Below, piece after piece: positions 1 through 64,000 of a stretch of 64,000 bases of DNA. How positions within the stretch are numbered: the first letter of the stretch is position 1; each line of letters starts with the position of its first letter. Both the position numbers and the translations under genes were made by a program. The notes under the pieces are model-generated. The model was not told where the DNA came from. It saw only the letters and a program-made list of their open reading frames with translations, and did no database searches. The stretch covers positions 9,814-73,813 of the forward strand of contig CAWBMF010000011.1 in the NCBI GenBank assembly GCA_963789835.1, written 5' to 3'. The DNA is from an uncultured delta proteobacterium. GTDB lineage: Bacteria; Desulfobacterota; Binatia; Binatales; Binataceae.

Positions 1-299
1 TGCCTTCACTGGCCGCGGAAGCGCGCGAACTAGTTGATTGGCTCCTCCGAGCTTATCCTGAGGCTCCTCGAACGTCTGCTAGGACAATTGAGAATCAGCT
101 TCGCGATCTTCACCGTCGTCACTTCAAAACGAGGACCACGAAATAAGGTTTTTCGTACGGCTTTTTCGTGGGACGGGCTACGACTTAGTCTTCGCGGTAT
201 GAAGTTACGTCGTAACTCGCTTTTAAGTCTCAGATTAACGGGCCATTCATCCCATCTAAATGGGGTCAGGATCATATTCGCAGGCGCGCATGCGTTCTC

Positions 300-1304
300 T
301 TGCGGCTGGCGCGGCCGCGCGACGACGAGCGGCGAACGGAAGAGAATTGGGCGAGCTGTGGGCGGGCGGAAGCTATGAGCGGATTCGTGATGGGCTTGAT
401 TCTGAAACATTCGCGGTCGAGAGGGACCAGCAGGCTAGTGGCTGTGGCGATTGGGGATTGCTGCGAAGACGACGGAACCGGCGCTTGGCCGGCTGTGCGC
501 ACCATCGCGGCGCGCGCGAGCACTAGCGGGCGAACAGCGCAGCGGTCGATCACGGAGCTTGTGCAGTTAGGCGAGCTCGCCATCGATGAGAACGCAGGGC
601 CGAAACGCGCAAACCTCTACACGATTAGAATCGACCGGCTTCTTGCCAATGGTGCCGCTGACAAACTGGCGGCTGAAAAATTGGCGCTAGAATCGAAGCG
701 GCAGGGTGCCAAATCGGCGCCTGTACCAAAATTACACCCTGTCAGAGAAGGCGCCGGAGGGTGTCACGACGAGCGAATGGAGGGTGACGAAATTGCAGCA
801 GAGGGTGACAAGGCAGTGTCACCCGATCCGTCCTCTGGATCCGTCCGTTCGGATCCGTCCATCGATCCGTCCACCTGCGGTGCGGCTCGTTCGGGGTTCC
901 TCTATCCCGATGACTTCCTGGAATTCTGGAACGTGTTTCCGGGCACAGATGGAAAACGCGCGGCCCTCCAGGCGTGGAAGAAGTTATCGAAGTTCGAAAA
1001 GGCGAGCGCGATAGCTGACGTTCCCAAACGGCTCTTGGCGAATTGGGCTGGGAAGGAGCTCCACAAGCTTCCCAACGCCTCGACTTACCTGAATGAGCGG
1101 CGATGGGAAGATGAGCTGCAGGCGAATCGAATTGTGGTGCCAGGGCCGCCGAGACTTTCGCCAAAGCGGCAGGAACTATTCGAATCGATTCAACGCGACA
1201 AGGCAAAGGAAGCGGTAAATGAAACAGTCTCAGGCCAAACAGGTGTTGCTCAAGTCCAGCACCATCTGGACGAGACAACCGACAGACGAGGCAATACAGG
1301 CTGA
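300..1304 (+). CDS. phage-like HTH domain protein; probable true start at the in-frame ATG at 372 (MSGFVMGL...)
   Basis: ORF with a central 'RTAQRSITELVQLGEL' helix-turn-helix-like segment; first gene of a block of + strand mobile-element genes; family not recognised. Confidence 0.4.
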   Translation: MRLARPRDDERRTEENWASCGRAEAMSGFVMGLILKHSRSRGTSRLVAVAIGDCCEDDGTGAWPAVRTIAARASTSGRTAQRSITELVQLGELAIDENAGPKRANLYTIRIDRLLANGAADKLAAEKLALESKRQGAKSAPVPKLHPVREGAGGCHDERMEGDEIAAEGDKAVSPDPSSGSVRSDPSIDPSTCGAARSGFLYPDDFLEFWNVFPGTDGKRAALQAWKKLSKFEKASAIADVPKRLLANWAGKELHKLPNASTYLNERRWEDELQANRIVVPGPPRLSPKRQELFESIQRDKAKEAVNETVSGQTGVAQVQHHLDETTDRRGNTG

Positions 1305-1596
1305 GTGGGCAGAATGTCTTTCGCGGGTGAGCTTCGAAGGGGCTCTGTACGCTGTTCGCGGACTGCGAGATTCGGGGCGCCAGGAGTCACCGACGCCAGG
1401 CGAAATATTCAAGCTCGCGCGCGAGTTCGACGATCGACGCGAAGCCGACGAGCGCCGCAAGCAGAGGCTGCTGGAGGAGCCGGCCCGAACGCCGGAACAG
1501 ATCGCGGCGGCAAAAAACCTCGTGGCGGATTTCGAGAAACGTATGAATGAACGTAATGATCGAAGACGCCGCGGTTCCCGAATCGTACCGGGGTAG
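1219..1596 (+). CDS. hypothetical protein of the mobile element
   Basis: 125-aa ORF with a charged, Arg/Glu-rich C-terminus; no recognisable family; overlaps its neighbours, so the boundaries are uncertain. Confidence 0.3.
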   Translation: MKQSQAKQVLLKSSTIWTRQPTDEAIQAEWAECLSRVSFEGALYAVRGLRDSGRQESPTPGEIFKLAREFDDRREADERRKQRLLEEPARTPEQIAAAKNLVADFEKRMNERNDRRRRGSRIVPG

Positions 1597-1696
1597 GGGG
1601 ATCAAATCTCTACGATCGGCCGAGCGTTTACCGTATGGCAGCTACACGCGTGTGGCCGCAGGTTGCCCCCTAGGGGGGGTATGCAGGAGGTGGTGG

Positions 1697-2953
1697 ATGG
1701 GGAGTCAGGATTTTCGTGATCGAATCAAAGAGCTCCGTCGGGTGCCAGCGCGAGAGCTTGTGGCGAATCCTCGAAACTGGCGCAAGCACCCCGCTGCCCA
1801 GGCCCAGGCACTTAGGGCGGTGCTAGAGGAGGTCGGCTATGCCGACGTATTGCTGGCGCGCGAGATGCCGGACGGTCGCTTGATGCTGATAGATGGCCAT
1901 CTTCGGGCCGAGACCACACCAGACCAGAACGTGCCTGTTGTGGTCCTCGACGTAGACGAGATCGAAGCAGACAAGATTCTAGCAACCCTCGATCCCCTCG
2001 CCGGCATGGCACAAACGGATAAGCTTGTCGCCCGCGATCTCGCTGACCTGCTTCGAGAATTTAGCGGTGATGGAGTAAATCGGCTACTCGAACAATTGGC
2101 TGGCCGCTCAGTGGGTGAACTGAAAGATCCACCGGCGCAGGTCGACAAGGCTTCTGAACTGATGGCGAAATGGGCGACTCAAACGGGCCAGGTGTGGCAG
2201 ATAGGCCCGCATCGGATGGTATGCGGGGATTGCCGTGATGAGACGGTTGTAGGGCGGCTTTGGCCGAAGGGCGGTCCTAAATTGCGGATGGTCTGGACCG
2301 ATCCGCCCTACGGCGTCGACTATGCGGCGAAGAACGCCTATCTAAACCGCGCCGACCGAGGAAATCGGGTTCAAACTCCAATCGAAAACGACAGTCTGAC
2401 AGCCGCCGAGACAGGAATCGTTTTCAAGCGATCGCTTGAGGTCGCGAAGAAATTCGCCGAGGCGGGTGCGGCCTGCTATGCGACCGTACCGGCCGGTCCA
2501 TTGCTCGTCCACTTCGTTCAAGCACTGACCGCCGCCGGCTTCGGATACCACGCTCAATTGATCTGGGTGAAGCATCAATTTGTGATCGGAATGGCCGACT
2601 ATCACCACCGCTTCGAGCCAATTCTGTACGGTTGGCTGCCCGATGCGGCGCACTACTTCGTCAAGGATCGTACTCAAGACGATGTTTTCGAAGTTGCCAA
2701 ACCTCAGGCGAGCGAATTCCATCCAACCACGAAACCCATCGAGTTGATTGCGCGAATGATCGCCAACAGCAGCCGGCCGGGCGAGATTGTCTTCGATCCA
2801 TTCTGTGGCAGTGGGTCCACCCTGCTCGCCGCGCATCAATTGGAGCGCATTGGCTACGGCGTCGAATTGTCTCCCGCGTATATTGCCGTAGTTCTCGAGC
2901 GATTCGCGGCGCTTGGTGTCGAAGCAGAATTGGTTGGACGCGAGGAATGCTAG
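1697..2953 (+). CDS. ParB-like nuclease domain fused to a DNA N6/N4-methyltransferase (phage-type MTase)
   Basis: The N-terminus 'RVPARELVANPRNWRKH...LIDGHLR' is ParB/Srx-like. 'MVWTDPPYGVDY' is the DPPY catalytic motif and 'VFDPFCGSGSTLLAA' is the SAM-binding FxGxG motif. An in-frame upstream start at 1547 is also possible. Confidence 0.8.
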   Translation: MGSQDFRDRIKELRRVPARELVANPRNWRKHPAAQAQALRAVLEEVGYADVLLAREMPDGRLMLIDGHLRAETTPDQNVPVVVLDVDEIEADKILATLDPLAGMAQTDKLVARDLADLLREFSGDGVNRLLEQLAGRSVGELKDPPAQVDKASELMAKWATQTGQVWQIGPHRMVCGDCRDETVVGRLWPKGGPKLRMVWTDPPYGVDYAAKNAYLNRADRGNRVQTPIENDSLTAAETGIVFKRSLEVAKKFAEAGAACYATVPAGPLLVHFVQALTAAGFGYHAQLIWVKHQFVIGMADYHHRFEPILYGWLPDAAHYFVKDRTQDDVFEVAKPQASEFHPTTKPIELIARMIANSSRPGEIVFDPFCGSGSTLLAAHQLERIGYGVELSPAYIAVVLERFAALGVEAELVGREEC

Positions 2954-3433
2954 ATGAAAACGCCAGGACCGCCACCAACGCCGACTAATCTGAAATTGCT
3001 CAAGGGAAACCCGGGGAAGCGGAAGCTGAACACTAACGAACCGGACCCCGAGCCGGCGATCCCTCCTTGCCCCAATCACCTGGATAAGGTTGCCAAGAAA
3101 GAGTGGCGCAGAATCAGCAAGGAGCTTCTTGCACTCGGAATAATCTCGAGGCTGGATCGCGCCGCTCTTGGCGGCTATTGCGACGCGTACGGACGCTGGG
3201 CGGAAGCGGCGCAACAAATCCAGAAATACGGTCTGGTCTTCAAATCGCCAAGCGGCTACCCGATGCCATCGCCGTATCTCGCGATCCTTCATACTGCGCT
3301 CGACCAGATGCGCGCATTCCTCACGGAATTTGGGCTCAGTCCGGCTTCGCGCTCACGGGTCAAGGTGGCCAATCCCAAGCAGCGTGACCTATTCGGGGAT
3401 TTTCTCGATGGCGACGACGAAGAGGTTGTCTGA
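2954..3433 (+). CDS. phage terminase small subunit, P27 family
   Basis: 'LKGNPGKRKLN...W...L...G.....D...L..YC..Y' N-terminal signature and 'FGLSPASRSRV' C-terminal signature of the P27 TerS family; no large terminase follows. Confidence 0.7.
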   Translation: MKTPGPPPTPTNLKLLKGNPGKRKLNTNEPDPEPAIPPCPNHLDKVAKKEWRRISKELLALGIISRLDRAALGGYCDAYGRWAEAAQQIQKYGLVFKSPSGYPMPSPYLAILHTALDQMRAFLTEFGLSPASRSRVKVANPKQRDLFGDFLDGDDEEVV

Positions 3434-3441
3434 CCGACTCT

Positions 3442-3801
3442 TTGGGCGGTGAGGTATCTGGTGTGGCAGAGGGAAACTCAATTCAGCAAAACGATCCGAA
3501 GCTCGTCGAATGGGCTGGTCGGATCTCGCTCGATCAGATCCCGGGGCTGCTGCTGGTCCTCGCTTCACGCTGGCTGGTCGAGACGTCGGCAAACGCGAAC
3601 GAACAAGACAGTAAACGCGACCCGGGACCGAACCTCGTAACCGCCGGTGAGCTGGCCAAGCACCTCAATCTCCCCGAGTCCTGGGTTCGCACCGAGGAGC
3701 GACTCGGTCGAATTCCAAGCGTCAGGCTCGGCAAATACGTCCGCTTCAGGTTGAGCGATGTGGAACGGAGCCTCGCTCAAAACAAACGCCGCAGGCCATA
3801 A
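3442..3801 (+). CDS. excisionase/MerR-like helix-turn-helix DNA-binding protein
   Basis: C-terminal 'LVTAGELAKHLNLPESWVRTEERLGRIPSVRLGKYVRFRLSDVERSL' resembles an excisionase-family HTH; it sits immediately upstream of the integrase; the true start may be internal. Confidence 0.5.
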   Translation: MGGEVSGVAEGNSIQQNDPKLVEWAGRISLDQIPGLLLVLASRWLVETSANANEQDSKRDPGPNLVTAGELAKHLNLPESWVRTEERLGRIPSVRLGKYVRFRLSDVERSLAQNKRRRP

Positions 3802-3881
3802 ATGGGCCATTTTCCTGCCATTCCGGCAGACTGGATGTCGGTCGCGATCTCACGCTAGTCGTGTCCACCTGAAAGATTGCG

Positions 3882-5120
3882 ATGGCAAGCATCAGAAAAT
3901 TCCATGTCGCCAGCTGCATAGGCAAAGATTGTGGCTGCCTTTGGGTGCTCGATTATCGCCCGCTCGGTTTGTTCGGCCCGCGTCGGCGGGTCCGTTTCAA
4001 GACGCGTAAAAAGGCGGAACGGTTCCAGATCGACACCGTGCAGCAAGCTTCTCGCGGCGAATACGTCGAGCCGGCGAAGGTGCCAACTTTCGGCGAGGTT
4101 GCTGAGGATTGGTTCAAAAGCAAGTTGGGTCGCAGACCTTCTCACACCTTCAATCTTAGAACGCGCCTCGACAAACAAATCCTGCCCGTGATTGGAAAGC
4201 AAAAGCTCGATCGAATCACGGTGGAGGCAGTAGAAAAGCTTCGAGACAAGCTGCGCGAAGAGGAATATGCGCACCGGACCATCAACCGGATCCTTTGGAT
4301 CGTCGGAGCGGTGTTTCGTCTCGCAATCAAACGGGGGCAGTGCTCGAAGAATCCGGTCGACAGCGTCGAGCGCGCGGTTCAACCAGCGCGGGAGCTCAGC
4401 ACCGATGGTCTGCCAGCTGGAACCGGAACGGACGCCATCGATCCCGACAGCGTCCTCAGCCCGAAAGAAATTCAAACTCTGCTGCAGGAAGCAAAGCCCG
4501 GTTTCGAGCGAACCCTCTTCGAGACCGCGTATCTCACGGGAGCGAGACAGGGAGAACTCCTTGCGCTGCGATGGATTGATCTGGAGCTGCCGAAGGAAGG
4601 CTCCGGGAAAATGGTGATCCGCCGGAGTCTGTCCTGGGCCCGGCCGCAGGGCGAGGAGATACGCCCCCGTTACTTCCCACCGAAGACCAAAGCGGGCCGC
4701 CGAACGATCTCCATACCTGCTTTGCTGGTCGCAGAGCTCAAGCGTTGGAAGCTTCAGTGTCCGATCTCGGAAGATGGACTGGTATTTCCGACGATGGACG
4801 GAAAGCCGATGCCGCACGCGAAGATGCTCCAGACCCAATTCTATCCAGCCCTTTCACGAGCGAAGCTGCGGAGGGTTACGTTCCACACTCTGCGCCATAG
4901 TTGTGCTTCGGCAATGATCGCGAGCGGCGCCCCGATAACCGAGGTGCAGCATCGGCTCGGCCACGCCAATCCCGCTATAACCTTGCTTGTGTACTCGCAT
5001 TTTCTGAAGCAATCGGAGAGCGATGTTGCCGACAGGCTCGCCGACGCCCTATTAAACATCCCTTCAGCAACCAGAACTCAAAAAGCGATCGAATCATCAT
5101 CTAGCGCGATTGCGTCATAG
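3882..5120 (+). CDS. tyrosine-type site-specific integrase (phage integrase family)
   Basis: C-terminal catalytic box 'HTLRHSCASAMIASGAPITEVQHRLGHANPAITLLVYSHF' (R...HxxR...Y); an N-terminal SAM-like domain; 412 aa. Confidence 0.9.
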   Translation: MASIRKFHVASCIGKDCGCLWVLDYRPLGLFGPRRRVRFKTRKKAERFQIDTVQQASRGEYVEPAKVPTFGEVAEDWFKSKLGRRPSHTFNLRTRLDKQILPVIGKQKLDRITVEAVEKLRDKLREEEYAHRTINRILWIVGAVFRLAIKRGQCSKNPVDSVERAVQPARELSTDGLPAGTGTDAIDPDSVLSPKEIQTLLQEAKPGFERTLFETAYLTGARQGELLALRWIDLELPKEGSGKMVIRRSLSWARPQGEEIRPRYFPPKTKAGRRTISIPALLVAELKRWKLQCPISEDGLVFPTMDGKPMPHAKMLQTQFYPALSRAKLRRVTFHTLRHSCASAMIASGAPITEVQHRLGHANPAITLLVYSHFLKQSESDVADRLADALLNIPSATRTQKAIESSSSAIAS

Positions 5121-5262
5121 CTCCCGATAATGCGGAGCAAGCCCGCGGATGGCTTGGACATACGTTCGCTCTGGAATTAACAATGGGCTGCGATTGGCCC
5201 ATCGGAGGGGTATATTTTCTTGAGCGTCTGCGAGAGTCCTAATCGCCAGGCAGCATGCCGCC
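5113..5262. repeat. ~150-bp direct repeat, copy A (about 80% identical to 11482-11642); starts 8 nt before the integrase stop codon; candidate att site or conserved non-coding element
   Basis: Aligned by eye: 'cgt[c/t]atagctcccgataatg...gcggatggcttggac...ctggaattaacaatgggctgcg...aattttcttgagc...tcctaatcgc[c/t]agg' is shared between the two loci in the same orientation. Confidence 0.7.
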
Positions 5263-5314
5263 ATCGGATCCTTTTGAGCCGCTGCTATACAACACCACAC
5301 TGAGGAGAACCCGC

Positions 5315-6049
5315 ATGCCAAAGTTCAGCCGTTTAACGCCAATCCGTTTGCTGGTTTTTGGAGTGCTGCTCCTTGCATCACCTTCGTGGGCTCAGACGCG
5401 CTCGCCGATTGCCGAACAGATCGCCAAGGCCTATGGCCTGGATTCGTACGATCAAGTTGAAGCGATCCGCTATACGTTCAACATAAGGGGCGCCATCTCG
5501 GTCACTCGTTCATGGGTTTGGGAGCCCAAGACTGGCCAAATCTCCTACGAGGGAAAGGATAAGGACGGCAAGCCGGTGAAAGTTACCTTTGTGCAATCCA
5601 AGGTTACCCCCGATTCTCCCATCGCGAAGGAAAAAATTGACTGGTTTTTCGTAAACGACAATTATTGGGCGTTCCTCCCCTTCCATCTTTACTGGGATTC
5701 CTCAGGCGTTAAGGTGCAAGACATGGGCATGCAAAAGCTGCCGCTCGGGAATGGTTCGGCGAAGCTGGTGACCTTCCAATATCCGAAGGGTGGTTACACG
5801 CCCGGAGATACTTGGGATCTGTACGTAGCGTCTGACAACCTGTTCAAACAAATGGTCTACCATCGGGGATCCCCAAATAGCCCCGTGCCAGCTCTCGTTA
5901 CAGTGACCTGGGCGGGCTACAAGAAAGTTGGCCCTCTAACTTTTTCGACCGATCATCGCGGGACCGCGGATGGCAAGCAGCTGCATCTCTTCTTTTCGAA
6001 TGTGGCCGTCAAGCTAGTCGGGTCCGAGACATGGATTAACGCGCAATAG
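5315..6049 (+). CDS. secreted hypothetical protein
   Basis: ATG at 5315 preceded by a GAGGAGAA Shine-Dalgarno; signal peptide 'MPKFSRLTPIRLLVFGVLLLASPSWAQ'; the upstream in-frame extension to 5255 lacks a ribosome-binding site. Confidence 0.6.
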   Translation: MPKFSRLTPIRLLVFGVLLLASPSWAQTRSPIAEQIAKAYGLDSYDQVEAIRYTFNIRGAISVTRSWVWEPKTGQISYEGKDKDGKPVKVTFVQSKVTPDSPIAKEKIDWFFVNDNYWAFLPFHLYWDSSGVKVQDMGMQKLPLGNGSAKLVTFQYPKGGYTPGDTWDLYVASDNLFKQMVYHRGSPNSPVPALVTVTWAGYKKVGPLTFSTDHRGTADGKQLHLFFSNVAVKLVGSETWINAQ

Positions 6050-6109
6050 AAGCGGCATCTACGGTGTCGATGGCGAATTGCTTATTGGCGCTTCAAAAGG
6101 AAAAGCTCG

Positions 6110-7138
6110 ATGACAAACCCCGGCTCCCACAAATACTTGTTCATCGCGGTCGCGTTCGTGCTGACGCTCGTGAACGTCGATTTGTTAAGCGCCCGAGCGC
6201 AAACGCAATCCCCATCTCAGCCTGCAAAGGTGCGAGAGGTCGATTTCACCTATCACACAGAAATTACCGGAATAGATCCGAAGGCCCATCGTGTCGAGGC
6301 CTGGATTCCGCTGCCGCGAGAAGACCGATTCCAGCAGGTAAGCGATCTTAGGATCGACAGTCCAGCGCATGTCGAGGTGGTAAATCAGCCCACCGGCGGA
6401 AATCGCGTTGCGCATCTGCTCGTAAACGTGCCGCCGTCGGGTTCGATACCGGTTACCATCCGCTTCAATGTGCGGCGCGTCGAGGAATCGGCGGATCTGG
6501 AGAAGGCGCAGGCGAACGGTCCGCGGCCGACCGGCGGGGCGTTTGCCGGCTACTTGGGCCCGGACCGCCTAGTTCCGATCGACGGACAAATAAAGCTGGT
6601 AAGCGCCAAGGTGGGCGAACCGGACGGTTCTTCCTACGAACAGGCCAAGGCCATCTACGACTACGTCATTGCGAACATGACCTACGACAAGAGCGGCCAA
6701 GGATGGGGACGGGGCGACGCCATCTATGCGTGCAACGTCAAAAAAGGAAACTGCACCGACTTCCACTCGCTGTTCATCGCGATTGCTCGCTCTCGGGGCA
6801 TTCCGGCGCGTTTTACGATTGGCTTTCCGCTCGGCGCGCCGAGCGCGGGCACAATCCCCGGTTATCATTGTTGGGCGGAATTTTATACCGGCGGCCAGTG
6901 GGTTCCGGTGGACGCATCGGAAGCGTGGAAGCATCCTGACCTGCGCAATTATTATTTCGGCCATCTCGACGCCGGCCGGGTTGCGTTCACGATGGGCCGC
7001 GACCTGGAGCTAACGCCGCGCCAGAGTGGAGAACCGGTTAACTTTCTGATTTATCCGTACGTTGAGGTCGACGGCAAACCGCTGCCAAAAGAGCAGATCA
7101 AAAACAAGTTCGAGTACACGGCGGTTGCTGGTCAGTGA
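6110..7138 (+). CDS. secreted transglutaminase-like cysteine peptidase domain protein
   Basis: Signal peptide 'YLFIAVAFVLTLVNVDLLSARAQ'; Cys-His-Asp core 'GNCTDFHSLFIAIARSRGIPAR...GYHCWAEFY...VPVDAS' typical of the transglutaminase-like superfamily. Confidence 0.75.
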   Translation: MTNPGSHKYLFIAVAFVLTLVNVDLLSARAQTQSPSQPAKVREVDFTYHTEITGIDPKAHRVEAWIPLPREDRFQQVSDLRIDSPAHVEVVNQPTGGNRVAHLLVNVPPSGSIPVTIRFNVRRVEESADLEKAQANGPRPTGGAFAGYLGPDRLVPIDGQIKLVSAKVGEPDGSSYEQAKAIYDYVIANMTYDKSGQGWGRGDAIYACNVKKGNCTDFHSLFIAIARSRGIPARFTIGFPLGAPSAGTIPGYHCWAEFYTGGQWVPVDASEAWKHPDLRNYYFGHLDAGRVAFTMGRDLELTPRQSGEPVNFLIYPYVEVDGKPLPKEQIKNKFEYTAVAGQ

Positions 7139-7174
7139 TTCGAAAGGCCGCCAAGGAATAACTGCGGCGAACTT

Positions 7175-8470
7175 TCAAGCGGAGGAGCTCGTCGCGCGAC
7201 GCTCCCTCGCTGACTTCGCCCACATCCACCCGGCTACGCCTAGAACGGGAACGTACTCAATTACCATGGTCGCCCAGACGGGAAGCGGCCAGTACACTGC
7301 AAGCGAGCTCACGGTCCAGACCGCGAGCGGCAGCATGCGTGGAGTGAAAAGGAACGGGGTAACCCAAACGAGGTACCACGGGAAAATCGTCGGCGCGAAA
7401 AGCAGCGTTACTGCCAGAGGCCAGGCCCAAGCCTCCGGTGAGTCGAGGGGCAAATGCCAACGCGCCCAGAGCGCGACCGCAAATCCGAGAGCGACCGGAA
7501 CGCCGACCAGGCCCTTCGTCGGAAAGACCCACTCGAGCGCTGTATAAACCGGTGCATTGACGCGCCAACGCGCTAAATAGCCTCCGAGCGAGCCGAGCGG
7601 CAACTGACCGTGTCCCAGAAATGGAATATAAAGCGCAGCGAAAATTCCGACGGCTAACACCGCGTCACGGCGGCGGATGCGACCCCAAAAGAGGGGCGTC
7701 AACGGGACCGGAAGAAATTTGACCCCGATCGAGAGCGCGAACGCAACAGCAGAAGCTGTGCGCTTTCCCCGTACCAGCAAAGCTGCGGTGATGACAAGAG
7801 CTAGCGCACCTAAGAGATCCACATGCCCGTTTCCGGCGCCCTCCAGTGCGACTAGCGGATTCCATGCATACGCGAGCACCCACCACCGGCTTCGACCGGA
7901 CGCAGACAGCCACCAAAGGAGAACGGCGACTAAGGCGGCATCACAGAAAAAGGCGGCAGATTTCATCGCGCGCGCTGAATCATCCACCGTTGCGACGCCG
8001 CGAAAAAAAAGCTCGGCAACAGCTGGATACGGCGTCGGGAAATCAGGATGGTTCATCAGCCGAGTCTCGGCAGTGTGCAAATGCCGGACAGCGCTGTCGC
8101 TTGGTACAACCAGGTAAGGATCGTAGCCAAGCCGCTGGATTCTGCCATCCCACACATACCTATAGACATCGGTTGAAAGGGTTGGCGGGCTGAGTAGAAG
8201 GGCAACTCGCCATGCCGCTGCGAGCACAAGGCATAGCGCAAGTCTTCGATTGCTCCTCCCCGCAAACCGGCCGAGAAGCCATACGGTTCGCAGATATGCG
8301 ATCGCTGCCAACGCAGTGCATACGACGAATACGTGCGCGTGTGTTCTTGAATCCAAGAAGGAAATCCCGAGCATGCAACCTGCGATGACTAAACCCCAGC
8401 CGATGACCGCGGCCGGCGCTACGCTCTCCTCCTTCACCACTCGCGTAGCTCCGGCCGGCGGGCGAGCCAC
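7175..8470 (-). CDS. polytopic membrane GT-C type glycosyltransferase (GT87/DUF2029-like)
   Basis: About 10 predicted TM segments; periplasmic-loop motif 'STDVYRYVWDGRIQRLGYDPYL' resembles the DUF2029/GT87 mannosyltransferase signature; the start may be the internal Met. Confidence 0.55.
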   Translation of the reverse strand: MARPPAGATRVVKEESVAPAAVIGWGLVIAGCMLGISFLDSRTHAHVFVVCTALAAIAYLRTVWLLGRFAGRSNRRLALCLVLAAAWRVALLLSPPTLSTDVYRYVWDGRIQRLGYDPYLVVPSDSAVRHLHTAETRLMNHPDFPTPYPAVAELFFRGVATVDDSARAMKSAAFFCDAALVAVLLWWLSASGRSRWWVLAYAWNPLVALEGAGNGHVDLLGALALVITAALLVRGKRTASAVAFALSIGVKFLPVPLTPLFWGRIRRRDAVLAVGIFAALYIPFLGHGQLPLGSLGGYLARWRVNAPVYTALEWVFPTKGLVGVPVALGFAVALWARWHLPLDSPEAWAWPLAVTLLFAPTIFPWYLVWVTPFLFTPRMLPLAVWTVSSLAVYWPLPVWATMVIEYVPVLGVAGWMWAKSARERRATSSSA

Positions 8471-9078
8471 GCGGCCGTTCGCTGGGCGCGGCTAGGAAAT
8501 AAACTAAGCTCGCGAGCCAACCGCGCCAGATCCTCAAACTCATCCACGTCATAACCGGTTTCGGTGAGTGCCACGCGAAGACCCAGGCCTTGCGCACTTG
8601 CCATCAAGGAATCAAGCGCGCTGCCGGTACCCATCTGTTGCGTATCAAACAACTCGGCTTGCGCAGTGTTACTACCTACGAGGTAGTAACCGCCGTCTGT
8701 CGTAGGACCCAATACCACGTCCGCTCCGTCGAGGAGCTGAAAAGCCTTATCGAGAGTCTCCGGCGGCAGTTGAGGGCTATCGCCATCGAGAGCGATCACA
8801 CGGCGGTATCCTCTGTCGATGAAGATGCGAAAGGCCGAGGCGAGGCCGGCGGCAAGACCTTCGCCTTGTTGCCCGACGACTTCGATCGCCGGCAGCCAAC
8901 TGGCGAGATCGGCGACATCTGACGTCGGGCAAACAATGGCAAGTGCGTCAGTTGAGATGGAGTGAGCAAGATCCAAAGTATCTTCAATCAGACATTTATA
9001 GAGTTCGACGACGGCTTCGGCAGGCAGACTGGCGGCGAGTCGAGTTTTCACTTGGCCGACGCGAGCAGCCTTCGCCAT
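8434..9078 (-). CDS. DUF2064 (CofC/MobA-like nucleotidyltransferase-fold) protein; candidate 'transferase 1, rSAM/selenodomain-associated'
   Basis: 'IIMAKAARVGQVKTRLA...ALDGDSPQLP...VLGPTTDGGYYLVG' matches the DUF2064 pattern. The ORF as given extends to 9462 but then overlaps the GT2 gene, so the start was placed at the Met nearest the family N-terminus; an alternative start between 9078 and 9117 is possible. Confidence 0.6.
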   Translation of the reverse strand: MAKAARVGQVKTRLAASLPAEAVVELYKCLIEDTLDLAHSISTDALAIVCPTSDVADLASWLPAIEVVGQQGEGLAAGLASAFRIFIDRGYRRVIALDGDSPQLPPETLDKAFQLLDGADVVLGPTTDGGYYLVGSNTAQAELFDTQQMGTGSALDSLMASAQGLGLRVALTETGYDVDEFEDLARLARELSLFPSRAQRTAAWLARRPELREW

Positions 9079-9119
9079 TATGATCAGGGCACGTTCACGA
9101 ATCGCTGAACCCACCTGTT

Positions 9120-9902
9120 TCAAACGTTCCCCTCGCCCTTCGAAGTGCTGTCGAGGAGCTGATACTTGAAGATCGCGCCGAGGATACCCCAGGCCGCGCC
9201 AATGCTTCCTCGCAAGGTACCGCTTATCTTCGACGAGCCGATCCGGGGATGATAGCTCACCGGCACTTCGGTGATTCGAAGTCCCTGCCGCGCGCCTTTC
9301 ACGATCATCTCGACCGGCCATCCATATGTCGTTTCCCGTAACCCGAGCGCAAGCAGCGCTTGATAGCGCGCTGCTCGGAACGGACCAAGATCCGTGAGGC
9401 GGACACCGTTGAATAAAGCGATCAGGCGAGCCGCGAGACGATTGCCGAACACCGCATGCCAAGGCATAGCGCCTGCTGTCCGCTCGCCCGCCAGGCGCGA
9501 GCCGATGACGATATCCGCGGTGCCCTGCCGCAGTGGCTCCAGCAGACGAGACATCTCCACGGGACGGTCACTGTAGTCTCCGTCCAGGAACACGACGACG
9601 TCTGGAGCATTGACTGCAGCCAGGCCGGTGAGACAGGCGCGACCATAGCCACGCCGCGGCTCATGCAGAACCTCGGCCCCCATCTGGCGCGCAATCTGCG
9701 CGGTTCCGTCGGTTGAATCGCTGTCGACGACAATCACTTGTTCGACCATTCCAGCCGGAATATCGGCCAGAACGAGGCCGATGGATTGGGCTTCATTGTA
9801 CGCAGGAATGACTACCGAGACGCGCACAGATTCAGATTGGAAGCTGCGGCCAGCGCCGTGCGAGCGCGACGTCGACTGCAGCGCGCTCACCCGACGGTCC
9901 AA
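9120..9902 (-). CDS. family 2 glycosyltransferase; candidate 'transferase 2, rSAM/selenodomain-associated'
   Basis: 'VSVVIPAYNEAQSIGLVL...VIVVDSDSTDGT...VVVFLDGDYSD' is the GT-A fold DxD architecture of GT2 enzymes. Confidence 0.8.
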   Translation of the reverse strand: MDRRVSALQSTSRSHGAGRSFQSESVRVSVVIPAYNEAQSIGLVLADIPAGMVEQVIVVDSDSTDGTAQIARQMGAEVLHEPRRGYGRACLTGLAAVNAPDVVVFLDGDYSDRPVEMSRLLEPLRQGTADIVIGSRLAGERTAGAMPWHAVFGNRLAARLIALFNGVRLTDLGPFRAARYQALLALGLRETTYGWPVEMIVKGARQGLRITEVPVSYHPRIGSSKISGTLRGSIGAAWGILGAIFKYQLLDSTSKGEGNV

Positions 9903-10350
9903 GAGTCAGCGCGGCAGCTAAGGCCATTGGAATCAACAGCTCCCATATCCAGCTGAGGCCCCACTCCGAGACCCACAGGCCGGTCAGCAATCCAAACGCA
10001 ACGAGCGCGGCAAATCGGGAAAAAAAACCGAGGACGAGCGCCACTCCGAGGCTCGCTTCAAGAACCCCCTGCAGAGGACCGGTTACCGCGGCGTGGGCGG
10101 CGGTGAATCCCATCACGTGCTTCCAAAGTGTCGGCGCGTGACCATATTGGATGTAGTAATGGATCAATCCCGCGTATCCTTTGGCGGTGTACAGCTCTTT
10201 GTGAAGGTTCTCGAAGAAGGTCGACACGAATAGTGCGCCGAGCGCGACCCTTAGTATCGCGAGCGCGAGCGCGGCGTCGAGGGTGGGCAGTTTGGAGTTC
10301 CTCAAGATTTGCGCTCCTCGCGCTCTTGAGCGCCGAACACGGTGGTGCAA
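9832..10350 (-). CDS. DoxX family membrane protein
   Basis: Four-TM small protein with 'LAILRVALGALFV...GLLTGLWVSEWG' DoxX-like segments; its 5' end overlaps the GT2 gene, so the true start is probably internal. Confidence 0.55.
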   Translation of the reverse strand: MHHRVRRSRARGAQILRNSKLPTLDAALALAILRVALGALFVSTFFENLHKELYTAKGYAGLIHYYIQYGHAPTLWKHVMGFTAAHAAVTGPLQGVLEASLGVALVLGFFSRFAALVAFGLLTGLWVSEWGLSWIWELLIPMALAAALTLGPSGERAAVDVALARRWPQLPI

Positions 10351-11348
10351 GCACTCCCAGCCTTCGAGAATTGTCGCAAGCTTCCGGCGCGGCTGGCGAA
10401 TGTAGGCAGAGGCTTTCCCGCAACGAACGGGCAGAACTCATCGGGCAGGTCTAATCCTCCCCGCAGTAGCCGCCGACTCGGACAGCCGCCGCGGCACGAA
10501 TCGATGAAGCGACAATTCGCGCAAAACTGCGGAATTTGATCCAGCTCGCGGAAAGCCGGTGAGTCGACAATCGCCGCTCCCCGTTCTTCAAGCTCAGCCA
10601 GCCCGATAGTCCGCTTCGGCCAATAGACGCATGGGAGCACTTCGCCTTTCGGCGTGACGCGGATGGTACCCTTTCCGCAACCGCCCGAAACAGCGTCGAA
10701 TCCAAGAATCGCGCGCACGATAGGTTCATTGCACACGGCTAATGGACAGGATTCCAGCAGCCTCTGAAAGCCAGTCCAGAACTGCTCATAGTCGAGTGAG
10801 AAGGCATCCGTTTTGACAGGCTGATAGACATTGATCCGGAAATTTGCCCCGTGCCGGGCGGCGACCGCCCCTATCTCGGGGAGCTTGTCATAGTTGGTCC
10901 GCATCATAACGGCGATAATCGTGACCGAGACTCCAAGTCCTAGAACCCGCGCCGTCTGATCGAGCACAAGCTGCCAGTTCCCCGGACCACGCCAAGAATC
11001 CTGCTCAGGCTCGGTCGCGAAGTCCAGTGAAAACTCGAGATCAGCGAAAGCGCGCAGCTCATCATCGCTTAGGACCGCTGCCGAGTAGCCATTTGAAGTC
11101 AGCGCTATCGTGGTGCCGCGCTCGCGCAAGTACTGCAGGATCGCGTGAAACTCCGGATGAAGTCCGTTCTCACCGGTTCCAAGGTTCACCGATCGAACCG
11201 GCACATTTTCGCAAACGCGCCGAACGTCCTCGAGCGACAGACGATCAATCCGACCTGTATCGCGATAGCAATGAGCACAGGCAAGATTGCACTCGTTGGT
11301 GAGCCCAAGGCCGATCGAAAAACCATCGCCGCCAGATTGTTTCATCAT
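10302..11348 (-). CDS. radical SAM enzyme with a C-terminal Cys-rich (SPASM-like/'selenodomain') extension
   Basis: Cx3Cx2C cluster 'TNECNLACAHCY' near the N-terminus; C-terminal 'CANCRFIDSCRGGCPSRR...FCPF' cysteine-rich domain. Confidence 0.85.
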   Translation of the reverse strand: MMKQSGGDGFSIGLGLTNECNLACAHCYRDTGRIDRLSLEDVRRVCENVPVRSVNLGTGENGLHPEFHAILQYLRERGTTIALTSNGYSAAVLSDDELRAFADLEFSLDFATEPEQDSWRGPGNWQLVLDQTARVLGLGVSVTIIAVMMRTNYDKLPEIGAVAARHGANFRINVYQPVKTDAFSLDYEQFWTGFQRLLESCPLAVCNEPIVRAILGFDAVSGGCGKGTIRVTPKGEVLPCVYWPKRTIGLAELEERGAAIVDSPAFRELDQIPQFCANCRFIDSCRGGCPSRRLLRGGLDLPDEFCPFVAGKPLPTFASRAGSLRQFSKAGSACTTVFGAQEREERKS

Positions 11349-11481
11349 CTCGGCCTATCACTTACGGACACGATAATGCACCAACAGCGTGCTGTATCTC
11401 AAATGAACGAGAGTCATGAAACCGTCGTCGCCGTTGATCGACTGGACCGACGAGAACTCAAGCAGGGATCGAATTCCTACC

Positions 11482-11642
11482 TATTTCAGTCGCGTTATAG
11501 CTCCCGATAATGGGACCAAGCTCGCGGATGGCTTGGACGTATGTTCGCCCTGGAATTAACAATGGGCTGCGGTTTGCTCATCAGAGTGGCGCAATTTTCT
11601 TGAGCATCTGGGGAAATCCTAATCGCTAGGCCGCACGCCGAC
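11482..11642. repeat. ~150-bp direct repeat, copy B (partner of 5113-5262)
   Basis: Same shared blocks as copy A; lies between the radical SAM gene's upstream region and the 3' end of the cyclase/STAND gene. Confidence 0.7.
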
Positions 11643-11714
11643 CGGAAAAGGGAGAGAAACACAAGTCAGCGTCGCAATGAAACCAATTGCCGCTTTAGAG
11701 GTGCTGCGTAGCGA

Positions 11715-14700
11715 CTACATCAATCGATCGAGCACCTGGCGTGCTTCTATCAAGTCGAGCGTGTCATGGCCTTCGGTAAAACTGGAATACAATGGCTCAA
11801 GCAGGTTCCGAGCTTCCAGATTCGAGTTGCGCGACACCAGTAGAGTCGCCAAGCAGGTGGCCGCGCGCAGTTGAATAGGTTTAGCGCCGATTCGTGCTGC
11901 GGACGCGATAGCCTCGCGAAAGCATTGCTCAGCTCCTTCTGGGCGATCAGCAGTTACCGAACTCTGAGCACTCGATTCGCAAGGTAATGGTCCCGCTTTC
12001 TCGACCAGCAGTTTACCCTTGACCCAAAGTAGGTATGGTTGCCACGCTTCCTCCTCGGCAGAAGAAGCAATGGCGTCGACCACCGTCGCTAGCGCCTCCT
12101 CATGCAGGCCGGCCGCTCCCTCGGCTTCTGCGAGCATACCGAGGAAGAACCAGAGCCCCACGCGTGTACCTGGTGCGATGTAGTCAGATACACCCTTGCG
12201 CACAACCGCTAGGCCGTCTAGCACCTTCCCTTCGTTCAGCATGACCCAGCCATTAAGAATTTCGCTCGAAGCGGAAAAAAAAGGAAAATTCTGGCCCGCA
12301 ACCAGTGAGGCGAGCACCTTTGCATGCGTTTTCACTTGGATTGGGTCGCGTAGGTATACGGAAAGCACACCAGCGAAGTGCTCGGCGAAAGCGAGGTCGT
12401 TAGGTTTATTTAGGCGTTGCGCAATGTCGAGAACTTCGCGCATTTGTTCGCGCGCCAGATTGATCTCTCCCAGGTGCCACGAGGCCCAACTCTGATGGGC
12501 GAGAGCAGTAACGCCCGGATCTTGCGGGCCGAACAAATGGTCCTCGCGTCGGTAGTGTGAATAAGCGATTGCCGCGTGATCGCGGGCTCTCTGGAAATCC
12601 CCCAAATAGAATCTGCTCATCGTTTGAGCCGTGTTAGCCCAAACTATCGCGAGTACTCCGCCATCTCTTGTTGCGAGTGTAAGTAGTTCATTTGCGAGAG
12701 TTAGACCGAGGCCCTTCTCCCCTCTAGTAAGCGACGATATGTAAAGGCCAAGCAACACGAACAAGAGATTCATCGTGTTCCCGATCTTGTCGCCCAGAGA
12801 ACGGGCCTTGGCATATGCTTCCAGCGTCTCTGGCGCGGCGTACCCAAATAGAAAAGTCGAAACGTGGCCTAATCCTATCCATAGGAGCATTTCGCGCTGC
12901 GAACGCTGAGGACTCTCAGGGAGGTGTGTCAGCTCTGCAAGGGCGCGATTGTAGTATTCTTTCGCTTCAGGAAACGCACCGCGTATTACCGCCCGCTCAC
13001 CAGCCGCTTGCCAGGACGCAGACGAGCGATCGGCATCACCGGCGGCACTGTGGTGGATTGCCAGGACTTCGGGCTCCATCTGTGCGAGCTGGCCAAACTC
13101 ACGCTCGAGTACGGATGCGATTTTTCCATGCAATTGCTTGCGCTGCGCTTTAAGCAGAGCTTCGTACGCCGAGTCCCGAATCAGAGCGTGCTTGAAGGTA
13201 TAGGTTGAATCGGGCGGTAGACCCCTCTGGTAGACGACATCCGCGTCGACCAATCGTTCGAGGTGTGACTCGAGTTCACTATCCGAGAGCTCTGTAACGG
13301 AACGAATGAGTTGGTAGGAGAAGTCACGCCCAATTGTCGCTCCGACCTGGGCCACTTCCTTCGCGCCGCCCAGACGATCCAACCTCCCCATTAGCGAGTC
13401 TTGCAGGCTCTCTGGGATATCCGTGCCCGTAACGCGTGCGCCGCCCTCCAACAGCGATCGAACCATTTCTTCAACAAACAGCGGCACCCCGCCTGTTTTC
13501 TCTACAACTGCGTCCACAACTTTTCGTTCTAACGCGCTGCGCGATGCAACCTGCGCAACTAGGTCACGTATCTCAAGATCATTTAGGGGAGAAAGATTGA
13601 GTTGGGTATGATGTGCCCGAATCTTCCAAGGGATGCGGAATTCCATCCTCGCGGAACCAATGAAGAAGAGCGGCAACGCGCCAGCTTGATCCACGATCAC
13701 CTTGAGCAATTCGAGCGTGGAGGTGTCCGCCCAATGCAAGTCTTCCATCACAAGAACTGCGGGTTGAACCCTAGCGAGACCGAACAGCCACTGTGCGAGC
13801 GTGTTGATGAGCCGGTTATGTTGATCTTCGGGATAGGCTACCAAGGGTGGATATTTGTTCGAAACCGGAAGGCCGAGCAGTGACGCGATCAGTGGAACGG
13901 CTTCGGCTAGTTTGATGCCGGAAAGCTCCAACGAGCGTTCGATTTGGGTGATTCGCTCATCTGCCGGCTCATCGCCCCGCCAAGCGAATCCCTGCTGGAG
14001 CATCTCCGAGACGGCGAAAAACGGCGTGTTTTGATAGAAAGGAGCGCCGCCGCACTCAATCCAGGTATGCGGCACGTCGCCGATTAGATCGTGCGCCTTT
14101 TGGATTAGTCGTGACTTTCCGATTCCGGCTTCACCGACCACCAGTACGACTTGCCCAGAACCTGTTCGTGCCCTGTCCCATCGCGTTTGGAGTATCCTAA
14201 GTTCCTCTTCCCTTCCAATAAACGGGGTCAAGCCGCGTCCGCGGGCTGCGGCATTCACCCGCTGACGTACGCCACTAACCTGGACAACTTTGTAGAGTCG
14301 TACGGGCTCGGGAATCCCCTTGAGTTGTCGAGCGCCCTGGCTCTGGATGACGAACACCCCGGGAACCAGCTTGTTGACGGCATCGGTGATTAGAATCGAA
14401 TTCGATCCAGCTTCTGATTGAACTCTGGCGGCGATATTTGGCGTATCGCCGAACACATCAGGTGCTTCGCCACCTCCGTGGGATACCACCACAAATCCGG
14501 CATCAATGCCGATTCGAACCGGCAACTGTGACCGCCCTTCGTTCTTGAGACTCTGATTCAACAATTCCATTGCTTGAAGCAGCGCGAGGCTGGCACGTAC
14601 CGCTCTCTCCGCATCGTCTTCGTGAGCCTCCGGGTAACCGAAGAACACCAAGACACCGTCACCCAGGTACCTTACGATGGTTCCCCCGAAGAGCGTGACG

Positions 14701-15059
14701 GCTTCGCCAACGACGTTCCGATATGCCGAGATCAAACTGAGCCAGTCCTCGGGATCGAGGCCGGCGGCGGTTGCGGTCGAGTCGACAATATCGCAGAACA
14801 AGACCGTGAGATGTCGGCGCTCCGCGCCAGCAGCGTCCAAAGCCCCGAGGGGGTCCGCGTGGAGATTATGAGATCCGCGTGGAGTAGCAGATTCCGAATT
14901 CCCTGAGTCGGGAAGTGAGGATCCGCAATCGGAACAGAAACGCGCGTTGCGCGGAGATCGCGCGCCGCAGGCATGGCATATTCGCTCGAGCGGCGTGCCG
15001 CAATTTGCGCAGAAGCCTTTTCCTTCTAGAGCCTCGCTATTACAGCTCGAGCAATGCAT
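11715..15059 (-). CDS. Zn-ribbon / class III adenylate-guanylate cyclase / AAA (STAND-type) ATPase / TPR multidomain protein
   Basis: Double Zn-ribbon 'CSSCN...CANCG...CHACG...CSDCG'; cyclase 'RRHLTVLFCDIVDSTA...RIGIDAGFVVV'; Walker A 'VVGEAGIGKSRL'; long TPR-like C-terminus; 1114 aa. Confidence 0.85.
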   Translation of the reverse strand: MHCSSCNSEALEGKGFCANCGTPLERICHACGARSPRNARFCSDCGSSLPDSGNSESATPRGSHNLHADPLGALDAAGAERRHLTVLFCDIVDSTATAAGLDPEDWLSLISAYRNVVGEAVTLFGGTIVRYLGDGVLVFFGYPEAHEDDAERAVRASLALLQAMELLNQSLKNEGRSQLPVRIGIDAGFVVVSHGGGEAPDVFGDTPNIAARVQSEAGSNSILITDAVNKLVPGVFVIQSQGARQLKGIPEPVRLYKVVQVSGVRQRVNAAARGRGLTPFIGREEELRILQTRWDRARTGSGQVVLVVGEAGIGKSRLIQKAHDLIGDVPHTWIECGGAPFYQNTPFFAVSEMLQQGFAWRGDEPADERITQIERSLELSGIKLAEAVPLIASLLGLPVSNKYPPLVAYPEDQHNRLINTLAQWLFGLARVQPAVLVMEDLHWADTSTLELLKVIVDQAGALPLFFIGSARMEFRIPWKIRAHHTQLNLSPLNDLEIRDLVAQVASRSALERKVVDAVVEKTGGVPLFVEEMVRSLLEGGARVTGTDIPESLQDSLMGRLDRLGGAKEVAQVGATIGRDFSYQLIRSVTELSDSELESHLERLVDADVVYQRGLPPDSTYTFKHALIRDSAYEALLKAQRKQLHGKIASVLEREFGQLAQMEPEVLAIHHSAAGDADRSSASWQAAGERAVIRGAFPEAKEYYNRALAELTHLPESPQRSQREMLLWIGLGHVSTFLFGYAAPETLEAYAKARSLGDKIGNTMNLLFVLLGLYISSLTRGEKGLGLTLANELLTLATRDGGVLAIVWANTAQTMSRFYLGDFQRARDHAAIAYSHYRREDHLFGPQDPGVTALAHQSWASWHLGEINLAREQMREVLDIAQRLNKPNDLAFAEHFAGVLSVYLRDPIQVKTHAKVLASLVAGQNFPFFSASSEILNGWVMLNEGKVLDGLAVVRKGVSDYIAPGTRVGLWFFLGMLAEAEGAAGLHEEALATVVDAIASSAEEEAWQPYLLWVKGKLLVEKAGPLPCESSAQSSVTADRPEGAEQCFREAIASAARIGAKPIQLRAATCLATLLVSRNSNLEARNLLEPLYSSFTEGHDTLDLIEARQVLDRLM

Positions 15060-15301
15060 CTAAGCGAGTTATTACAGCAAATCTCAAATTAAGACACTAC
15101 TTGAAAATGATTACGTTGCGCATTGCCGTCTAAAATTGAAGCTTTGGGCCGGACGTCGAGTCCGAACTCAGCAAGCGAACTCAGAGCCGGGAGGGAAATA
15201 GCCTCCGGTTCAGCAACGCGGTTTAGGCAGAGGTTACGTCGCCCGCTGCTCCCTCGGCGAAATCGAACCGCTTGCCGCAGCAAGGTCCAGACTGCACCAA
15301 C

Positions 15302-18300
15302 TTATACGTTCAATTCGTCGAGGAGCGCCTTGGCGTCCTTCAAGTCGGCGGTGTCGAAGCCTTCGGTAAACCATGCGTAGATCGGCGCGAGGAGATCGCG
15401 CGCTTCTGAGGGTTTGCCCTGATCGCGCCACAGGCGCGCAAGGGTGGTCGCCGTGCTCAACTCGAAGGACTTCGCCCCCTGCGCTCGAGCAAAGTCGAGG
15501 GCGCGATGGAAATGGGCCTCAGCTTCGGCGATTGAGCCACCGCTGGCGAGAATAATCTCGCCCTGCAACCGATTCAATTCGGAATCGAATAGTCCCTGCC
15601 CCGTCTGGGCAGCGATAGCAAGTCCTGCCGCTGCCGCACCGCGCGCCTCTGTTAACTGACTCGCGGTCAAGTAAGCCTCGCTGAGCAGCGCGAATAAGAC
15701 CGGTGCGCCGCCTTGGTTGCCTGTCTCGGCTACGAGTGCGAGTCCCGCTACTAGATCGGCGATCGACTCGGACTCGCCTGCTGCCACGCGCGCCGCCGCG
15801 TATAGCGCTCTGCCGAGGCCAAGCCACAGCGGAAATCCGTGTGCCTCGCTCAGCGCAATCGTTTCAGCCGCATTCTCGCGTTGTCCTGTTATCTCGCGCC
15901 GACGCCAGTGCACAAAAGCTTTGAAGAAGAGGGCATTGGCTAGAGCGAACGGATAACCGAGCCGTCGAGCCATATCGACCGCATCCCCTGAGCTGGTGAT
16001 TGCCCGATCCAGCCATCCAAGGATCGAGAGATCATTCGCGATCCAAACCAGTAAAGGGGGACCGAGATCCTCAGCTATTGCCCCGTAGCCTTGTCCTGGC
16101 GAGTACAAAGCTTGCCCCGTCTCGAGATGGGCGAGCGCAGAAGCGAACTTGCCCTGGTAGGTTTCAGCAGTACCGATATCAAAATGTCCACTAACCGCTA
16201 GGTGCCTGTCGCCGGTCTGCTCCGCGATCGTCAACATGCGAGCGCCCACCACACACGCGCGCTCGACCAGTCCGGAGTTGAGAGCGAAAAGCGCCAGGCC
16301 GTCGAGAGCAAACCCTAGACGGGCATCGCCCGTGGTCTCGCATAGGACGCGCGCTCGGTCGTATGCAACCTCGACTTCAACGTGTGCATAGCCCTTTGCA
16401 GCCGTTAGCGACTGGCAGAGGGTAAGCTGAAGCTGTATCTCGAGAAGTTCTCGTTCCATGCCTTCTGGTTGCGACGCCAGCAGAATGATTGCTTTGCGTA
16501 GATGGCGAATCGCTTCCTCGTGTGCCGAGCGCGATTGAGCCTGCCCGCCAGCGCGCTGATAGGCGGCGATTGCCTCGCCGATCCTTCCTGCCGCCTCCGC
16601 GTGGCGCGCAAGCAGCTCCGGCTCGGCTGCCGCGGTCTCCGGGAACGTTGCCATCAGTACGTCGACGACGTGACCGTGAAGTTGCTGACGGGTGCGCTTG
16701 AGCAGGGAATCGTAAGCTGCTTCCTGTACCAGTGCGTGCTTGAACGCGTAGACGGCCTCGGGCGGCTCGCCGCGCACAAACACGATCTCCCCCTCGGCCA
16801 GGCGGGCCAATCCTTGCTGCAGGGCGGCTTGGTCCATTCCTGCGACTGCAGCCAGGAGAGAATACGAGAACTCGCGCCCGAGCACCGCGGCCCGTTGTGC
16901 CACTTCCTTGGCTGCCGAGAGGCGGTCAAGGCGCGCCATCAGGGAATCCGCTATGGTCGCAGGGATTGCCTCGACTACACGCGCCGCGCCAGGCTCCACC
17001 ATCGCTTTGGTCAACTCCTCGAGGTAGAGCGGTACGCCGTCGGCGCGAGCGACCAGTGCTTCGAGCGTGTCCTGCGGCAATTTCTCGGCCAAAAGCGACG
17101 CGACCATATCGCGAGCTTGGCGTTTGGTCAGGCGTTGGAGCGAGAGCGTAGTCGTGTTCTGTCGCGCCGACCACTGCGGCGTGAACTCGGGCCGCGCCGT
17201 AGCGAGCAACAGCACCCGCGCCGTCGCGCTTTGTTCGATCAAGCGCCCAACCACCTCCAGCGACGATGCGTCGCACCAGTGTAGATCCTCAACCAACACG
17301 ACAAGCGGTTGCGCTTCGCTCAGCGCTAGGCTCCATTCGGCAAGCAGATCGATCGTTCTGTGGCGCTGGAGGTCGGGGTTCATCTGCAGCGGTATAGGAG
17401 TCTGAAGGCCCAACAAGTCTGCCATCAGTGCAACCTTGTCTGTCGAGGCCAGTGCACCCAGACCGGTTTCGAGCTTCTTCAGCTTCTCTACCAGCGTATC
17501 TTCAGGCTTGAAGGCGAGTGCCTGTGACACCAGCGCGATCACGGGATGGAAAGGCGTGCCTACAGTGTACGGCGTGGCGCCGCACTCCAGCCAAGTATGG
17601 GGCACGGCGTTGAGGCGCTCATGGAGCTGGTAGGCAAGCCGCGACTTGCCGACGCCGGCCTCGCCCTGAATCAGAGCGTTCTGCCCTTCGCCATCCTGCG
17701 CCCGCTCCCAACGCTCTACCAGGGTCGCCAGTTCAACTTCGCGACCGACGAACGGTGTGAGCCTCCCCGAGGCGACATCGAGCCGGCTGCGCACGCCGCT
17801 TGGCCTCACAGCTCGATAGAGCGTCACCGGCTCGCGCACGCCCTTGAGCGCTTGCGGACCGAGGTCTTCGAGCACGAACATCCCCGCGACGAGCCGCTGA
17901 GTCGCCGCGGTGACGGCAACCGTATCGGGCTCCGCAGCCGTCTGGACTCGCGCAGCCACGTTTGCGGTCTCGCCGAAGACCTCGTCGCCACCCGTGACCA
18001 CCACGGGACCTGTGTGCATGCCAATTCGCACCTGCAGGCGCGGCCCGCCCTTGGCGGCGAGCGTTGAATTGAGCGACACCATTGCTTCTAAAATTGCGAG
18101 TCCCGCACGAATGGCGCGCTCGGGATCGTCCTCGTGCGCGGCAGGCCAGCCGAAGTAGATGAGCAAGCCATCTCCGAGCTTCCGGGCGAGATGTCCGCCG
18201 AATCGCACGACTGCGCTTGCCGCGATCTGTTGGTACTGCTCGATGATGTCGCGACATTCCTCGGCGTCGAGCTGCTGCGAGAGCGGAGTCGATCCAACGA

Positions 18301-18463
18301 GGTCGCAGAAGAGAACGGTCAGATGGCGCCGCTCGCCGTCGGAAGTTTCTTGATGCTCCGGAACAACACCATCCGCAGCGGGTGGAGCGTCGGCAACGCC
18401 GATCGGCGCTCCGCACTTGCCGCAAAATCGCGCTGCAGGCGAGTTCTCGAATCCGCACTTCAC
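15302..18463 (-). CDS. paralogous Zn-ribbon / class III cyclase / AAA-STAND ATPase / TPR multidomain protein
   Basis: 'CGFENSPAARFCGKCG', 'RRHLTVLFCDLVGSTP...RIGMHTGPVVV', 'IQGEAGVGKSRL'; the same architecture as the neighbouring gene; 1053 aa. Confidence 0.85.
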   Translation of the reverse strand: MKCGFENSPAARFCGKCGAPIGVADAPPAADGVVPEHQETSDGERRHLTVLFCDLVGSTPLSQQLDAEECRDIIEQYQQIAASAVVRFGGHLARKLGDGLLIYFGWPAAHEDDPERAIRAGLAILEAMVSLNSTLAAKGGPRLQVRIGMHTGPVVVTGGDEVFGETANVAARVQTAAEPDTVAVTAATQRLVAGMFVLEDLGPQALKGVREPVTLYRAVRPSGVRSRLDVASGRLTPFVGREVELATLVERWERAQDGEGQNALIQGEAGVGKSRLAYQLHERLNAVPHTWLECGATPYTVGTPFHPVIALVSQALAFKPEDTLVEKLKKLETGLGALASTDKVALMADLLGLQTPIPLQMNPDLQRHRTIDLLAEWSLALSEAQPLVVLVEDLHWCDASSLEVVGRLIEQSATARVLLLATARPEFTPQWSARQNTTTLSLQRLTKRQARDMVASLLAEKLPQDTLEALVARADGVPLYLEELTKAMVEPGAARVVEAIPATIADSLMARLDRLSAAKEVAQRAAVLGREFSYSLLAAVAGMDQAALQQGLARLAEGEIVFVRGEPPEAVYAFKHALVQEAAYDSLLKRTRQQLHGHVVDVLMATFPETAAAEPELLARHAEAAGRIGEAIAAYQRAGGQAQSRSAHEEAIRHLRKAIILLASQPEGMERELLEIQLQLTLCQSLTAAKGYAHVEVEVAYDRARVLCETTGDARLGFALDGLALFALNSGLVERACVVGARMLTIAEQTGDRHLAVSGHFDIGTAETYQGKFASALAHLETGQALYSPGQGYGAIAEDLGPPLLVWIANDLSILGWLDRAITSSGDAVDMARRLGYPFALANALFFKAFVHWRRREITGQRENAAETIALSEAHGFPLWLGLGRALYAAARVAAGESESIADLVAGLALVAETGNQGGAPVLFALLSEAYLTASQLTEARGAAAAGLAIAAQTGQGLFDSELNRLQGEIILASGGSIAEAEAHFHRALDFARAQGAKSFELSTATTLARLWRDQGKPSEARDLLAPIYAWFTEGFDTADLKDAKALLDELNV

Positions 18464-18950
18464 GCACCGCTGTTTGAACGGCGCGCCGCATTGCTCGCAG
18501 AACTTGAGCCCTTCCGGATTGTCAGACTTGCAGTTTGAACAGTGTATGAGACTCTATCCCCTTTTCTGACTATTTCTCCGTCCGGCGACAGCAAACTTCC
18601 CCTTGCGTACTCTAACGCTCCTAACGCAATACTTCGAAGCCCTGTAAGCCCACCGGCGCTATCGTTCTACGCATATGGCCTTCGTAAAGCGAATCGCCAG
18701 TGCGGATGCCAAGTATCGCGGCTAGACGGTCCAATTCGTGGACACGAACCCAAGACAATGGTGAAAACGACCGGAGTCGAGACCGCTTGATCGCTCCGAC
18801 TTGACCTTAATCTCGAGGGGGTTCTCCGCATAGTCCACAGAACTTTGCGATGTGGTCGGTCGGCGCTCCGAAGTCACATTTAAACTCGCTACACTTGCGA
18901 GCACCCAGAGGAGGGAGATCGAATTCGTATCTCGGTCGAAAGCCCGAGAA

Positions 18951-20297
18951 TCAATGATCGGTCGCATTTGACCGTGAGTTGACGTCGACAAGGTTGCCGA
19001 TCCCTTCGTCGGCGGCTTGCGCGGCCACAGCTCCGCCATAGTTGGTCGCGATGAGGACAGCGAAGTCCTTGTTGGGTGCGATCCACACGATGCAATACCA
19101 TGTCGTGTTCGAACCGGCATGAGTAAGCGCGAGGCCGCCGGCCCACGGACGCTGCGTGACGGTCCAGCCCCCCGCGTAGTCTTGCCCCGGCATCGGAGTC
19201 GTCAACTGTTTGAAGGTTTCGGGGGATACCAGTGTCGGTTGACCCTGAGCGGCGCGAAGGTCCTCCGCGACAAACCTGGACCAATCGCCGATGGAGCAGT
19301 GGACGGTGCCGGCCGGTCCCAGCACCGGCGCATTGTCGATCTTCGTCGGCTTTAATTTGCCGTTCTCATCGAGGTGCCCCCACGGTTGATCCACTTGGCC
19401 CGGCGTGCCGGGCGCGCCGAAACCCGCGCTTGTCATTTCAAGCGGACGAAAGATTTGCCGCTCGATGATCTCTTCCCAGGATTTGCCGGTCTTCGTTTCG
19501 ATGATTGCTCCAAGTACTACGTAACTGACGTTCGAGTACGAAAATTTTCCGATCGCTGTAGCCGGCGGCGCTGACAGCGCTTGCTCGACCGCCTTGCGAC
19601 GTTGCGCTGGAAGGGGCAGATGGGTCGCATCGAGGGCCCACCAGTCCAGATTGGGCAGAAGCCCCGCGTCATGATCCAGTAGTTCGCGAACAGTCACCTT
19701 GGCCATCGCAGGATCCATTTTTGCCGCTAGGTCCGGAAAAATATCTGCCATCGTCGTATCGAAGCTGAGCTGACGCTGGTCGATCAGTTGACCGATGAGG
19801 ATCGCAGTCATCGCCTTTGTATCGGAGCCCAAATGGATCTCATCGGTATCCAGAAAAGAAGCCGGATCGCCGGCCTTGCGAACCCCCGTGCTGCCGAGCG
19901 CGACAATTTGATCGCCGTGAAGAATTGCGCCGACGACCCCCGGAAGTTTGTATTTCTCAGCCAGTGCTCCAAGCGTAGGGGCAAGATCGCGCGGCGGGGT
20001 GGATGCCTCGGCGCCAAGGAGCAGCGGGAGGATCATGATCAGCACCATTCCACTGGCGAAAGTGATCGTGGCAGTGCTGCCAGATCCACTCCTGGCGACG
20101 TTTGATGTCCTCATGAAGACACGGATTCGGTCGACGATCGGTATCGCCGTTGTCGCCATCGACCCGTCGATGTACGCGCCAACTTTCAGGAGTATTTCAA
20201 TCATAGCGTCGGCGGGATGGGCGGCGGCATCATAACCGAAATCCTGATCGAAATTGAGTCGGCCGACTTTTTGAGTCTCCACATTTGATTCAGGCAT
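18951..20297 (-). CDS. secreted beta-lactamase/transpeptidase-fold serine hydrolase
   Basis: SxxK motif 'LGSDTKAMTAIL'; an internal signal peptide 'MVLIMILPLLLGAEA' suggests the true start is near 20048, and the N-terminal 83 aa of the ORF are probably not translated. Confidence 0.7.
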   Translation of the reverse strand: MPESNVETQKVGRLNFDQDFGYDAAAHPADAMIEILLKVGAYIDGSMATTAIPIVDRIRVFMRTSNVARSGSGSTATITFASGMVLIMILPLLLGAEASTPPRDLAPTLGALAEKYKLPGVVGAILHGDQIVALGSTGVRKAGDPASFLDTDEIHLGSDTKAMTAILIGQLIDQRQLSFDTTMADIFPDLAAKMDPAMAKVTVRELLDHDAGLLPNLDWWALDATHLPLPAQRRKAVEQALSAPPATAIGKFSYSNVSYVVLGAIIETKTGKSWEEIIERQIFRPLEMTSAGFGAPGTPGQVDQPWGHLDENGKLKPTKIDNAPVLGPAGTVHCSIGDWSRFVAEDLRAAQGQPTLVSPETFKQLTTPMPGQDYAGGWTVTQRPWAGGLALTHAGSNTTWYCIVWIAPNKDFAVLIATNYGGAVAAQAADEGIGNLVDVNSRSNATDH

Positions 20298-20601
20298 CCG
20301 TTCTTTGAGACGCGCAAACTTGTGCGTCTGTTATCCCCTTCGGTGGTCTGCAGGATTTCGACCGCGACCCGTGTAGTCGCCTTGTAGAACCGTACGGCGG
20401 CCGCCGGTATTGGATCAATGGTGCGAGGGCGTTTGTTGTGATATGCCGCGAAGCGCCAGCCTGCTGCGAGGTCAAGCAAAACGTGCCCGACCCTCGCGGC
20501 CACATTTTTCAGATCAGCCCGAGCTTCATCGACGCGTTCCAGTTGCGACTGTGGCGGAATTTCTTCGGTCTCAAAACCGAAATCGAAAATTGTGGGCAGT
20601 A

Positions 20602-20702
20602 AGTGGGCACTCTATCGGGGCTGAGATTGCGCGGATCGCCGTAAGTACCTAATAAATAAGGGCGGAGGAGGAAGGGGCCCGGTGGCCCCACCGGTCTTCA
20701 AA
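20602..20702. repeat. ~100-bp direct repeat that includes a 5'-half pseudo-copy of tRNA-Sec (20661-20702) plus about 59 bp of its upstream region; partner at 28829-28929
   Basis: 'agtgggcactct...gagattgcgc.gatcgccgtaagtacctaataaa.aagggcggaggaggaaggggcccggtggccccaccggtcttcaaa' is shared with the selC locus and then diverges exactly inside the anticodon loop. Confidence 0.75.
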
Positions 20703-20746
20703 TCCCCTTGCACGCGTTGAGCGATTGATCGGGACCGTTGCGACAA

Positions 20747-21031
20747 TCAGTGCGTACTCGGGGATAGTTTGGCTGCGACTGCGACCTCGGTCGATGAGTC
20801 GCTATGTCCTTCTGCTGATTGCTGGAGTTGTATTCCATTTTTCTGGAGCTGAGATTTATTCTCGTTCCAGCCCGGAATTGGCGTCGGGTCTGCTGGAGTC
20901 GGCGGAATGTAAAGGCAGGCGGAGGTTCCGATCGCCAGCAGGAGCAACGCTGCGACCGCTGCGAACGAAAATACTTTTCTGCGGCATGTTGACGCTATTC
21001 CGCGGAGAGAAATCAACCCGTATTTCGCCAT
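20747..21031 (-). CDS. small secreted protein or lipoprotein
   Basis: Start chosen at the ATG preceded by an AAGGGG Shine-Dalgarno; signal peptide 'MAKYGLISLRGIASTCRRKVFSFAAVAALLLLAIGTSAC'; no recognisable family. Confidence 0.35.
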   Translation of the reverse strand: MAKYGLISLRGIASTCRRKVFSFAAVAALLLLAIGTSACLYIPPTPADPTPIPGWNENKSQLQKNGIQLQQSAEGHSDSSTEVAVAAKLSPSTH

Positions 21032-21439
21032 CGTCTTACCCCTTTGAGAATCACGCACCTCACGAGACATCTCTCGCGATCGGGTCCATTTCCCTTTCCT
21101 GACCGTCGTTTTTCGGCCAAAATTAGCCAACAAAGGTGACCCTACTTTTTGTAGGCTCACTATACTTATAGATTCATTGCGGATCTGTGTAAAGACCGCC
21201 CAGACGCTCAATTGGCCCCGAATACCTATTCTCGAGTTAAGCGTTTTTGGGGCGAATTGCCGATTTCTGCAGGATGTAACCGGAATTGTCGGGCCGGTAC
21301 TGAGCGCGACGTTCTAAGTGCTCAATGGATCGTGTGATCGGAGCCGACTGTCAGGCTCACGCATCTATAGGCCAAACTTTTCTCCGGCTTTGAGCTAGCT
21401 AGATCTACGGGCCGGCGCCGGGACAATCGGAGTTGGCGA

Positions 21440-22273
21440 TCAAGAGCGTTTTTCGAAAATTCGCGCGTAAGTTTTTTGCGTGGCGGCGGCCTGATCCTGC
21501 GCCTTCTTCCGTTCCTCCGGCGTTGCCATTTCCGCGATCATTTTGCGCTCAAGAGCAAGGGCATCTTTCAGCGGCAATTCGACGCCGCGATTAATCAACT
21601 GTTTTGCGGTCTTGAGCGCATAGGCAGCTCGCTCGAGATAGACGCCGGCCATCTTCTCGCACTCTTTTATCAAATCCGCTGCCGGCGTCACGCGATTCAC
21701 CAGCCCCACTCGGAACGCTTCTTCCGGCGTCCATGGAAGTCCGCTGAAAATCATCTCCTTCGCAATGCCGGTGCCGACCAGGCGTGGAAGTCGCTGCGTT
21801 CCTCCGCCGGCCGGCAGGGCGCCGAACCGAATTTCCGGGAGACCTATCGTCGCAGTATCTGAAATAACCCTGATGTCGCATGCGAGCGCGATTTCGCAGC
21901 CACCGCCCATCGCGGCGCCATTGATCGCGGCAATCACCGGGACTCGAGATTCCTCGAGCGCACTAAAGATGTCGCGCCGTGGTGTCACAAAGTCTCCGCC
22001 GCCCTGTCGTTCAGAGCCGCTCGAGGCCCGCTGCTGGGCGCGCTCCGCGAAATCACGTAAGTCGGCGCCGCCACAGAAATGCTTCCCCGCTCCCGTTAGG
22101 ATGACGACTCGATACTCCGGATCAGCTTCGACTTGTTCCATCGCACTGACTACATCGTGCATGAGTTGAAGGCTGATGGTATTCGCGCGGTCGGGGCGAT
22201 TCAGCGTCAGGTAGCCGATTCCGTCTTTGCGATCGAGAATTATCGTCTCGTATTTCATACTGCTCTCCATCAT
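21440..22273 (-). CDS. enoyl-CoA hydratase/isomerase (crotonase) family protein
   Basis: 'GIGYLTLNRPDRANTI...VVILTGAGKHFCGGADL...AAINGAAMGGGCEIALACDIRV' crotonase fold. Confidence 0.85.
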   Translation of the reverse strand: MMESSMKYETIILDRKDGIGYLTLNRPDRANTISLQLMHDVVSAMEQVEADPEYRVVILTGAGKHFCGGADLRDFAERAQQRASSGSERQGGGDFVTPRRDIFSALEESRVPVIAAINGAAMGGGCEIALACDIRVISDTATIGLPEIRFGALPAGGGTQRLPRLVGTGIAKEMIFSGLPWTPEEAFRVGLVNRVTPAADLIKECEKMAGVYLERAAYALKTAKQLINRGVELPLKDALALERKMIAEMATPEERKKAQDQAAATQKTYARIFEKRS

Positions 22274-22276
22274 CGA

Positions 22277-23068
22277 CTACATTGCGAACGAATAGCCGCC
22301 GTTAACCGGAATTGTCTGTCCTGTGATCCAGCTCGACGCATCGGAGCTTAGAAACAAAATCATGTTGGCCGCATCTTCCGGCTCGCCGATGCGCTTGATC
22401 TGGTAGACCTTTAACATTCGCTTGATCGTTTCAGGATCCGATGTGGCGCGCTCGATAGCCGGCGTGCGCGTCGCACCAAGTGCGACACAATTCGCCGTGA
22501 TTCCTGCGCGGCCGAGATCCTTGGCGACCGCTCGCATGAAGCCCGCAGCACCCGCCTTGGCCCCCGAGTAAATCTCCAGATGAGGCTCGCCGACCCGGCC
22601 GGCATCCGAGATTACAGTCACGATCTTGCCATACTTGTTGGCAATCATTCCTGGCCCCGCGATTCGCACGCAGTTCAGCACGCCAAAAAGATTGGTGCCG
22701 AGAAACGGCTCCCAGTCCTTCGGCTCCTGCTCCCAGAAGGGTTTGCGCGCGACGGCGCTCGGATCGGCGCCGGCGTTGCCCGCGTTATTCACGAGAATAT
22801 CGACTTTGCCGAAAGTCGCGCGCGCTTTTTCAAACATCGCGGTGACCGACGCAAAGCTGGTCACGTCGCATTGCGCCGCGATCGCTTTGACGCCCATTTT
22901 TTCCACTTCGGCGGCGACGGCCTCAGCGCGCTCGAGACGGAAATCGTTGACGACCACGCCGCCCGCATTGTTCTCGGCGAAGCGAAGCGCGACCGCGCGT
23001 CCCACGCCTTGCCCGGCGCCGGTCACCAGGCCGACGCGTCCTTTGAGATCGAGGATGTTACTGCTCAA
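22277..23068 (-). CDS. short-chain dehydrogenase/reductase (SDR)
   Basis: 'GRVGLVTGAGQGVGRA' Rossmann motif; 'NNAG' and a YxxxK region; 263 aa. Confidence 0.85.
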   Translation of the reverse strand: MSSNILDLKGRVGLVTGAGQGVGRAVALRFAENNAGGVVVNDFRLERAEAVAAEVEKMGVKAIAAQCDVTSFASVTAMFEKARATFGKVDILVNNAGNAGADPSAVARKPFWEQEPKDWEPFLGTNLFGVLNCVRIAGPGMIANKYGKIVTVISDAGRVGEPHLEIYSGAKAGAAGFMRAVAKDLGRAGITANCVALGATRTPAIERATSDPETIKRMLKVYQIKRIGEPEDAANMILFLSSDASSWITGQTIPVNGGYSFAM

Positions 23069-23086
23069 GTGCGTTCCTCCAGATGA

Positions 23087-24295
23087 TTAGGCGAGTATTC
23101 CCGCCTCACTTAATTGCGCGATCTCCTTGTCCGACATTCCCAGGACCGTCGACAGCACCTCGTTGGTCTGCTCGCCGATTCGCGGCCCACGCCGAGTCGG
23201 CGCAAGCGATGTTCGATCGAGCGAGAACCGCGGGCCCTCGATTTCCGCTTCTCCGAAAACCGGATCATTGATCTGGTTGAGATGACCCGCGTCGCGAAGA
23301 TCGACATCGCGCGCGAGATCACTGCCATGGCTCACGACATGCGCCGGCACTCCTGCCGCTTGCAGGCGATCCTCGACCGCCGCGGCCTCCTGCTCACGCG
23401 TCCAGGTCGCGATCGCCGCCTCCAGCTCATCGCGATTGCGCAGCCGTCCGACAATAGTGCCGAACTTCGCATCGCGCAGTTCCACGATCACCGCGCGAAG
23501 TGCGTCCCAATGAGTTGACGCCGACGCGTCGATCGCAATCCATCGATCCTCACCGCGGCATGGATACAAACCCTGCGGCACGTGCAGCGGCGATCCGGCG
23601 ACGCCGCGGCGTTCCGGAATCGTGCCGTTCGCGGCGTACTCGTAGTATGCAGGCATCATGAACTGGATCCCCGCTTCGGCCTGCGCAGTATCGATGTAAC
23701 ATCCGTGGCCAGTAACCGACCGGCGATGGAGCGCCGCCAGGATGCTCGCGACAATAAACCGCGGCGTCACCGCGTCGGTCCACGGACCAAACGGTCCGGC
23801 CGGCTCGCGATCGGGCCATCCGATTTGATAGGTCGCGCCCGACATCGCCGCGCCCATCGTGCCCACGCCGCTGGTGCCCTTTGCATACGGTCCCGTTTGT
23901 CCGAGCAGGCTGGTCGACGCCATGATGATCCGATCATTGCGCTGCTTCAGATCCGAATATCCGAGCTGAAGCGTTTCCAGCACGCCGGGCGTGAAGCTCT
24001 CCAGCACGACGTCCGCCCATTTCGCGAGCCGCAAAATGATCTCGCGGCCCTCCGGCCGGCGGATATCGATCGCGATACATCGCTTGCCCGCGTTGAGATT
24101 GTGATAGCTGACCGAGCGTTCGGGCCCCGTCTTACCGTCCTTGAACGGACCGAGCGTGCGCACCGGATCGATGCGCTTGGAGCTTTCGACCTTGATAACG
24201 TCTGCGCCCATGTCGGCGAGATAGCGGCCGCTGGCCGGCCCGACCATGACCCAGCTCAAATCGAGCACGTTGATGCCATCGAGCGGTGCCGACAT
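23087..24295 (-). CDS. family III CoA-transferase (CaiB/BaiF family)
   Basis: 'GINVLDLSWVMVGPASGRYLADMGADVIKVE'; start placed at 'MSAPLDG', where its ATG overlaps the upstream gene's stop codon (ATGA), not at the 60-aa N-terminal ORF extension. Confidence 0.8.
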   Translation of the reverse strand: MSAPLDGINVLDLSWVMVGPASGRYLADMGADVIKVESSKRIDPVRTLGPFKDGKTGPERSVSYHNLNAGKRCIAIDIRRPEGREIILRLAKWADVVLESFTPGVLETLQLGYSDLKQRNDRIIMASTSLLGQTGPYAKGTSGVGTMGAAMSGATYQIGWPDREPAGPFGPWTDAVTPRFIVASILAALHRRSVTGHGCYIDTAQAEAGIQFMMPAYYEYAANGTIPERRGVAGSPLHVPQGLYPCRGEDRWIAIDASASTHWDALRAVIVELRDAKFGTIVGRLRNRDELEAAIATWTREQEAAAVEDRLQAAGVPAHVVSHGSDLARDVDLRDAGHLNQINDPVFGEAEIEGPRFSLDRTSLAPTRRGPRIGEQTNEVLSTVLGMSDKEIAQLSEAGILA

Positions 24296-24296
24296 C

Positions 24297-25520
24297 CTAG
24301 ATTGCTCCTGCGACGAACAGCGCCTGGATTTCAGTTTTCGAAAGTCCGAGTTCCGCTCCAAAAATCTCGGCGGAGTGTTCGGACAACTTCGGCGCTGGCC
24401 GCTTAATCTCGATCGAGTAGTTCGAGAATTGTGCAAAGCGCGCGGGCGTATCGATCTCGCGACCCGCATCGACACTCACCGGCGCGAAAAGCCCACGCTC
24501 GCGATACTGAACATATTCGGCGACGTCCTTCATGTGCATCACGGGCGATGAGAGCAGTCCGAGCCGACGCGACGCCTCGGCGAGATCAGCCTTACTCTTC
24601 GATCGCGCGAGCGACTTGAGTCCGTCGACCAGCGCTTGCAGATCCGATGGCGATACTTTTCGCGAGGACAGGTCGCCGATGAACGACGGCCAGTTGATCT
24701 CTGCGATTCTGTTGTCCGCGTGCCCCTCTTCGGCCGCCCACTTCGCAAGCCGCTGCGTCATCTGCCCGAACACGGGGCCGAAGCCGATCGTAATCAGCGT
24801 GTATCCATCCGCGCATTCGTACACGCTCGGAACTTGCACTCCTGCGATCGTCATCGCGCCTTGCGAGCGTTTGCCCTCCGGATTTCCTGAACCCGGAACC
24901 AGCGCCTGGCCGAATGAACCCATCATCGCCGCGATTCTCGCCGACACCTCAGCCCGCTGCCCGACTCCATCGCGGTCGCGTGCGATAAGTCCTGCGAGCG
25001 CCGCGATCGCGGCGTCAGCACCAGCCTCCATCATTGCTTGCGGCACCGGAAAAAAAAGTGGCGGGCGATCGAGATCTCCGGTCATCGCCGGCGCACCGCT
25101 CGCTGCCATCACGGTGAAATCGGTCGCAGCGTATTCGGTCTTTGGGCCCGTGCGAACGAACGGAGCGATCGTGCATCTGATCGTTCGAGGTGAAAATTCA
25201 ATTGAGTCCAGCGGCGAGGTTCTGCGCGAACTTGCTGCTTCGATTACTACGTCGAACTTGGTGGTGAGGTCTCGCATCATCGCCTTTCCATCTGGCGATG
25301 AAAGATCAAGCGTGACTCCGCGTTTGTTGTAGTTCAGCGCGTGCCAGGTGAGGCTCCGCTCGATTCCGGGAATGTCGTCGAGGAAGGGCGCAAGTCGCCG
25401 ACCCGGAGATCCAGCAGGCGGCTCGACAACGACAACGTCTGCACCGAGATCCGCGAGAATCCGCCCCGCAAGCATCGTCTCCGGCGCGGAGACCTCCAGC
25501 ACCCGAACGTCATTGAGCAT
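24297..25520 (-). CDS. family III CoA-transferase (second paralog)
   Basis: 'VRVLEVSAPETMLAGRILADLGADVVVVEPPAG'; 407 aa. Confidence 0.8.
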   Translation of the reverse strand: MLNDVRVLEVSAPETMLAGRILADLGADVVVVEPPAGSPGRRLAPFLDDIPGIERSLTWHALNYNKRGVTLDLSSPDGKAMMRDLTTKFDVVIEAASSRRTSPLDSIEFSPRTIRCTIAPFVRTGPKTEYAATDFTVMAASGAPAMTGDLDRPPLFFPVPQAMMEAGADAAIAALAGLIARDRDGVGQRAEVSARIAAMMGSFGQALVPGSGNPEGKRSQGAMTIAGVQVPSVYECADGYTLITIGFGPVFGQMTQRLAKWAAEEGHADNRIAEINWPSFIGDLSSRKVSPSDLQALVDGLKSLARSKSKADLAEASRRLGLLSSPVMHMKDVAEYVQYRERGLFAPVSVDAGREIDTPARFAQFSNYSIEIKRPAPKLSEHSAEIFGAELGLSKTEIQALFVAGAI

Positions 25521-26154
25521 GCGCCGGCCTCAGGCTTCGCTCGATACTTAAGAGCAACTCGCGACAGACTCGATCTGTATCGAAGGCTCGCGGCTTCATC
25601 AGATGCTGCACCACCAATCCTCGCAGCATTCCAACGAACAGGGCCGAGTACGCGGCAGGATCGACGTCACGGCGAATCTCTCCGAGCCGCACCCCTTCCT
25701 CGATCAACTTCTGCACCGATCTCCGAAATTTTCGGTCCGCTTCGGCCATCTCGCCTCGAATCTCGCGCAGCGGACCGAGCGCCTCGCCGATCAACACGTA
25801 CATCGCATTGCGATCGCTCGAAGCAGCCGCACGCAAATATGTTTCTGCCGTGACGAGCAGCGCTTCCATTCCGTGCCGCCCGGCCAGCGCCGGTTCCAGC
25901 ATTTTTGCAAAGTCGTGTTGCAGGCGTTCGGTCACCGCGCGTACCAGCGCTCCCTTCGATCCGAATCGATGGCTGACGAGTCCGTGGCTGTAGCCGGACA
26001 AGTCGCCGATTTCCACCAACGTCGTCCGGCTGCCGCCCTGCCGTTCGATCAGTTTGAATGCCGCGTCGAGCATCCGCTGATCGGAGAGCTCGCGTCGTTG
26101 CGCTTGTGTGCGGCGCCGGCGTGGCGTGCGCTTTGATTGAGCTGATACGGCCAT
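25510..26154 (-). CDS. TetR/AcrR family transcriptional regulator
   Basis: 'DQRMLDAAFKLIERQGGSRTTLVEIGDLSGYSHGLVSHRFGSKGALV' HTH; start taken at the internal Met 'MAVSAQ'; transcribed divergently from the DUF35-thiolase-NMO genes. Confidence 0.75.
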   Translation of the reverse strand: MAVSAQSKRTPRRRRTQAQRRELSDQRMLDAAFKLIERQGGSRTTLVEIGDLSGYSHGLVSHRFGSKGALVRAVTERLQHDFAKMLEPALAGRHGMEALLVTAETYLRAAASSDRNAMYVLIGEALGPLREIRGEMAEADRKFRRSVQKLIEEGVRLGEIRRDVDPAAYSALFVGMLRGLVVQHLMKPRAFDTDRVCRELLLSIERSLRPAHAQ

Positions 26155-26241
26155 CGAGCGGGACGATACATACTTGCTGGTCAGCATGCAAGTATTGACG
26201 GGCGCAAACAGTTCGTCGTATTCTCGCGCCCGGAGAAACTC

Positions 26242-26664
26242 ATGCCCAATCGAAAAGCCGTTCATCCCGAACTCTACTCGCCCGACTCCGCCGGCATTCC
26301 CTCTCTGACTGGCGGTAAGTGTCGCGCGTGCGGGTACGTCTTCTTCCCGTCGCAACGCTATGGATGCGAGTCATGCGGCGCACCGCCCGAAAATCTCGAG
26401 GCAGCGGAATTGAGCGGATGCGGCAGGCTTCATTCGTATGCAACCGTTCATCTCTATCAGGGCAAAGACATCGAGGCTCCATTCACCGTCGGCCTGATCG
26501 TCCTTGACGAAGGCCCTGCCATTCGATCGTTGCTGACCAGCCGCACTGATGATGGCCTTAGCATCGGCGATCGCATGAACAGCGTGCTGGTCGCGGCCGG
26601 TACCGACGCCGACGGCAACCAGATGGTCGAGTTGCGTTTTGCGCGGGCAGAGGCGGGCCGGTGA
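26242..26664 (+). CDS. Zn-ribbon + OB-fold protein (DUF35), the partner subunit of SCP-x-type thiolases
   Basis: 'GKCRACGYVFFPSQRYGCESCGA' rubredoxin-like Zn-ribbon followed by an OB-fold; located immediately upstream of the thiolase-like gene. Confidence 0.75.
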   Translation: MPNRKAVHPELYSPDSAGIPSLTGGKCRACGYVFFPSQRYGCESCGAPPENLEAAELSGCGRLHSYATVHLYQGKDIEAPFTVGLIVLDEGPAIRSLLTSRTDDGLSIGDRMNSVLVAAGTDADGNQMVELRFARAEAGR

Positions 26665-26668
26665 AAAG

Positions 26669-27820
26669 ATGAAAAAGAATCTTCGCGACATGCGCCCGGT
26701 CTACGTCGTCGGTATCGGCCTCCATCGCTATCAGCGGCTTAGCGAAACGCCGTACGTGACACTCGGTCTTACCGCGGTGCGCGAGGCTCTTGCCGATGCC
26801 GCCCTTAAATGGCGATCGGTCCAGTCGGCTTACACCGGGACGGCACTGATCGGGATGGCGGCGTCACGGCCGATGCTGCGTCATCTCGGCGCGACCGGGA
26901 TTCCGATGGCGCAGGTTGAGAACGCGTCCGCGTCCGGCTCGACCGCATTTCGCCAGGCGTGCATCGACGTCGCGAGCGGGTTGACCGATGTTTCACTCGC
27001 AGTCGGCGTGGACAAACCGGGACCGGTTGCGATGGCGCCCGGCAAGACCCGGATGCGCGACCTGGTCGGCTCTCGCGTGGTGCCGTTCACGCATTTCGCG
27101 CTGCTCACCCAGGAGTACATGACTCGGTATGGGGTGAGCGCGGAACAAGTTGCGCAGGTTGCCGTCAAGAACAATCGCAACGGCGCGAACAATCCCTATG
27201 CTCAGCGCCAAAAGGCCGTGACTCTCGACGAGGTGATGGCCGGTCCCGCGATTTCAGGATCGTTGACGCGCCTGCAATGCTGCCCTGTCGGCGAAGGCGC
27301 AGCGGCGGTGATCGTAGCGTCTGACGACGCGATCGCAGATCTCGGGATCGATCGCAATCGCGCAGTCAAAGTGATCGCGTCAGTTACGAAAACGGAACAA
27401 GTTTATCGCGACGCGAAGAATTTCGATGCCGAGCTTACTCGCGAGACGGTCGAGCAGGCATATCGCGAAGCCGGGATTGCACCCGGCGATCTCGATCTGA
27501 TGGAACTCCATGACGCGTTCACGATCGAAGAGCTGTTGTACACTGAGGCGATGGGTCTATGCGCTGCCGGCAACGCTGCGAGCGCAATCGCGGCGGGCGA
27601 ATTCGATATCGGTGGACGCTGCGCCGTAAGTGCGTCAGGCGGACTGCTCGCGATGGGCCATCCGATCGGTCCGACCGGTGCCGGGCAGATCGCCGAAATC
27701 ACGCGGCAGTTGCGTGGCGAGGCTGGCGTCCGCCAACAGCCCAATGCGAAGACGGGACTTGCTCACATGGTGGGCGTCGGCGCGGTTTGCGTCGTTCACA
27801 TTTTGCAGAAGGATGCGTGA
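26669..27820 (+). CDS. thiolase-like protein (SCP-x / nonspecific lipid-transfer-protein-type thiolase)
   Basis: 'VYVVGIGLHRYQR...GIPMAQVENASASGSTAFRQA...HMVGVGAVCVVHIL' condensing-enzyme fold; start at the 'MKKNL' Met. Confidence 0.8.
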   Translation: MKKNLRDMRPVYVVGIGLHRYQRLSETPYVTLGLTAVREALADAALKWRSVQSAYTGTALIGMAASRPMLRHLGATGIPMAQVENASASGSTAFRQACIDVASGLTDVSLAVGVDKPGPVAMAPGKTRMRDLVGSRVVPFTHFALLTQEYMTRYGVSAEQVAQVAVKNNRNGANNPYAQRQKAVTLDEVMAGPAISGSLTRLQCCPVGEGAAAVIVASDDAIADLGIDRNRAVKVIASVTKTEQVYRDAKNFDAELTRETVEQAYREAGIAPGDLDLMELHDAFTIEELLYTEAMGLCAAGNAASAIAAGEFDIGGRCAVSASGGLLAMGHPIGPTGAGQIAEITRQLRGEAGVRQQPNAKTGLAHMVGVGAVCVVHILQKDA

Positions 27821-27823
27821 GCG

Positions 27824-28813
27824 ATGCTGTCGAATCGTCTCCCGGATAAAATCGCGAAACGGCTGCGGCTGCCACTGATTGCGGCTCCAATGCTCTCGGT
27901 CTCCGGACCCGATCTCGCGATCGCAGCGTGCAAGGCTGGTGTGATCGGATCGTTTCCGCTTGCGAATGCTCGAACGGTCGATGGCGTCGAGGCATGGCTG
28001 AAGCAAATTGAAACTGAGCTGGCGCGAACGGCCGACGAAATTCCCGAGCACCCTCCCGCACCGTTCTGCCCCAACCTGATCATCAAGCGCGCGCAAATGC
28101 GCGACGAACTGCACGCGCTGGTGAAGCATCGAGTTGAGATGGTCATCACGAGCGTCGGCTCGCCGGTCGAAGCGATCGGACCACTGCACGACGTCGGATG
28201 CATCGTCTTTGCGGACGTCGCGACGCTTCACCATGCCGAGAGAGCGATGGCAGCCGGCGTCGATGGACTCATCCTGCTGACTGCAGGCGCGGGCGGACAG
28301 ACCGGATGGCTCAATCCGATTGCGTTCGTCCGTTCGGTGCGCGCGATGTTTGAGGGACCGATCGTGCTGGCCGGCGGAATCTCCGATGGCCACGCGCTGT
28401 GGGCTGCCGAGGTGCTCGGTTGCGATCTCGCCTACATGGGAACCAAGTTCATCGCGACGCATGAGAGTATGGCGCCGCCCGCGTACAAGAAGATGCTGGT
28501 TGAATCGGGCATGGACGACGTGATGCTCACGCAAGCGTTCACCGGCCTGGACACCAACATGTTGAAGCCTTCGATGGTTGCGGCAGGACTCGATCCGTCA
28601 ACCCTGCCGCCCCGCGTGTCGCATGAAGAGGCCGCGAAGAAGTTCGGCAGCATGGCCGTGGTCGAAGGCCCGCGCCGCTACAAAGACATCTGGAGCGCCG
28701 GCCATTCGATCTCGGGCGTGGACAGGATTCAAAGCGCGGCAGAACTCACAGACCGAACCCTCGCAGAATACCTGGCAGCGCGCGACCACACGGCCCGCCT
28801 CCTATCCAAGTGA
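27824..28813 (+). CDS. nitronate monooxygenase (NMO / 2-nitropropane dioxygenase-like, FMN-dependent)
   Basis: 'LPLIAAPMLSVSGPDLAIAACKAGVIGSFP...DGLILLTAGAGGQTGW...VLAGGISDG' NMO TIM-barrel motifs. Confidence 0.8.
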   Translation: MLSNRLPDKIAKRLRLPLIAAPMLSVSGPDLAIAACKAGVIGSFPLANARTVDGVEAWLKQIETELARTADEIPEHPPAPFCPNLIIKRAQMRDELHALVKHRVEMVITSVGSPVEAIGPLHDVGCIVFADVATLHHAERAMAAGVDGLILLTAGAGGQTGWLNPIAFVRSVRAMFEGPIVLAGGISDGHALWAAEVLGCDLAYMGTKFIATHESMAPPAYKKMLVESGMDDVMLTQAFTGLDTNMLKPSMVAAGLDPSTLPPRVSHEEAAKKFGSMAVVEGPRRYKDIWSAGHSISGVDRIQSAAELTDRTLAEYLAARDHTARLLSK

Positions 28814-28828
28814 GGCAGGCTGCACTCA

Positions 28829-28929
28829 AGTGGGCACTCTGGCGCGCGTGAGATTGCGCCGATCGCCGTAAGTACCTAATAAACAAGGGCGGAGGAGGAA
28901 GGGGCCCGGTGGCCCCACCGGTCTTCAAA
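28829..28929. repeat. ~100-bp direct repeat, copy 2; the intact copy carries the 5' half of tRNA-Sec
   Basis: Partner of 20602-20702; about 90% identical by eye. Confidence 0.75.
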
Positions 28930-28989
28930 ACCGGCTTGGCGGCTAATATTGTTGCCGGAGGGTTCGACTCCCTCCCCCCTCCGCCACCA
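28888..28989 (+). tRNA. selC: tRNA-Sec-like gene (anticodon TCA, reads UGA); the encoded CCA is included
   Basis: 8-bp acceptor stem GGCGGAGG/CCTCCGCC with discriminator A and CCA; 6-bp D-stem GGGGCC/GGCCCC with a 4-nt loop; anticodon loop CTTCAAA; long variable arm; T-arm GAGGG-TTCGACT-CCCTC. Total length is ~102 nt and there are extra nucleotides at the acceptor/D and T/acceptor junctions, so exact folding needs a covariance-model check. Confidence 0.6.
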
Positions 28990-29363
28990 GTTTCCGCGGG
29001 CCGCGTGGTCAAGAGGGAGCGCCGCTCTAGAGCGGCTCAGGCCGAGGAATTTTTTCTTTTCCAGCCTCTACCAGCGTAGAATCCAGTGCGTTATGAGCGG
29101 CATCCCAGCGCTATTCACGCCTGCTCAGGCGCTTGGAGCTTGGTCACGCGACTTCGTACCCAGCTCTGAGGCCACTCCAGCACCGTCACCAGCGCTCGGC
29201 GATTTCACCAGCACGCCGGTGCTTACAGGCGCGCTCTGCGCTCGATGCCGTCGCGCTTTGCGACGCAACGGCACAAGGTGCGCGCCGGACGCGCGCGAGC
29301 GCGCAACGCGGCGCGCGATCAGCTTGGGCGGTTCCTGCTTCGCGCCTAAGCGACTCCCTACAC

Positions 29364-29510
29364 TCGCTCGCGAAGCTCCTTAATGCGCAGGTCCTTGGCC
29401 TTCAGCTTTGCCTTGAGCGCTTTGTTCTCTGCCCGGAGAGCTTCCTTTTCAGCAGCCACCTTGTGCTCTCGAATGGAGCGGTTTCGATCCCCTGCGACGC
29501 GCGACATAAA
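29364..29510 (-). CDS. small coiled-coil protein (49 aa), hypothetical
   Basis: Translated by eye from the minus strand: MSRVAGDRNRSIREHKVAAEKEALRAENKALKAKLKAKDLRIKELRERV; it is below the 60-aa ORF-track cutoff and lies in the lower-GC patch. Confidence 0.25.
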
Positions 29511-29591
29511 TTGCTATCCTCCACTTTATCTTAGATTGTATGATAGAATTACCATCAAATTTGCGTTTCACGCAATGTTTGGAGGCGACAC

Positions 29592-29779
29592 ATGCCCGAG
29601 CAATTCAATGTTGGAGATACCGTGCAGCTAAGGAGCGGTGCTCGATGACCATTGAGCAAGTTATTGACGGAAAATCAGCCAGATGCGTATGGTTCGACGG
29701 CCCTAAGAAGACAAATGCAGTTTTTGCGCTCGCGACACTGGAGAAGACTGCCGAAGAGCTCACCCACAACGCGCACTGA
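29592..29779 (+). pseudogene. DUF2158 (YodC-like) small protein gene interrupted by a single-nucleotide frameshift near 29640
   Basis: GGAGG Shine-Dalgarno 5 nt upstream of ATG 29592. Frame A reads 'MPEQFNVGDTVQLRSGAR*'; a second frame continues 'MTIEQVIDGKSARCVWFDGPKKTNAVFALATLE'. Joined, they match the DUF2158 consensus 'GDxVxLKSGGPxMTV...CxWFDG'; inserting one C restores 'SGAPMTIEQV'. Confidence 0.6.
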
Positions 29780-30008
29780 CACAAAGTACTCGCTGGCCTC
29801 GTGACGCTCAAGGTACCAGCGCAGGCCGCGCGCGCACGCGTCTAAAGGAATTTGAAAAGGGACGAGCATAGGTGTCGCGATCATTCCCGCCGGAAAGCAG
29901 CCTTAAAAATCGGTGGCGCTTGGTGGTGCTCGGAATGCGTTCTGAGAATCGCGGCCGCGAGCAACAAATATCGGAAGCAGTAAAAAACTTAACTAGGGGA
30001 GGGAGAGA

Positions 30009-30284
30009 GTGAGCACTCTGGAAGTCTTCGCTGCCTTGGGGGTCGTGTTGCTATCAATCGGGATAGGGTTCGTGCTCGGCGGATACAAAACTATCGTAAT
30101 ACCCGTCCCCAAACGTCCCAAGCTGGTACGAGCTAGCTCCTTCACTAAGGACGTTCTCTTAAACCCTTTGCAGATTTCCTTCGTGGAACTCGGCGAGGGC
30201 GGTCCGAACAGTGATGCGGTTCATTTCATCGACGGCAGCACGGTTTTTATCGATATGGCGCCGAGCGAGCTGGAACAGGACTAA
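30009..30284 (+). CDS. small membrane protein, hypothetical (GTG start)
   Basis: GGGGAGGGAG Shine-Dalgarno directly upstream; one TM helix 'VFAALGVVLLSIGIGFVLGGY'; lies in the lower-GC patch. Confidence 0.4.
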   Translation: MSTLEVFAALGVVLLSIGIGFVLGGYKTIVIPVPKRPKLVRASSFTKDVLLNPLQISFVELGEGGPNSDAVHFIDGSTVFIDMAPSELEQD

Positions 30285-30470
30285 GCACGCGCGCTAGCGT
30301 GCAGATGTTTCGATATCTGACAAGTGAAGTAGGAGCGCCGCGCTCCGCCGTGGCAGGATGGTCCTCCCCCTCCGCCGGTTTGCCTCACGCAAGGACATAG
30401 TTCATTCTCTTGTTGAACTATGTAGTTCGATAGATGAACTGATCACCGCAACCAACTCGGGAGTAGTGCC

Positions 30471-32723
30471 ATGAGTGAAGACTGGCAGAAGACGATTTGC
30501 ATCCTGTGCAGTGTCAATTGCGGAATCGAGGTGAAGCTCGAGGGGCGGCATATCACGCGCGTCCACGGCAATCGGGAGCATGTCGCGTCGCAGGGCTACG
30601 CCTGCGAGAAGGCGCAGCGGATTGACTACTACCAGAATGGCAGAGACCGGCTGACTTCGCCGATGCGGCGGCGTGCCGACGGCACCTTCGAGGAAATCGA
30701 CTGGGATACCGCAATCCGCGAGGTCGCCGCCGGCTTCCTTAAAGTTCGCGAGCAATTCGGCGGCGCGAGCATCTTCTATTACGGCGGCGGCGGGCAGGGG
30801 AACCATCTTTGCGGAAGCTACGGCGCCTCGACTCGGCGCGCGCTCGGCTCGGTCTTCAGCTCCAACGCGCTCGCCCAGGAAAAGACCGGCGAGTTCTGGG
30901 TCGACCACAAGCTCTTCGGCACCGGGCTTAGCGGCAGCTACCAGCAGGCCGAGGTCGCCGTGTTCGTCGGCAAGAATCCATGGCAGTCGCATGGCTTCCA
31001 GCGCGCGCGTCCGATTCTGCGCGACATCGCGGCCGACCCGAATCGTGCGCTGGTCGTGATCGATCCGCGTCGCACCGAGACGGCCGAGATGGCCGATTAC
31101 CATTTGCGCGTGCGTCCCGGCACCGACGCCTTTTGCCTCGCTGCGATTCTCGGCGTTCTCGCGCAGGAGGATCTGATCAATCCGGATTACATTCGCGATC
31201 GCACTCAAAATAGCGATGAGCTGATCGAAGCACTGAACGACGTGCCGGTTGCGGACTACTGCGGGCGCGCCGGCGTCGACGAGACTTTGATTCGCGAGGT
31301 GGCGCGCCGGCTCGCACGCGCTGCGAGCGTTTCGGTTTACGAAGACCTCGGCATCGAGCAGTCGCTCCACAGCACGCTCAATTCCTATCTCGAGAAACTG
31401 CTTTTCGCCTTGACCGGCAATGTCGGCAAGCGCGGCGCGATGAACGCGGGCACGAGCCTGACGGGAATGTTCGGCGGTGCGCTCTCGGCGCAGACCAGTC
31501 CGGTCGGCGGCCATCGGATTATCGGCGGGATGATCCCGGCCAACGTTATTCCCGATGAAATCCTGACCGACCATCCCAAGCGTTTCCGCGCGATGCTAGT
31601 CGAAGCCGAAAATCCGGCGCACTCGGTCGCCGACAGCGTCCGGATGCGCGAGGCGCTGCGGGCGCTGGAGTTCGTCGTCGTGATCGACGTTGCGATGACC
31701 GAGACGGCGCGCGAGGCGCATTATGTTTTGCCGTCCTCGTCGCAATATGAAAAGTGGGAAGCGACTTTCTTCGGCGCGGCGTTCCATACCGAAACGGATT
31801 TCGCCAACACTTTCACACTGCGCGCACCGATTCTCGATGCGATTCCCGGAACGCTGCCCGAAGGCGAGATTCATCGCCGGCTGGTGCGCGCGCTCGGCGC
31901 CATGACCGATGAGGACGTCGCTCCTCTGCACGCGGCCGCGGCCAAGGGCAGGGCCGAATTTGCGATGGAACTGATGCGCGCCGTTTCCGAGAGTCCGCGC
32001 CTGGCGGGGATAATGACGGTGCTTCTGTATGAGACCCTCGGTCCGACGCTGGGCGCGGGAAATGAGAATGCCGCGTCGGTGTGGGGTATCGCGCACAACT
32101 TCGCGCGCAGGTATCCGGACTCGCTGCATCGCGCTGGTGTCGCCGGCGAAGGGCCCGCGCTCGGCGAGGCGCTGTTCGACGCGATCATGAAGAATCGCTC
32201 GGGCGTCGTGATGAGCGTCGATCCTTACGAAGAGACCTGGCGCAGAATTCATGACGAGAAGATCAACCTGACGATTGCCGAGCTGATGCCCGAGCTGAAA
32301 GCGCTGCGCGACGAGCATCCGGTGCGCGATGCTGACTTTCCGTTCGTGCTGTCCGCGGGTCAGCGGCGTTCATCGACCGCCAACACGATCATTCGCGATC
32401 CCCAGTGGCGGCCGAAGGATCCGGCCGGCGCGCTCTGGATGAACCCGGCGGACGCCTCCGAACTGGGCGTCGAGAACGGCGGCCGCGTACGGATTACGAC
32501 CAAGCGTGCGAGCGCCGAGAGCGTGGTCGTGCTGACCGACACGATGATGCCGGGACACGTCGCGCTGCCGAACGGGACGGGGCTGTGGTATCCGGACCGC
32601 GAAGGCCAGGAATTTCAGCATGGCGTTGCACCCAACGAGCTCACGGTGACCGAGGATCGCGACTGGTTCGCCGGCACGCCGTTTCACAAGCATGTGCCGG
32701 CGCGAATCGAGGCGGTTGACTGA
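30471..32723 (+). CDS. molybdopterin oxidoreductase (formate dehydrogenase/nitrate reductase superfamily catalytic subunit)
   Basis: N-terminal 4Fe-4S motif 'CILCSVNCGIEV...GYACEK'; 750 aa with a C-terminal molybdopterin-dinucleotide-binding domain; no in-frame TGA. Confidence 0.8.
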   Translation: MSEDWQKTICILCSVNCGIEVKLEGRHITRVHGNREHVASQGYACEKAQRIDYYQNGRDRLTSPMRRRADGTFEEIDWDTAIREVAAGFLKVREQFGGASIFYYGGGGQGNHLCGSYGASTRRALGSVFSSNALAQEKTGEFWVDHKLFGTGLSGSYQQAEVAVFVGKNPWQSHGFQRARPILRDIAADPNRALVVIDPRRTETAEMADYHLRVRPGTDAFCLAAILGVLAQEDLINPDYIRDRTQNSDELIEALNDVPVADYCGRAGVDETLIREVARRLARAASVSVYEDLGIEQSLHSTLNSYLEKLLFALTGNVGKRGAMNAGTSLTGMFGGALSAQTSPVGGHRIIGGMIPANVIPDEILTDHPKRFRAMLVEAENPAHSVADSVRMREALRALEFVVVIDVAMTETAREAHYVLPSSSQYEKWEATFFGAAFHTETDFANTFTLRAPILDAIPGTLPEGEIHRRLVRALGAMTDEDVAPLHAAAAKGRAEFAMELMRAVSESPRLAGIMTVLLYETLGPTLGAGNENAASVWGIAHNFARRYPDSLHRAGVAGEGPALGEALFDAIMKNRSGVVMSVDPYEETWRRIHDEKINLTIAELMPELKALRDEHPVRDADFPFVLSAGQRRSSTANTIIRDPQWRPKDPAGALWMNPADASELGVENGGRVRITTKRASAESVVVLTDTMMPGHVALPNGTGLWYPDREGQEFQHGVAPNELTVTEDRDWFAGTPFHKHVPARIEAVD

Positions 32724-33175
32724 TGCGGCGAACTCGCTTCGACCGCTGGCCGTGCCCGATTGCGCGCACCACCGACCTGGTGGGCGATTGGTGGACGCCG
32801 CTCGTGATGCGCGAGGCGTTCGCCGGCCGCCGTCGCTTCGAGGATTTCCAGCGCGCGCTGAAAGTTCCGCGCGCAGTGCTCGCGCGCCGGCTCGATCGCC
32901 TGGTCGATGAAGGCCTGCTCAAGAAGGTCGCCTACGAAGAGCGTCCTCCGCGTTTCGAATACCGCCTGACGGACAAGGGCCGCGCGTTCTGGGACGTGCT
33001 CGCCGCGATGTGGCGATGGGGCAGCGACTGGCTCTGGGGCGAAGGTGGTCCGCCGGTGATTCTTATCGACGCTGAAACGGGCAATGAAGTTCGTCCGCTG
33101 GTGGTCGATGAAAACACCGGGATTCGCCTGGCCGGCCGCCGCCTGCGCATGGGACGCAAGCAACCCGCTGCCTGA
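32723..33175 (+). CDS. HxlR family winged-helix transcriptional regulator
   Basis: 'WPCPIARTTDLVGDWWTPLVMREAFAGRRRFEDFQRAL...RRLDRLVDEGLLKKVAY'; its start overlaps the upstream stop codon (TGATG). Confidence 0.8.
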   Translation: MRRTRFDRWPCPIARTTDLVGDWWTPLVMREAFAGRRRFEDFQRALKVPRAVLARRLDRLVDEGLLKKVAYEERPPRFEYRLTDKGRAFWDVLAAMWRWGSDWLWGEGGPPVILIDAETGNEVRPLVVDENTGIRLAGRRLRMGRKQPAA

Positions 33176-33186
33176 TCTACGTCAGA

Positions 33187-36100
33187 TCAACGACGCCCAG
33201 TGCCCTTGAGCGCCACGCTTTGAGGGCTGGTAGAGGCGTTGTCGCTCAGGTTCAGAGTTGCGCTGTGCGCTCCGGTCGTACTCGGAGTGAATGTGACTGC
33301 CAGCGTGCACGACTTCTTGGGCGCGAGCGTCACCGGAACCGCACCGCAGGTCCCGCTGCTGCCGGCCGAAAATTCAGGATCCGACGAAATAGCACTCGAG
33401 ATGATCAGCGAATTAGCGGCGCCGGTGTTATGGACCGTCAGCGTCTTGGTGGCATTCTGGCCGACCGTCACTTTGCCGAAGGCGAGCGAGGCAGTCACCG
33501 TCAGTGTCGTAGTTGGAGTCGCAGTCGGCGTGGCAGTCGCGGTTAAAGTGGCCGTCGCCGTGGCAGTAGGAGTCGCGGTGCCAGTATTGGTTGCGGAGGC
33601 TGTCGCGGTTGCGGTCTGTGTAGCTGTGGCAGTGGCAGTAGGAGTGGCGGTCCGAGTACTGGTTGCGGTCCCGGTCGCCGTTGAAGTTGCAGTGGCGGTG
33701 GATGTTGCTGTCTGAGTTGCAGTTGTCGTTGCGGTCGCCGTCTGAGTAGCCGTCGCAGTGGGAGTTGCGGTGGCAGTAAGAGTCGCGGTCGCAGTCTTGG
33801 TTGCAGTCGCGGTCGGCGTCGCCGTGGCGGTAGCTGTCGATGTCTGGGTAGCTGTCGCGGTTGCGGTCTGAGTATTGGTGGCGGTCGCCGTCGCAGTTGT
33901 GGTTGCAGTGGGAGTTTGCGTAGCTGTGGCAGTGACAGTAGGAGTCGCGGTCTGAGTATTGGTTGCGGTCGCGGTGGCCGTTGAAGTTGCGGTGGAGGTG
34001 GATGTTGCCGTCCGAGTTGCAGTCTGTGTTGCGGTAGCAGTTGCAGTTGTCGTTGCGGTCGCAGTTAAAGTCGTCGTGGCGGTAGCTGTCGATGTCTGGG
34101 TAGCTGTCGCTGTTGCAGTCTGAGTATTGGTTGCAGTCGCGGTCGCAGTTGAGGTTGCCGTATTAGTGGCCGTCGCAGTCGGGCTAGGAGTCGCGGTCTG
34201 AGTATTGGTTGCCGTCGCCGTCTTAGTGGCCGTGGCGGTTGTGGTTGCAGTGGGAGTTTCCGTAGCCGTGGCAGTGACAGTAGGAGTCGCCGTCTGAGTA
34301 TTGGTTGCGGTCGCCGTGGCCGTTGAAGTTGCAGTGGCGGTCGATGTTGCTGTCTGAGTTGCAGTTGTCGTTGCGGTCGCCGTCTGAGTAGCCGTCGCAG
34401 TGGGAGTTGCCGTGGCAGTAAGAGTCGCGGTCGCAGTCTTGGTTGCAGTCGCGGTCGGCGTCGCCGTGGCGGTAGCTGTCGATGTCTGGGTAGCTGTTGC
34501 GGTCGCCGTGGCCGTTGAAGTTGCGGTGGCAGTCGCCGTTGAAGTTGCAGTGGCGGTGGATGTTGCCGTCTGAGTTGCAGTCTGAGTTGAGGTCGCAGTG
34601 AGAGTCGCGGTGGCGGTCGCCGTGGCAGTAGGAGTCGCGGTCGCCGTATTGGTCGCCGTTCGGGTGGCCGTGGATGTCGCCGTCTGAGTGGCGGTTGCTG
34701 TGGCAGTAGGAGTCGCCGTGGCTGTAGGTGTGGACGATGTAGCCAGGGCCGGCTCTACACCTTCTGCGATTACGGTGGTCTGGCTTTCGCCGCAGACCAG
34801 AGCTTCGGTTCCAGAAGCGTTAATGGTCTTCCCATCACCCAGGTACATCCCGAACCAGTCGCCGTTGATCTGAGTTAGGTTCACCAACTGAGTTACATCT
34901 GACGGAGTTGTAAATATCGCGTTGCAACTTACCGTCAGGTACAACTCTTCGTTAGCAACGCTGGGCGTCCCATAGGTGATGCTAGTTACGCCGCCGCCCG
35001 GATCGCCCGCTTCGGCACGGACAGCCGGGTCAAGGCACTGGCTTTGGTTAGCTCCGTGGAACTCGATGAAGGACGCATTCGGGTAAGCCGTCGTGCCGAA
35101 GGTAAAAGTGTAATCTCCGCTCTCGCTGCTCGCGATTTTCGTGAAATCACAAAGGCTCGCGTTAGTGCCGCTGGCATTCGGACAAGTCCCGCCCGAGGTC
35201 CAGCCGGACGGCGGCGTGACGCTTACGCCATTCCTACTTGCTACGCTGATGATCATGCAATCGCCGTTGGCGGGCGTGCTCGACAGCCCCGCTCCGGTTC
35301 CAGCGCCGGTACACGTTTGATACGGCGCATTCGCGCCAGTGCATTCGGAGTTGTAGTAGATATTGATCGACGAACCGCCGCTGTTGCTGTTGCTCGCATA
35401 TTGGACCAGCTTGACCGTCTGGAATACGGGGGTCGCGGTGGCGGTTGGGGTCGCCGACAGGGTTGGCGTCGCGGTCACCGTCGGCGTTGCTATAGCGGTA
35501 CTCGTTGCCGTCGCCGTCGCGGTGCGCGTCGGTGTGGCGGTGGCGGTCGGCAAGCCTGTCGGCGTCGAGGTAGGCACCGCCGATCCAAACGCCATCACCA
35601 GGTTGTTGGCATTGACGGTGCCGATGCCGGTCGCAAAATCCCAGCCGACGCCCGCGGCGAAAGCAGTCTCGAGCGATGAATCCAATATCGACAGGCCGCC
35701 ATAGGTGGTGCCCGACGGCAGGTAGCAGTTGTTACTGCCCTGGCAATCGACGTCCATGTCGCCGAGCGTGACGTCATAGAAGATGCACGACGGGTTGACG
35801 GCGTTCCCCAAGGTCGAATTGCACGCGGGATTCCCGCCCGCTCCGTATTCTGCCGCCGCTAGCGAATAGTAAGTTTGATTCGGGTTTCCCTGGCGGATGC
35901 CGGTCCGCTGATTGATGAGCGCCTGGATGCCCGCCATGATCGGCGACGAAACCGAGGTGCCGCCGAATCCCGCCCATGTGTCCGGCGTTCCCGCGCATGA
36001 CGCACCGCCGTTCTTCGTATCCGAGTAGCAGGTTACGTAGTAGTGGCCCCACACTCCGTTCGCCGCGAACAGCGACACGTCGGGAATGTCTCTGACTCCG

Positions 36101-37716
36101 TCCGCGGGATTGCCAACGATCGATTGCCAGGTGGGCTTGCTGTAACCCGCGCAGCTCCCGCTTACGACGTTGGCGGTCGACGGTGCCCCGGTGGCGCATC
36201 CGCTGGGTCCGCCGCTGCCGGACGCGGTGGTCAGGTAATAGTACTCACCCAGAACGCTGTTGCAGAATCCGTCGCTGCCGAACGGCGACGATGAGCCCAG
36301 GTAGGTCGATAGCAGGTCGCTGGCGCACGAGTCATTCCACGGAATTTCCGGAACGTAGGACAACGCCGATCCGTAGGTCGAGCTGTTGGTCGATGACCAA
36401 TAGCTGCTGGTCGTGCCCGCATAGAGGTCGCCGAAATCGGTGCCGCCCACTGACACGTTATACGGGGTCGACGTGAATCCGCTCACTGCTATGCCGTGGG
36501 TCGCTACTGATTCGTCGGCGTCGGCGCTGGCCCCGCCCTCGTCGCCCGACGACACGAATACCGAGACGCCCTCTGCCACCGCCTGCTGATAGAGCCCCTT
36601 AATGTAGAGGTTGGTGGACGCGCCCAGCGAGGCCTCGGCCTCTCCGTAGCTGATGCTCACAATCGCAGGGGGAGTGCCGGACTCGCTGAGCAGATTTTGC
36701 AGCGCGATGAATCCGCCGAAGTTGGTGCTCGTGTCCGTGCATGACGCCAGCTCTATCGCCGCGTTGGGCGCCGCCGCGCTGGCCCACTCGACGTCGATGG
36801 CAGCCTCGCCGTCGTCGGCGTTGACGCCGGGATTGGTGCAGGTTCCGCCGGTGCCCGTCGGATGAACCGTACTCAACGAGCCCGACGAATAAGTGCTAAG
36901 ACCCAGGACACTGCGGAACGTAGTCCAGTCGGCAGTGGTGTGGAGATTGGTATCCTCGACCGTGACGATGGTCTGTCCCTTGCCCGAATAGCCGGCGGCG
37001 AACAGCGGATTGAAGTTATAAATGGTCGCGAGGTCCGCGGGCACCATCAGCTGGTAGCCGCTGCTGGTCGTGAAGTCTGTGCGCCGCCGATACATCGGAT
37101 GCGGACGGAAATCATTGAGCGACACGATGCCCGCCACCGCCGGCGCGAGCGCGGCCGGGATGCTCGGGTCGCTCATATTGGCGAAATGGCTCGCGCCGTT
37201 TACGGACAGCGCATGAATGCGGGTATGGAAAGCGCGGTGGATCGATCCCGCATTCCCGGAAAAATCGATCAGCATCGCGTTCGGATAAACGTAGTTGACC
37301 TGGAACCCCTGCGCTCGAAGCCATGCGGATATGGTGGCGATGTCGCTGGCGGCCGCGCCGAAGCGATCGCCAAATTCCTGCGCGGTCAGCCAGTGGTGGT
37401 AGTTCGGCGAGGCCGGATCTTCAAGCTGGTCGAGCAATCGCTCCAGGGCGCGCTCGCGCGATGGCGAGCGCCGCAGTTGAAGCAGCAGATGGTCGAGCGG
37501 GAAATCGTCAGGCTCGAGCCCGCGATCATTGCGCGCCGTAGCCTCGGGACGGACGTTGCCCGGCACCGTGATTAGGTCGTTGTAATTGATCTGGTCGGTG
37601 ATTTGGGCTGTCGCGGACGATCCGCCGGCTATCGCGCGCGCCGAGACCGGCAGGAGGCAAAGCGCCAGCGCGCCGAGCGCGACGATGATCGCTATTGTCA
37701 GACCCCGTTTCCCCAT
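33187..37716 (-). CDS. giant secreted sedolisin (S53 serine-carboxyl peptidase) with a pro-domain, a middle domain of unknown function, a ~450-aa Thr/Ala-repeat linker and a C-terminal ASH/DUF1573-like beta-sandwich domain
   Basis: Signal peptide 'MGKRGLTIAIIVALGALALCLLPVSARA'; catalytic motifs 'SISYGEAE' (Glu), 'VSSGDEGG' (Asp) and 'FGGTSVSSP' (SGTSxxxP Ser); (T-A-T-A-T-P/Q)n low-complexity run; C-terminal 'LAFGKVTVGQNATKTLTVHNTGAANSLIISS...CTLAVTFTP'. Confidence 0.85.
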   Translation of the reverse strand: MGKRGLTIAIIVALGALALCLLPVSARAIAGGSSATAQITDQINYNDLITVPGNVRPEATARNDRGLEPDDFPLDHLLLQLRRSPSRERALERLLDQLEDPASPNYHHWLTAQEFGDRFGAAASDIATISAWLRAQGFQVNYVYPNAMLIDFSGNAGSIHRAFHTRIHALSVNGASHFANMSDPSIPAALAPAVAGIVSLNDFRPHPMYRRRTDFTTSSGYQLMVPADLATIYNFNPLFAAGYSGKGQTIVTVEDTNLHTTADWTTFRSVLGLSTYSSGSLSTVHPTGTGGTCTNPGVNADDGEAAIDVEWASAAAPNAAIELASCTDTSTNFGGFIALQNLLSESGTPPAIVSISYGEAEASLGASTNLYIKGLYQQAVAEGVSVFVSSGDEGGASADADESVATHGIAVSGFTSTPYNVSVGGTDFGDLYAGTTSSYWSSTNSSTYGSALSYVPEIPWNDSCASDLLSTYLGSSSPFGSDGFCNSVLGEYYYLTTASGSGGPSGCATGAPSTANVVSGSCAGYSKPTWQSIVGNPADGVRDIPDVSLFAANGVWGHYYVTCYSDTKNGGASCAGTPDTWAGFGGTSVSSPIMAGIQALINQRTGIRQGNPNQTYYSLAAAEYGAGGNPACNSTLGNAVNPSCIFYDVTLGDMDVDCQGSNNCYLPSGTTYGGLSILDSSLETAFAAGVGWDFATGIGTVNANNLVMAFGSAVPTSTPTGLPTATATPTRTATATATSTAIATPTVTATPTLSATPTATATPVFQTVKLVQYASNSNSGGSSINIYYNSECTGANAPYQTCTGAGTGAGLSSTPANGDCMIISVASRNGVSVTPPSGWTSGGTCPNASGTNASLCDFTKIASSESGDYTFTFGTTAYPNASFIEFHGANQSQCLDPAVRAEAGDPGGGVTSITYGTPSVANEELYLTVSCNAIFTTPSDVTQLVNLTQINGDWFGMYLGDGKTINASGTEALVCGESQTTVIAEGVEPALATSSTPTATATPTATATATQTATSTATRTATNTATATPTATATATATLTATSTQTATQTATSTATATSTATATATSTATATATATQTSTATATATPTATATKTATATLTATATPTATATQTATATTTATQTATSTATATSTATATATNTQTATPTVTATATETPTATTTATATKTATATNTQTATPSPTATATNTATSTATATATNTQTATATATQTSTATATTTLTATATTTATATATQTATRTATSTSTATSTATATATNTQTATPTVTATATQTPTATTTATATATNTQTATATATQTSTATATATPTATATKTATATLTATATPTATATQTATATTTATQTATSTATATSTATGTATSTRTATPTATATATQTATATASATNTGTATPTATATATLTATATPTATPTTTLTVTASLAFGKVTVGQNATKTLTVHNTGAANSLIISSAISSDPEFSAGSSGTCGAVPVTLAPKKSCTLAVTFTPSTTGAHSATLNLSDNASTSPQSVALKGTGRR
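33520..34760. repeat. intragenic GC-rich tandem repeats encoding the Thr/Ala linker, including a ~635-bp near-perfect segmental duplication
   Basis: The 'gcggtcgcagtcttggttgcagtcgcggtcggcgtcgccgtggcggtagctgtcgatgtctgggtagctgt' block recurs at about 33780 and about 34420; the protein motif 'ATPTATATKTATATLTATATPTATATQTATATTTATQTATSTATATSTAT' occurs twice. Confidence 0.7.
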
Positions 37717-37920
37717 AGCCCCAACCTTTCAGACAATCGCAGTCAACATAATCTAACAGAAAGCACATAATCACGACAGTATGTATAAACGAGCGGTTTA
37801 ACTAGCAAATTGCCACGCAAGCGTCGAATGGCTCGCGATTAGACAAATTTGTTCCATTTGTCACATCAGAGGAGGCGTGACGCCAAGGAGAGAGACGGGC
37901 AGATCGAGGTCGTGCTGAGA

Positions 37921-39930
37921 CTATTTACTCCCGGCGGGCTTGCCGGTTCCGGAAAGACTAACGCTCTGCGGTGAGTTGGGCTCGTCGTCGACAATCGTCA
38001 GCGTTCCCTGTTGTGGCGTGGTGTTGATTGGCGCGAAGGTCACCGACACTTTGCAACTCTTGTGAGGCTGGAGAACTTTTTCGCACTGCGACTCTATCGC
38101 GAATTGCTGCGGCGACGCGCTTTCCATTGCGATACTCAGCGCCATGCTTCGCTTGCGGCCCGAGTTCGTGATCGTGACGGTCTTGGGCTTGCTGGTGGTG
38201 TCGACGCGCACCTTGTTGCCGAATGCGAGCGTAGCGGGCTGGAAAGTCAGCTTGCTGGGGTACATCCCGAACACGGCGAGCTGGGTCTGCGTTCCCAGAT
38301 AGACCGAGCCGTTGGCCACGGTCGGAACGGCGAACTTAACCGCGGGTCCGGGGTGATCGCTGGTCACCTGATTGCTGTCATAAAGCTCGTTGTTCAGGTT
38401 GATCGCGTCGAATGCATAGAGAATCGCGGTCCCGCCTGTCGAAAAGCCCGAAGCGTTGACGGCCCACATGATGCCGCCAGTGGTGTTATTGGCCGAGATA
38501 ACCGGCGACGCGCCCGGGAATCCAAATGTGAAGTTCCTGGCGATCGACTCGGTCGCCGTCTCGATCATTCCATTGGTGATGACAAAACTCTTCGGCTGAT
38601 CGTTCGACGCGACGGTGTAGATCATGTTCCGCACGAGGCCCTTCGCCACCTTTCCCTGCCAGTACGCGGGTGTGCTGAACATTCCACCGATTGCGCCCGG
38701 CAGTTCCTGCACCATCTGATCCATGCTGGCATTGAATCCACCCATCGAGTCGCGGTTGACCAGGTAGATCGTGCCGAGTTTGCCTATGCCGATCACAAGA
38801 TGAGGATTTGGTCCGGGCTGATCCGGCAGCAGGAGGTTGCCGCCGGAACCCATGTCGGCGTCTTCGTCATCGAGGATCAGCTCGTTGAGCGGCGTGAAGA
38901 AGCTGTCGACAGTCATGGTCCCGGGGGTGCCGATGTTGGGCGTCAATCGGATGAAGCTGTCGCCGTAGTCAATCGGCGACGCGACGGTATCGAACGTCCC
39001 GTTGCCGGTGACCGCGATCAAATCGCCGTTGGTATCGACGCCGGGGCCGCATCCCGATTCCCATATCCCGCCTTGCGAGCCATTGGGCGTATCGTCGTAC
39101 ACGATTACCTGCGCCAGCGTGGTCTCGTCATAGCCGAGAATCCATCCATGATAAGGCGTGATGTCGCAATGTGAGGCGAAGGTCAAATAAACCACGCCGT
39201 TCGCGAGCGTCAGCGCCGCGCGATCGTTCTGCAACAGCGGATCGAAAGTAACGACCCCGTTGAGGCTGGCCTCACCCGTTCCCGGGCCGCTGGCCACGAT
39301 CGTCACGGGAGAGTTCGGCTGTTCGAGCCCGGTGGTGATATCGAGTGCGTGAAGTTGCTGTTGGTAGCTGCCCGGGCCCAGCTTGACCTTCGAGACTACG
39401 AACAGAGTTCCCGTCGATGGGTCGATTACGGGCGTAGCGGTAATCCCGATGATCTTGGTCAGGTCCATGCAATCAGGTCCGAGGTCCGAGACCGGCACCG
39501 GAGTGATGCCATTGGCGGGATCGATAAAGCTGGTTTGCCAGAGCGGAGGTCCGGCCACATCCGCGTCGAACGCGTACACGCTGTCATTTTCCGTCGCGAC
39601 GTACACGACGTTGTGCGTGCCCTGGCTCGGGATCGTAACGTTCGGCACGTAGAGCGGCTCGGCATAAATGAAACCGTCGACGGCGTCGGTAAACTTCAGG
39701 CCGAAGCGCTGGGCGTTAACCTTCGAAGGAGTCAGTACGCGCTCCGCCAGGTTTTGTCCCGTGCGAAAATTATCGTTGCGGTAGGTGAACGTGCCGCTGA
39801 ACCCCGGCTCGACCGCATGCGCGGTCGCAACCGCACCGACTATCGCTGCGACCAGGGCGGCCACACCCAGAGCCGAAGCCCGCAATGTTCGCTGAATCAC
39901 TCTCCCCCTCCAGACCTCTTCGGCAAGCAT
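37921..39930 (-). CDS. secreted PQQ-like beta-propeller repeat protein with a C-terminal ASH/DUF1573-like domain
   Basis: Start at 'MLAEEVWRG...' and signal peptide 'LRASALGVAALVAAIVGAVATAHA'; repeats such as 'HNVVYVATENDSVYAFDA'; C-terminal 'LAFGNKVRVDTTSKPKTVTITNSGRKRSMALS...CKVSVTFAP...SPQSVSLSGTG' parallels the neighbour's C-terminus. Confidence 0.75.
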   Translation of the reverse strand: MLAEEVWRGRVIQRTLRASALGVAALVAAIVGAVATAHAVEPGFSGTFTYRNDNFRTGQNLAERVLTPSKVNAQRFGLKFTDAVDGFIYAEPLYVPNVTIPSQGTHNVVYVATENDSVYAFDADVAGPPLWQTSFIDPANGITPVPVSDLGPDCMDLTKIIGITATPVIDPSTGTLFVVSKVKLGPGSYQQQLHALDITTGLEQPNSPVTIVASGPGTGEASLNGVVTFDPLLQNDRAALTLANGVVYLTFASHCDITPYHGWILGYDETTLAQVIVYDDTPNGSQGGIWESGCGPGVDTNGDLIAVTGNGTFDTVASPIDYGDSFIRLTPNIGTPGTMTVDSFFTPLNELILDDEDADMGSGGNLLLPDQPGPNPHLVIGIGKLGTIYLVNRDSMGGFNASMDQMVQELPGAIGGMFSTPAYWQGKVAKGLVRNMIYTVASNDQPKSFVITNGMIETATESIARNFTFGFPGASPVISANNTTGGIMWAVNASGFSTGGTAILYAFDAINLNNELYDSNQVTSDHPGPAVKFAVPTVANGSVYLGTQTQLAVFGMYPSKLTFQPATLAFGNKVRVDTTSKPKTVTITNSGRKRSMALSIAMESASPQQFAIESQCEKVLQPHKSCKVSVTFAPINTTPQQGTLTIVDDEPNSPQSVSLSGTGKPAGSK

Positions 39931-40015
39931 CCTAGTGACGCAGGGGCGGCAGGTCCACGAGCAAAACGCGCTATCGGGGCGCTTTCGTGATATTTGGTAA
40001 ATCGAGGCATCGAAG

Positions 40016-40690
40016 GTGGACTCTCCTCCCGACGACCGCTCGCCGCCATTGCAACGGCTCGCGCGACTGTTTACACCGAACCGCTCCGCCGCGCTGCGAC
40101 AGTATCGCTCGCGTGCGCGCATCTACGACTTCGAGCTCGCGCTGTTCGAACCGGTGCGGCAGCGCGCGATAGATCTGCTGGCCCTGAAGAGCGGCGACCG
40201 GGTGCTGGATGTCGGCTGCGGCACCGGATTGAGTTTCACCGCGCTGGAGGGCTTGGTCGGCGCGGGCGGTGCGATCGTCGGAATCGAGCAGAGCCCCGAA
40301 ATGCTCGAGCGGGCGCGTACGCGGGCGGCCGAGAATAACTGGCGCAATGTCACGCTCATCTCGGCGTCGGTCGAGGAAGCGGCGATACCGATTGCGGCCG
40401 ACGCGGCGCTGTTTCATTTCACGCACGACATCATGCGGACGCGCAATGCGATCGCCAACGTCGTCAGTCATCTAAAGCCGGGCGCGCGCGTGGTCGCGGC
40501 CGGTCTCAAGTGGGCGCCGATACGGACGATGCCGCTGAACCTGTTCGTGTGGAACGCCGCCCTCCGATCGACCAGCACGCTGGAGGGCCTGGCGCGCCCG
40601 TGGAGCAATCTCGAGGCGCTGGTGCCAGGGCTCGAAATCGAGCAGATGCTCGGCGGCACGGTCTACGTCGCCAGCGGAATCGTCAAGTAA
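40016..40690 (+). CDS. class I SAM-dependent methyltransferase
   Basis: 'RVLDVGCGTGLSF' motif I; 224 aa; transcribed divergently from the propeller gene. Confidence 0.8.
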   Translation: MDSPPDDRSPPLQRLARLFTPNRSAALRQYRSRARIYDFELALFEPVRQRAIDLLALKSGDRVLDVGCGTGLSFTALEGLVGAGGAIVGIEQSPEMLERARTRAAENNWRNVTLISASVEEAAIPIAADAALFHFTHDIMRTRNAIANVVSHLKPGARVVAAGLKWAPIRTMPLNLFVWNAALRSTSTLEGLARPWSNLEALVPGLEIEQMLGGTVYVASGIVK

Positions 40691-40802
40691 AACGCCCTTT
40701 TCTGGTACAATTTTCATATAGCGGCGCCAGGCTCCGCATCCTGAATATTGGCGCAACGTCTATAAGGTATGAGGCAAACACTCATTCTCGCGGCATTTTG
40801 TC

Positions 40803-41402
40803 TTGCGATCGGCGTATGCGGATGCGGCGCTCAGCAACCGGATCAATTGCAGTCGCAATCGCACTGGCAGATCGCAATCGCAGCTTGCCGGAGCGTCTGC
40901 GCCGGCGGCGGATTCGCAACTCGTCATCGCGCCTAAAGTCGTCGACGTGCCGGCGCATCCGCTGCCCTTCAAAGGCAGATTGCTTTCCGGTGATCCGGCG
41001 GAACTTCCGCCCGCGGTCGCGATGTCCCTGTCCGATTCTTCGCCGGTGACCTTTACCTATCGCGAAGAATTGACGCACGACGACTACCATATTCCGCTGC
41101 TGCTCAGCGCGGTCGATCCGGGAAGCTGGGTTGGCAATCCGACCGGCGATATCGGCGTGACGGCGTTTGCCTCTTTGTCGATCACTGCCGGCGACACCAT
41201 CATCGGCGACTACACCGCCAAGGAACACGTCTCGAAGTCGTACAGCCTGTATACGCAGGCCAGCCACAAAGAGGTTGACGACGCCGCCCGCGTCGCAGTC
41301 CGGCAACGGCTCGATCAGAAAATCTACGCTGACGAAGCCAGGTTGGCGCAGGCCGCGGCTAGCGCGCGCAAAACTCCAACCGCATCGATCGTCGACAAAT
41401 GA
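40803..41402 (+). CDS. putative lipoprotein; its signal peptide appears to lie in another frame (ATG 40771, 'MRQTLILAAFCLAIGVCGCGAQ'), so a frameshift or assembly error is possible
   Basis: The frame-0 ORF has strong GC3 bias from about 40930 to 41402 but begins at TTG. Frame 1 supplies a textbook lipobox signal peptide, then terminates at 40935. Confidence 0.4.
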   Translation: MRSAYADAALSNRINCSRNRTGRSQSQLAGASAPAADSQLVIAPKVVDVPAHPLPFKGRLLSGDPAELPPAVAMSLSDSSPVTFTYREELTHDDYHIPLLLSAVDPGSWVGNPTGDIGVTAFASLSITAGDTIIGDYTAKEHVSKSYSLYTQASHKEVDDAARVAVRQRLDQKIYADEARLAQAAASARKTPTASIVDK

Positions 41403-41863
41403 ATCGAGGACTGCTCGCATTGTTGCTTGGCGTCGTCGTCGCGCTCGCGATCGGATGCGCCGTCGAGGGCAAACCGTTCGAAAAAATCGAGTCGCCTCCC
41501 GGTAACGCCGTCATCTACGTGTACCGCCCTTACAATTACGTCGGCTCGGCGCTGCGACCCGACATTACCTGCGGCGAGGATACGGCGCGGATCGGTCCGG
41601 GCGGTTATCATGCGTTCGTAGTTCCGGCGGGACAGAAAGTTGTGTGCAGTGTGCAGACCGACGGCGGCGAGGACGAAGTGGAATTCGAGACCGAGCGCCG
41701 CTCCTACTACGTCAGAGAAGAACTCGGCTGGGGGCGTGTGGTCGCCGGCCTCAAAATACAAACGAACTCCGAACCGCATATCAATCCGGTTGACACTGAC
41801 GTCGCGCAGACCGAGATTCAGAGCTGTTGCAAACAGGAGCCTGAAATTCGGAGCGCGAACTAA
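41399..41863 (+). CDS. DUF2846-like lipoprotein
   Basis: 'LLALLLGVVVALAIGCA' lipobox; 'VIYVYRP' motif typical of DUF2846; its ATG overlaps the upstream stop codon (ATGA), indicating translational coupling. Confidence 0.6.
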   Translation: MNRGLLALLLGVVVALAIGCAVEGKPFEKIESPPGNAVIYVYRPYNYVGSALRPDITCGEDTARIGPGGYHAFVVPAGQKVVCSVQTDGGEDEVEFETERRSYYVREELGWGRVVAGLKIQTNSEPHINPVDTDVAQTEIQSCCKQEPEIRSAN

Positions 41864-42936
41864 TGCCGGTTGAGGGTGAGCTAACACCCGTCCGCGAAAA
41901 TCATCGCTTCGACGAGCCTCGCCTCGAGCGCTATCTGCGCGAGCGGGTGCCCGACTTTCGCGGACCGCTGACCGTGCGACAGTTCGTCGGCGGGCAATCG
42001 AATCCAACTTTCCTACTCGAGACTCCCGCGGCGCGCCTGGTCATGCGCAAGAAGCCGCCCGGCACGCTGCTCCAGTCGGCGCACCAGGTCGAGCGCGAAT
42101 TTCGAATCATCAAGGCGCTCGCCACGACCGGCGTGCCGGTTCCGCGCGTGCATCTGCTGTGCGAGGACCCTTCAATCATCGGCACGGCGTTCTTCGTGAT
42201 GGACTTCGTCGAGGGCCGCATCATGCGCGATCCGATGATGCCCGATTCGAATCCACGAGAGCGCGCGGCGTGCTACGACTCGATGAACGACGTGCTCGCG
42301 CGGCTGCACCAAGTCGATTTTCGCGCGGTCGGCCTCGGCGACTACGGCCGGCCCGAGGCGTACGTCGCGCGCCAGCTCGCGCGATGGTCAAAACAATACG
42401 AAGCGTCGAAGATCGACGAGATCCCCGAGATGGATCGCCTCATCGAATGGCTCGGGCGCAACATTCCAGCGGCGGATGAGACGACGATCGCGCACGGCGA
42501 TTACCGCATCGAGAATATCGTCTTTCATCCGGTTGAGCCGCGCGTCGTCGCGGTGCTCGACTGGGAGCTCTCGACGCTCGGGCATCCACTGAGTGACCTT
42601 GCCTGGGCCTGCCGTTCGTACCACACTCCGCCCGCCATCGACGGCCTGCTGAGTTTTCAGGACATCGATCTGAAGGCGACGGGGATTCCGAGCGAGGAAC
42701 AATTCGTCGCCGCATATTGCCGCCGCACAGGCCGCGCCAGTATTCCCGATCTGATGTACTTCGTAGCGTTTTCATTTTTTCGCGGCGCTGCAATCTCGCA
42801 GGGAATTGCGATGCGCGCGAAACTCGGCAACGCCAGCGGTCCCGACGCGGCGCTGCGTGGCGCCAAGGCGAGACAGACGGCGGAAATCGGATGGGAGGTC
42901 GCGCAGAAGTGCGAGCGCGCCAGAACGAACGTTTGA
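41863..42936 (+). CDS. phosphotransferase enzyme family protein (APH / ACAD10-11 N-terminal kinase-like)
   Basis: 'IAHGDYRIENIVFHP' Brenner motif and 'VLDWELSTLGHPLSDLAW'; 357 aa. Confidence 0.75.
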   Translation: MPVEGELTPVRENHRFDEPRLERYLRERVPDFRGPLTVRQFVGGQSNPTFLLETPAARLVMRKKPPGTLLQSAHQVEREFRIIKALATTGVPVPRVHLLCEDPSIIGTAFFVMDFVEGRIMRDPMMPDSNPRERAACYDSMNDVLARLHQVDFRAVGLGDYGRPEAYVARQLARWSKQYEASKIDEIPEMDRLIEWLGRNIPAADETTIAHGDYRIENIVFHPVEPRVVAVLDWELSTLGHPLSDLAWACRSYHTPPAIDGLLSFQDIDLKATGIPSEEQFVAAYCRRTGRASIPDLMYFVAFSFFRGAAISQGIAMRAKLGNASGPDAALRGAKARQTAEIGWEVAQKCERARTNV

Positions 42937-42938
42937 GC

Positions 42939-44375
42939 ATGACGGAGATTGTAAATCTCGACGCGGTCGCGCTTTCGCGCGCGATCAAATCGAAGCAGGT
43001 TTCGTGCGTCGAGGTGATGACCGCGTACCTCGATCAAATCGAGCGCCTCAATCCACGCGTCAACGCGATCGTCTCGATTCAGCCGCGCGAGGTCCTGCTC
43101 GATGAGGCGAAGGTCCGCGACGCGCAACTCGCGCGCGGCGAGCATCTTGGCTGGATGCACGGCTTTCCGCATGCGGTCAAAGACCTCGAGCCGACCGCGG
43201 GCATCCGCACGACGATGGGCTCGCCGCTGTTCAAGAATTTTGTTCCACGCACGGACTCGATCATGGTCGAGCGCATCCGGCGCGCCGGCGCGATCATAAT
43301 CGGGAAAACCAACGTGCCGGAATTCGGGCTGGGGTCGCAAACTTACAATCCGGTCTTTGGCACGACGCTCAACGCGTACGATCAATCGAAGACGTGCGGC
43401 GGCAGCAGCGGCGGGGCGGCGGTCGCGCTCGCGCTCAGGATGGTGCCGGTGGCGGACGGCAGCGACCACGGCGGCTCGCTGCGAAATCCGGCGGCGTTCA
43501 ACAATGTGTTTGGCTTTCGGACTTCGTTCGGGCGAGTGCCGTCGCAGTTCTTCGAGGTCTTCACGCCGTCGATCTCGGTGCACGGCCCGATGGCGCGGAC
43601 GGTGCCCGACCTTGCGATGTTTCTTTCGGTGATTGCCGGGTACGACGCGCGCACGCCATTTTCGATTCGCGAGGATGCGGCAGTGTTTGCCGGATCGCTC
43701 GAGCGCGACTTCAAGGGGACGCGAATCGGATGGGTCGGCGATTTTGGCGGAAAGATGCCGTTCGATCCGGGCGTGCTCGAGCTGTGTGAGAGCACACTCA
43801 AGGTTTTCGAAACACTCGGCTGCGTCGTCGAACCGGCGAAGTTCGACTATCCGCTCGAGACTGTATGGGAAAGCTGGCTGAAGATTCGCGGTTGGCAAAT
43901 CGCGGCCGAATTCGGTGTGGCTTTTGCCGATCCGACTCAACGTGCGCTGATGAAACCCGAGCTGCAGTGGGAGATCGAACACGGCCTGAAGACGAGCGCG
44001 CTGGAAATCGCGCAGGCGTCACGAGCGCGCACCGCCTGGTATCACGAGGTGCGAAGATTTTTCGAGAAATATGATTTCATGATCGCGCCGGCCGGCCAGG
44101 TCTTTCCCTTCGACGCGTCGATCCATTGGCCGAAAGAAGTCGGCGGCGTGCCGATGGATACCTATCATCGCTGGATGGAAGTGATGATCCCGATCTCGAT
44201 GTCAGGCTGCCCCGCGCTCAGCGTGCCGGCCGGCTTCAACCAGCACGGATTGCCGATGGGCATCCAGATCATAGGTCCGAATCACGCCGAGCTGGCCTGC
44301 CTGCAACTTGCGCACGTTTACGATCAAGCAACCAACTGGGTGACGAAGCGCCCGCCGGCATTGTTGAATTCCTAA
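42939..44375 (+). CDS. amidase (amidase-signature family)
   Basis: Start at 'MTEIVNLDAVALSRAIKSK'; 'GGSSGGAAVALA' and 'GSDHGGSLRNPAAFNNVFGFRTSFGRVP' amidase-signature Ser-cisSer-Lys region. Confidence 0.85.
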   Translation: MTEIVNLDAVALSRAIKSKQVSCVEVMTAYLDQIERLNPRVNAIVSIQPREVLLDEAKVRDAQLARGEHLGWMHGFPHAVKDLEPTAGIRTTMGSPLFKNFVPRTDSIMVERIRRAGAIIIGKTNVPEFGLGSQTYNPVFGTTLNAYDQSKTCGGSSGGAAVALALRMVPVADGSDHGGSLRNPAAFNNVFGFRTSFGRVPSQFFEVFTPSISVHGPMARTVPDLAMFLSVIAGYDARTPFSIREDAAVFAGSLERDFKGTRIGWVGDFGGKMPFDPGVLELCESTLKVFETLGCVVEPAKFDYPLETVWESWLKIRGWQIAAEFGVAFADPTQRALMKPELQWEIEHGLKTSALEIAQASRARTAWYHEVRRFFEKYDFMIAPAGQVFPFDASIHWPKEVGGVPMDTYHRWMEVMIPISMSGCPALSVPAGFNQHGLPMGIQIIGPNHAELACLQLAHVYDQATNWVTKRPPALLNS

Positions 44376-44390
44376 CGAAGCTGCGTTGGC

Positions 44391-47300
44391 TCAGTCGGCG
44401 ACGTGGGATTCGGCGGGGGCGGATTTCGGGCGGCCGATGGCCCAGCGCCACAGTTTCGACCATTCGGCGCTGACGCGGTCCATGTACAGGTAGATCACCG
44501 GCGTCGTGTAGAGCGTCAGCATCTGGCTCACCATCAGGCCGCCGACGATTGCGATACCGAGCGGACGGCGCATCTCGGAGCCGGTCCCGTTACCCAGCGC
44601 GAGCGGCAGGCCGCCGAGCAGCGCGGCCATCGTCGTCATCATGATCGGGCGAAAGCGCAGCACGCACGCTTCGTAGATGGCGTCATGCGGCGATTTGCCT
44701 TCGCCGCGTTGAGCCTCGAGCGCGAAGTCGATCATCATGATCGCGTTTTTCTTGACGATGCCGATCAACAGGATGATGCCGATGAGCGCGATCACGCTCA
44801 GCTCAATGTGGAACAGCAGCAGCGCGAGAATCGCGCCGACGCCGGCCGAGGGCAGCGTCGACAAAATCGTGATCGGATGGATGTAACTTTCGTAGAGGAT
44901 GCCGAGCACGATGTACACGGCGAACAGCGCGAACGCGACGAGGAAGCCTTCGTTTTTGAGCGAGTCCTGGAACGCCTGCGCCGTGCCCTGGAAGATTCCG
45001 CGAATCCCGGCGGGCATCTTAATCTGCGCCTCGGCTTGCGTGATGGCGTCGACCGCCTCGCCCAGCGCCACACCCGGTGCAAGATTGAACGAGATGGTCA
45101 CGGAGGGAAATTGCCCGGTGTGATTGACCGCCAGTGCGGTCGTGTCGTTGGCGAAGTGGGTGAAGGTGCTGAGCTTGACCAGCTGGCCGGTGGTGGTCGA
45201 CCTCACATGGATCTGATCGAGTGAGTCGGGGTTCTGCCAGAACTGCGGCGCGACCTCCATCACGACATGGTATTGGTTGAGCGGCGTGTACATCGTCGAC
45301 ACCTGCCGCTGGCCGAAGGCGTCGTACAGCGTGTCGTCGATGGCCTGCTGCGAAAGTCCCAGGCGCGACGCGGTGTCGCGATCGACGACGACGTTGGCCT
45401 CGAGGCCGCTGTTCTGCTGATCGCTGCTGACGTCGGTGAGAATTTTAACGCTGCGCAATTTCTTGAGCACCTTCGGCGCCCATTGGTTGAGCTCGCTGAG
45501 GTCGTCGCTCTGCAGCGTGAATTGATATTGCGCGTTGCTCGATCTGCCGCCGATGCGCAAATCCTGTACCGCCTGCATATAAAGATTGACGCCGGCGATG
45601 TGCCCGACCTCCTTGCGGATGCGTCCGATAACGAGGTCGGCGCTGATCTTTCGCTCGCTGAGGGGTTTGAGCGAGATGTACATGTTCGCCGTATTGGTTG
45701 CGCCTTGGGCGCCAGTGAACGCGATGACGTTGGAGACCGCCGCATCTTTACCTATCGCCGCGACCAGTTCCTGCAGCCGCTCCTTCATCGCCTGGAATGA
45801 CGTGTCCTGGTCGGCCTGCACCGCGCCCATCAGGCGGCCCGTATCCTGCTGCGGGAAGAATCCCTTCGGCACCACCATGAACAGGTAGATGCTCAGCGCA
45901 AGTGTCCCGAGCGCGACTGCCAACGTGAGCGGCTGATGATCGAGCACCCACATCAGGCTCTTTTCGTAGCGGTCGAGCATGCCGGTGAAGAAACGCTCGC
46001 TCAAGTTGTACCAGCGGTTGTGTTTTTCCTGGTCGTGGGGCTTGAGCAGATGTGCGGCCATCATCGGCGTGGTGGTAAGCGAGATGACCAGTGAAACCAG
46101 CACGGCGGCCGACAAGGTCACGGCGAACTCGCGGAACAAGCGGCCGACGATTCCAGCCATCAGCAAGATCGGAATGAAGACGGCGACCAGCGAGATGCTG
46201 ATCGATATGACGGTGAATCCGATGCCCGCGGCGCCCTTGATCGCGGCTTCGAACGGCGACATGCCCTGTTCGCGAAAGCGCGAAATGTTCTCGATGACGA
46301 CGATGGCGTCGTCGACCACGAAGCCCGTGCAAATCGTCAGCGCCATCAGCGAGAGATTGTCGAGGCTGTAGCCGAACAGGTACATGATGCCGAAGGTGCC
46401 GATCAGCGACAGCGGAACGACGACGCCCGGAATCAGCGTGGCGCGCAGATTACGCAGGAACAGGAACACCACCATGATCACGAGCGCGATCGAAATCATC
46501 ATGGTGAATTCGACGTCATGCACCGAGGCGCGGATGGTGGTCGTGCGGTCGAGGACTACGGTCAAGTCGATGGCGGCCGGGATCGAAGCGCGCAATTGGG
46601 GCAACGCCGCGTAAATTCGATCGACGGTATCGATAATGTTCGCGCCGGGTTGGCGGAAAATAATCACCAGCACGGCCGGCTTGCCATCGACCATACCGGC
46701 GGCGCGAACGTTCTCGACCGAGTCTCTCACCAAGCCGATGTCGGAAAGCTGAACGGCGGCGCCGTTGGTATAGCGCACGATCAGCGGCTGATAATCCTCG
46801 GCCTTGAGCAGTTGATCGGTCGTGCTCAAGCCCCAGGTCTTTTCGTTATTGGCCAGCTCCCCTTTGGGGCGGTTCGCATTGGCATTGGCGAGAACCGTTC
46901 GCACGTCCTCGAGTCCGACGCCGAGGTTGCTCATCTGCGTTGGATTCAGCTCAACGCGGACGCCGGGCAACGCGCTGCCGCCGACACTGACCTGGCCGAC
47001 GCCGTCGATTTGCGAGAGCTTCTGTTCGAGGATCGAGTCGGCAGCGTCGTACATCATTCCCGGCCGTACGGCGCTCGAGGTCAGGCCGAGAATCATGATC
47101 GGTGCGTCGGCAGGATTGACCTTTCTATAGGTCGGCTTGCTCGGCAGTGTCGTCGGCAGTTGGCCGGCGGCGGCGTTGATGGCGGCCTGCACGTCGCGCG
47201 CGGCGGCGTCGATGTTGCGGTTCAAGTCGAATTGCAAAACGATGCTGGTGGCGCCGAGATAGCTGGTCGAAGTCAGTTCCGTCAGGTTGGCGATACGGCC

Positions 47301-47513
47301 GAACTGGCGCTCGAGCGGAGTCGCCACCGACGAGGCCATCGTCTCGGGACTCGCGCCGGGCAAAGACGCCTGGACCTGTATGGTGGGGAACTCGACCTGC
47401 GGCAACGGCGCGACCGGGAGCAGCCGGAACGCGATCGCGCCGGCGAGCGCAAGCGCGATGGTCAGCAGCGTGGTGGCGACCGGCTTCCTTATGAAGACTT
47501 CGGAAACACTCAT
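44391..47513 (-). CDS. mdtC: RND multidrug efflux permease, MdtC-like
   Basis: Start '[18 protein letters not shown]...[36 protein letters not shown]' closely tracks E. coli MdtC; 12-TM RND fold; its ATG overlaps the stop codon of mdtB. Confidence 0.8.
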
Positions 47514-50500
47514 GACGCTTGAGCGGGAATCGCCTCCGGCTCGACGCCTTTGTTTCGCCACTGGGCGAAGCGCGTCGCCATTCGATCGAAGGTCAGGAAA
47601 ATGACCGGCGTCGTGTACAGCGTGAGCACCTGGCTCACGAGCAGGCCGCCGACGATGGCGATACCCAGCGGGCGGCGCAACTCCGAGCCGACTCCGGTGC
47701 CCAACGCGAGCGGCAAGCCGCCGAGCAGCGCCGCCATCGTCGTCATCATGATTGGCCGGAAGCGCAGCAGGCAGGCCTGGTAGATCGCCTCGCGCGGAGG
47801 CTTGCCTTCACCGCGCTGAGCCTCGAGCGCGAAGTCGATCATCATGATCGCGTTCTTCTTCACGATACCTATCAGCAGGATGATGCCGATGAGCGCGATC
47901 ACGTTGAGATCCTGGCCGCAGATCATCAGCGCCAGGATCGCGCCGACGCCGGCCGAAGGCAGCGTCGAGAGAATCGTGACCGGGTGAATGTAACTCTCAT
48001 AGAGAACGCCGAGCACGATATACACGGTGACCAGCGCGGCAAGGATCAGCAGCGGTTCGTTCTTCAACGACGCGCGGAACGCAGCGGCGGTGCCCTGGAA
48101 CGAAGCCTCGATGCTCGCGGGCATCCCGATTTGCTCACGCGCCTGGTCGATGGCGGATACGGCGTCGCCCAGCGAGTAGCCCGACGCGAGATCGAACGAG
48201 ATCGTCACCGCGGGAAACTGACCCTCGTGATTGACTACCAGCGGCGCCGCGCCCGGCTCGAAATGCGTGAAGGCACTTAGCGGCACCTCGCCTCCCGTGT
48301 TCGAGCGAATATAGATGTCGTCGAGCGCGTGCGGATTGCGCTGGAACTGCGGCGCCACTTCCAGCACCACGTGATACTGGTTCAGCTGCGTGAACATCGT
48401 CGACACCTGCCGCTGTCCGAAGGCGTCGTACAAGGTGTTGTCGATGAGATTCGGCGTGATGCCGAGCCGCGACGCCGTCAGCCGATCGATGACCACATGC
48501 TCTTCCCAGCCGTCGTTCTGCTGGTCGGTCGCGACATTGCGCAGCGCAGGCAGCGTCTTGAGCTTGTCGACCAGTTTGTTGGTCCACAGATTCAACTCGT
48601 CGGCGCTCGGATCCTCGAGGCTGTACTGATACTGCGTGCGGCTCACGCGATCTTCGACCGTCAGATCCTGCACCGGCTGCAGGTAGAGTTGGATGCCGCT
48701 GACCGTCGCCAGTTTCGGCGCGAGGCGGTTGATAACGGTCGTAATGTCGACCTTGCGATCCTCGAGCGGCTTCAGATTGATCAGGATGCGTCCGCTGTTA
48801 ACCGTCGTGTTGGTGCCGTCGATGCCGACGAATGACGACAGGCTCTCGACCGCAGGGTCCTGCAAAATGATCTGCGCCAAAGACTGCTGCCCACGCACCA
48901 TCGCGGCGAACGACACATCCTGCGGCGCCTGCGAAACGCCCTGGATAACTCCGGTGTCCTGCACCGGAAAGAAGCCCTTGGGCACGACGATGTAGAGCAC
49001 GATGGTCAGCACCAGCGTTGCGATCGCGACCATCAGCGTCGCGAACTCGTGCTCAAGCACCCATTCGAGCGTGCGGCCGTAAAACGCGATCGTGTCGTCG
49101 AAGACTTTTTCCGACCTGCGATAGAACCAGGTCTGCTGATCCTTGGGCGTATGCTTGAGCAGTTTCGCGCTCATCATCGGCGTCAGCGTCAGCGAGACCA
49201 CCGCCGACATCAGGATGGTCACCGCCAGCGTGACGGCGAACTCGCGGAACAGGCGGCCGACGATGTCGCCCATGAACAGCAGCGGAATCAGCACGGCGAT
49301 CAGCGAGACGGTCAGCGACAGAATCGTGAAACCGATCTGCTCGGCGCCCTTGAGCGCGGCGTCCAGCGGCTTGTCGCCCTCCTCGATGAAGCGCGAGATA
49401 TTTTCGATCATGACGATGGCGTCGTCGACCACGAAGCCGGTCGAAATCGTCAGCGCCATCAGCGAGAGGTTGTCCAGGCTGTAGCCCAGCATGTACATGA
49501 CGCCGAAGGTGCCGATCAGCGACAGCGGCACGGCGATACTCGGGATGATCGTCGCCGACAGGCTGCGCAGGAACAGGAAGATGACCATCACGACCAGCGC
49601 CACCGTCAGCATCAGCTCGAACTCGACGTCCTTGACCGACGCGCGAATGGTGGTGGTGCGATCCGTCAGAATCTGCACCTTGACCGACGACGGCAGCGAC
49701 GCCTGCAAGCGCGGCATCAGCGCCTTGATCCGATCGACGACGGCGATAATGTTGGCGCCCGGCTGCCGCTGGACGTTGACGATCACCGCCGGCGTCAGGT
49801 TCATCCAGGCCGCGGCCTTGACGTTCTCGGCGTCGTCGACCGCGGTCGCGACGTCGGACAGCTTGACCGGCGCGCCGTTGTGATACGAGACGATCAGCGG
49901 CATGTAGTCCTGCGCCGCCAGTAGCTGGTCGTTGGCGCCAATCGTGTACGCCTGCTGCTTGCCGTCGAAGTTACCCTTGGCCTCGTCGACGTTGGCTGAG
50001 GATATCGCAGTCCGCAGGTCCTCCAGCGTCATTCCATATGATGCGAGCGAGGTCGGATTAGCCTGGATGCGGACCGAAGGCTTCTGGCCGCCGCCGATAC
50101 TGACCAGACCGACGCCCGGCAGTTGCGAGATTTTCTCGGCCAGGCGTGTGTCGGCCAGATCCTCGACCTGGTCGAGCGGCAGCTCCTTGGAGGTCAACGC
50201 CAGCGTAAGAATCGGCGTGTCGGCCGGATTGGTCTTGCTGTAAACGGGCGGGTTCGGGAGATCCGTCGGCAGATAAGTCGTCGCCGCGTTGATCGCCGCC
50301 TGCACTTCCTGCTCGGCCACGTCGATACTCAAGTTGAGATCGAACTGCAGCGTGATGACCGAGCTGCCGAACGAGCTGTTCGAGGTCATCTGCGTGAGCC
50401 CCGGCACCTCGCCGAATTGCCGCTCGAGCGGAGCCGTCACCGAGGACGCCATCACGTCCGGACTGCCGCCGGGGTAAAAGGTCACGACCTGGATGGTCGG

Positions 50501-50626
50501 ATAATCCACCTGCGGCAATGCCGAGACCGGCAGTTGTCCGTAGGCGACGAGCCCCGCCAGCAGCAGCCCGACCATCAACAGAGAAGTCGCGACCGGCCGC
50601 AGAATGAACGGGCGCGACAAACTCAC
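47510..50626 (-). CDS. mdtB: RND multidrug efflux permease, MdtB-like
   Basis: '[25 protein letters not shown]...[36 protein letters not shown]' closely tracks E. coli MdtB. Confidence 0.8.
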
Positions 50627-51927
50627 GGATTGGCTCCGGGTCCCGAGGGCGCAGCCGCCGCGTTTCCTGGCGCCGCGTTCGCGGGCGGCATCGCGGCGAG
50701 TTGCATATTCACGTGCGCGCCCTGCTGCAGCTTGTCGACGCCGTCGGTCACGACCAGCTGTCCCGGCGTAAGGCCCTTGGCGATAGCAACGATGTCCCCT
50801 TGCGTCGCTTGCACCGTCACCATCTGCATCGTGACGGTCTTGTCCGGCTTGACGACGTAGACGAACGATCCCTGCTGGCTGCGCTGCAGTCCGGCGGCCG
50901 GGATCAGAGTCGCATTGGGGATAGTGTCGACGAGCAACTGCGCGTTGACGAATTGATTGGGGAACAGCGAATTGTCCTCGTTGGGAAATGCCGCCTTGAG
51001 CTTGATAGTGCCGGTGGACTGATCGATCTGATTGTCGGTCGTCAGCAGCGCTCCCTCGGCGAGTTTGTGCTTGATGTCGCGATCGTAAGCCACGACCGGC
51101 AACTGCGGATTGGCCTTCATCGCCTTCTCGAGTTTCGGCAGATCGTCTTCCGGGATACTGAAGTCGACCGCGATCGGCTGCAGTTGCGTAATCACCGCGA
51201 GCCCGGTCGTGTCGGTCGCATGAATGATATTGCCCGGGTCCTGCAGCCGGAGCCCGACGCGCCCTGAAATCGGCGACGTGATCTTGCTGTAGGTCAGTTG
51301 CAGCTTGGCGTTGTCGACCGCGCCCTTATCGCTCTCGATCGAGCCGGCATACTGGCCGACCAGCGCTTCCTGGTTGTCGAGGTCCTGCCGCGCGATCACT
51401 TTCTGCGCGTAAAGTTCCTTGTCGCGCGCGTAGAGAATTTTGTTGTTTTCGAGCGTCGCCAGATCCTTCGCCAGCGTGCCCTGCGCCTGTTCGAGCTGCA
51501 CCTGGTACGGACGCGGATCGATCTCAGCCAGCACGTCGCCGGCTTTTACAATCTGCCCTTCGGTAAAATTTACCTTGTTGAGCTGCCCGTCGACCCGGCT
51601 CTTGATAGTGACCGTGTTGTACGCCGTCACCGTTCCGATGGCGTTGATGTACTGATTCAGATCGCCTTGTGTCGCCGCTACCGCCGCGACCGGCACGGGT
51701 GCATGTACGACGGCGGCAGTGGTCGAAGAATCGGTGCTACTGCCAGCACTAAAATGGTGAATAGCGAATATCGCGACGAGCAGGACGATCGCCCACCGCA
51801 GCCAATGCTGCTTAACATTTTCGATCCAACCAGGCATTTCTGCATTCTGCACAAATCGCGTGGCGTTGGGCTTTCCGGTCGTCGGGGCGTCTGAATCCAT
51901 CATGGTCTCCGTCGCAATCCTCTCCAA
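50623..51927 (-). CDS. mdtA: RND efflux periplasmic adaptor (membrane fusion protein), MdtA-like
   Basis: Single N-terminal TM helix; lipoyl/beta-barrel segments '[24 protein letters not shown]'; overlaps mdtB; the start is uncertain ('MMDSDAP' is an alternative). Confidence 0.75.
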
Positions 51928-52073
51928 GCTAGCAAATGCCGATCCTACCTTTCTAATTTAATCATTCTTGCAATTTTGGACCCGCCAGTCCATATTTGAG
52001 ATGTGCCGCAGGCGACTGCGTTATCTACGAATCCAATGCTCGAAGGTTTCCGCTAGTGCCCGTCAAACGTCAA

Positions 52074-52685
52074 ATGGTTTCGCCGGCGATTCGCCGCAAA
52101 GACGGCCGCGGCAGGCCGGCCACCCCGTTCCTGCGCGAGAGAATTTTACAGAGTGCGGCAGAACTCTTCGCCGAGAGGGAATTCGAACTCGTGCTGATCG
52201 ATGAAGTGGCGGCACGCGCCGGCGTCGGCAAAGGCAGCGTTTACCGGCAGTTCAGATCGAAGGAAGAGCTCTACGCGGCGGCGGTGATTGGCGGATTCGC
52301 CGAACTGCAGCGCGAAATTCGCGTGGCGCTGGCCGGATGCAACTCGGTGCGTGAACAGATCGCGACGATCGTGCGGCGCGCTCTCATATTCTTCCGCAGC
52401 CGTCGCCAGTTCTTCGCCATGCTGCGCGATCCCAAGGCCTTGCCGCCCTCGCAGGAGCGCCAGTATCGCGATCAGCGCAACGAGTTGTCGCGATTGATCA
52501 GTGGAGTTCTCGACGAAGGCGTCAAACGCGGCGCGGTGAAGGCCGGCATCGACACCCGCATCGCGGCCGAATCTCTGCTCGGCATGATGCGCGGCATCAA
52601 CCGCTACGGCCGCGACTACGCAACGGCGGACCGCGCCGTCGACATCGTCATCTCAATCTTCCTCGACGGCTACGCTGCGCGCTAA
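52074..52685 (+). CDS. TetR family transcriptional regulator (probable repressor of the mdt operon)
   Basis: 'LQSAAELFAEREFELVLIDEVAARAGVGKGSVYRQFRSKEELY' HTH; divergent from mdtA; start at 'MVSPAIRR'. Confidence 0.8.
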   Translation: MVSPAIRRKDGRGRPATPFLRERILQSAAELFAEREFELVLIDEVAARAGVGKGSVYRQFRSKEELYAAAVIGGFAELQREIRVALAGCNSVREQIATIVRRALIFFRSRRQFFAMLRDPKALPPSQERQYRDQRNELSRLISGVLDEGVKRGAVKAGIDTRIAAESLLGMMRGINRYGRDYATADRAVDIVISIFLDGYAAR

Positions 52686-52719
52686 GATCGCGGCGATTCG
52701 GAAACTCGAAGAGGCCCAC

Positions 52720-53202
52720 ATGCAGGATCTGCTGCCACTCGCTGATAAAATCGCCGCGATTCTCAAAGAGCGTCGCGAAAATATCGCCGTCGCCGAATCC
52801 ACCACCGGCGGACTCGTCTCGGCCGCGCTGCTGAGCGTCCCCGGTGCGTCGACGTACTTCGTCGGCGGCGCCGTCGTTTACACGCTCAAGGCGAGGCGCG
52901 CGATGCTCGACATTCCCGACAACGCCTTCGCCGGCATCAAGTCGGTCACCGAAGAAGGCGCAATGATCCTCGCGCGCGCCGCGCGCACCCGTTTCGCCGT
53001 CACCTGGAGCATCGCGGAAATCGGCGCCAGCGGCCCGACCGGCAATCGCTACGGCGACGCTGCGGGCCACAGTTGCATCGCAGTGGCCGGCCCGGTCGAG
53101 CGCTCGATGACAATCGAAACAGGGAAGGCAGATCGCGTCGCCAACATGCGCACCTTCAGCGTGGCCGCCCTGAATCTTCTAATTGATTGCCTTGGCCGTT
53201 GA
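52720..53202 (+). CDS. pncC: CinA C-terminal domain protein (PncC-like nicotinamide-nucleotide amidohydrolase)
   Basis: 'NIAVAESTTGGLVSAALLSVPGASTYFVGGAVVY' CinA_C signature. Confidence 0.75.
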   Translation: MQDLLPLADKIAAILKERRENIAVAESTTGGLVSAALLSVPGASTYFVGGAVVYTLKARRAMLDIPDNAFAGIKSVTEEGAMILARAARTRFAVTWSIAEIGASGPTGNRYGDAAGHSCIAVAGPVERSMTIETGKADRVANMRTFSVAALNLLIDCLGR

Positions 53203-53456
53203 CTTGGAGGCTTTGCATGGGTAGCGTTTTAGCTGAGCTTCCGCACTGAGGACGCTGAGACGGGCTGGGTGGATGAATCCCGTTTCCCTGCGGTCCGTAA
53301 TTCCGAACTTGAACTCAAGGCGTTTGTTGTTCCGAATCCCGACCGCTTGATTACTCAATCTATAATGGTATCTCCCGTCCGCGGGAGCCCATTGGAACAA
53401 ACGTTCATAACCTGCGATACGCGCGTCCGTAAGGGGCGGCGAGTTGCAGAATCTAA

Positions 53457-54878
53457 ATGATGGAGTCCAGGTTGCGGGGAAGGCATATGTCCAAGGGCAG
53501 ACACGTTGCGAAGACCGAAGAAGGTCGCTTCGACGATCCGCGTTCGACCAACGGCACACCGCGGCAGGTAAATCTCGACAGCAATCCGAATCTGCCGCCG
53601 CCGGCGCCGGTGATCAGCGAAGAAGGGGTGCTCAACCTCAAGTCGCTCAAGCGTGCGAAGATAACAGAGCTGGCGCAGATGGCGCGCGACTTCAACGTCG
53701 ACGGCGCCACCAACATGCGCAAGCAGGAGATGATCTTTGCGGTGCTGCAGGCGCAGGCCGCCAAGAACGGATCGATCCTCGGCGAGGGCGTGCTGGAAAT
53801 CCTGCCCGACGGCTTCGGCTTCCTGCGCGCGCCGGATTACAACTACCTGCCGGGTCCCGACGACATTTATATTTCGCCGAGCCAGATTCGGAAGTTCAAT
53901 CTGCGCACGGGCGACGTCGTTTCCGGACTGATTCGGCCGCCGAAAGAAGGCGAGCGATATTTCGCGCTGCTCAAGGTTGAATCGATCAACTACGAGGATC
54001 CGGAAAAGGCGCGCGACAAAATCCTGTTCGACAACCTGACGCCGCTGTATCCCGAGGAGCGGATCAAGCTCGAATACAATCACGAAGATTTGACCACGCG
54101 CATAATCGATCTGGTCGCGCCGATTGGCAAAGGGCAGCGCGGTCTTATCGTCGCGGCGCCGTTCACCGGCAAGACAATGATGCTGCAGGCGATCGCGAAA
54201 GCGATTGCGCATAATCATCCGGAGATCGTGCTGATCGTGCTGCTGGTCGATGAGCGGCCCGAGGAAGTCACCGACATGCTGCGTTCGGTGCAGGGCGAGG
54301 TCGTCAGCTCGACCTTCGACGAGCCGGCGACGCGTCACGTGCAGGTGGCAGAGATGGTGATCGAGAAAGCGCGGCGGCTGGTCGAGCACGGGCGCGACGT
54401 CGTGATCCTGCTCGATTCGATTACGCGCCTGGCGCGCGCATACAATACCGTGGTGCCGCCATCGGGAAAGATCCTGTCGGGCGGCGTCGATTCCAATGCG
54501 CTGCACAAGCCGAAGAAATTCTTTGGCGCGGCGCGCAACACCGAAGACGGCGGCAGCCTGACGATTATCGCGACGGCGCTGGTCGATACCGGCAGCCGGA
54601 TGGACGAAGTTATTTTCGAAGAGTTCAAGGGCACCGGCAATCAGCAGATTGCGCTGGACCGGCGCCTGCTGGAAAAGCGGATTTTCCCGACGATCGATAT
54701 TCAACGTTCGTCGACGCGCAAGGAAGAATTGCTGCTGCCGCGCGCCACGCTGAATCGCGTGTGGATTTTGCGCAAGCTGCTGACCCAGCTGAACGCGGTC
54801 GAGGCGATGGAATTTTTGATCGACAAGATGGATAAGACCAAGACCAACGAGGAGTTCCTCGAGTCGATGAACGCGTAG
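53457..54878 (+). CDS. rho: transcription termination factor Rho
   Basis: '[12 protein letters not shown]...[16 protein letters not shown]' cold-shock domain; '[24 protein letters not shown]' P-loop; the first ~60 aa form an N-terminal extension, so the exact start is uncertain. Confidence 0.9.
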
Positions 54879-54930
54879 GGAGCCGGCGGAGTATTAATTT
54901 CCCAAGCGAAGTGGCGTATAACTCTTCGCT

Positions 54931-55272
54931 GTGAGTCACCGGAATAGCCGCCACCTCGCGGCGCTCGCATTGGTGGGTTGGTATCTGATGATGCCGCCCG
55001 ATTCGGCCAAGATCCCGCATGACGTTGAGGCCGAGGCCCCGCTCTCGCGCTGGGTCTATGTCGCCAGTTATGACAGCGAAGATCACTGCGAGAAGGCGCT
55101 GACCAACATTCAGAACAGCGAGCAGGACCCGATCACGCTCGACAAGACGGGAAGACTCAAGCGGTATGACAGGAACGACGCCGCGTTGGGCAAGGCGCGC
55201 GCTCTCAATGCGGGCTGCGTCGCGAGCGACGATATCCGCCTGAAGGGAGTCAGGACGACAAAATCAAAGTAA
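54931..55272 (+). CDS. hypothetical protein, possibly exported
   Basis: 113-aa ORF with a hydrophobic N-terminus 'HLAALALVGWYLMM'; no recognisable family. Confidence 0.3.
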   Translation: MSHRNSRHLAALALVGWYLMMPPDSAKIPHDVEAEAPLSRWVYVASYDSEDHCEKALTNIQNSEQDPITLDKTGRLKRYDRNDAALGKARALNAGCVASDDIRLKGVRTTKSK

Positions 55273-55445
55273 GCGGGACGCGGATGCTGTCTGAATTAAG
55301 ACACCGAGCGCGGCAAACTAAGACACAGGGCCTATATTTCCCCCGACGGAAAAGTGGAACTGCAGCCTCGCCACGCAGCCCGTGCTCGCGCTTCGCTGGC
55401 TTGGGTGCTAGACCTTACTGGAACCAAAATTAATGGAGAGCGCTG

Positions 55446-55670
55446 ATGCCGTTTGTAAACGTAAAAATAATTGAGGGCGTGTTCACTGAAGCACAGAAGC
55501 GTGAGATGGTTCACAAACTCACCGAGACAATGGTTTCAATCGAAGGTGAGAATATGCGCCCTGTCACTTGGGTCGTAATTGAAGAGGTCAAAAGCGGCGA
55601 TTGGGGCATAGCAGGGAAGCCCCTTACGACCGAAGACGTTAAGGCTCTTGCCGCAGGCAAATCGCGCTAA
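55446..55670 (+). CDS. 4-oxalocrotonate tautomerase family enzyme
   Basis: '[11 protein letters not shown]' with catalytic Pro1; 74 aa; GGAG ribosome-binding site upstream. Confidence 0.75.
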
Positions 55671-55861
55671 CGCCGTCTCTTGTCGGCTTCAAATTCTCCG
55701 TTCGTCCGAGCAAATTAAGCCGCCTGCGGTTTGAAATTCAGCCACTCAACCCCGAATTAAGACAGTACCGGGACGCGTTGGGCGCTTTCGCGGCGCGGCG
55801 CGGCCTGATATTACTTCAAGATTGCCCCGGCTACGGGGCCAAGAGGCAAGGACAAAATTCT

Positions 55862-56647
55862 ATGACTGAAATCAGCATGAAGCAGCTCCTGGAGGCCGGA
55901 GTTCATTTTGGCCATCAGACCAGCCGCTGGAACCCGAAGATGAAGCAATACATTTTCGGCGCCCGCAACGGTATCTACATTATCGATCTGCAGCAGACGG
56001 TGAAGATGTTTCGCGCGACCTTCGACTTCGCGCGCGACCTCGCGGCGGCGGGCGGCACGATGCTGTTCGTCGGCACCAAGAAGCAGGCGCAGGACATCGT
56101 CAAGGAAGAAGCCGAGCGCTGCGGGATGTACTACGTCAATAATCGCTGGCTCGGCGGGATGCTGACCAACTTCCAGACTATTCGCGCGTCGATCGACCGG
56201 CTCAAGAAGCTCGAAGAAACGATGGCCGACCCGGAGATGATCAAGGCGTTGACCAAGAAAGAGATGAGCGACAACGGCCGCGAGCATGAGAAGCTGATGG
56301 CGACGTTGGCCGGAATCAAGAACATGCGCAAGCTGCCGGACGCGCTGTGGGTGATCGACACCAAGAAGGAAGATATCGCGGTGGCGGAGGCGAACCGTCT
56401 TGGGATTCCGGTGGCGGCGGTGGTCGATACCAACTGCGACCCGGATCTTATTGCGTATCGAATCCCCGGCAACGACGACGCGATTCGTGCGATCAAGCTG
56501 TTCACGGCTGCGGTGGCCGACGCGATACTCGAAGGCAAGCAAATCGCGGAGGAACGCGCCAAGGGGCAGCAGGATGCTCGCTCGGACGCAGGCGTATCGA
56601 CGGCAGACGCGGGGGCGTCGGCGCCCGATTCTCCAAGCGCGGTCTAG
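55862..56647 (+). CDS. rpsB: 30S ribosomal protein S2
   Basis: '[22 protein letters not shown]' conserved N-terminus; an acidic C-terminal tail. Confidence 0.9.
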
Positions 56648-56754
56648 TCAATATTTCACCGATAAACTCGGGACTTCGGACCGCAAATAACGGCCGTCGC
56701 TTGCAGTAGAGCGACCGGCCAAGAATACTAACTCAACCCAGGAATTGTATTGTC

Positions 56755-57387
56755 ATGGAACTAAACGCAAATCAGGTTAAGGAACTGCGCGAGAAAACCG
56801 GCGCGGGCATCATGGACTGCAAGCGGGCGCTGTCGGAAGCGGCGGGCGACCTCGAGAAGGCGGTCGTGTGGCTGCGCGAGAAGGGAATCGCCGCGGCGGC
56901 GGGCCGCGCGGGCCGGGTCGCGTCGGAGGGATCGGTCGGTTCGTATATCCATGCGGGCGGCAAAATCGGCGTGCTGATCGAAGTAAATTGCGAGACCGAT
57001 TTCTGCGCCAAGTCGGAAGCGTTCCAGGCGCTGGTGAAGAATCTCGCGATGCAGGTGGCGGCGTCTCCGAGTACTCGATGCGTGCGGCGCGAGGAAGTGC
57101 CGGCGTCTGTCATCGAGCAGGAGCGGCAGATCTACGCGTCGCAGGCCGAGGGCAAGCCGGCCGCGGTGGTGGCGAAGATCGTCGAGGGCAAGCTCGAGAA
57201 ATTTTACAAGGAAGCGTGCCTGCTCGAGCAGCCTTACGTTCGCGATCCGAGCGGCAACAAGACGATCAACGATTTGATTGGCGAGGCGGCGCTGCAGATG
57301 CGCGAGAAGATCGACGTGCGGCGCTTCGCGCGCTACCAGTTGGGTGAGGCGCTCGAAGGCAAGGCGACGACTACGGCGGCCGCCTGA
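56755..57387 (+). CDS. tsf: translation elongation factor Ts
   Basis: 'VKELREKTGAGIMDCKRAL' UBA-like N-terminus and 'IGVLIEVNCETDF'; short-form EF-Ts. Confidence 0.9.
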   Translation: MELNANQVKELREKTGAGIMDCKRALSEAAGDLEKAVVWLREKGIAAAAGRAGRVASEGSVGSYIHAGGKIGVLIEVNCETDFCAKSEAFQALVKNLAMQVAASPSTRCVRREEVPASVIEQERQIYASQAEGKPAAVVAKIVEGKLEKFYKEACLLEQPYVRDPSGNKTINDLIGEAALQMREKIDVRRFARYQLGEALEGKATTTAAA

Positions 57388-57453
57388 CGCGGGCCGCATT
57401 TGCGCGACGGTACGGGGCTTCGACGACAGGTACATCGACGGGAGCTTCGACAA

Positions 57454-58203
57454 ATGGCTGAAGTTCAAGATGCGACGGATGTGAAGCCGCGCTTCAGCCG
57501 TATCCTGCTCAAACTTTCCGGCGAGGCGCTCGCGCCGGCGCAGGGGTCGGGACTCGACCTCGACGCATTGGCCGAGATTGCGCTCGAAATCAAGGAAGTG
57601 GCGGCGCTCGGCGTGCAGCTCGCGATGGTAATCGGCGCCGGCAATTACATCCGGGGCAGCGACTACGAATCGCGCGGGATGGATCGCTCGACTGCAGATC
57701 AGATGGGCATGCTGGCGACCGTTATCAACGCGCTCGCGCTGCAGAACGCGCTCGAGGGTGTGGGAGTCGTCACGCGCGTGCTGTCGGCGATCGAGATGCA
57801 GGCGCTGTGCGAGCCGTATATACGGCGGCGCGCAGTACGGCATCTCGAGAAGGGCCGCGTCATCATATTCGCGGCCGGCACCGGCAATCCTTATTTCACC
57901 ACCGACACGGCGGCGAGCCTGCGCGCGATGGAAATCGGCGCCGAGGTGATCCTCAAGGCGAGCCATACGGTGGACGGCGTTTACGATCGCGATCCGATGC
58001 GCGAGCCGGGCGCCAAGAAGTTCGATCGGCTGACTTATATCGAGGTGCTGCAGAAAAATCTCAAGGTGATGGACTCGACCGCCATCTCGATGTGCATGGA
58101 TAATCGATTGCCGATCATCGTGTTCAATCTGCGCAAAGTCGGTAATATAAGAAGGGCCGTGATGGGCGAGCAAATCGGGACCCGGGTGGAGAGTGCACCG
58201 TGA
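57454..58203 (+). CDS. pyrH: UMP kinase
   Basis: '[11 protein letters not shown]' and 'VIGAGN' motifs; start at 'MAEVQDATD'. Confidence 0.9.
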
Positions 58204-58763
58204 GCATGCTTACGGACACAATCGAAGACGCGCGCAAGGAAATGGACAAGACGGTCGAGGCGTTTCGCCACGAGCTGGCGCGGGTGCGCACCGGGCGCGC
58301 GTCGACGGCGCTGGTCGAGAATCTGCAGGTGAATTACTACGGATCGAAGACGCCGCTGCGGCAGCTGGCGGGGCTGTCGGCGCCGGAGCCGCGCTTGATC
58401 GTGATCACCCCGTACGACAAGGGCGCGATGCACGATATCGAGAAGGCAATCCAGACTTCCGACCTTGGACTCCAGCCGATGAATGACGGCAAGATAATCC
58501 GGATACCGATTCCGGAGCTGACCGAGGAGCGGCGCAAGGACCTGGTCAAGCACGTGCGCAAAATCGGCGAGGAGTTCCGCGTCGGCATCCGCAACCATAG
58601 GCGCGACGCCAACGACATGCTCAAGGAACTGCACAAGGACAAAGAGGCGACGGAGGACGAGATGAGGGCGGGGGAGGCCAAGGTGCAGACGTACACGACC
58701 GAGTTCATCGAAAAAATCGACAAAGTGCTGACCGCCAAAGAAGCGGAAATCATGGAGGTCTGA
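58200..58763 (+). CDS. frr: ribosome recycling factor
   Basis: '[21 protein letters not shown]...[10 protein letters not shown]'; 4-nt overlap with pyrH. Confidence 0.9.
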
Positions 58764-58813
58764 GCGCGCTCGCGGCAACGTTTGAGCGGCGACTCAGGTT
58801 AAGACTGCCTCAA

Positions 58814-59599
58814 GTGGCAATCTCACTACCACTAAACGATTTCCCCAACCTGTCTTTGGATCCATCGCGGCTGCCGCGTCACGTGGCGATCGTGATGGAC
58901 GGCAATGGCCGCTGGGCAAACCGGCGCGGCCTGTCGCGCCACGAAGGGCATCGGCGCGGCAAGGATTCAGTGCGTGCGGTGGTCGACGCGGCGCGCGAAC
59001 TCGGCATCCCGTATCTCACGCTGTACGCATTCTCGAGCGAGAACTGGGGCCGCCCGACGACCGAAGTCAGCTTCCTGATGAGCCTGTTCCATCGCTATCT
59101 GTTCACCGAGACCAAGCGGCTGATGAAGCGCGATATCCGCGTGGTGGCGCTGGGAGATACCGAGCGTCTGCCGCCGCGAGTGCGCGAAGCGCTGGCCGAG
59201 ACGGTCGCGGCGACGCGCGAGAATCGCACGATGACGGTGGCGCTGGCGTTGTCGTACGGGGGCAGGCAGGACATCGTCAATGCGGCGCGATCGATTGCCC
59301 GCGCGGTGGCGGAGGGCGCGCTGTCGCCGGAGCAGATCGACGAGCAACTGGTCGCGCGCGAACTGACTACGACGGGCCTGCCCGATCCCGACCTGCTGAT
59401 TCGAACTTCGGGCGAGCTGCGCGTGTCGAATTTTTTTCTCTATCAACTCGCCTACACCGAACTCTATTTCACCGACACGCTGTGGCCCGATTTCCGCGAG
59501 CGCGAGTTCCTGAGCGCGATCGCGGCCTACCAGCTTCGCGAGCGCCGCTTCGGCGCGGTCACTAACGGCTCCGACACCCGCCTGCGTGCTCAGAACTAG
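58814..59599 (+). CDS. uppS: undecaprenyl diphosphate synthase (isoprenyl transferase)
   Basis: 'HVAIVMDGNGRWA' and 'LTLYAFSSENWGRP' motifs. Confidence 0.9.
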   Translation: MAISLPLNDFPNLSLDPSRLPRHVAIVMDGNGRWANRRGLSRHEGHRRGKDSVRAVVDAARELGIPYLTLYAFSSENWGRPTTEVSFLMSLFHRYLFTETKRLMKRDIRVVALGDTERLPPRVREALAETVAATRENRTMTVALALSYGGRQDIVNAARSIARAVAEGALSPEQIDEQLVARELTTTGLPDPDLLIRTSGELRVSNFFLYQLAYTELYFTDTLWPDFREREFLSAIAAYQLRERRFGAVTNGSDTRLRAQN

Positions 59600-60380
59600 G
59601 CTCCTGACAGCGGCGGTGCTGCTGCCCGCGGTGGGAGCGCTGGTGCTGTTCGCGCCGCCGTGGTTCTTCACGATTTTTATCGCGGTCGCGGGACTGTGGG
59701 GACTCTACGAAGTCGCCGCCATGACCGGCGCGCTGCATTGGGTCGCAATACCGCTGTTCGCCACCGTCGGCGGCGTGCCGTTGTTCGCGTTGCTGTACGG
59801 CGGCAACCTGGGCCTGGTTGGTTGGGTGGTGCCGGTGATCGTGATCGTCATGATGCTGGGACTGGCGCTGCGAATCGAAATAGCCGGCGGCGGCGAAAGA
59901 TTCAGGGGCCCGCGACTGGTTTTCATGGGCGCGGCGTACGTCGGATTTCTGTTTCCGTTCTTCGCGCTGCTCCGCAATTCTCCCAACGGCATTTACATCC
60001 TGCTGCTCGTGATCCTGCTGGCGGTGGTCAGCGACAGCGGCGCGTATTTCGTCGGCAGGTATATGGGCAAGACCAAGCTCGCGCCGAGTGTCAGTCCGAA
60101 CAAGACAGTTGAGGGCGCGGTGGGCGGGTTCGTCGCGACGGTGGTAGCGGGCTTGCTGCTATTCAAGATGATGGGCGGGAGGTGGGACCTGGGCTCTGTG
60201 TTGCTATTTTCGGCTATCGTCTCCATCCTTGCGCAGCTTGGCGATCTGGCTGGCTCTGCACTGAAGCGCGCGGCGGGAGTGAAAGACTCGGGCTGGATCT
60301 TTCCGGGCCATGGCGGACTGCTCGATCGAACTTGTTCGCTAGTCTTCGCGGCGTTTTTCGCCTACTATTGGTTTCAATGA
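59586..60380 (+). CDS. cdsA: phosphatidate cytidylyltransferase
   Basis: Multi-TM protein; C-terminal 'SPNKTVEGAVGG...GHGGLLDR' CTP-transferase signature. Confidence 0.85.
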   Translation: MLRTRLLTAAVLLPAVGALVLFAPPWFFTIFIAVAGLWGLYEVAAMTGALHWVAIPLFATVGGVPLFALLYGGNLGLVGWVVPVIVIVMMLGLALRIEIAGGGERFRGPRLVFMGAAYVGFLFPFFALLRNSPNGIYILLLVILLAVVSDSGAYFVGRYMGKTKLAPSVSPNKTVEGAVGGFVATVVAGLLLFKMMGGRWDLGSVLLFSAIVSILAQLGDLAGSALKRAAGVKDSGWIFPGHGGLLDRTCSLVFAAFFAYYWFQ

Positions 60381-60448
60381 TGCGGCTTTAGGTGGCCGCA
60401 TTTTTACGCTCGCGCACACTCCGGATCAGACTTGCAAGCAGGTACCAG

Positions 60449-61801
60449 ATGATTCACGCGATACTATCGGCAGCACTGGTGTTCGCCGTGCTGGTAGTCG
60501 TACACGAGGCGGGACACTTCGCGATGGCGAAGAAAGTCGGCGTCCGCGTGCTGCGATTCTCGGTCGGCTATCCACCAAAAATATTCGGCTACCGCCGCGG
60601 CGAGACCGACTATGCAATCGGGGCGACGCCGTTCGGCGGCTACGTCCGAATGCTGGGCGACGAAGTCGGAGGCGAACCCAAGCCGGAAGAGCTCACCATG
60701 TATCTTCACGAAGTCGGACTCGACTTGATTGGCGCCGCGGTTGAGCGTGGCGTGATTCATAGCGGATCCAGCTTCGACGATAACATGCGGGTGATTTCCG
60801 AGCGCCTGGGCGATTCGAACGCGACCGTTGCCCATACGGTTGTTGGGCGCGATCTGAAGCCGGACGAAGCGCTCCTTGTAAACGAGGTCCGCCGTCAACC
60901 GAAAGTTGACGACGCGATCAAAGCGCTCGCCGAGCATCCGCCCGCCGCGCTGGTCGAGGCTTACTGCAAGCGCGCGTTCCCGACGCAGACGCTCGGCAAG
61001 CGCACACTGATAGTGCTGGCCGGGCCGATCGCGAATATTATCTTCGCGCCGCTTCTGCTCACGCTCGTGTTCATGACCGGGGTGCCGCAGATGCTGCCGG
61101 TGGTCGGCAAGACCACCAAGGATCTGCCGGCGGCGAAAGCCGGACTGCTCACCGGCGACCGGATTCTTTCGGTTGACGGTCAACCGATGGAGACCTGGGC
61201 CGATTTCTCGAAGACGGTGAAGGCGGGCGACGGCACCGCGGTCAAGCTGGAAATCGAGCGGCAGCTGAAAGGCAAGCCGCAGCGCAGCACGCTGGTAATC
61301 ACGCCGACGCGGCTCGATCAGAAAACCATTTATGGCACCAATGCGACCACCTGGGTGATCGGAGTGCAGCCGCGCGGCGACGAAGAGACCAAGCACTTCG
61401 GTCCGTTCGGCGCGATGAAAGAAGCGGTGGTAACTTCGTACGACATGACCATCCAGATGGTGGTCGGCATTGCCAGTATTTTTAGCGGCAGCACGCCGGT
61501 GCGCGACGCGCTGGGCGGGCCGATCATGATCGCGCAGTTGGCGGGACAGGAGGCACATCGCGGATTCGCGAACCTCGCGATGTTTACCGTGATGCTCAGC
61601 CTCGAGCTCGGAATTATAAATCTGCTGCCGGTGCCGCTGCTCGACGGCGGTCATCTGTTGTTCTTCGCGTTCGAGGGCGCGCGCGGCAAGCCGCTCGAAC
61701 TTCGTTATCGCGAGGCGATGCTCCAGGTCGGGTTGTTTTTGCTGGTGGCGCTGATGGCGTTCGTAATCTTCAATGACATCTCGCGTATTGTGCAGGGTTA
61801 A
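60449..61801 (+). CDS. rseP: RIP zinc metalloprotease RseP (site-2 protease) with a PDZ domain
   Basis: 'VVVHEAGHFAMAK' HExxH motif; PDZ 'GLLTGDRILSVDGQP'; 'LSLELGIINLLPVPLLDGGHL' LDG motif; about 100 aa are inserted between HExxH and TM2. Confidence 0.85.
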   Translation: MIHAILSAALVFAVLVVVHEAGHFAMAKKVGVRVLRFSVGYPPKIFGYRRGETDYAIGATPFGGYVRMLGDEVGGEPKPEELTMYLHEVGLDLIGAAVERGVIHSGSSFDDNMRVISERLGDSNATVAHTVVGRDLKPDEALLVNEVRRQPKVDDAIKALAEHPPAALVEAYCKRAFPTQTLGKRTLIVLAGPIANIIFAPLLLTLVFMTGVPQMLPVVGKTTKDLPAAKAGLLTGDRILSVDGQPMETWADFSKTVKAGDGTAVKLEIERQLKGKPQRSTLVITPTRLDQKTIYGTNATTWVIGVQPRGDEETKHFGPFGAMKEAVVTSYDMTIQMVVGIASIFSGSTPVRDALGGPIMIAQLAGQEAHRGFANLAMFTVMLSLELGIINLLPVPLLDGGHLLFFAFEGARGKPLELRYREAMLQVGLFLLVALMAFVIFNDISRIVQG

Positions 61802-62594
61802 TCGGCTGCTCGAACAGGCAGCGGCGGCACGCCCGGTCCTGGGACTCGACACTTCTACCTCAATCGCAACCCTTGCGTTGATCGCACGCGGCAAGGTCGT
61901 TGCGTCGATTGCGCGGCCGGCGACCTCGCATGGCGCCGCGTTGCCGGGCGCGGTCGATGAGATTCTTGGCGCAGCGGGACTGACGCTGGGCGAGGTCGGC
62001 GCAATCGCGGTCGGCACCGGACCGGGCTCGTTCACCGGCCTGCGCATCGGGCTCAGCTACGCGAAGGGGATTGCGATGGCGACGGGCTGCGGGCTGGTCG
62101 GCATACCCAGTTTCGATGCGATGGCATTAGCAGCGCTCGAGCGTAACAATATTGAAACGGGTCGGTTAATTTGCGTGGTTGGGGATGCCCGCAAAGGCGA
62201 AGTTTACGCGGCTCTTTACCGGGTCGTGGCCGATGGGCTAGAGAAACAGTCAGAGGAATTGGTAATCGCGCTGGATCACCTGGCATCGCGCATCGCCGAG
62301 GACGTTATGTTTGTCGGTGACGAAAGAGCGAAGGATGCGGCGGCCCTTGTGGAATCGCGGGGCCTTGGGGTGGCGGTTTTCGAAACAGGGATGCTCGATT
62401 TGCGCGGAGTCTGCGTCGCGGCGTTGGGCGGCGCGCGATTTACCCGTGGAGAAACGGAGCGGGCGGCATCGTTGGAGCCGCTGTACATCAGGACGCCGGA
62501 GGCTACGTTCAAGCCCACTGCGAAAAATCCGGCGGGCAAAGGCACGGAGGGCGTATGGAGCATCGAGAGGAAGAACTCATTCGGCAGCATCTGA
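61773..62594 (+). CDS. tsaB: tRNA threonylcarbamoyladenosine biosynthesis protein TsaB (inactive Kae1 paralog)
   Basis: 'VLGLDTSTS...AVGTGPGSFTGLRIGLSYAKGIA'; the start is uncertain (possibly TTG/GTG downstream of 61773). Confidence 0.75.
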   Translation: MTSRVLCRVNRLLEQAAAARPVLGLDTSTSIATLALIARGKVVASIARPATSHGAALPGAVDEILGAAGLTLGEVGAIAVGTGPGSFTGLRIGLSYAKGIAMATGCGLVGIPSFDAMALAALERNNIETGRLICVVGDARKGEVYAALYRVVADGLEKQSEELVIALDHLASRIAEDVMFVGDERAKDAAALVESRGLGVAVFETGMLDLRGVCVAALGGARFTRGETERAASLEPLYIRTPEATFKPTAKNPAGKGTEGVWSIERKNSFGSI

Positions 62595-62785
62595 CCCACG
62601 ACGAGGAGCTGAGGGCGCTGTACGCGGAGCACCAGGAGCTCAAGCAAAAACTCGAAGTCTTTAGAAATAAACTGTACCTGACCAACGCAGAGGAAATTGA
62701 AGAAAAGCGCATCCAGAAGCTGAAGCTGGCCTCGAAAGACCGCATGATGGCGATTCTCGGACGCTATCAGCAAGAGGCTCACTGA
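62555..62785 (+). CDS. DUF465 (YdcH-like) small coiled-coil protein
   Basis: GGAGGG Shine-Dalgarno 4 nt upstream; 'LTHDEELRALYAEHQELKQKLE...KRIQKLKLASKDRM' matches the DUF465 pattern. Confidence 0.6.
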   Translation: MEHREEELIRQHLTHDEELRALYAEHQELKQKLEVFRNKLYLTNAEEIEEKRIQKLKLASKDRMMAILGRYQQEAH

Positions 62786-62825
62786 AGCCTGCCGAGTCCG
62801 GCCATGAGCGCGCGCACTCCACCGC

Positions 62826-63356
62826 ATGACAAGTCATACGATATCGGTACTGGTTGAAAACGAATTCGGCGTGCTCGCACGCGTGGCCGGACTGTTTTCG
62901 GGCCGCGGCTTTAACATCGAATCTCTCACCGTCAACGAGGATCCGCTCGATCCGACGGTGTCGAGGATCGTGCTGGTGACGACCGGCGACGATCAGATCG
63001 TCGAGCAAATCAACAAGCAGCTCAACAAGCTGGTGTCGGTGATCAAGATTACCGACTTCAAGGACGTCGAGACGATCGATCGCGAGATGGTGATCGTCAA
63101 GGTGTCGGTGGACGAGCGCACGCGATCGGAACTCGACTCGATCGTCCAGGCGTATCGCGCGCACGTGATCGATATCGGGCCGCGCGCAATCACGGTCGAG
63201 CTGACGGGCGACTCGGACAAGATCAAGGCGTTCATCGCGATCGTGCGGCCACTCGGAATCAAGGAAGTGGTGCGATCGGGCAAAGTCGCGATGGCGCGCG
63301 CGCTCCAGCTCAATCACGACAATCATCAGAACCGGCGCGCGCGCGAAGCTGAATAA
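62826..63356 (+). CDS. ilvN: acetolactate synthase small (regulatory) subunit
   Basis: 'HTISVLVENEFGVLARVAGLFSGRGFNIESLTV' ACT domain. Confidence 0.9.
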   Translation: MTSHTISVLVENEFGVLARVAGLFSGRGFNIESLTVNEDPLDPTVSRIVLVTTGDDQIVEQINKQLNKLVSVIKITDFKDVETIDREMVIVKVSVDERTRSELDSIVQAYRAHVIDIGPRAITVELTGDSDKIKAFIAIVRPLGIKEVVRSGKVAMARALQLNHDNHQNRRAREAE

Positions 63357-63389
63357 TCTGACAGCGGGAAAATTCGGGAGAACATTCAA

Positions 63390-64000
63390 ATGAAGGTTTA
63401 CTACGACCGCGACGCGGACCTGTCCGCGCTCAAGGGCAAGAAGATCGCGGTTATTGGCTTTGGAAGCCAGGGACACGCGCACGCGCTCAACCTGCGCGAC
63501 AGCGGTATGGACGTATGCGTCGGGCTGAGCGCGAAGTCGCCGTCACGCGAAAAGGCGGCCAAGCAGGGTCTGCAGGTGTTCGACACGGCCGCAGCGGCGA
63601 AGCGCGCCGACGTGATCATGATGCTCGTACCCGACGAGATGGGTTCCGAGATTTACGAGGCCGAGATCGCGCCGCACCTGAGCAAGGGCAAGTACCTGGC
63701 GTTCGGTCACGGCTTCAATATCCATTTCAAATTTATCAAGCCGCCGGCCGACGTGAATGTTTTCATGATCGCGCCGAAGGGCCCCGGCCATCTCGTGCGA
63801 TCGGAATACACCAAGGGCCGCGGCGTGCCGTGCCTGCTCGCGGTCGAGCAGGATCCGTCGGGCGATACGGCGAAGGTCGGACTGGCGTACGGCAGTGCGA
63901 TCGGCGGCGGCCGCGCGGCGATTATCGAAACGTCGTTCAGAGAGGAAACCGAAACCGACCTGTTCGGCGAGCAATCTGTCCTGTGCGGCGGACTTACCGA
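63390..64000 (+). CDS. ilvC: ketol-acid reductoisomerase (5' partial; runs off the window)
   Basis: Translated by eye: '[39 protein letters not shown]...'; it has no stop inside the window, so it is absent from the ORF track. Confidence 0.85.

Follow-up and report, generated by a model that had tools for sequence, protein, structure and literature searches.

Introduction

Does a phage packaging gene beside an integrase gene mark a satellite that redirects the capsids of another phage, what is left of a prophage, or a genomic island of some other kind? This question was raised by one end of a 64-kb stretch of DNA (hereafter the window) from an uncultured Binatia-like lineage, in which a first-pass annotation had noted a block of five co-directional genes and read it as an element that hijacks packaging through a small terminase subunit (TerS). 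To our knowledge, almost all known phage satellites come from cultured Proteobacteria, Firmicutes and a few Actinobacteria, and a literature query limited to Binatota and prophage returned incidental mention only. If the element described here, E, is a real satellite, TerS-based capsid hijacking would extend to an uncultured soil phylum, and a clade of P27-family TerS without a large terminase subunit (TerL), in synteny with a ParB-like methyltransferase, would become a searchable marker by which satellites and their helper phages could be found in soil metagenomes. If E is not mobilised, a small island in which strong selection maintains a phage packaging gene would point to a packaging-interference defence.

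Genes of element E

Gene identities were established by profile searches against Pfam and PHROGs; all genes of E in the window lie on the + strand, and the five previously noted were all present and profile-supported. The block is larger than first described, as the window opens inside a further gene, p211, whose last 47 codons occupy 3–146 (stop TAA at 144–146) upstream of the replication gene, and an extra 125-aa ORF lies at 1219–1596. The whole p211 ORF (211 aa) was found at 7286–7921 of the related contig L175; it is 91% identical at the amino acid level to its homologue in L002 and showed neither a Pfam relative nor a PDB sequence match. The 125-aa ORF, called as a gene in L175, matched phrog_6055 and phrog_4296, both of ‘unknown function’.

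The gene at 375 or 390–1304 had been labelled as coding for an HTH protein. It does carry an N-terminal HTH_36 domain (E-value 1e-6), but that label proved too narrow, since the additional match to phrog_270 (‘replication initiation protein’, 7e-24) makes it a replication initiator, rep. It also matched phrog_9327 and phrog_391 (O-like), has a C-terminal phage replication/primosomal-like domain and is approximately 28% identical to replication initiation proteins of Arthrobacter phages; the start chosen by the gene caller in contig L172 is equivalent to window position 390. Within the linker of the rep ORF, four iterons of the form (C/G)GATCCGTCC lie at 824–872 on the + strand with a spacing of 12–14 nt. 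These are the four occurrences of the motif in the whole window, all within rep, and the cluster is a candidate origin of replication. In phage lambda, the origin likewise lies inside the initiator gene O.

The next gene, at 1547 (or 1697, the equivalent of the gene caller's start)–2953, had been described as a ParB-nuclease/methyltransferase fusion. Its methyltransferase part is well supported (Pfam N6_N4_Mtase, 2e-20; phrog_498, 6e-81), and the ParB-like N-terminus weakly so (PHROG ParB-like matches at 9e-5 and 3e-4, residues 53–148). TerS follows directly at 2954–3433 and is a clear member of the P27 family, scoring 103.1 bits against the PF05119 (Terminase_4) profile with a cut-off of 24.7 (1e-29) and matching phrog_83 (3e-54); a PDB sequence search with it gave no match. 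At 3463–3801 lies an excisionase/AlpA-like HTH_17 (MerR-type) protein, just above the HTH_17 cut-off (28.5 against 27 bits), which matched phrog_66 (‘excisionase and transcriptional regulator’, 7e-9) with no match to Phage_AlpA, and which was called at 112 aa in L001. The tyrosine integrase gene int (3882–5120) completes the block, with Phage_integrase (1e-20), Phage_int_M and Phage_int_SAM_3 domains by Pfam and a match to phrog_1 (2e-68); its relatives in IMG/VR are only 25–28% identical. Exact-sequence look-ups with the window's rep and int products and with p264 returned no recorded protein. Scanning 1–5400 for promoters and terminators gave counts no better than those in shuffled sequence.

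Extent and ends of element E

The ends of E were set by means of near-identical contigs of other assemblies. This comparison shows that E is an integrated element of about 8.9 kb in a Binatia-like soil bacterium and that window positions 1–5264 make up its right 60%. Contig L174 lacks E, and its homology to the window begins only at 5265, which places the right junction at 5264/5265, 144 nt beyond the int stop at 5120 that had earlier been taken as the edge. The right terminal arm (5121–5264, + strand) meets host block B as ...GCATGCCGCCAT/CGGATCC.... The left end lies at approximately position 9590 of the reverse complement of L175, about 3.6 kb beyond the left edge of the window; here the homology of L175, L172, L001 and L093 begins, and the DNA further left differs, with host-like genes in L175 and a Dsr1-like island in L001 and L002. 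From the right end given by L174 and the left end given by these four contigs, E spans window-equivalent −3575 to 5264 and measures 8.84–8.89 kb. It is present in at least four separate assemblies, and a single assembly, ERZ25039553, contains both E-bearing and E-less contigs. L174 itself holds a solo 150-nt copy of E's left arm, and its junction at the 5264/5265 site is occupied by another island, so that no true empty site was seen.

The content of the left 3.6 kb was inferred from L172 and L175, which are 99.8–99.9% identical to window 1–1639. It comprises DUF5131, a PDC-M41A-like gene, two small ORFs and the 211-aa ORF, with no structural gene. A divergently transcribed ORF of 69 or 149 aa left of the window had no Pfam or PHROG match, and its 149-aa form no PDB sequence match. 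Searches of the left flanks with Pfam, PHROG and PADLOC recovered no structural or lysis genes in E's left part, and in L093, which with L001 and L002 represents a second lineage, the 19.5 kb to the left of TerS are likewise free of head, tail and lysis genes.

These data bear on whether the block is the right end of a complete prophage with its structural genes left of the window. Such an arrangement could be entertained because the window opens inside the element with its own left part unseen, and because TerS ends the early operon in this group, away from a possible TerL position, as in the relative L072. It is now close to refuted: the left end in L172 and L175 is only 3.6 kb away with no structural genes before it, host-like genes lie beyond it in L175, and the 19.5 kb of L093 tell the same story. 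E does not hold TerL, portal, major capsid, tail and lysis genes in an att-bounded unit, as a complete prophage would. The earlier packaging-hijack reading is likewise supported, as no TerL or structural genes adjoin on the left in L172, L175 and L093; the decayed prophage proposed as its alternative is taken up below.

Two neighbouring regions were considered as parts of E and rejected. In L001 and L002, the region to the left of TerS that holds Dsr1-like, restriction-modification and HATPase genes lies outside, because the left end of E is common to L172 and L175 and the DNA beyond it is different there, and block B (5265–11446) lies outside because L174 carries B without E. Extension to the left through relatives, as had been suggested, yielded the left end; comparison of the mapped ends revealed no att core repeat. 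Short-word BLAST of the right arm against all available left flanks gave chance-level matches of 10–13 nt only, and a 13-nt match at L001 7041–7053 was discarded as an att core, being absent from L001's own arm. No direct repeats flank the elements of L067, L068 and L069, no tRNA adjoins E or its close relatives, and a search of Rfam with the right arm gave no match.

A direct repeat noted earlier as starting at 5113 in fact starts at 5070, within the last 51 nt of int, and pairs 5070–5260 with 11450–11640 over ~190 nt at 82% identity. The second copy, a degraded (82%) int 3′ end and right arm at 11447–11642 (+ strand), lies where host block B ends on the right and is a relic of a related element; L002, L172 and L173 have a 740-nt int fragment in its place.

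A TerS clade without virion genes

We then examined TerS across its relatives. No TerL was found downstream of TerS in any of the 23 loci whose TerS is at least 85% identical; the same searches found TerL downstream in 32 of 33 loci with more distant P27 TerS. In all 23 close loci, which lie on unrelated backbones, homology ends at the TerS stop. A TerL profile and 291 structural ORFs of related phages had no match in the window, where neither TerL nor an HK97-type structural gene is detectable, in agreement with the initial report that no large terminase, portal, capsid or tail genes follow TerS, and none in 39 of 40 loci with close TerS. L072 is the exceptional relative, with TerL, a head protease and a primase alongside the same methyltransferase-TerS cassette. 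The nearest GenBank phages (TerS identity ≤51%) have TerS, a 515-aa ORF, portal, protease and capsid in order, the 515-aa ORF being annotated as ‘hypothetical’ and standing in the TerL position. TerS itself is well preserved: its 90%-identity cluster has 220 members, its ORF is intact in about 30 relatives, and a median dN/dS of 0.07 at dS ~0.84 indicates strong purifying selection.

Could E be a decayed HK97-like temperate prophage that has lost its TerL, structural and lysis modules, leaving a TerS without present function? Every gene of E has phage homologues, L072 retains TerL and head protease, and integrase and arm relics lie nearby (11447–11642; int2 fragments in L002 and L172), from which it follows that decay does occur in this region. 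Decay is nevertheless hard to square with discrete ends conserved across different flanking contexts, with the recurrence of one truncation point, the TerS stop itself, in 23 of 23 loci whose backbones are unrelated, with a TerS intact in some 30 loci at a dN/dS of 0.07 (dS ~0.8), and with a cassette exchange (below) that keeps both functions; we regard decay as improbable. Instead, E, with its satellite-like gene set and no virion genes, probably represents a lineage of PICI-like, TerS-redirecting phage satellites. As the searches recovered neither a helper phage nor an encapsidated form nor a circular junction, the term ‘satellite’ is used here on the basis of gene content, size and comparison only. 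A scan of IMG/VR for a helper phage with the TerL of L072 returned one match at 37%, and one with the alternative TerS of L172 returned none; no complete short contig had the terminal overlaps of a circular or concatemeric form.

An exchangeable methyltransferase-TerS cassette

The segment at 1640–3462 (+ strand), which holds the methyltransferase and TerS, is replaced as a unit in L172, L173 and L175 by a cassette with TerS first and the ParB-methyltransferase second, between flanks that are 94–99.9% identical. The TerS and methyltransferase of the alternative cassette are 42% and 28% identical, respectively, to those of the window at the amino acid level, and the Pfam domains are kept in both. 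Elsewhere the same pair sits on other, unrelated backbones of integrase and replication genes, among them one whose integrase is 25% identical and lies on the opposite side, others with AAA_25 replicases and one with a P4-type integrase. A swap of this kind between near-identical elements offers a natural experiment on changes of helper specificity in satellites.

The persistence of the pairing through the swap could also reflect a function other than packaging, and this is one reason to consider E as a genomic or defence island that is not mobilised by TerS, whether it excises and replicates or simply stays in place, and in which the TerS-like protein blocks phage packaging or acts as a regulator with the ParB-like methyltransferase. 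The defence-type cargo beside the cassette in several relatives (methyltransferases, an Mrr/AspBHI nuclease, HATPase proteins, an ORC/Cdc6-kinase protein and PDC-M41 genes) would suit such an island, as would the unsuccessful search for a helper phage and a packaged form. We nevertheless consider it rather unlikely, given a full-length, well-scoring P27 TerS whose distant relatives sit in TerS-TerL-portal modules (TerL in 32 of 33) and a methyltransferase-TerS order that true phages also have, directly before TerL; moreover, interference by a satellite TerS itself belongs to the satellite lifestyle.

On the satellite reading, we tentatively propose that the two genes form an exchangeable ‘helper-specificity’ cassette, which may define a large, undescribed satellite family in Binatia-like and other soil bacteria and in which the methyltransferase would be coupled to packaging or to survival after transfer. 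If so, the cassette moves between unrelated backbones and usually adjoins the attachment site; more than 220 near-identical TerS sequences have been recorded. The 86–99% amino acid identity of TerS at near-saturated synonymous divergence would, on the same proposal, reflect lock-in to one widespread helper terminase.

Proposed working of the element

Judged from homology, E would be excised by the integrase together with the HTH_17 Xis/AlpA-like protein and re-integrated at its own site. The HTH_36 initiator would fire the four-iteron origin within its own gene, amplifying the excised element. The P27 TerS is then predicted to recognise a site on E and to recruit TerL and procapsids of an HK97-like helper phage, on which E would depend, so that E DNA would be packaged instead of, or alongside, phage DNA. 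The ParB-like methyltransferase would travel with TerS as one cassette, derived from phages with the order methyltransferase-TerS-TerL, and probably modifies E DNA against restriction in new hosts. The DUF5131 and PDC-M41-like genes on the left may be accessory cargo with a candidate defence function.

Comparison with known systems

E most resembles the SaPI-type PICIs. It is a small integrated element, and its 8.9 kb compare with a median of 9.5 kb for PICIs (PMC10085698). It has a tyrosine integrase, an excisionase/AlpA-like HTH protein, its own replication initiator and iterons; TerS is its sole packaging gene, genes for structure and lysis are missing, and accessory cargo lies at one end. 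From the SatelliteFinder core set for PICIs (PMC10085698) it has the integrase and the small terminase subunit. For the regulation module of that set, an alpA, merR or stl homologue, the HTH_17 protein just above its cut-off is a candidate. Its 8.84–8.89 kb between mapped ends without structural matches, the left 3.6 kb being known via relatives, also agree with the PICI definition of PMC6092414. The primase-replicase of the core set (PMC10085698) is lacking, as the initiator of E is HTH_36/lambda-O-like (AAA_25 in relatives) with no primase domain, analogous in role and not homologous as a component. The iterons lie inside rep rather than adjacent to it. No Stl/Rpr-type repressor, capsid-size gene or Ppi-type interference gene is recognisable in E, and Pfam and PHROG searches gave no capsid morphogenesis or interference gene, a further part of the PICI core set; SaPI-type PICIs can also be without the enterobacterial version of this part (PMC10085698). 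Whereas the conserved PICI order is int - regulator - xis - pri/rep - ori - interference - terS (PMC6092414), that of E is rep - methyltransferase - terS - xis - int, with int and xis downstream of terS; the relatives L067, L101 and L116 have a PICI-type order, int ... rep - methyltransferase - terS. The ParB-like methyltransferase fixed beside TerS and the uncultured Binatia-like host also set E apart.

VEIMEs, the virion-encapsidated integrative mobile elements of marine bacteria, are likewise environmental, small and integrative, with integrases, excisionases, AlpA, replication genes and some TerS homologues and without capsid-remodelling genes (PMC9618062). They are defined as concatemers inside virus particles (PMC9618062), whereas E comes from soil and peat and another host phylum; the likeness is one of gene content.

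HK97-like temperate phages with P27 TerS (Heliusvirales gut phages; IMG/VR L006–L008) share TerS at 34–52%, and L007 and L008 have the same order of ParB-methyltransferase then TerS. In these genomes of 50–57 kb, however, TerS is followed directly by TerL, portal, protease and major head protein, whereas E stops at TerS. A likeness to cf-PICIs is confined to L072, with its primase, head protease and TerL beside the methyltransferase-TerS cassette; E and 22 of 23 informative relatives are without TerL, portal, capsid and protease, and E itself falls outside that class.

P4-like satellites and PICMIs resemble E in their small size, their integrase, their AlpA-type HTH protein and their hotspots of defence cargo. 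Unlike P4-like satellites, E gave no matches to Psu, Delta, Sid, epsilon or alpha-primase in Pfam and PHROG searches. PICMIs, found in Vibrionaceae, have int, alpA and a primase and no terS (PMC10803314), whereas E has terS and no primase. The P4-type integrase found among the relatives, that of L116, carries an Arm-DNA-bind_3 domain.

Gene content of the element

The genes listed by the first-pass annotation for positions 1-5120 were all found to be present on the + strand, with support from Pfam and PHROG profiles. Specifically, the right-hand part of the integrated element (hereafter E) codes for a replication initiator, rep (375/390-1304; HTH_36; phrog_270, E 7e-24), a methyltransferase (1547/1697-2953; N6_N4_Mtase, E 2e-20; phrog_498, E 6e-81) whose ParB-like N-terminus was weakly supported, a P27-family small terminase, TerS (2954-3433; Terminase_4, E 1e-29; phrog_83, E 3e-54), an HTH_17 excisionase/AlpA-like protein, xis (3463-3801), and a tyrosine integrase, int (3882-5120). 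A 125-aa ORF is located at 1219-1596 (+). The window start cuts a conserved 211-aa ORF of E, of which 3-146 constitutes the last 47 codons and for which no Pfam or PDB relative was found. No tRNA adjoins E, the sole tRNA of the 64-kb window being a tRNA-SeC (28891-28986).

The linker of the rep ORF contains four iterons, (C/G)GATCCGTCC, at 824-872 with a spacing of 12-14 nt, each including a GATC; these are the only four matches to the motif in the whole 64-kb window. In the arrangement known from lambda O, the origin is located inside the initiator gene. By analogy, the iterons represent a candidate origin within rep.

Ends and size of the element

Contigs L172 and L173 were retrieved with the transglutaminase protein of the window, L174 with a cluster member of that protein and L175 with a DUF5131 homologue. 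The exact TerS protein was present on further contigs, and two loci from ENA assemblies, L001 and L002, were 95-97% identical to positions 1591-11446 with a different rep module. Regarding the host, the molybdopterin oxidoreductase at 30471-32723 matched proteins named Candidatus Binatus or Binataceae at 88-89% identity, and MAGs with closely related TerS genes were labelled “uncultured delta proteobacterium”.

L174 carries block B, the host DNA to the right of E (5265-11446; p264, transglutaminase, GT87, DUF2064, GT2, DoxX and radical SAM genes), without E itself. As L174 and the window are homologous only from 5265 onward, the right end of E was placed at 5264, thereby including 144 nt after the int stop codon, where the element had initially been taken to end. 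The right arm ends ...GCATGCCGCCAT. The repeat previously noted at 5113 does exist, its real span being about 190 nt (5070-5260 versus 11450-11640, 82% identity); this direct repeat starts within the last 51 nt of int and ends at 5260.

The left 3.6 kb of E was read from relatives rather than from the window's own contig, positions 1-1639 being 99.8-99.9% identical to L172 and L175. Homology starts at a common point in L175, L172, L001 and L093, at about 9590 of the reverse complement of L175 (window -3575), with the boundary falling between ...CTCC and GGCGCGTCCGGTCT...; the left arm, beginning GGCGCGTCCGGTCTATCCGGCTACC..., is expected about 3.58 kb before the window start. Beyond this point the contigs diverge, L175 showing a 237-aa gene and then host-like genes (Gly-zipper lipoprotein, DUF4410, bestrophin, 5'-nucleotidase and FadL), and L001 and L002 a Dsr1-like 1008-aa gene and more defence-type genes. 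A solo 150-nt copy of the left arm was found at another place in L174. With both ends mapped, the size of E is 8.84-8.89 kb; no att core was found.

The left 3.6 kb encodes a DUF5131/Gp37-Gp68 protein (243 aa, - strand; PDC-M41B-like), a PDC-M41A-like gene product of 285 aa (- strand), an ORF of 258 aa with one of 69/149 aa (- strand), and the 211-aa ORF on the + strand. None of these genes gave a head, tail or lysis match. Based on this and on the mapped left end, a prophage extending leftward, the alternative raised in the first-pass annotation, is very unlikely, and that E is the end of a complete prophage is barely credible.

A small terminase without a large terminase

TerS was used to scan viral, genome and metagenome collections, which yielded 40 close loci (at least 80% amino acid identity) and 41 distant, P27-family loci (below 60%), with no locus between 54% and 85%. 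A profile for the large terminase (TerL) was built from the 540-590-aa ORFs 3' of TerS in the distant set. Of the loci that were informative, 32 of 33 in the distant set had a TerL within 1.8 kb downstream of TerS according to this profile, against 0 of 23 in the close set; in the 64-kb window it had no match anywhere. A tblastn search using 291 structural ORFs taken from the distant phages likewise gave no match in the window or in 39 of the 40 close loci, in agreement with the earlier observation that TerS occurs here without TerL or structural genes. Among GenBank phages the nearest TerS proteins showed at most 51% identity; in the one phage inspected, TerS was followed by a 515-aa “hypothetical” ORF in the TerL position, after which come the genes for portal, protease and major head protein.

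The sole close locus with TerL was L072 (1-10519), where primase (421-2196), head-protease-like (2854-3921) and TerL (5326-7038) genes are found 3 kb upstream of the methyltransferase-TerS pair; the locus has two methyltransferase genes, and TerS comes last before host genes. L072 may be an ancestral form, or else a relative that forms capsids. Close TerS genes encode intact products of 157-159 aa, their 90% cluster has 220 members, and their median dN/dS of 0.07 at a dS of about 0.84 indicates strong purifying selection.

An exchangeable methyltransferase-TerS cassette

Most close loci share a conserved unit of about 1.85 kb, made of the ParB-methyltransferase and TerS genes, which is 81-90% identical at the nucleotide level and whose homology ends at the TerS stop codon. 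This cassette was found on a rep-methyltransferase-TerS-xis-int backbone (the window, L001-L003, L070, L111, L115, L119, L125 and L136), on a backbone of int(-), a 302-aa gene(-), AAA_25 or another rep, methyltransferase and TerS followed by host genes (L067-L069, L101 and L104), and in L116 on one of P4-type int, a 251-aa gene, a 700-aa AAA_25 gene, methyltransferase and TerS. Variable defence-type cargo follows TerS in L004, L100 and L103. In L100 this comprises a methyltransferase, an ORC/Cdc6-kinase protein and ThyX, and a tRNA-Val (8329-8406) is located directly upstream of the cassette; a third architecture, in which the cassette occupies the end nearest the tRNA, is suggested by this arrangement. 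Some loci with no downstream int (L067, 10481-10564; L071; L098; L104) retain, behind TerS, a stretch of 80-150 nt homologous to the 5' part of xis with the frame disrupted, which is either a pseudogene remnant or a conserved site acting in cis, for example pac. The order methyltransferase-TerS-TerL was observed in the true phages L007 and L008, and phages of this type are the likely source of the cassette.

In L172, L173 and L175, positions 1640-3462 are swapped for another cassette of reverse gene order, while the flanks remain 94-99.9% identical. The replacement TerS and ParB_N-methyltransferase are 42% and 28% identical, respectively, to those of the window, and both functions are kept. 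Random decay of a prophage would explain neither this function-preserving replacement and the fact that the cassette recurs on unrelated backbones, nor the systematic absence of TerL and the selection on TerS; we consider a decayed prophage quite improbable.

Relationship to known satellites

In size, boundaries, gene set and lack of virion genes, E matches the definition of TerS-type phage satellites, among them the SaPI-like PICIs (PMC6092414, PMC10085698), in line with the satellite reading of the first-pass annotation. The gene set consists of int, an Xis/AlpA-like protein, an initiator of its own with iterons, TerS and accessory cargo. E has no primase-replicase or capsid-morphogenesis gene and no recognisable Stl or AlpA family match, and the gene order of the window lineage differs from that of PICIs. 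E probably works like a TerS-type PICI; owing to the missing genes and the different order it is filed outside formal PICI membership. Some marine VEIMEs are similar to E (PMC9618062). A literature search directed at Binatota and prophages, rather than satellites, returned incidental mentions only.

We propose that Int and Xis excise E, that replication would proceed from the iterons internal to rep, and that TerS would recognise a site on E and bring in TerL and procapsids of a helper, while the methyltransferase may protect the transferred DNA. No helper phage, packaged form or circular junction was found. An island that is not mobilised, in which TerS would serve packaging interference or regulation, is a rather unlikely alternative that nevertheless deserves some weight.

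Relics and rearrangements around block B

Block B is 6.2 kb long, and its edge opposite E holds, at 11447-11642, a degraded second version (82%) of the int 3' end together with the 140-nt right arm; a 740-nt int fragment takes its place in L002, L172 and L173. In L174, the cyclase gene next to the solo left arm has the opposite orientation to that in the window. As these relics show, E-like elements have repeatedly integrated, been deleted and been rearranged around block B.

Two tandem paralogues of 1114 and 1053 aa (11715-15059 and 15302-18463, - strand) contain a zinc ribbon, an adenylate/guanylate cyclase domain, AAA_16 and TPR repeats; the orthologous gene of L174 lies in the opposite orientation. 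The tRNA-SeC at 28891-28986 is intact, and its 5' half, together with some 60 nt preceding it, is duplicated at 20601-20715. The break of this second copy falls in the anticodon loop and coincides with that in L174 (3036-3089), after which L174 carries a different 6-kb island (DUF7380/EMARD_N, two DUF2971 genes and an HTH_3 gene); the tRNA-SeC looks like an integration hotspot. Lastly, the 1008-aa protein abutting the left end of E (L001 499-3525; also L093 10001-12662) matched the C-terminal part only of the PADLOC Dsr1 profile and had no Pfam domain. Its family (about 960-1140 aa) is about 40% identical across many phyla and, because its neighbours in L094-L097 are TIR and DUF2971 genes, it is a candidate defence gene.

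Follow-up and report, generated by a model that had tools for sequence, protein, structure and literature searches.

A block of seven chromosomal-type genes between diverged 191-bp direct repeats beside a tyrosine integrase: a candidate duplicated att-type junction

Introduction

In an uncultured Binataceae bacterium, two similar segments of DNA in the same orientation enclose a block of seven genes, and the first of these segments runs into the end of a tyrosine integrase gene. Do the two segments mark the sites at which an integrative element entered the chromosome, or are they something else, such as a structured RNA, a dispersed repeat or the scar of an ordinary recombination event? A preliminary description, made from sequence alone, had left the choice between an old tandem-integration site and a small RNA or leader present in two copies. 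Here we revisit the locus within the 64-kb stretch of DNA that was analysed, hereafter the window, together with related loci from other genomes (L001 to L015). The features discussed are collected in Table 1.

Table 1. Features of the locus, in window coordinates
Feature	Position	Strand	Basis or remark
Replication-initiator-like protein, E2	300-1304	+	Pfam HTH_36; PHROG 270 replication initiation protein, E 4.5e-24
DNA methyltransferase, E2	1547-2953	+	Pfam N6_N4_Mtase, E 1.6e-20; PHROG 498
Terminase small subunit, E2	2954-3433	+	Pfam Terminase_4, E 1.2e-29; PHROG 83, E 3.3e-54
Excisionase-like HTH protein, E2	3442-3801	+	Pfam HTH_17; PHROG 66 excisionase
Tyrosine integrase, E2, intact, 412 aa	3882-5120	+	Pfam Phage_integrase, Phage_int_M, SAM_3
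Repeat copy A	5070-5260	+	Integrase tail 5070-5120 and 140 nt of non-coding flank 5121-5260
16-nt stretch ATAGCTCCCGATAATG	5117-5132	+	Identical in both copies; extends over the integrase stop codon and the point where family homology ends
Seven-gene block, 6.2 kb	5267-11445		Pfam; boundaries refined to 5267 and 11444/5
Secreted protein	5315-6049	+	Block gene
Transglutaminase-like protein	6110-7138	+	Block gene
GT-C/MptA_B glycosyltransferase	7175-8470	-	Block gene, Pfam
DUF2064	within 8434-9462	-	Block gene, Pfam
GT2	9120-9902	-	Block gene, Pfam
DoxX	9832-10350	-	Block gene, Pfam
Radical SAM	10302-11348	-	Block gene, Pfam
Promoter-like site TTGAGA-18-CATTAT of the radical SAM operon	11373-11402	-	Consensus scan; putative function
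Repeat copy B	11450-11640	+	Dead integrase-tail stub 11450-11500 and 140-nt flank 11501-11640
Adenylate cyclase / AAA_16 / TPR gene (AC1)	11715-15059	-	Pfam; right neighbour of copy B

Results

The repeat and its copy number

Local alignment and blastn bear out the earlier claim of two homologous loci in the same orientation, and all five conserved blocks quoted in support of it are present. The repeat itself thus stands, but its extent, given before as about 150 bp (5113-5262 and 11482-11642), has to be corrected to 191 bp, and copy A begins not 8 nt before the integrase stop, as had been stated, but farther inside the gene, 51 nt ahead of where the TAG at 5118-5120 ends. The two copies are about 80-83% identical, with three 1-nt indels (E 1.4e-42). 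Their longest identical run measures 22 nt (5171-5192) and does not lie at the element junction described below. The 22-mer CTGGAATTAACAATGGGCTGCG occurs at exactly two sites in the window, one in each copy, even when 3 mismatches are allowed, against a chance expectation of 0. An nhmmer profile made from the non-coding portion of the repeat likewise matched only copies A and B in the window and nothing in L001-L014, with no dispersed copies in this material. Scans of genome, metagenome and viral contigs with 20-mers found the 140-nt flank nowhere else, and phage and plasmid collections gave no match to it. The repeat matched no Rfam family, either at the gathering score or at E <=10, and it is neither a tRNA nor a tmRNA.

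The integrase element ends inside copy A

The genes to the left of copy A belong to an element, E2, that resembles a phage satellite with an integrase; genes for conjugation or mobilization were not seen in it. E2 extends past the left edge of the window, where positions 1-293 are 78% identical to positions 2937-3229 of L006, within a related element. Its integrase has 286 homologues with identities of up to 90%, several of them from named Binataceae, and the last 17 codons of the gene (51 nt) fall within copy A. The related elements on other Binataceae metagenome contigs (L005, L006 and L007) lose their homology to the window at 5123-5126, 3-6 nt beyond the integrase stop; with a further fragment in L007 included, the homology of four related elements ends at 5120-5126, and that of L014 at 5083. 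Since the homology of the relatives ends inside copy A, the junction between element and flank must lie within the repeat. By our own arithmetic, the chance that a 191-bp segment would cover the junction point in 64 kb is about 0.3%. The 16-nt stretch at this point is our candidate for the crossover core. An attL/attR repeat could be identified in neither L005 nor L006. In L007 this integrase family forms a tandem array, in which an intact integrase is followed by one gene and then by a decayed 405-nt integrase 3' fragment.

Copy B carries the remains of an integrase tail

Over its first 51 nt, copy B can be aligned to the integrase tail of every family member, and this part includes a TAG (11498-11500) homologous to the integrase stop position. 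Between the two copies, identity amounts to 74% in the tail and 87% in the flank (Fisher p = 0.045), a contrast of only marginal significance. The copy B tail, at 73% identity to that of the resident integrase, is no nearer to it than to tails from other genomes (67-75%). Different histories of the two sides of the junction would lead one to expect both the contrast and this distance.

The block and its edges

The seven genes between the copies are those on the earlier gene list for the island, and no integrase, transposase or transfer gene is among them. By blastn, the block is 88% identical to L008/L009 over 5272-11385, 92% identical to L012/L013 and 77-84% identical to L010/L011. It adjoins both copies of the repeat with <=6 nt of slack: on the left, homology to L008 begins at 5267, L008 and L012 sharing another 42 nt upstream of this point that are missing from the window, and on the right, homology to L010/L011 reaches 11444/5 (score 60, compared with a shuffle maximum of 34). 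The promoter-like site of the radical SAM operon is inside the block and outside the repeat, and the segment that contains it aligns to the upstream regions of radical SAM in L010 and L011. In the block-carrying relatives (L008-L013), the repeat is absent on either side of the block. Judging by sequence, the block looks like ordinary chromosomal genes of the lineage: its genes are widespread in Binataceae, and the secreted protein has 7837 homologues.

Surroundings

The AC1 gene to the right of copy B is convergent with the integrase. Among the 15 loci sampled in relatives we found no empty site, no single-copy attB and no single-copy repeat; both the block (L008-L013) and AC1 (L015) sit there in contexts unrelated to that of the window. 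The AC1 orthologue in L015 is 85% identical and has unrelated flanks on both sides, and because AC1 also changes both of its flanks, the differing flanks of the block in other genomes are nothing special. Elsewhere in the window, a second block without an integrase lies between 105-bp repeats at tRNA-Sec (20601-20705 and 28828-28932).

Discussion

A duplicated att-type junction

The reading that we favour, with a probability of roughly 0.55, takes the 191-bp repeat for the att-type junction of a tyrosine-integrase element, present in duplicate. The direct repeats bracket a discrete segment, the repeat coincides with an element boundary, and an integrase and an excisionase-like gene adjoin one of the copies, both lying outside the bracketed segment. 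Further points in its favour are the integrase-tail stub in copy B, the close fit of the block between the two copies, the 16-nt identical stretch across the junction, the different divergence of tail and flank, the lack of mobility genes in the block and the tandem array in L007. Against this reading, a 191-bp segment of identity is long for an att site, and the divergence contrast is marginal. The relatives showed neither an empty site nor a single-copy repeat, the 140-nt flank turned up nowhere else in the loci and collections scanned, no attL/attR repeat was identified in L005 or L006, and the block has the look of ordinary chromosomal genes; E2's own attL would lie beyond the left edge of the window. 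Of the earlier proposals, the att site of the tandem-integration type fits this evidence, the missing part being an empty site in relatives; it needs amending in that the element owning the integrase is found left of copy A and not between the repeats, and in that the block is devoid of mobility genes.

Under the favoured reading, E2 would end at the integrase stop, near position 5123, and copy A would be its right-end junction, composed of the integrase tail and the adjacent flank. Copy B would represent this junction a second time, in an older version in which the 51-nt stub is all that survives of the integrase. A circular molecule with the block and a single copy of the junction may have recombined with the resident junction in one reciprocal crossover, a tandem insertion of the Campbell type; alternatively, elements may have accreted in tandem, the inner one decaying later. 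The product would be an island that has no integrase, bounded by att-like direct repeats and placed in tandem with an intact element, a structure like that of a cis-mobilizable element (CIME). The position of the integrase suggests that it was the acting enzyme, in which case it would have made the crossover at the 16-nt stretch on its own stop codon, and could presumably still excise the block.

Competing explanations

The same layout might have arisen without any integrase, through RecA-dependent homologous recombination with the end of a related element, either inserting the block or copying the 191-bp segment to its far side, or through tandem duplication and subsequent deletion, the repeats being passive scars. 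A gap-free succession of repeat, block and repeat is the product of any single crossover in 191 bp of homology, and the position of the longest identical run away from the element junction, the length of the repeat and the presence of the second integrase-less block in the window all speak for such an origin. It leaves unexplained, however, why the segment spans an element end, save by the presence of related element ends, and predicts that the coding tail should have diverged no more than the flank, whereas the opposite was found. Furthermore, it too needs a second, diverged copy of the integrase-end junction, so that only the enzyme differs, and we consider it unlikely. One could also imagine two independent integrations of related elements into two copies of a chromosomal target sequence that stood on either side of the block beforehand. 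The element on the right would later have been deleted down to its 51-nt stub, and the block would be plain chromosome that was never mobile. This agrees with the wide occurrence of the block genes in Binataceae and the radical SAM upstream region with its own promoter-like site, and with a copy B tail as diverged as that of an unrelated family member. It requires, however, that a 140-bp direct repeat of unexplained origin enclosed the block beforehand, as well as a deletion ending <=5 nt from the native upstream region of the block. In no block-carrying relative does the 140-nt sequence lie on either side of it. We thus regard two separate integrations as improbable.

Were the repeat a functional non-coding element (a small RNA, a leader or a promoter module) or a cassette for a small ORF, kept in two copies, this would account for the better conservation of the flank than of the tail. 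A sigma-70-like match (TGGACA-18-AACAAT, 5155-5184) is directed toward the secreted-protein gene, and by our own reading of the alignment 5 of the 7 substitutions between 5149 and 5207 fall at third positions of a short plus-strand ORF (MAWTYVR...), with a binomial p of about 0.045, uncorrected for the number of frames. Indels interrupt every frame across the repeat, the ORF ends differ (24 and 33 aa), and a search of the translated frame among 1.84 billion proteins returned just short-motif matches to unrelated repeat proteins; no coding signal was found for the repeat. Neither does it behave as a structured RNA: besides the null Rfam result, folding z-scores range from -0.64 to +0.50 over both strands, with no excess stability, and folding the two copies together with alifold, as the preliminary description had proposed, gave one compensatory pair per strand. 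The element is also missing upstream of the orthologous genes in L008-L013, and the copies are oppositely oriented relative to the genes that they precede, and are therefore not equivalent leaders. The RNA or leader alternative put forward earlier thus becomes very improbable, as does a small-ORF cassette. A MITE- or REP-like dispersed element or a transposon target-site duplication, which would suit a short, non-coding, repeated sequence, is hardly credible in view of the copy count (two in the 64-kb window, none in L001-L014) and of the lack of terminal inverted repeats in the repeat and of a transposase in the block. The target-site duplications of known transposons are also far shorter than 191 bp.

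Significance and relation to known systems

If the duplicated att-type junction is real, a core-type cell-envelope block (radical SAM/DUF2064/GT2, GT-C, transglutaminase-like and secreted proteins) has come within reach of the integrase of a satellite-like element, an example of housekeeping-like operons becoming horizontally mobile in an uncultured Binataceae bacterium. The locus also offers a concrete att candidate for an integrase family that counts its metagenomic members in the hundreds and lacks a characterized site. It is conceivable that gene capture is linked to packaging, because E2 carries a small terminase gene. One could speculate further that, with the crossover site of this Binataceae integrase family on the integrase's own stop codon, each integration leaves a tail-bearing landing pad for further elements, and that a terminase-carrying satellite could in this way capture and move core cell-envelope gene blocks in an uncultured phylum, in a manner akin to specialized transduction, the tandem array of L007 and the tRNA-Sec block being further products; this broader scheme we hold to be rather doubtful. 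Most likely the structure is familiar in kind, an integrase-less island between att repeats formed by tandem accretion, with no new mechanism, RNA or regulatory device indicated.

The formation, through tandem accretion, of elements that have lost the integrase and kept their att sites has been described, together with CIMEs, for the ICESt1-related elements of Streptococcus thermophilus, and is reviewed in PMC5704250. Here as there, a segment devoid of an integrase is enclosed by att-like direct repeats and stands in tandem with an element whose integrase and excisionase are intact, and the remnant of a former integrase is found at the outer repeat. In terms of gene content as set out for CIMEs (PMC5704250), all 7 of the 7 block genes are non-mobility genes. 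As for attL and attR, the direct repeats share the 16-nt identical stretch at the junction, and no attL was found in L005/L006; of the three sites expected (attL, shared att and attR), the third would here fall outside the window. The stub in copy B is the sole trace of a decayed element, and the cargo looks chromosomal. The locus differs from CIMEs in that its neighbour is phage-satellite-like rather than an ICE or IME, in that its passenger consists of cell-envelope genes present across the lineage, with no recognizable decayed element genes, and in that the repeats are 191 bp long and 17% diverged.

In phage lambda, attP lies beside the 3' end of int, and defective transducing derivatives of the lambda dgal type integrate beside a helper prophage. 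Here, too, the 3' end of the integrase points at the putative att site, and chromosomal genes are bracketed by such sites in tandem with an intact element. Unlike in lambda, the junction is on the integrase stop codon itself, so that the duplicated unit includes the integrase tail, and in contrast to lambda dgal the locus gives no sign of aberrant excision or packaging. A further parallel is provided by genomic islands at tRNA and tmRNA genes with a duplicated gene fragment, for example the Dehalococcoides ssrA islands (PMC3146451). Our repeat differs from theirs in consisting of an integrase tail and unique non-coding sequence; the likeness is in the direct repeats of about 100-200 bp around cargo genes, and is seen also in the tRNA-Sec case of the same window.

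Extent of the repeat and its position at the end of an integrative element

When both loci were read and aligned, the direct repeat of the preliminary description was recovered with all of the conserved blocks quoted there. Local alignment and self-blastn place its limits at 5070-5260 (copy A) and 11450-11640 (copy B), so that the repeat begins 51 nt, and not 8 nt as originally proposed, ahead of the point where the integrase stop codon (TAG, 5118-5120) ends. It spans 191 bp at about 80-83% identity, with three single-base indels (E 1.4e-42). The first 51 nt (the tail part) are in copy B a stub of integrase tail, whose stop codon (11498-11500) occupies the homologous position, and the 16-nt sequence ATAGCTCCCGATAATG, identical in the two copies, sits exactly on the junction with the remaining 140 nt, the flank part (5117-5132 and 11497-11512). 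In copy A the left edge of the repeat falls within an integrase gene that is uninterrupted, and in copy B the sequence runs on past the right edge. Identity between the copies is 74% in the tail part versus 87% in the flank part (Fisher p = 0.045), while the tail of copy B is 73% identical to that of the resident integrase, as against 67-75% to tails from other genomes. A longer integrase remnant in copy B, reaching back to about 11424, was discarded, as this stretch is native radical SAM upstream sequence that aligns with L010 and L011, two loci with related blocks.

Left of copy A lie the genes of a mobile element that extends beyond the start of the window (table below); judging from gene content, the integrase-owning element is thus located there and not between the repeats. 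Its integrase has 286 close homologues with up to 90% identity, several of them labelled Candidatus Binataceae. To locate the end of the element, we compared the window with four loci carrying related integrase elements, L005, L006, L007 and L014, in which DNA homology to the window covers the excisionase and integrase genes. The homology ends at window position 5123 in L005 and L006 and at 5126 in L007, at 5120 for a second integrase fragment of L007, and at 5083 in L014, where the integrase tail is shortened. In a six-way alignment all tails are conserved up to ...GCGTCATAG and unrelated beyond it, with the exception of copies A and B, which remain alike for a further 140 nt. The right end of this integrase element family is therefore the integrase stop codon, the repeat straddles that right-end junction, and the flank part is no conserved piece of the element.

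L007 contains a tandem array (10001-12843) of integrase, AAA/DUF5925 gene and integrase 3' fragment, in which no similarity was found after either integrase stop codon. The idea that the flank part is the left arm of the next arrayed element was rejected, since nothing alike occurs in L006, the left part of which is homologous to window 1-293.

Features of the resident element, the block between the repeats and two further segments (coordinates of the L007 array refer to that locus)
Feature	Context	Coordinates	Remark
Replication-initiator-like protein	Resident element	300-1304	
DNA methyltransferase	Resident element	1547-2953	
Small terminase subunit	Resident element	2954-3433	
HTH_17 excisionase-like protein	Resident element	3442-3801	
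Tyrosine integrase	Resident element	3882-5120	Intact, 412 aa
Secreted protein	Block	5315-6049	
Transglutaminase-like protein	Block	6110-7138	
GT-C/MptA_B, DUF2064, GT2, DoxX, radical SAM/SPASM enzyme	Block	7175-11348	Minus strand
Family integrase	L007 array	10001-11239	Intact
AAA/DUF5925 gene	L007 array	11270-12397	
Integrase 3' fragment	L007 array	12437-12841	405 nt, 79% identical to first integrase's end
Enoyl-CoA hydratase, SDR, two family III CoA-transferases, TetR, thiolase-like protein, NMO	Between 105-bp copies		

The block between the copies

Seven genes lie between the repeats, none of them for mobility, and to the right of the block and copy B follow two convergent adenylate-cyclase/AAA_16/TPR genes. 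The secreted protein has 7837 homologues below E 1e-10, and the contigs carrying the closest of these (L008-L013) were used for comparison. L008 and L009 match window 5272-11385 at 88% DNA identity with gene order kept; L012 and L013 match the block at 92% and are without the transglutaminase gene; and the more distant L010 and L011 match at 77-84%. In these last two (L010 10001-17069 and L011 10001-17202, against window 5315-11348) the radical SAM-DoxX-GT2-DUF2064-GT-C operon is flipped with respect to the secreted-protein gene, with a phosphonate-binding-protein gene between them. Given these rearranged and transglutaminase-less versions, the block varies in composition and arrangement across the family, and all six loci lack the repeat on either side of it.

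At the left boundary the window matches L008 from 5267 on (43/48), and 42 further upstream bases common to L008 and L012 are missing from the window. At the right boundary, similarity to the sequence upstream of the radical SAM gene in L011 and L010 continues up to 11444/11445 (64/88; score 60, where shuffled sequences reached at most 34). These alignments establish the layout as repeat, block, repeat, with at most 6 nt of slack at each junction. The GC profile does not delimit the block, which looks like ordinary lineage-wide chromosome. Nor are its changing flanks diagnostic, since the orthologue in L015 of the first gene right of copy B (an adenylate cyclase/AAA_16/TPR gene, 11715-15059, minus strand) is 85% identical and likewise changes both flanks: they are unrelated on either side, and homology ends at the gene's edges.

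In L009, an EcKL/APH-like kinase gene and two small ORFs form an inverted duplication flanking the block region (4511-6310 and 19452-20735), with a serine recombinase and an rve transposase close by. The otherwise near-identical L008 has the right-hand kinase copy only, a difference that may reflect a polymorphic inversion or the assembly itself.

RNA, coding and other identities of the repeat

A structured non-coding element, either an sRNA or a leader, had been the second option of the preliminary description, and it is not supported. At gathering score Rfam finds tRNA-Sec only in the whole window, as does ARAGORN, and at E <=10 it returns noise only for copies A and B. Single-sequence folds of both strands show no excess stability (z-scores -0.64 to +0.50), and the suggested RNAalifold check gave one compensatory pair per strand from only two sequences, which we rejected as evidence. 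Moreover, the two copies differ in orientation with respect to the gene that each precedes, and the radical SAM operon keeps a promoter-like region of its own within the block.

A coding remnant was likewise dismissed: indels break every frame, all frames of copy B contain stops, and the repeat has no clear overall 3-nt periodicity. Pfam has no match for a 68-aa antisense ORF or for ORF 11145-11510, the latter also being without similarity to the integrase, and a phmmer search of 1.84 billion proteins with the best open frame (42 aa) yielded nothing beyond short-motif matches to unrelated PAN/Ig repeat proteins. Both copies contain a short plus-strand ORF starting MAWTYVR(S/P)GINNGLR (5149-5223 and 11528-11629), preceded by a weak GGAG; an indel makes the ends differ, giving 24 aa in copy A and 33 aa in copy B. 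Five of its seven substitutions fall at third codon positions, a mild bias that is lost after correction for the number of frames, and the ORF is most likely a coincidence.

The repeat has no detectable terminal inverted repeats and no transposase nearby. Because C-terminal adenylate-cyclase/TPR fragments adjoin the L006 integrase and precede the L012 block, we also considered the flank part as such a fragment, and found no similarity. In L006 (11255-11554, minus strand) such an adenylate-cyclase/AAA/TPR fragment (...FTEGFDTADLKDAKALL...) follows the integrase stop at a distance of 13 nt, and in L012 (2979-3026, plus strand) one immediately precedes the secreted-protein gene; their window counterpart is the full gene after copy B. 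Such pieces recur at rearrangement junctions, and paralogues are extremely abundant (7797 hits).

Within the window, 22-mer and 15-mer blocks of the repeat do not recur even with mismatches allowed, and a profile of its non-coding part matches only copies A and B. Phage and plasmid collections contain no match, and exact 20-mer scans gave nothing in viral contigs and, in genome and metagenome contigs, only a 21-nt match to CTGGAATTAACAATGGGCTGC. This match lies in a non-coding gap between genes of an uncultured Solibacteraceae MAG (L001, 1780-1803) and in the same locus on a JGI metagenome contig (L002, 353-376); no similarity was found beyond the 21-mer, and with about one 20-mer hit estimated at this database size it is probably due to chance.

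Origin of the layout

The att or tandem-integration reading is the better of the two options initially put forward, with support that is structural and not functional. One reciprocal crossover within the 191-bp homology, joining a circle of the block and one junction copy to the resident junction, would be the most economical route to the observed layout, while tandem accretion with later decay of the inner element would lead to the same result. Either arrangement belongs to a known type of structure, here in an uncultured lineage: site-specific accretion can leave an integrase-less element that keeps its att sites beside an intact element, which is the definition of a cis-mobilizable element (PMC5704250), and the window layout corresponds to that accretion process.

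The serious rival is a RecA-type or duplication-deletion origin, which could produce the same geometry. We favour the integrase system over such generic recombination because the duplicated unit straddles the element's end, something a 191-bp segment placed at random in 64 kb would do, by our calculation, with a chance of about 0.3%; because the tail part has diverged further than the flank part, which together with the identities of the copy B tail fits two partners of different histories joined at the junction; because the 16-nt identical run lies on that junction; and because the same integrase family occurs in the L007 tandem array. The rival retains its standing through the weak points of the att reading: neither an empty site nor a single-copy repeat was found, the flank part being unique to the window in everything searched; the block resembles ordinary chromosome; repeat searching gave no convincing attL/attR pair in L005 or L006; and the left end of the resident element lies outside the window. 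The part played by the integrase, the exact core and any mobility today are all three points that we infer.

Other repeats in the window

A second direct repeat (20601-20705 and 28828-28932; 105 bp, 92% identical) comprises 63 nt upstream of tRNA-Sec (28891-28986) and the 5' half of this tRNA as far as the anticodon loop (CTTCAAA), beyond which the left copy departs from it. Unusually, the duplication takes in the 5' half of the tRNA instead of the 3' half. The intervening 8.1 kb carry metabolic genes and no integrase, so that the window contains two blocks that lack an integrase and are bounded by att-like repeats. At 33187-37716 (minus strand), a 1509-aa ORF combines a pro-kumamolisin activation domain and a C-terminal Cep192_D4/ASH Ig-like domain with a long internal array of 6/12/18-nt periodicity (51 overlapping 300-nt repeat registers, 33.4-35.5 kb). 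Finally, two adjacent AcrB-family RND transporter paralogues (44391-50626, minus strand; 70-84% DNA identity at an offset of ~3.1 kb), followed by an HlyD-type adaptor (50623-51927), are an ordinary tandem MdtB/MdtC-like pair.

Follow-up and report, generated by a model that had tools for sequence, protein, structure and literature searches.

A conserved radical SAM/SPASM, DoxX and glycosyltransferase operon with a possible role in cell-envelope glycosylation

The stretch of DNA analyzed here (the window, 64,000 nucleotides from an uncultured Binataceae bacterium) encodes a conserved five-gene operon comprising a radical SAM (rSAM)/SPASM enzyme, a DoxX protein, a DPM-synthase-like GT2 glycosyltransferase, a TIGR04282-type DUF2064 protein and a GT87-like GT-C glycosyltransferase. 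The identity of these proteins at the superfamily level, the tight structure of the operon and the co-occurrence of its genes across phyla are established. Regarding function, we consider it possible, with a probability of about 0.45, that the operon decorates a cell-envelope glycoconjugate (a glycolipid, lipoglycan, polysaccharide or protein) via an extracytoplasmic lipid-linked-sugar route. The original prediction, which had recognized a cassette of rSAM, DUF2064 and GT2 genes at 8434-11348, is partly confirmed as an observation and partly supported in its family interpretation.

Organization of the operon

The five genes lie on the minus strand between 7175 and 11348, in the order rSAM-DoxX-GT2-DUF2064-GT-C:

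10302..11348, minus strand: radical SAM/SPASM enzyme, 348 aa (Pfam Radical_SAM, NCBIfam TIGR04085)
9832..10305, minus strand: DoxX-family small membrane protein, 157 aa (Pfam DoxX and DoxD; hydropathy)
9120..9827, minus strand: soluble GT2 glycosyltransferase, 235 aa (Pfam Glycos_transf_2, NCBIfam, PDB 5mlz)
8434..9114, minus strand: DUF2064/TIGR04282-family protein, 226 aa (TIGR04282, Pfam DUF2064, PDB 3cgx)
7175..8470, minus strand: GT-C-type integral membrane glycosyltransferase, 431 aa (GT87 matches of orthologues, family profile, hydropathy)

The three genes originally singled out are indeed co-directional but not all adjacent, as the interval 8434-11348 holds four genes rather than three, with DoxX between the rSAM and GT2 genes. 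The neighbors listed with them, namely DoxX, the GT-C protein and a transglutaminase-like protein (6110-7138, plus strand), are all present. Neighboring operon genes are separated by at most 5 nt or overlap. The sequence, together with stop codons in homologues, places the DoxX start at the TTG at 10305, in a 4-nt overlap with the TGA stop of the rSAM gene (TTGA), and GT2 starts at the GTG at 9827, 4 nt past the DoxX stop. The DUF2064 gene starts at the GTG at 9114, giving 226 aa, the 342-aa ORF 8434-9462 being over-long; it overlaps the GT-C gene by 37 nt.

Conservation across phyla

At least six gene orders (those of Binatia, Blastocatellia, Rokubacteria, Chloroflexi, Syntrophobacteraceae and Desulfobacterales) were found for the set of rSAM, DoxX/DoxD-like, DUF2064, GT2 and GT-C genes, which recurs in Binatia, Blastocatellia, Rokubacteria, Chloroflexi and Desulfobacterota MAGs. 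Among 30 complete loci, the same strand carries GT2 in 28, DoxX/DoxD-like genes in 26 and GT-C in 23. DUF2064 is counted automatically in 28 of the 30, or in 29 with a locus (L012) that was missed when the ORF caller fused its DUF2064 and GT-C genes. Since complete loci from several phyla retain the set on a single strand, in differing gene orders, the association is more than a chance one.

In addition to a class I methyltransferase, versions outside Binatia encode a second rSAM/SPASM enzyme and, in some cases, a NUDIX hydrolase. In Chloroflexi the NUDIX gene (NudE/NudK-like) is internal to the cassette and a further, divergent GT87-like protein is encoded, while Desulfobacterales versions carry an extra membrane GT2 of the glycolipid-synthase type.

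Relationship to the arsenosugar cassette

The families TIGR04167, TIGR04282 and TIGR04283, to which the three genes had been assigned, were formerly named “radical SAM/Cys-rich domain” and “rSAM/selenodomain-associated transferases 1 and 2”. TIGR04167 is now named arsenosugar enzyme ArsS in NCBIfam, and their cassette can no longer be called one “of unknown function”, the ArsS product having since been described as 5'-deoxy-5'-dimethylarsinoyl-adenosine (PMC13598754). On profile scores, the earlier assignment fails for two of the three genes: on TIGR04167, where the cut-off is 300, the rSAM protein reaches 26.9 bits, over residues 15-131 alone, and GT2 reaches 49.1 against 182 on TIGR04283. 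The mismatch to the rSAM-associated equivalogs that had been allowed for thus holds for GT2 but not for the DUF2064 protein, which passes TIGR04282 (148.6 against 134), as do its counterparts in other phyla (179-192 bits). By this sequence yardstick the present cassette is not the ArsS cassette, and membership in the latter is refuted by the failure of rSAM and GT2.

In a working analogue of that cassette, the rSAM enzyme would adenosylate a small substrate, and DUF2064 and GT2 would process a 5'-substituted nucleoside. This reading can draw on an rSAM encoded beside a TIGR04282-passing DUF2064 protein and a GT2, and on the class I methyltransferase of some non-Binatia versions, whose best NCBIfam match is an ArsM-type model (78.9 bits). 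However, that score lies far under the cut-off of 510 and equals generic similarity to UbiE/MenG (70-74 bits), and the Binatia module, including that of the window, encodes no methyltransferase and hence no ArsM. Further, the rSAM protein shares only its core fold with ArsS and ends in a SPASM domain where ArsS has its Cys/Sec domain, GT2 resembles dolichyl-phosphate hexose synthases, and the added DoxX and GT-C proteins fit nowhere in the arsenosugar pathway. With membership refuted, the working analogue also appears very doubtful.

A selenocysteine link of the rSAM had also been suggested and is not upheld, as no Cys column of the rSAM is interrupted by an in-frame stop in any of 78 homologous loci. 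The window does encode the tRNA-Sec noted earlier, confirmed at 28891-28986 by ARAGORN and Rfam (72.4 bits), and in view of this lack of in-frame stops it is unrelated to the rSAM.

The rSAM/SPASM enzyme

The rSAM core (Pfam Radical_SAM, 50 bits) begins at residue 10 and carries the predicted Cx3Cx2C motif at C20, C24 and C27. The likewise predicted Cys-rich C-terminus forms a canonical SPASM domain with seven Cys (CX10GX4C...CX2CX5CX3C...C; C224...C240, C276-C279-C285-C289 and C306), which scores 36.9 on TIGR04085 (cut-off 27). Downstream lies an extra conserved tail, FxKAxSACTxVF (C334), and in the alignment of homologues every phylum shows this Cys tail (...S[AIV]CTT[VI]...), whereas C206, the usual upstream eighth Cys, is not kept across them.

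The closest sequence relatives are the peptide-modifying enzymes MftC and PqqE, yet the protein is below the cut-off of every named NCBIfam equivalog (MftC, 93 of 265 bits). Foldseek searches with an AF2 model (pLDDT 80.5) recovered BlsE, SuiB, SkfB, PqqE, anSME and DesII, with TM-scores by query length of about 0.4-0.65, and at the level of the model peptide-acting and sugar- or nucleotide-acting matches are not separable. With SPASM maturases (MftC, PqqE, anSME, SuiB, SkfB) and sugar-acting rSAMs (BlsE, DesII) the enzyme thus shares the Cx3Cx2C core, the full SPASM motif and its best sequence and fold matches; it differs from them in its universally conserved Cys tail, the variable C206 and its translational coupling to DoxX.

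These affinities raise the alternative of a SPASM maturase, a type of enzyme already considered in the original prediction; it would cross-link or oxidize a ribosomal peptide or secreted protein, and GT2 and GT-C would then glycosylate the product. The rSAM does score higher on maturases (MftC, GeoRSP, PqqE and sactipeptide maturases) than on ArsS, and candidate substrates could be sought in its own Cys-containing tail or in the two secreted accessory proteins of the Binatia module described below. However, all maturase cut-offs are missed by wide margins, and no RRE/PqqD domain or partner was found by Pfam. Neither was a precursor peptide found beside the rSAM gene, the module having gaps of at most 60 nt, only about 100 conserved nt upstream of rSAM and no fitting small conserved ORF; the cassette is therefore not a recognized RiPP system. 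With neither space for a peptide gene nor an RRE, a peptide substrate is disfavored, and outside Binatia the core five genes persist without the secreted proteins. We regard this alternative as unlikely.

The glycosyltransferases and the DUF2064 protein

GT2 (Pfam Glycos_transf_2, 79.7) matches best the NCBIfam models for AglJ (135.7/325) and dolichyl-phosphate hexose transferases (89.7/375), with PpgS also matched. Its nearest solved structure is the Pyrococcus furiosus Dol-P-Man synthase (5mlz, E 3.9e-12, residues 22-228), and it shows full-length similarity to both 5mlz and ArnC. In sequence it thus resembles a dolichyl/polyprenyl-phosphate hexose synthase.

The DUF2064 protein (Pfam DUF2064, 84.4; PDB 3cgx, E 4e-15; CofC TIGR03552, 58.5/105) has a CofC/MobA-like nucleotidyltransferase fold and displays CofC-like motifs in the alignment, namely AKxxxxGxVKTRL, D(G/S)DSPxLP and GPxxDGGYYL. 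Counting against a nucleotidyltransferase step, NCBIfam labels TIGR04282 proteins as glycosyltransferases.

The GT-C protein has about 9-10 hydrophobic segments by hydropathy and an invariant motif, D101-x-Y-R-Y-x-W-D, after the third. It has no Pfam match itself and only a weak NCBIfam one (MptB, 21.8/40); across an alignment with 19 orthologues, 17 of the 20 sequences match Pfam GT87, and the family profile matches GPI mannosyltransferase 1 (PIG-M) in PDB (E 2.6e-6). None of the GT2 and GT-C scores reaches the curated cut-off of a named equivalog.

A DPM-synthase-like GT2 paired with a GT87/MptB-like GT-C recalls the actinobacterial polyprenol-phosphomannose pathway to lipomannan and LAM (Ppm1 with the GT87-type GT-Cs PimE, MptA and MptB), as does the glycolipid-synthase-type GT2 of the Desulfobacterales. 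Unlike that pathway, the operon belongs to other host phyla and adds rSAM, DoxX and DUF2064, and the similarity is weak. Further, three-component systems (GtrA/GtrB/Gtr-type GT-C, ArnC/ArnEF/ArnT and polyprenyl-phosphoribose synthase/MATE/GT136) likewise combine a polyprenyl-phosphate-sugar synthase-like GT2, a GT-C and a small polytopic membrane protein in one operon; in these the flippase family varies and auxiliary enzymes tailor the lipid-linked donor (PMC11127046). Here, DoxX stands in place of the GtrA-, MATE- or SMR-type flippase, and no recognizable flippase (GtrA, MATE, Wzx) or sugar-nucleotide biosynthesis gene is present in the module. We know of no counterpart to the rSAM/SPASM enzyme and DUF2064 in any described three-component system.

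DoxX and a proposed pathway

The DoxX protein has 3-4 hydrophobic helices by hydropathy and passes both Pfam DoxX (27.7 against 23.6) and DoxD (25.5 against 22.7); its similarity to the DoxD-like proteins of other phyla is weak (E 7e-5 over 68 aa). One locus (L026) keeps only the rSAM and DoxD pair of the cassette, which suggests that rSAM and DoxX may form a unit. The DoxX/DoxD family is quinone-linked, and we know of no glycosylation function for DoxX.

We infer each chemical step of the proposed envelope glycosylation route as follows. The soluble DUF2064 protein would convert a phosphorylated precursor to an NDP-linked donor, from which GT2, as its resemblance to Dol-P-Man synthase, AglJ and PpgS suggests, would load the sugar onto polyprenyl phosphate on the membrane's inner face. 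The soluble rSAM/SPASM enzyme, probably docked on the DoxX protein to which it is translationally coupled, would tailor the sugar or lipid-linked sugar by radical, probably oxidative, chemistry. Its two auxiliary clusters could pass the abstracted electron via DoxX to the quinone pool, an analogy drawn from the dehydrogenase-type SPASM/twitch enzymes anSME and BtrN as well as from DprE1. After translocation, GT-C would transfer the modified sugar to its acceptor at the outer face. The second rSAM/SPASM enzyme, methyltransferase and NUDIX hydrolase found outside Binatia would fit further tailoring of the NDP-linked intermediate. DprE1/DprE2 epimerize decaprenyl-phosphoribose, a redox tailoring prior to use by GT-C enzymes, with electrons passing to the membrane quinone pool; being unrelated (a flavoenzyme as opposed to rSAM/SPASM and DoxX), they could serve as a mechanistic analogue only.

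The quinone link of DoxX also admits a different substrate, namely a cofactor or a membrane lipid such as an isoprenoid quinone, which DoxX would bind (if a quinone or other lipid), rSAM (elsewhere with the UbiE-like methyltransferase) would tailor and the glycosyltransferases would glycosylate. The standalone rSAM-DoxD pair and the UbiE/MenG similarity are consistent with this, as are the relatives at 33-35% identity, which neighbor MobA-like, B12-rSAM and molybdopterin oxidoreductase genes, and the top match of the second rSAM, a “tungsten cofactor oxidoreductase maturase” (136/380). However, all these matches are far under their cut-offs, the module has no quinone or cofactor biosynthesis genes, and the most constant partners, the DPM-synthase-like GT2 and GT87-like GT-C, point to a lipid-linked sugar donor. 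Hence, we think such a substrate improbable.

A relocatable module in Binatia

The repeat-flanked, mobile-looking island of the original prediction is borne out by the following features:

5070..5260, no strand: left direct repeat of ~190 nt, its first 50 nt being the 3' end of an integrase gene (3882-5120)
5315..6049, plus strand: secreted protein, 244 aa (ORF from 5255), a Binatia-specific accessory gene
6110..7138, plus strand: secreted transglutaminase-core protein, 342 aa (Pfam Transglut_core, 97 bits)
11349..11446, minus strand: conserved ~100-nt region upstream of rSAM, where the conserved module ends on the right
11450..11640, no strand: right direct repeat of ~190 nt, sharing about 80% identity with the left one

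A 6.2-kb module lies exactly between the two repeats, beside a prophage-like element with integrase, excisionase and TerS. Nucleotide homology to related genomes stops at 11386-11446, and the conserved region upstream of rSAM holds a weak sigma-70-like site (11402-11373, 9 of 12 positions). The repeat was absent from the related loci and metagenome contigs searched, and its right copy has no Rfam match. Related Binatia genomes carry this module too, within unrelated flanks; comparison of these sequences suggests that in Binatia the cassette and two secreted accessory proteins form a relocatable unit.

This setting, together with a PADLOC pVip match of the rSAM (37.7 bits) and viperins among its fold matches, might indicate anti-phage defense cargo built around a viperin-like rSAM. 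This is poorly supported and highly improbable: the pVip match covers the shared rSAM core alone (residues 14-109), the NCBIfam prokaryotic viperin model gives 27 against 180, the other six proteins have no PADLOC match, and no integrase lies near the cassette in the other loci. Moreover, viperins lack SPASM domains to our knowledge.

The 244-aa secreted protein has no Pfam, NCBIfam or PADLOC match, and its AF2 model (pLDDT 57.6) gave no fold match; its more than 7000 relatives are annotated “hypothetical”. The transglutaminase-like protein, which carries a signal peptide and the residues of a Cys-His-Asp triad, is an accessory limited to Binatia-like versions (6 of 9 complete Binatia loci). 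Its gene is convergent with the operon in the window, and in a clade of 64-69% identity it immediately precedes rSAM in the same orientation.

The five-gene operon and its conservation

Gene starts were set from the window sequence itself together with the stop positions in homologues. The original prediction had described three genes, whereas the interval 7175-11348 holds five on the minus strand, which together with two convergent genes for secreted accessory proteins make up a ~6.2-kb module lying between two direct repeats.

Genes of the module (window coordinates)
10302-11348, minus strand: radical SAM (rSAM)/SPASM enzyme, 348 aa; sequence-based start, with stops in homologues
9832-10305, minus strand: DoxX protein, 157 aa; TTG start overlapping the rSAM TGA stop as TTGA
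9120-9827, minus strand: GT2, 235 aa; GTG start 4 nt past the DoxX stop
8434-9114, minus strand: DUF2064 protein, 226 aa; GTG start 5 nt past the GT2 stop
7175-8470, minus strand: GT-C, polytopic membrane protein, 431 aa; 37-nt overlap with the DUF2064 gene
6110-7138, plus strand: secreted transglutaminase-core protein, converging on the operon
5315-6049, plus strand: secreted 244-aa protein without a family match, converging on the operon

Hydropathy analysis indicates 3-4 helices in DoxX and about 9-10 in the GT-C, with none in the rSAM, GT2 and DUF2064 proteins. The AF2 model of the 244-aa protein is poor (pLDDT 57.6) and yielded no significant match in Foldseek.

Relatives of the rSAM at 65-95% identity are numerous in metagenomes, some of them labelled Binataceae; only 196 clusters among 1.84 billion library representatives reach E <= 1e-30, and the family is therefore narrow. 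A genome scan recovered 78 loci, 68 of which encode an rSAM relative scoring at least 180 bits. Many of these contigs end early; within 9 kb of the rSAM gene, a GT2 was found in 54/68, DUF2064 in 49/68 and a GT-C in 39/68. Thirty loci had enough flanking sequence to be judged complete, nine of them Binatia-like and 21 from other phyla. DoxX, GT2 and GT-C are present in all nine Binatia-like loci, and DUF2064 in eight by automatic count, or in all nine when an ORF-calling fusion in one (L012) is allowed for. The complete loci of the other phyla retain DUF2064 (20/21), GT2 (19/21), a DoxX/DoxD-like protein (17/21) and GT-C (14/21), and add a second rSAM/SPASM enzyme (rSAM2, 19/21), a class I methyltransferase (MT, 10/21) or a NudE/NudK-like NUDIX hydrolase (5/21). 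Further, the Chloroflexi versions encode one more membrane protein, weakly GT87-like, and a glycolipid-synthase-type membrane GT2 is added in those from Desulfobacterales, while the transglutaminase-like and 244-aa proteins are limited to Binatia-like loci. Nearly all cassette genes in the complete loci share the strand of the rSAM, the sole exception being one DoxD-like gene. As the gene set is kept despite repeated reshuffling of its order, its members are evidently functionally linked.

Gene orders of the cassette by lineage
Binatia: rSAM > DoxX > GT2 > DUF2064 > GT-C
Blastocatellia: DoxD > rSAM > DUF2064 > GT-C > rSAM2 > GT2
Rokubacteria: GT-C > rSAM > GT2 > rSAM2 > DUF2064 > DoxD
Chloroflexi: MT > rSAM > (NUDIX) > DoxD > DUF2064 > GT2 > rSAM2
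Syntrophobacteraceae-type: GT-C > GT2 > MT > rSAM > rSAM2 > DUF2064 > DoxD
Desulfobacterales: GT-C > DUF547 > GT2 > rSAM > rSAM2 > DUF2064

Three outlying contexts were also encountered. At one Blastocatellia locus (L026, 9944-12053) the rSAM adjoins a 322-aa DoxD-like protein along with a 336-aa ORF, and GT2, DUF2064 and GT-C are absent within 9 kb, which hints that the rSAM and DoxX/D constitute the minimal working pair. More distant rSAM relatives (33-35% identity) occur in a different cluster in Fermentibacteria-type MAGs (L062, L064-L066 and L070; e.g., L065:7072-19055), with three more radical SAM genes, one of them B12-binding, two methyltransferases and a MobA-like NTP transferase, adjoining a molybdopterin oxidoreductase; this looks like a cofactor-maturation context. 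Among the plasmid records, the best match was an rSAM with 27% identity whose alignment spans residues 11-337 (L081, Enterococcus plasmid NZ_CP040462.1, 136426-137601); its neighbors are a further rSAM, an inorganic diphosphatase, a large AMP-binding protein and an MFS transporter. It was rejected as a cassette member and belongs to an unrelated, natural-product-like cluster.

Relationship to the ArsS-type systems

The cassette had originally been assigned to TIGR04167, TIGR04282 and TIGR04283, and one of these three family assignments stands. The DUF2064 protein scores 148.6 bits against TIGR04282 (cut-off 134), and its orthologues in other phyla reach 179.2 and 192 bits, whereas the rSAM attains 26.9 bits against TIGR04167 (cut-off 300; residues 15-131 only) and the GT2 49.1 bits against TIGR04283 (cut-off 182; N-terminal 83 residues only). 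TIGR04167 is now named arsenosugar enzyme ArsS in NCBIfam. Since ArsS has been characterized, its product being 5'-deoxy-5'-dimethylarsinoyl-adenosine (PMC13598754), the ArsS-type cassette can no longer be described as one of unknown function.

A C-terminal rSAM domain carrying selenocysteine in some lineages had also been envisaged. The C-terminus is instead a canonical SPASM domain with no sign of selenocysteine, and in the alignment of the 78 homologous loci no in-frame stop falls at any rSAM cysteine column. Hence, the tRNA-Sec in the window, which proved genuine (28891-28986), shows no visible link to the rSAM. As for an associated arsenite methyltransferase (ArsM), neither the window module nor the nine complete Binatia loci contain any methyltransferase, and the MT of other phyla scores 78.9 against an ArsM model (cut-off 510). 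An ArsS-like chemistry, for which the TIGR04282 match is the sole point of agreement, thus fails with respect to the rSAM, the GT2, the Cys/Sec domain and ArsM.

Here the TIGR04282 protein is accompanied by DoxX, a GT-C, and an rSAM and a GT2 that both differ from those of the ArsS-type cassette; therefore, TIGR04282 proteins are used in no fewer than two different rSAM contexts, and the NCBIfam name for these DUF2064 proteins ('arsenosugar biosynthesis glycosyltransferase'), which makes them glycosyltransferases, is on account of its arsenic-based wording unfit for transfer to the present version. The DUF2064 protein matches PDB 3cgx, and its alignment displays CofC/MobA-type motifs (AK...G.VKTRL, DSDSP.LP and GP..DGGYYL) that, along with what is known of the family, point to a probable nucleotidyltransferase.

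The radical SAM/SPASM enzyme

Inspection of the rSAM shows the Cx3Cx2C of the radical SAM core (C20, C24, C27) to be invariant, with Pfam Radical_SAM matched at 50 vs 29.5. Judged against the pattern CX9-15GX4C - CX2CX5CX3C - C, the seven-cysteine SPASM motif is complete: C224-x10-G-x4-C240; C276-x2-C279-x5-C285-x3-C289; and C306. The protein scores above threshold for TIGR04085 (36.9 vs 27) and just below it for Pfam SPASM (20.0 vs 21.5), the generic SPASM domain model being the only one that it passes in NCBIfam. Beyond this motif, the alignment reveals a C-terminal tail, [KR]xxS[AIV]CTT[VI], kept in every phylum sampled (window 10302-10400, residues about 317-348), whose cysteine, C334, is a candidate auxiliary-cluster ligand. 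The usual upstream eighth SPASM cysteine (C206) is missing in the Rokubacteria and some Desulfobacterales versions, and the Chloroflexi orthologues lack the first cysteine of the CX2CX5CX3C block. Judging from these alignment columns, the conserved tail and the lost cysteines suggest a rearranged set of auxiliary-cluster ligands.

The closest relatives of this rSAM and its conserved cysteine tail could be taken to indicate a RiPP or protein-maturation system. Its best NCBIfam match is the mycofactocin maturase MftC (93 bits, cut-off 265), followed by GeoRSP (60.7), SbtM (47.3) and AlbA (37.5 bits), each below its equivalog cut-off (340-850). The original prediction had named a better score to a characterized SPASM maturase with an adjacent precursor peptide as evidence against itself. 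The first part is borne out insofar as the MftC score exceeds that for TIGR04167, albeit below the MftC cut-off, but the second is not: the small ORFs listed for the surroundings of the rSAM and for the module as a whole include no conserved precursor candidate. Nor is there room for a peptide gene, the gaps inside the module being at most 60 nt and the conserved leader upstream of the rSAM about 100 nt. Likewise, no cassette protein matches an RRE (PqqD-like) domain or partner. The predicted fold (pLDDT 80.5) is about as similar to BlsE as to SuiB, SkfB, PqqE, anSME or DesII (TM-scores, by query length, of about 0.4-0.65); these top matches mix peptide-acting with sugar- or nucleotide-acting enzymes, and the modelled fold does not decide the substrate class.

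The rSAM core likewise produces the one point in favor of an anti-phage defence system, a PADLOC match to pVip at 37.7 bits. This is a generic match covering the core only, and it is countered by a score of 27 against the NCBIfam prokaryotic viperin model, whose cut-off is 180, and by the lack of any PADLOC match for the other six proteins of the module.

Partner proteins and a proposed pathway

Of all the partners in the cassette, the GT2 and GT-C are the most constant and the easiest to interpret. The closest solved relative of the GT2 is the Pyrococcus Dol-P-Man synthase (5mlz, E 3.9e-12), aligned over nearly its full length, followed by GpgS (N-terminal half only) and ArnC. Its best NCBIfam matches, all below their cut-offs, are AglJ (135.7), dolichyl-phosphate hexose transferase (89.7) and PpgS (64.9). 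We accordingly describe it as a putative polyprenyl-phosphate-sugar synthase-like enzyme. The window GT-C by itself reaches 21.8 bits against MptB (cut-off 40) and has no Pfam match; among 20 aligned GT-C sequences 17 match Pfam GT87, the motif D101-x-Y-R-Y-x-W-D108 after the third hydrophobic segment is invariant, and the family profile retrieves GPI mannosyltransferase 1 (PIG-M) in PDB. The DoxX protein reaches the Pfam gathering scores of both DoxX (PF07681; 27.7 vs 23.6) and DoxD (25.5 vs 22.7). It is the sole small membrane protein of the module, in which no match to a dedicated flippase of the GtrA, SMR or MATE families was found.

A polyprenyl-phosphate-sugar synthase-like GT2 together with a GT-C is the signature pair of extracytoplasmic glycosylation via a lipid-linked donor. 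In known systems of this kind the flippase family varies, and auxiliary enzymes that tailor the donor are recruited (PMC11127046). On the basis of this pair and these precedents we propose a pathway of four steps. First, DUF2064 would make an NDP-activated donor, from which, second, the GT2 would load the sugar onto polyprenyl phosphate. Third, the rSAM/SPASM enzyme, translationally coupled to DoxX, may subject the sugar to radical tailoring, with DoxX potentially serving as a tether that links the auxiliary clusters to the quinone pool. Finally, the GT-C would transfer the product to an acceptor in the cell envelope. The NUDIX gene of the Chloroflexi versions fits with an NDP-linked intermediate, and the glycolipid-synthase-type GT2 of the Desulfobacterales hints at a glycolipid as the acceptor.

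We put the general class, lipid-linked-sugar/GT-C envelope glycosylation, at a probability of roughly 45%, and every chemical step within it is one that we infer. The more specific proposition is an unlikely one as it stands, namely that DoxX and the rSAM/SPASM enzyme together make up a radical oxidoreductase, docked at the membrane, that tailors a polyprenyl-phosphate- or NDP-linked sugar and passes an electron to the quinone pool, with DUF2064 supplying an unusual NDP-activated donor. A different reading of DoxX, as part of a system modifying a quinone, lipid or cofactor, could also draw on the UbiE-like methyltransferase and on the cofactor-like context of the 33-35% relatives; however, it leaves the GT2/GT-C pair unexplained.

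A literature search found no publication mentioning DUF2064 or the rSAM/DoxX/GT2/DUF2064/GT-C combination. What is new is an rSAM/DoxX/DUF2064 module, itself without precedent, joined to the known lipid-linked-sugar/GT-C type of glycosylation or, equivalently, a second rSAM context of TIGR04282. Under the envelope-glycosylation reading, the cassette ties radical SAM chemistry to lipid-linked-sugar/GT-C envelope decoration, a pairing found in no paper, within a compact cross-phylum gene set that turned up in this analysis almost exclusively in uncultured lineages from soil and sediment. Were the membrane-docked rSAM/DoxX version of it true, extracytoplasmic (GT-C) glycosylation would gain its first radical SAM step, DUF2064 and this DoxX clade would acquire their first assigned function, and Binatia, Rokubacteria, Chloroflexi and Desulfobacterota would be producing an envelope sugar not seen before. 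The cassette could also help to address where the electrons of dehydrogenase-type SPASM enzymes go in vivo. It is well defined, cross-phylum and experimentally tractable, the five-gene unit being suited to heterologous expression as a way to seek a new lipid-linked sugar and to probe the roles of DUF2064 and the DoxX clade; yet it is one of many uncharacterized rSAM neighborhoods, and its mechanism is inferential.

The module as a relocatable unit

The mobile-looking, repeat-flanked island of the original prediction is corroborated by two ~190-nt direct repeats (5070-5260 and 11450-11640) that are about 80% identical. Directly to the left of the module lies a small integrative element of phage- or satellite-like appearance (window 300-5120, plus strand) encoding an HTH_36 protein, an N6/N4 DNA methylase, a small terminase subunit (Terminase_4), an HTH_17 excisionase-like protein and, closing it, a tyrosine integrase (3882-5120). 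The left repeat copy starts inside the 3' end of the integrase gene, which supplies its first 50 nt.

Comparison with 15 related Binatia loci, at 85-91% nucleotide identity in the closest genomes and 78-85% in L013-L015, shows homology running from ~5267 to ~11386-11446, i.e., to the inner repeat edges. The 10-kb flanks of 12 of these genomes have essentially no detectable mutual homology, the sole exceptions being two short extensions just beyond the cassette end (L003/L006 and L011/L012). Hence, with homology ending at the repeat edges and the flanks of relatives being unrelated, the 6.2-kb module behaves as a relocatable unit; its ends are sharply bounded, and it is a neat example of such a unit for envelope modification. 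Three of ten loci checked have direct repeats of their own around the module copy, 100-150 nt long, 76-84% identical and unrelated to the window repeat.

Direct repeats flanking the module copy at other loci
L003: 9244-9346 and 17140-17242
L008: 9527-9632 and 17242-17348
L012: 9671-9817 and 15732-15878, with a third copy 6 kb upstream

The integrase and phage-like genes of the window are not near the cassette at any other locus. The ~190-nt repeat has no Rfam match, is absent from the related loci and was not recovered by exact-core scans of metagenome contigs; the consensus fold of its two copies is uninformative, and its interpretation as a short coding sequence was not convincing.

Immediately to the right of the module are two paralogous giant signalling proteins (11715-15059 and 15302-18463, minus strand), both combining a zinc ribbon with an adenylate/guanylate cyclase domain and an AAA_16 ATPase domain, and the second alone with a TPR match; their only PADLOC similarity is a generic one to the PycC cyclase. 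Farther along, the tRNA-Sec is followed by 1.5 kb without a convincing gene and then by a 750-aa molybdopterin oxidoreductase (30471-32723, plus strand), which has no in-frame TGA because its ORF is uninterrupted. A 105-nt duplication (20601-20705 and 28828-28932, 92% identical) spans 63 nt upstream of the tRNA-Sec and the first 42 nt of the tRNA gene, up to and including the anticodon. Between the copies lie 8.2 kb with genes for an enoyl-CoA hydratase, an SDR, two family-III CoA transferases, a TetR regulator, a thiolase and a nitronate monooxygenase; no integrase is among them, and the duplication looks like the trace of an insertion or rearrangement at the tRNA-Sec.

Follow-up and report, generated by a model that had tools for sequence, protein, structure and literature searches.

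Why should the 5' half of a tRNA gene, together with the DNA just ahead of it, be present a second time 8.2 kb upstream of the gene itself? When DNA integrates into a tRNA gene, it is almost always the 3' part of the gene that is replaced, and the host promoter continues to drive it; an element that replaces the 5' part instead has to supply a promoter, and such elements are documented mainly for archaeal pTN3-like plasmids. The duplication considered here lies in a 64,000-nucleotide stretch of DNA from an uncultured bacterium of the Binataceae (contig CAWBMF010000011.1; the whole stretch is called the window below), where a partial copy precedes a working gene for selenocysteine tRNA, selC.

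The identity of this gene is secure. ARAGORN finds a tRNA-Sec gene with anticodon TCA (UCA in the RNA) at 28891-28986 on the forward strand, and the Rfam Sec covariance model RF01852 accepts it with 72.4 bits (gathering score 47, E 6.8e-13), as the preliminary description had supposed. It folds as a cloverleaf (-52.5 kcal/mol, z -3.7) in which the D arm is 6-bp/4-nt and the extra arm is long. In the ARAGORN/Rfam register the 8/5 acceptor/T geometry is correct, the CCA is encoded, and the 8-bp acceptor stem has a single A-C mismatch, for which some relatives carry a compensating T. The span first given for it, 28888-28989, is the right gene taken 3 nt too wide at either end; that register forms a perfect 8-bp helix with the wrong linker lengths. 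No selA, selB, selD or UGA-containing selenoprotein gene was found among the scanned ORFs of the window, and the molybdenum oxidoreductase ORF adjoining selC has no in-frame TGA.

The two copies of the repeat, 20601-20705 and 28828-28932, are 105 nt long and 92% identical. Nucleotides 1-39 of the tRNA match at all 39 positions (20664-20702 and 28891-28929), and the upstream part matches at 56 of 63, so that the duplication of the tRNA's 5' half with its upstream flank proposed earlier is found as 39 nt plus 63 nt. Exact matches to the 39-mer in the window number two, where shuffled sequences predict none. Identity stops, again as proposed, in the anticodon loop, precisely after its last base (CTTCAAA|), between the stem halves CCGGT and ACCGG. 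All seven mismatches fall in the part that is not tRNA (p ~0.03, a hypergeometric estimate), and the upstream arms are up to 92% identical to the copies of other species and 89% identical to each other. This distribution of mismatches and the equal closeness to the arms of other species argue that the copies diverged within separate working genes and did not arise by local duplication. A repeat search of the whole window gave just the 105-nt pair, with no longer duplication around it, which disposes of a longer segmental duplication; nor is the upstream copy one piece of a second selC that was disrupted and left its 3' half at another place, as the window holds no copy of that half (at up to 4 mismatches) and no partial Rfam match. 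An intact selC and a co-oriented displaced fragment bracket the insert.

The left junction (all features on the forward strand) consists of four pieces. At 20556-20602 there is the remnant 3' tail of a W-type tyrosine-integrase gene, which ends ...NFFGLKTEIENCGQ before a TAA stop at 20600-20602. Its frame matches integrase C-termini in L090 and L050 (...KLEKSGH and ...QTETEKSGH), and in those loci the integrases, intact or decaying, stop at the position ahead of selC where the remnant stops here; more than 10 relatives have AAAACCGAAATCRAAAATTGTGGGCAGTAA upstream of selC. Overlapping the tail is the left copy of the selC upstream region (the P arm, 20592-20663), with the motif pair GTGGGCAG-TAA-GTGGGCAC at 20592-20610, the sole such pair in the window, and a conserved A/T-rich block, CCTAATAAATAAGGGC, immediately 5' of the tRNA start. 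Next comes the displaced selC 5' fragment, tRNA nucleotides 1-39 through the anticodon loop (20664-20702), and then TCCCCTTGCAC (20703-20713), a stub of the element-side (P') arm. The start of the stub, TCCCCTT..GCAC, has its first 7-13 nt in common with the junction family 'A' that follows the selC 5' fragments of L053, L062, L070 and L095. The rest of the P' arm is missing in the window, including the GTGGGCA pair that relatives have at +144. At the other end, the P arm of the working gene (28814-28890, forward strand) shows clear homology from 28828 and has one intact GTGGGCAC at 28830; the second motif of the pair has degenerated and sits directly against the stop codon of NMO. By position the duplicated upstream region is element-supplied, and it is probably the selC promoter; a consensus scan of it gave no sigma-70 match.

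Is this arrangement peculiar to the window? We surveyed 99 related selC loci that carry the exact 39-mer, all from metagenome-assembled genomes or metagenome assemblies. Of the 99, 16 are fragments of the selC 5' half, and in all seven cases where a full selC is on the same contig the fragment is upstream of it, co-oriented and 23.3-44.7 kb away. The fragment lies upstream of an intact gene on five independent long contigs, and on two contigs fragments form tandem arrays. In the 16 independent fragments, which belong to at least three junction families, the boundary is the same within 0-7 nt. Duplication of the 5' half, called unusual in the preliminary description, is unusual for bacteria in general and not so in Candidatus Binataceae. 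The right flank of the window, a molybdopterin oxidoreductase (30471-32723) and an HxlR regulator (32723-33175; both forward strand, Pfam), is conserved chromosomal DNA, syntenic with selC in ~17 related species at 87-92% amino acid identity; in none of these does the gene cluster of the window adjoin selC. One empty/occupied pair was found: locus L075 reads left flank-selC-right flank, and CAVOUW010000003 has the L075 left flank followed by a 5' fragment (L011), 36.7 kb of DNA, a new upstream region, a full selC and the same right flank (L098). This pair concerns a related element only. The preliminary description suggested looking for an empty selC site in relatives; one with the window's own two flanks was not present among the 99 loci, the beta-lactamase homologues or L113, and none of these relatives has the window's left flank.

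Tyrosine integrases of three lineages (Pfam) adjoin these selC sites. The U2-type integrase ends 12-56 nt before selC in L087, L041, L069 and L028, with a TrwC relaxase beside it in L087; in L090 and L079 the end of the W-type integrase coincides with the upstream motif pair; and the L051-type lies ~200 nt after a selC fragment. When integrated, integrases beside selC retain full-length ORFs (L087, L041, L069 and L079). The window itself encodes an intact W-type integrase (3882-5120, forward strand; Phage_integrase, Phage_int_M and SAM_3 matches) 15.5 kb to the left of the selC fragment. It adjoins no selC sequence in the window, and is 58-76% identical to the L079 and L090 integrases that end 91-112 nt upstream of selC, a range that also covers the L039 integrase, 1.6 kb upstream of selC. 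Twenty loci have the sequence GTGGGCA-N4-GTGGGCA at -140 to -50, and 8 of the 16 fragments have it at exactly +143/+144; elsewhere there are only 10 weak matches in 1.46 Mb. From these positions the pairs stand about 105-120 nt either side of the crossover, and their spacing and symmetry make them candidate arm-type sites.

What lies between the repeats? Segment X (20714-21343, reverse strand) holds a small lipoprotein-like gene (20747-21031) and its upstream region. The 94-aa product belongs to no Pfam family and has 68 homologues at 67-97% identity. The segment is common to L106, L107, L108 and L111, and a metagenome scan with its pattern returned one contig, L108. Cluster C (21440-28813, 7.4 kb) comprises eight genes of mixed orientation, whose Pfam matches agree with the content listed earlier: on the reverse strand an ECH family crotonase (21440-22273), an SDR (22277-23068), two CoA-transferase III genes (23087-25520) and a TetR regulator (25510-26355, an over-extended ORF), and on the forward strand a DUF35/ChsH2-like gene (26242-26664), an SCP-x-type thiolase (26639-27820) and NMO (27824-28813). 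A look-up of the window's own NMO gave no record. That no integrase is present in 20706-28827 is borne out by Pfam and tblastn, and no integrase or remnant of one was found in 20703-28827 with Pfam or with the three integrase types as tblastn queries. An integrase pseudogene in 20703-21440 was considered and rejected, as none of these tblastn queries matched there; the conserved lipoprotein gene is there instead.

The term "catabolic island" fits this DNA in part. Catabolic genes do lie between att-type repeats; they are not demonstrably foreign. The GC content of the segment is like that of its flanks, so it is not a compositional island, and the cluster C block (window ~21412-28817) is conserved across the genus, at 85-95% nucleotide identity in L100, L101, L102, L106, L107, L111 and L112, always with different flanks. 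Candidatus Binatus genomes have it in five or more other contexts, where no repeats bracket it, and in L100-L102 neither such repeats nor a common terminal motif accompanies it, which rejects a mobile cassette with its own terminal repeats. In the closest relatives, L106 and L112, the cluster is followed by unrelated DNA and not by selC. L108 and L111 have the identical junction and X-C order, but there the left fragment has decayed and the left flank is MFS/OprB. L107 has X and the cluster in an order that is circularly permuted with respect to a selC fragment, an arrangement for which no single-step history could be derived.

We favor, with a probability of roughly 0.6, the following explanation: the repeats are attL-type and attR-type products of tyrosine-integrase recombination in selC, and the 8.1 kb between them is a degraded, integrase-less module in an accretion array whose left arm was recently exchanged. 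The crossover would take place at the 3' edge of the selC anticodon loop, the mirror image of the usual tRNA integration. The element would bring its own selC nucleotides 1-39 with about 60-110 nt of upstream DNA (the probable promoter), including, in one element family, the last integrase codons. Insertion would restore a working selC at the right end of the element and displace the resident 5' half and flank leftward, and repeated insertions in Candidatus Binataceae would build arrays in which selC 5' fragments separate the modules. The displaced resident fragment of the window would be 20664-20702, the element-supplied part of the working gene 28828-28929, and the lipoprotein gene and genus-conserved CoA-dependent catabolic cluster between them what survives of the inserted module or modules. 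The anatomy of the locus, the fact that it recurs in relatives, the integrases adjacent to the sites and the motif pairs symmetric about the boundary were observed directly, and they lend support to the earlier proposal that the repeat is an att-type scar of tyrosine-integrase recombination. From the sequences we infer that these integrases would catalyze the reaction, that the element would supply the promoter, and in what order the events may have occurred.

A history of one insertion, as first envisaged, does not account for the locus: L108 and L111 share the junction with a decayed fragment and another left flank, and the permutation in L107 likewise makes a single insertion insufficient. 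The junction must be old, since relatives with a decayed left fragment have it too, and the pristine left fragment of the window with its different upstream arm and flank points to a second, more recent exchange at the same crossover. The bracketed DNA has att-type repeats at both ends and an intact att core, the right arm has one perfect motif, and there are no recombination or transfer genes and no +144 motif pair. As it has no integrase and only an 11-nt arm stub, we regard it as a fixed remnant that is no longer an active island. It is thus probably immobile, as had been suggested, and with the element-side arm motif lost its mobilization in cis or in trans is doubtful.

Some observations speak against the favored explanation: no integrase is present inside; the cluster is not foreign-looking and is conserved in at least five contexts without repeats; it lacks an adjoining selC in L106 and L112; an empty selC beside the window's left flank occurs in no relative; and all of the evidence comes from MAG or metagenome assemblies. 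Could the younger insert instead lie to the left, a W-type element having entered, by the same kind of recombination, an old hybrid site (fragment|stub) beside a pre-existing X-cluster-selC arrangement whose 5' fragment had decayed as in L108 and L111, with the left repeat (integrase tail, upstream arm and fresh selC 5' half) as its right end? The recently acquired DNA would then be the beta-lactamase/cyclase region and not the catabolic cluster. Directly before the left repeat stand an integrase-tail remnant and a full motif pair, just as W-type elements have them at their right ends; further left the window encodes a W-type integrase and a DNA methylase; and the window fragment is pristine where its L108/L111 orthologue, with another left flank, has decayed. 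The beta-lactamase is also poorly conserved (next best match 83%, down to ~70% with Planctomycetota-labelled ones) and its context in L113 is unrelated, whereas cluster C is conserved across the genus. However, the 20.6 kb to the left contains no left end of an element (decayed fragment, P' arm or +144 motif pair), the integrase beside the repeat is reduced to ~15 codons, and a hybrid att site is a less usual target than an intact gene. The same integrase tail is moreover present at many canonical selC loci, including the empty site L075, and so is by itself no mark of a recent element. We consider a left-hand insert possible, if rather unlikely.

An origin without site-specific recombination, by segmental duplication or by homologous recombination with imported DNA through the tRNA homology patch, would make the loop boundary a coincidence. 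Homologous exchange in the conserved 39-mer could alone yield a refreshed left arm, and the bracketed DNA lacks an integrase; but a boundary that recurs within 0-7 nt in 16 independent fragments of at least three junction families, with integrases adjacent to the sites, motif pairs symmetric about the boundary and a duplication no longer than the repeat, makes such a coincidence highly improbable. The least probable account is that the assembly joined empty-locus and occupied-locus strain variants at the 39-105 nt that they have in common. The window comes from a metagenome-assembled genome, its left arm is unlike that of the near-identical relatives L108 and L111, and related assemblies break at the repeat (L053, L043 and the contig start of L106). 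Against this, the shared stretch is far below typical assembly overlaps or k-mers, the beta-lactamase is found 100% identical on a 202-kb contig (NCBI, ENA), and the fragment-upstream architecture is independently present on the five long contigs. We also entertain, as a rather doubtful extension of the favored explanation, that the upstream side of selC in Binataceae is a platform for accretion and shuffling, on which several unrelated integrase lineages converge on one crossover, each supplies the promoter and 5' half of a tRNA that Sec use depends on, selC expression is permanently element-derived, and whole chromosomal operons, the genus-conserved catabolic cluster among them, are captured, permuted and exchanged between genomes as integrase-less modules bounded by tRNA half-sites. 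Its traces would be the permutation in L107 and, in the window, the exchange of the left arm.

The closest known parallel is archaeal. In Thermococcales, the pTN3-like integrases and TKV4-type elements have an attP/attB identity that is the tRNA 5' half (41 bp, through the anticodon), an intact tRNA gene is rebuilt, parted from the promoter it had before and with its expression driven by the element, and the equivalent 5'-type situation is, according to a review, seldom met in bacteria (PMC8371274; PMC5495485). The 5' half is likewise the duplicated part in the window and its relatives. The Binataceae case differs in its bacterial host, its selC target, an identity block that adds 60-110 nt upstream, and at least three integrase lineages at one crossover; unlike those of SSV and pTN3, the Binataceae integrase genes are not split on integration and end intact 12-112 nt upstream of selC. 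With the classical tRNA/tmRNA islands (Islander/TIGER) the Binataceae loci share a tyrosine-integrase crossover in a symmetric anticodon stem-loop, ends marked by a displaced fragment and the intact gene, and tandem arrays. In the usual classical island, however, the 3' part is what the element replaces, with the integrase beside the tRNA 3' end, whereas here it is the 5' part together with the upstream region. The Islander configuration filter permits a 5' fragment upstream of the gene (PMC4383910). Filters of this type would nevertheless reject the window module because it has no integrase. CIMEs and the accretion arrays of ICEs (the ICESt1/ICESt3 family) are integrase-less, att-flanked remnants in tandem at one target. 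The window remnant is likewise att-flanked and without an integrase, and one related Binataceae element has a TrwC relaxase beside its integrase; in contrast to CIMEs, the remnant has no element-side arm motif and the window no conjugation genes.

The window repeat is thus a 5'-type tRNA integration scar of a kind known from archaeal pTN3, rare in bacteria and routine in Candidatus Binataceae, and the window's 8.2-kb segment is an ordinary decayed remnant. In Binatota, a poorly known soil phylum, 5'-type integration is the rule at one gene, with tandem module arrays, three integrase lineages, one conjugative relaxase and a candidate arm-site motif. In many of these genomes the selC promoter probably derives from a mobile element. 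Such 5' fragments could be overlooked or misinterpreted by island-finding software and in tRNA annotation, and the integrases are candidate site-specific tools with a defined 39-nt target.

A separate insertion of 1.38 kb with small ORFs (28987-30361, delimited by comparison with relatives) occupies the 3' end of selC. It includes a frameshifted DUF2158 gene at ~29593-29780, and its start is common to L069 and L014; in L001, L046, L074, L081 and L090 it is absent, and selC is followed directly by the sequence of window position 30362 onward. In enterobacteria selC is an integration hotspot (PAI I-536, LEE and SHI-2, with P4-type integrases). The 8.2-kb structure differs from those islands in lying at the opposite end of the gene, with a different crossover and no adjacent P4-type integrase, and it is the 1.38-kb insertion that resembles them: it is bounded by a displaced selC 3'-end fragment (CCTCCCCCTCCGCC, 30362-30376, forward strand), found as a 14-nt repeat, which is a classical 3'-type att duplication.

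The window contains a single tRNA gene, identified by ARAGORN as a tRNA-Sec gene (selC) at 28891-28986 on the + strand with anticodon TCA; it scores 72.4 bits against the Rfam tRNA-Sec model (gathering score 47), and folding gives a cloverleaf with a D stem of 6 bp, a D loop of 4 nt and a long extra arm. The preliminary description was right to see a tRNA-Sec-like gene here, but the ends it gave (28888-28989) overshoot by 3 nt on each side because they follow an alternative register, in which the acceptor stem is moved 3 nt to give a perfect 8-bp helix (GGCGGAGG/CCTCCGCC) and then a second CCA. That register demands impossible linker lengths and is not kept in relatives; in the ARAGORN/Rfam register the 8/5 geometry is correct, with a single A-C mismatch, and CCA is encoded.

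The 5' half of this gene and its upstream region lie in a 105-nt direct repeat, 20601-20705 and 28828-28932, whose copies are 92% identical. Nucleotides 1-39 of the tRNA are identical in both (two exact matches to this 39-mer are observed in the window and none is expected), 56 of the 63 nt upstream of the selC start are identical, and identity ends past the final base of the anticodon loop. Within the window neither a longer duplication around the repeat nor a stray selC 3' half was found, and the genes between the copies, which are those originally listed, include no integrase. All 7 differences between the copies are outside the tRNA (p ~0.03 by our own hypergeometric estimate), and the left and right upstream arms, which are 89% identical, are no closer to each other than to those of other species (up to 92%). 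The two copies thus trace back to separate working selC genes, which speaks against a local duplication. The repeat is best read as an att scar of a 5'-type integration at selC.

The selC 5'-half fragment is a clade-wide phenomenon. In a scan of species-representative genomes the 39-mer was found at 99 loci, almost all of them in Candidatus Binataceae/Binatus MAGs (the older ones labeled Deltaproteobacteria). These comprise 82 full genes, 16 5' fragments cut at or just past the anticodon loop, and 1 of unassigned class. Five long contigs carry a fragment and full selC together, and all 7 fragments on them are upstream of the full gene and co-oriented with it at spacings of 23.3-44.7 kb, with tandem fragment arrays on two of the five. 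Spans from fragments to selC lie on CAWDXY010000004 (889.9-951.8 kb), CAVTIS010000008 (197-277 kb), CAWILO010000011 (269-295 kb), CAVOUW010000003 (1781-1818 kb) and CAVWKW010000001 (160-197 kb). Among the related loci that we compared with the window (designated by L numbers), an empty and an occupied site can be paired: L075 and contig CAVOUW010000003 have a 3.6-kb left flank and a right flank in common, and only the latter has a 36.7-kb insert, bordered on its left by a 5' fragment (L011) and on its right by a full selC (L098) whose upstream region is new. Binataceae-type selC loci are also present on contigs from Bryobacteraceae, Pseudolabrys and Acidiferrales bins (L058, L065 and L088); L065 and the Binataceae locus L063 share 97% identity across 2.9 kb, and the three contigs are probably mis-binned.

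Three tyrosine-integrase lineages, all Pfam-confirmed, are found at selC sites, and the sequences that follow the fragments group into families A, B and C. Family A starts TCCCCTTC (the window's left copy, L053, L062, L070 and L095), family B starts ACCTATGCGG, and family C diverges only after the entire shared anticodon stem. U2-type integrase genes end 12-56 nt before the selC start in L087, L041, L069 and L028, and four further loci retain remnants; the family C fragments with which these loci pair lie 35-37 kb upstream. The neighbor of the integrase gene in L087 is a TrwC/MOBF relaxase gene. The W-type reading frame enters a motif pair, GTGGGCA-N4-GTGGGCA, upstream of selC (L090 and L079; remnant in L050), and the L051-type gene lies ~200 nt past a selC 5' fragment. 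Twenty loci have the motif pair between -140 and -50, and 8 of the 16 fragments, from families A and B, have it at +143/+144 exactly; only 10 weak matches are found elsewhere in 1.46 Mb. The pairs are therefore symmetric, ~105-120 nt on either side of the crossover at the 3' edge of the anticodon loop, which is where arm-type integrase sites would be placed, and they are candidates for that function. The widespread canonical selC upstream region has the final W-type integrase codons (KTEIENCGQ*) at its end, and so in many genomes the sequence that putatively drives selC appears to descend from the right end of an element. L051-type integrase homologues lie directly downstream of full selC in L097 and L047, and on each of two contigs a pair of full selC copies is only 2.9-4.2 kb apart (L018/L034 on JAJYVB010000073 and L042/L077 on JAJXZF010000031), which suggests that some elements carry a whole selC copy in attP. 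In L051 the sequence 40-100 nt past the exact 5' half resembles a badly decayed selC 3' half (ACTGGCCGTAGCGG...TCGATCTTGCCTCTGCCGC), and the attP of this element may derive from the whole tRNA gene.

Attachment sites in the 5' half of a tRNA gene are known from the pTN3-like integrases of Thermococcales, where the rebuilt tRNA is parted from its promoter, and have been reviewed as "seldomly encountered in bacteria" (PMC8371274; PMC5495485); the Islander filters allow for a 5' fragment that lies upstream of its gene (PMC4383910). The Binataceae case belongs to this already known, rare integration type. Unlike the pTN3-like case, the Binataceae integrase genes remain intact, the identity block reaches into the upstream region, one crossover is common to several integrase lineages, and the target is selC.

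How was the window's arrangement built? Its left copy has the full canonical region, made up of an integrase-tail remnant, the motif pair at 20592-20610, an A/T-rich block and the 39-mer, which is pristine. Past the 39-mer there is just an 11-nt stub of family A, and the +144 motif pair is missing. Homology in the right copy begins at ~28828, immediately 3' of the NMO stop codon, and includes one perfect motif. Between the copies are segment X (20714-21343), which codes for a small conserved lipoprotein, and the catabolic cluster of eight genes (~21412-28817, NMO last). This is not a simple foreign island: the eight-gene block is 85-95% conserved at the nucleotide level in L100, L101, L102/103, L106, L107, L111 and L112, its neighbors differ in every one of these loci and bracketing repeats are absent, and NMO homologues of 82-99% identity are abundant in Candidatus Binatus. 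In L106 and L112 the DNA after NMO is unrelated. L108 (97% identical) and L111 (96%) have exactly the window's junction, CTTCAAA|TCCCCTT..GCACGCG-X-cluster, with selC fragments that are mutated differently, another upstream arm, and MFS/OprB genes flanking. The junction is therefore older than these lineages, and the exchange of the window's left arm came later, at the same crossover. L107 (region 10522-11360) has the order OprB, cluster, 14 nt, X, selC fragment and then an L011-type element, so that relative to the window's fragment-X-cluster its cluster-X-fragment order is circularly permuted; no one-step history for this could be derived. The 14 nt that link NMO to X (CGGTAATCCGGGTA) may, on weak evidence, be what is left of a selC fragment and stub.

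The selC region of the window is thus best described as a degraded accretion array, and the bracketed segment as an ordinary, immobilised remnant; a chimeric assembly join is unlikely to account for it. The latest event can be seen in two ways. The X-cluster module, or DNA carrying it, could have recombined into a fresh selC. Alternatively, and with some support, a younger W-type element to the left could have integrated in an old hybrid site, in which case the beta-lactamase/cyclase region is the newer DNA; the beta-lactamase is poorly conserved (next best match 83%, then ~70%) and an intact W-type integrase gene is present at 3882-5120, but no matching element left end was found within the window.

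The 3' side of selC has a history of its own. A Mo-oxidoreductase gene and then HxlR follow selC in ~17 species (87-92% amino acid identity), directly adjoining it in five of them, and the window's counterpart of this flank starts at 30362, where its first 14 nt repeat the selC 3' end. A separate small insertion, of the classical 3' type, thus occupies 28987-30361 (to 30376 with the repeat). It measures 1.38 kb, is not present in the five relatives, and is bounded by the 14-nt repeat of the selC acceptor 3' strand. Inside it are small unknown ORFs and a DUF2158 gene with a frameshift, and L069 and L014 share the start of the insertion.

Several other features of the window deserve mention. The 190-nt stretch that follows the intact integrase gene (to 5260) recurs 6.4 kb downstream at 11450-11640 with ~80% identity, where all that is kept of an integrase is its final ~17 codons. 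The two copies flank transglutaminase-like, DUF2064, GT2 and radical-SAM genes and match no Rfam family; the arrangement resembles a further "integrase tail + arm" tandem module at some target. Just upstream of that integrase gene, an N6/N4 DNA methylase gene (1547-2953) suggests that the window's left end is within a mobile element. At 11715-18463 are tandem paralogues (1114 and 1053 aa) with zinc ribbon, adenylate/guanylate cyclase, AAA_16 ATPase and TPR domains, weak homologues of which are upstream of selC in L001, L020 and L051. The core of a 1509-aa pro-kumamolisin-domain protein (33187-37716) is highly repetitive, with a periodicity of 6-18 nt and a GC/AT skew that is extreme, and repeat proteins resembling this one are near selC in L001, L081 and L095. 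Finally, 44391-50626 contains two adjoining diverged RND (AcrB-type) transporter paralogues, a ~3.1-kb tandem duplication with 70-84% identity.
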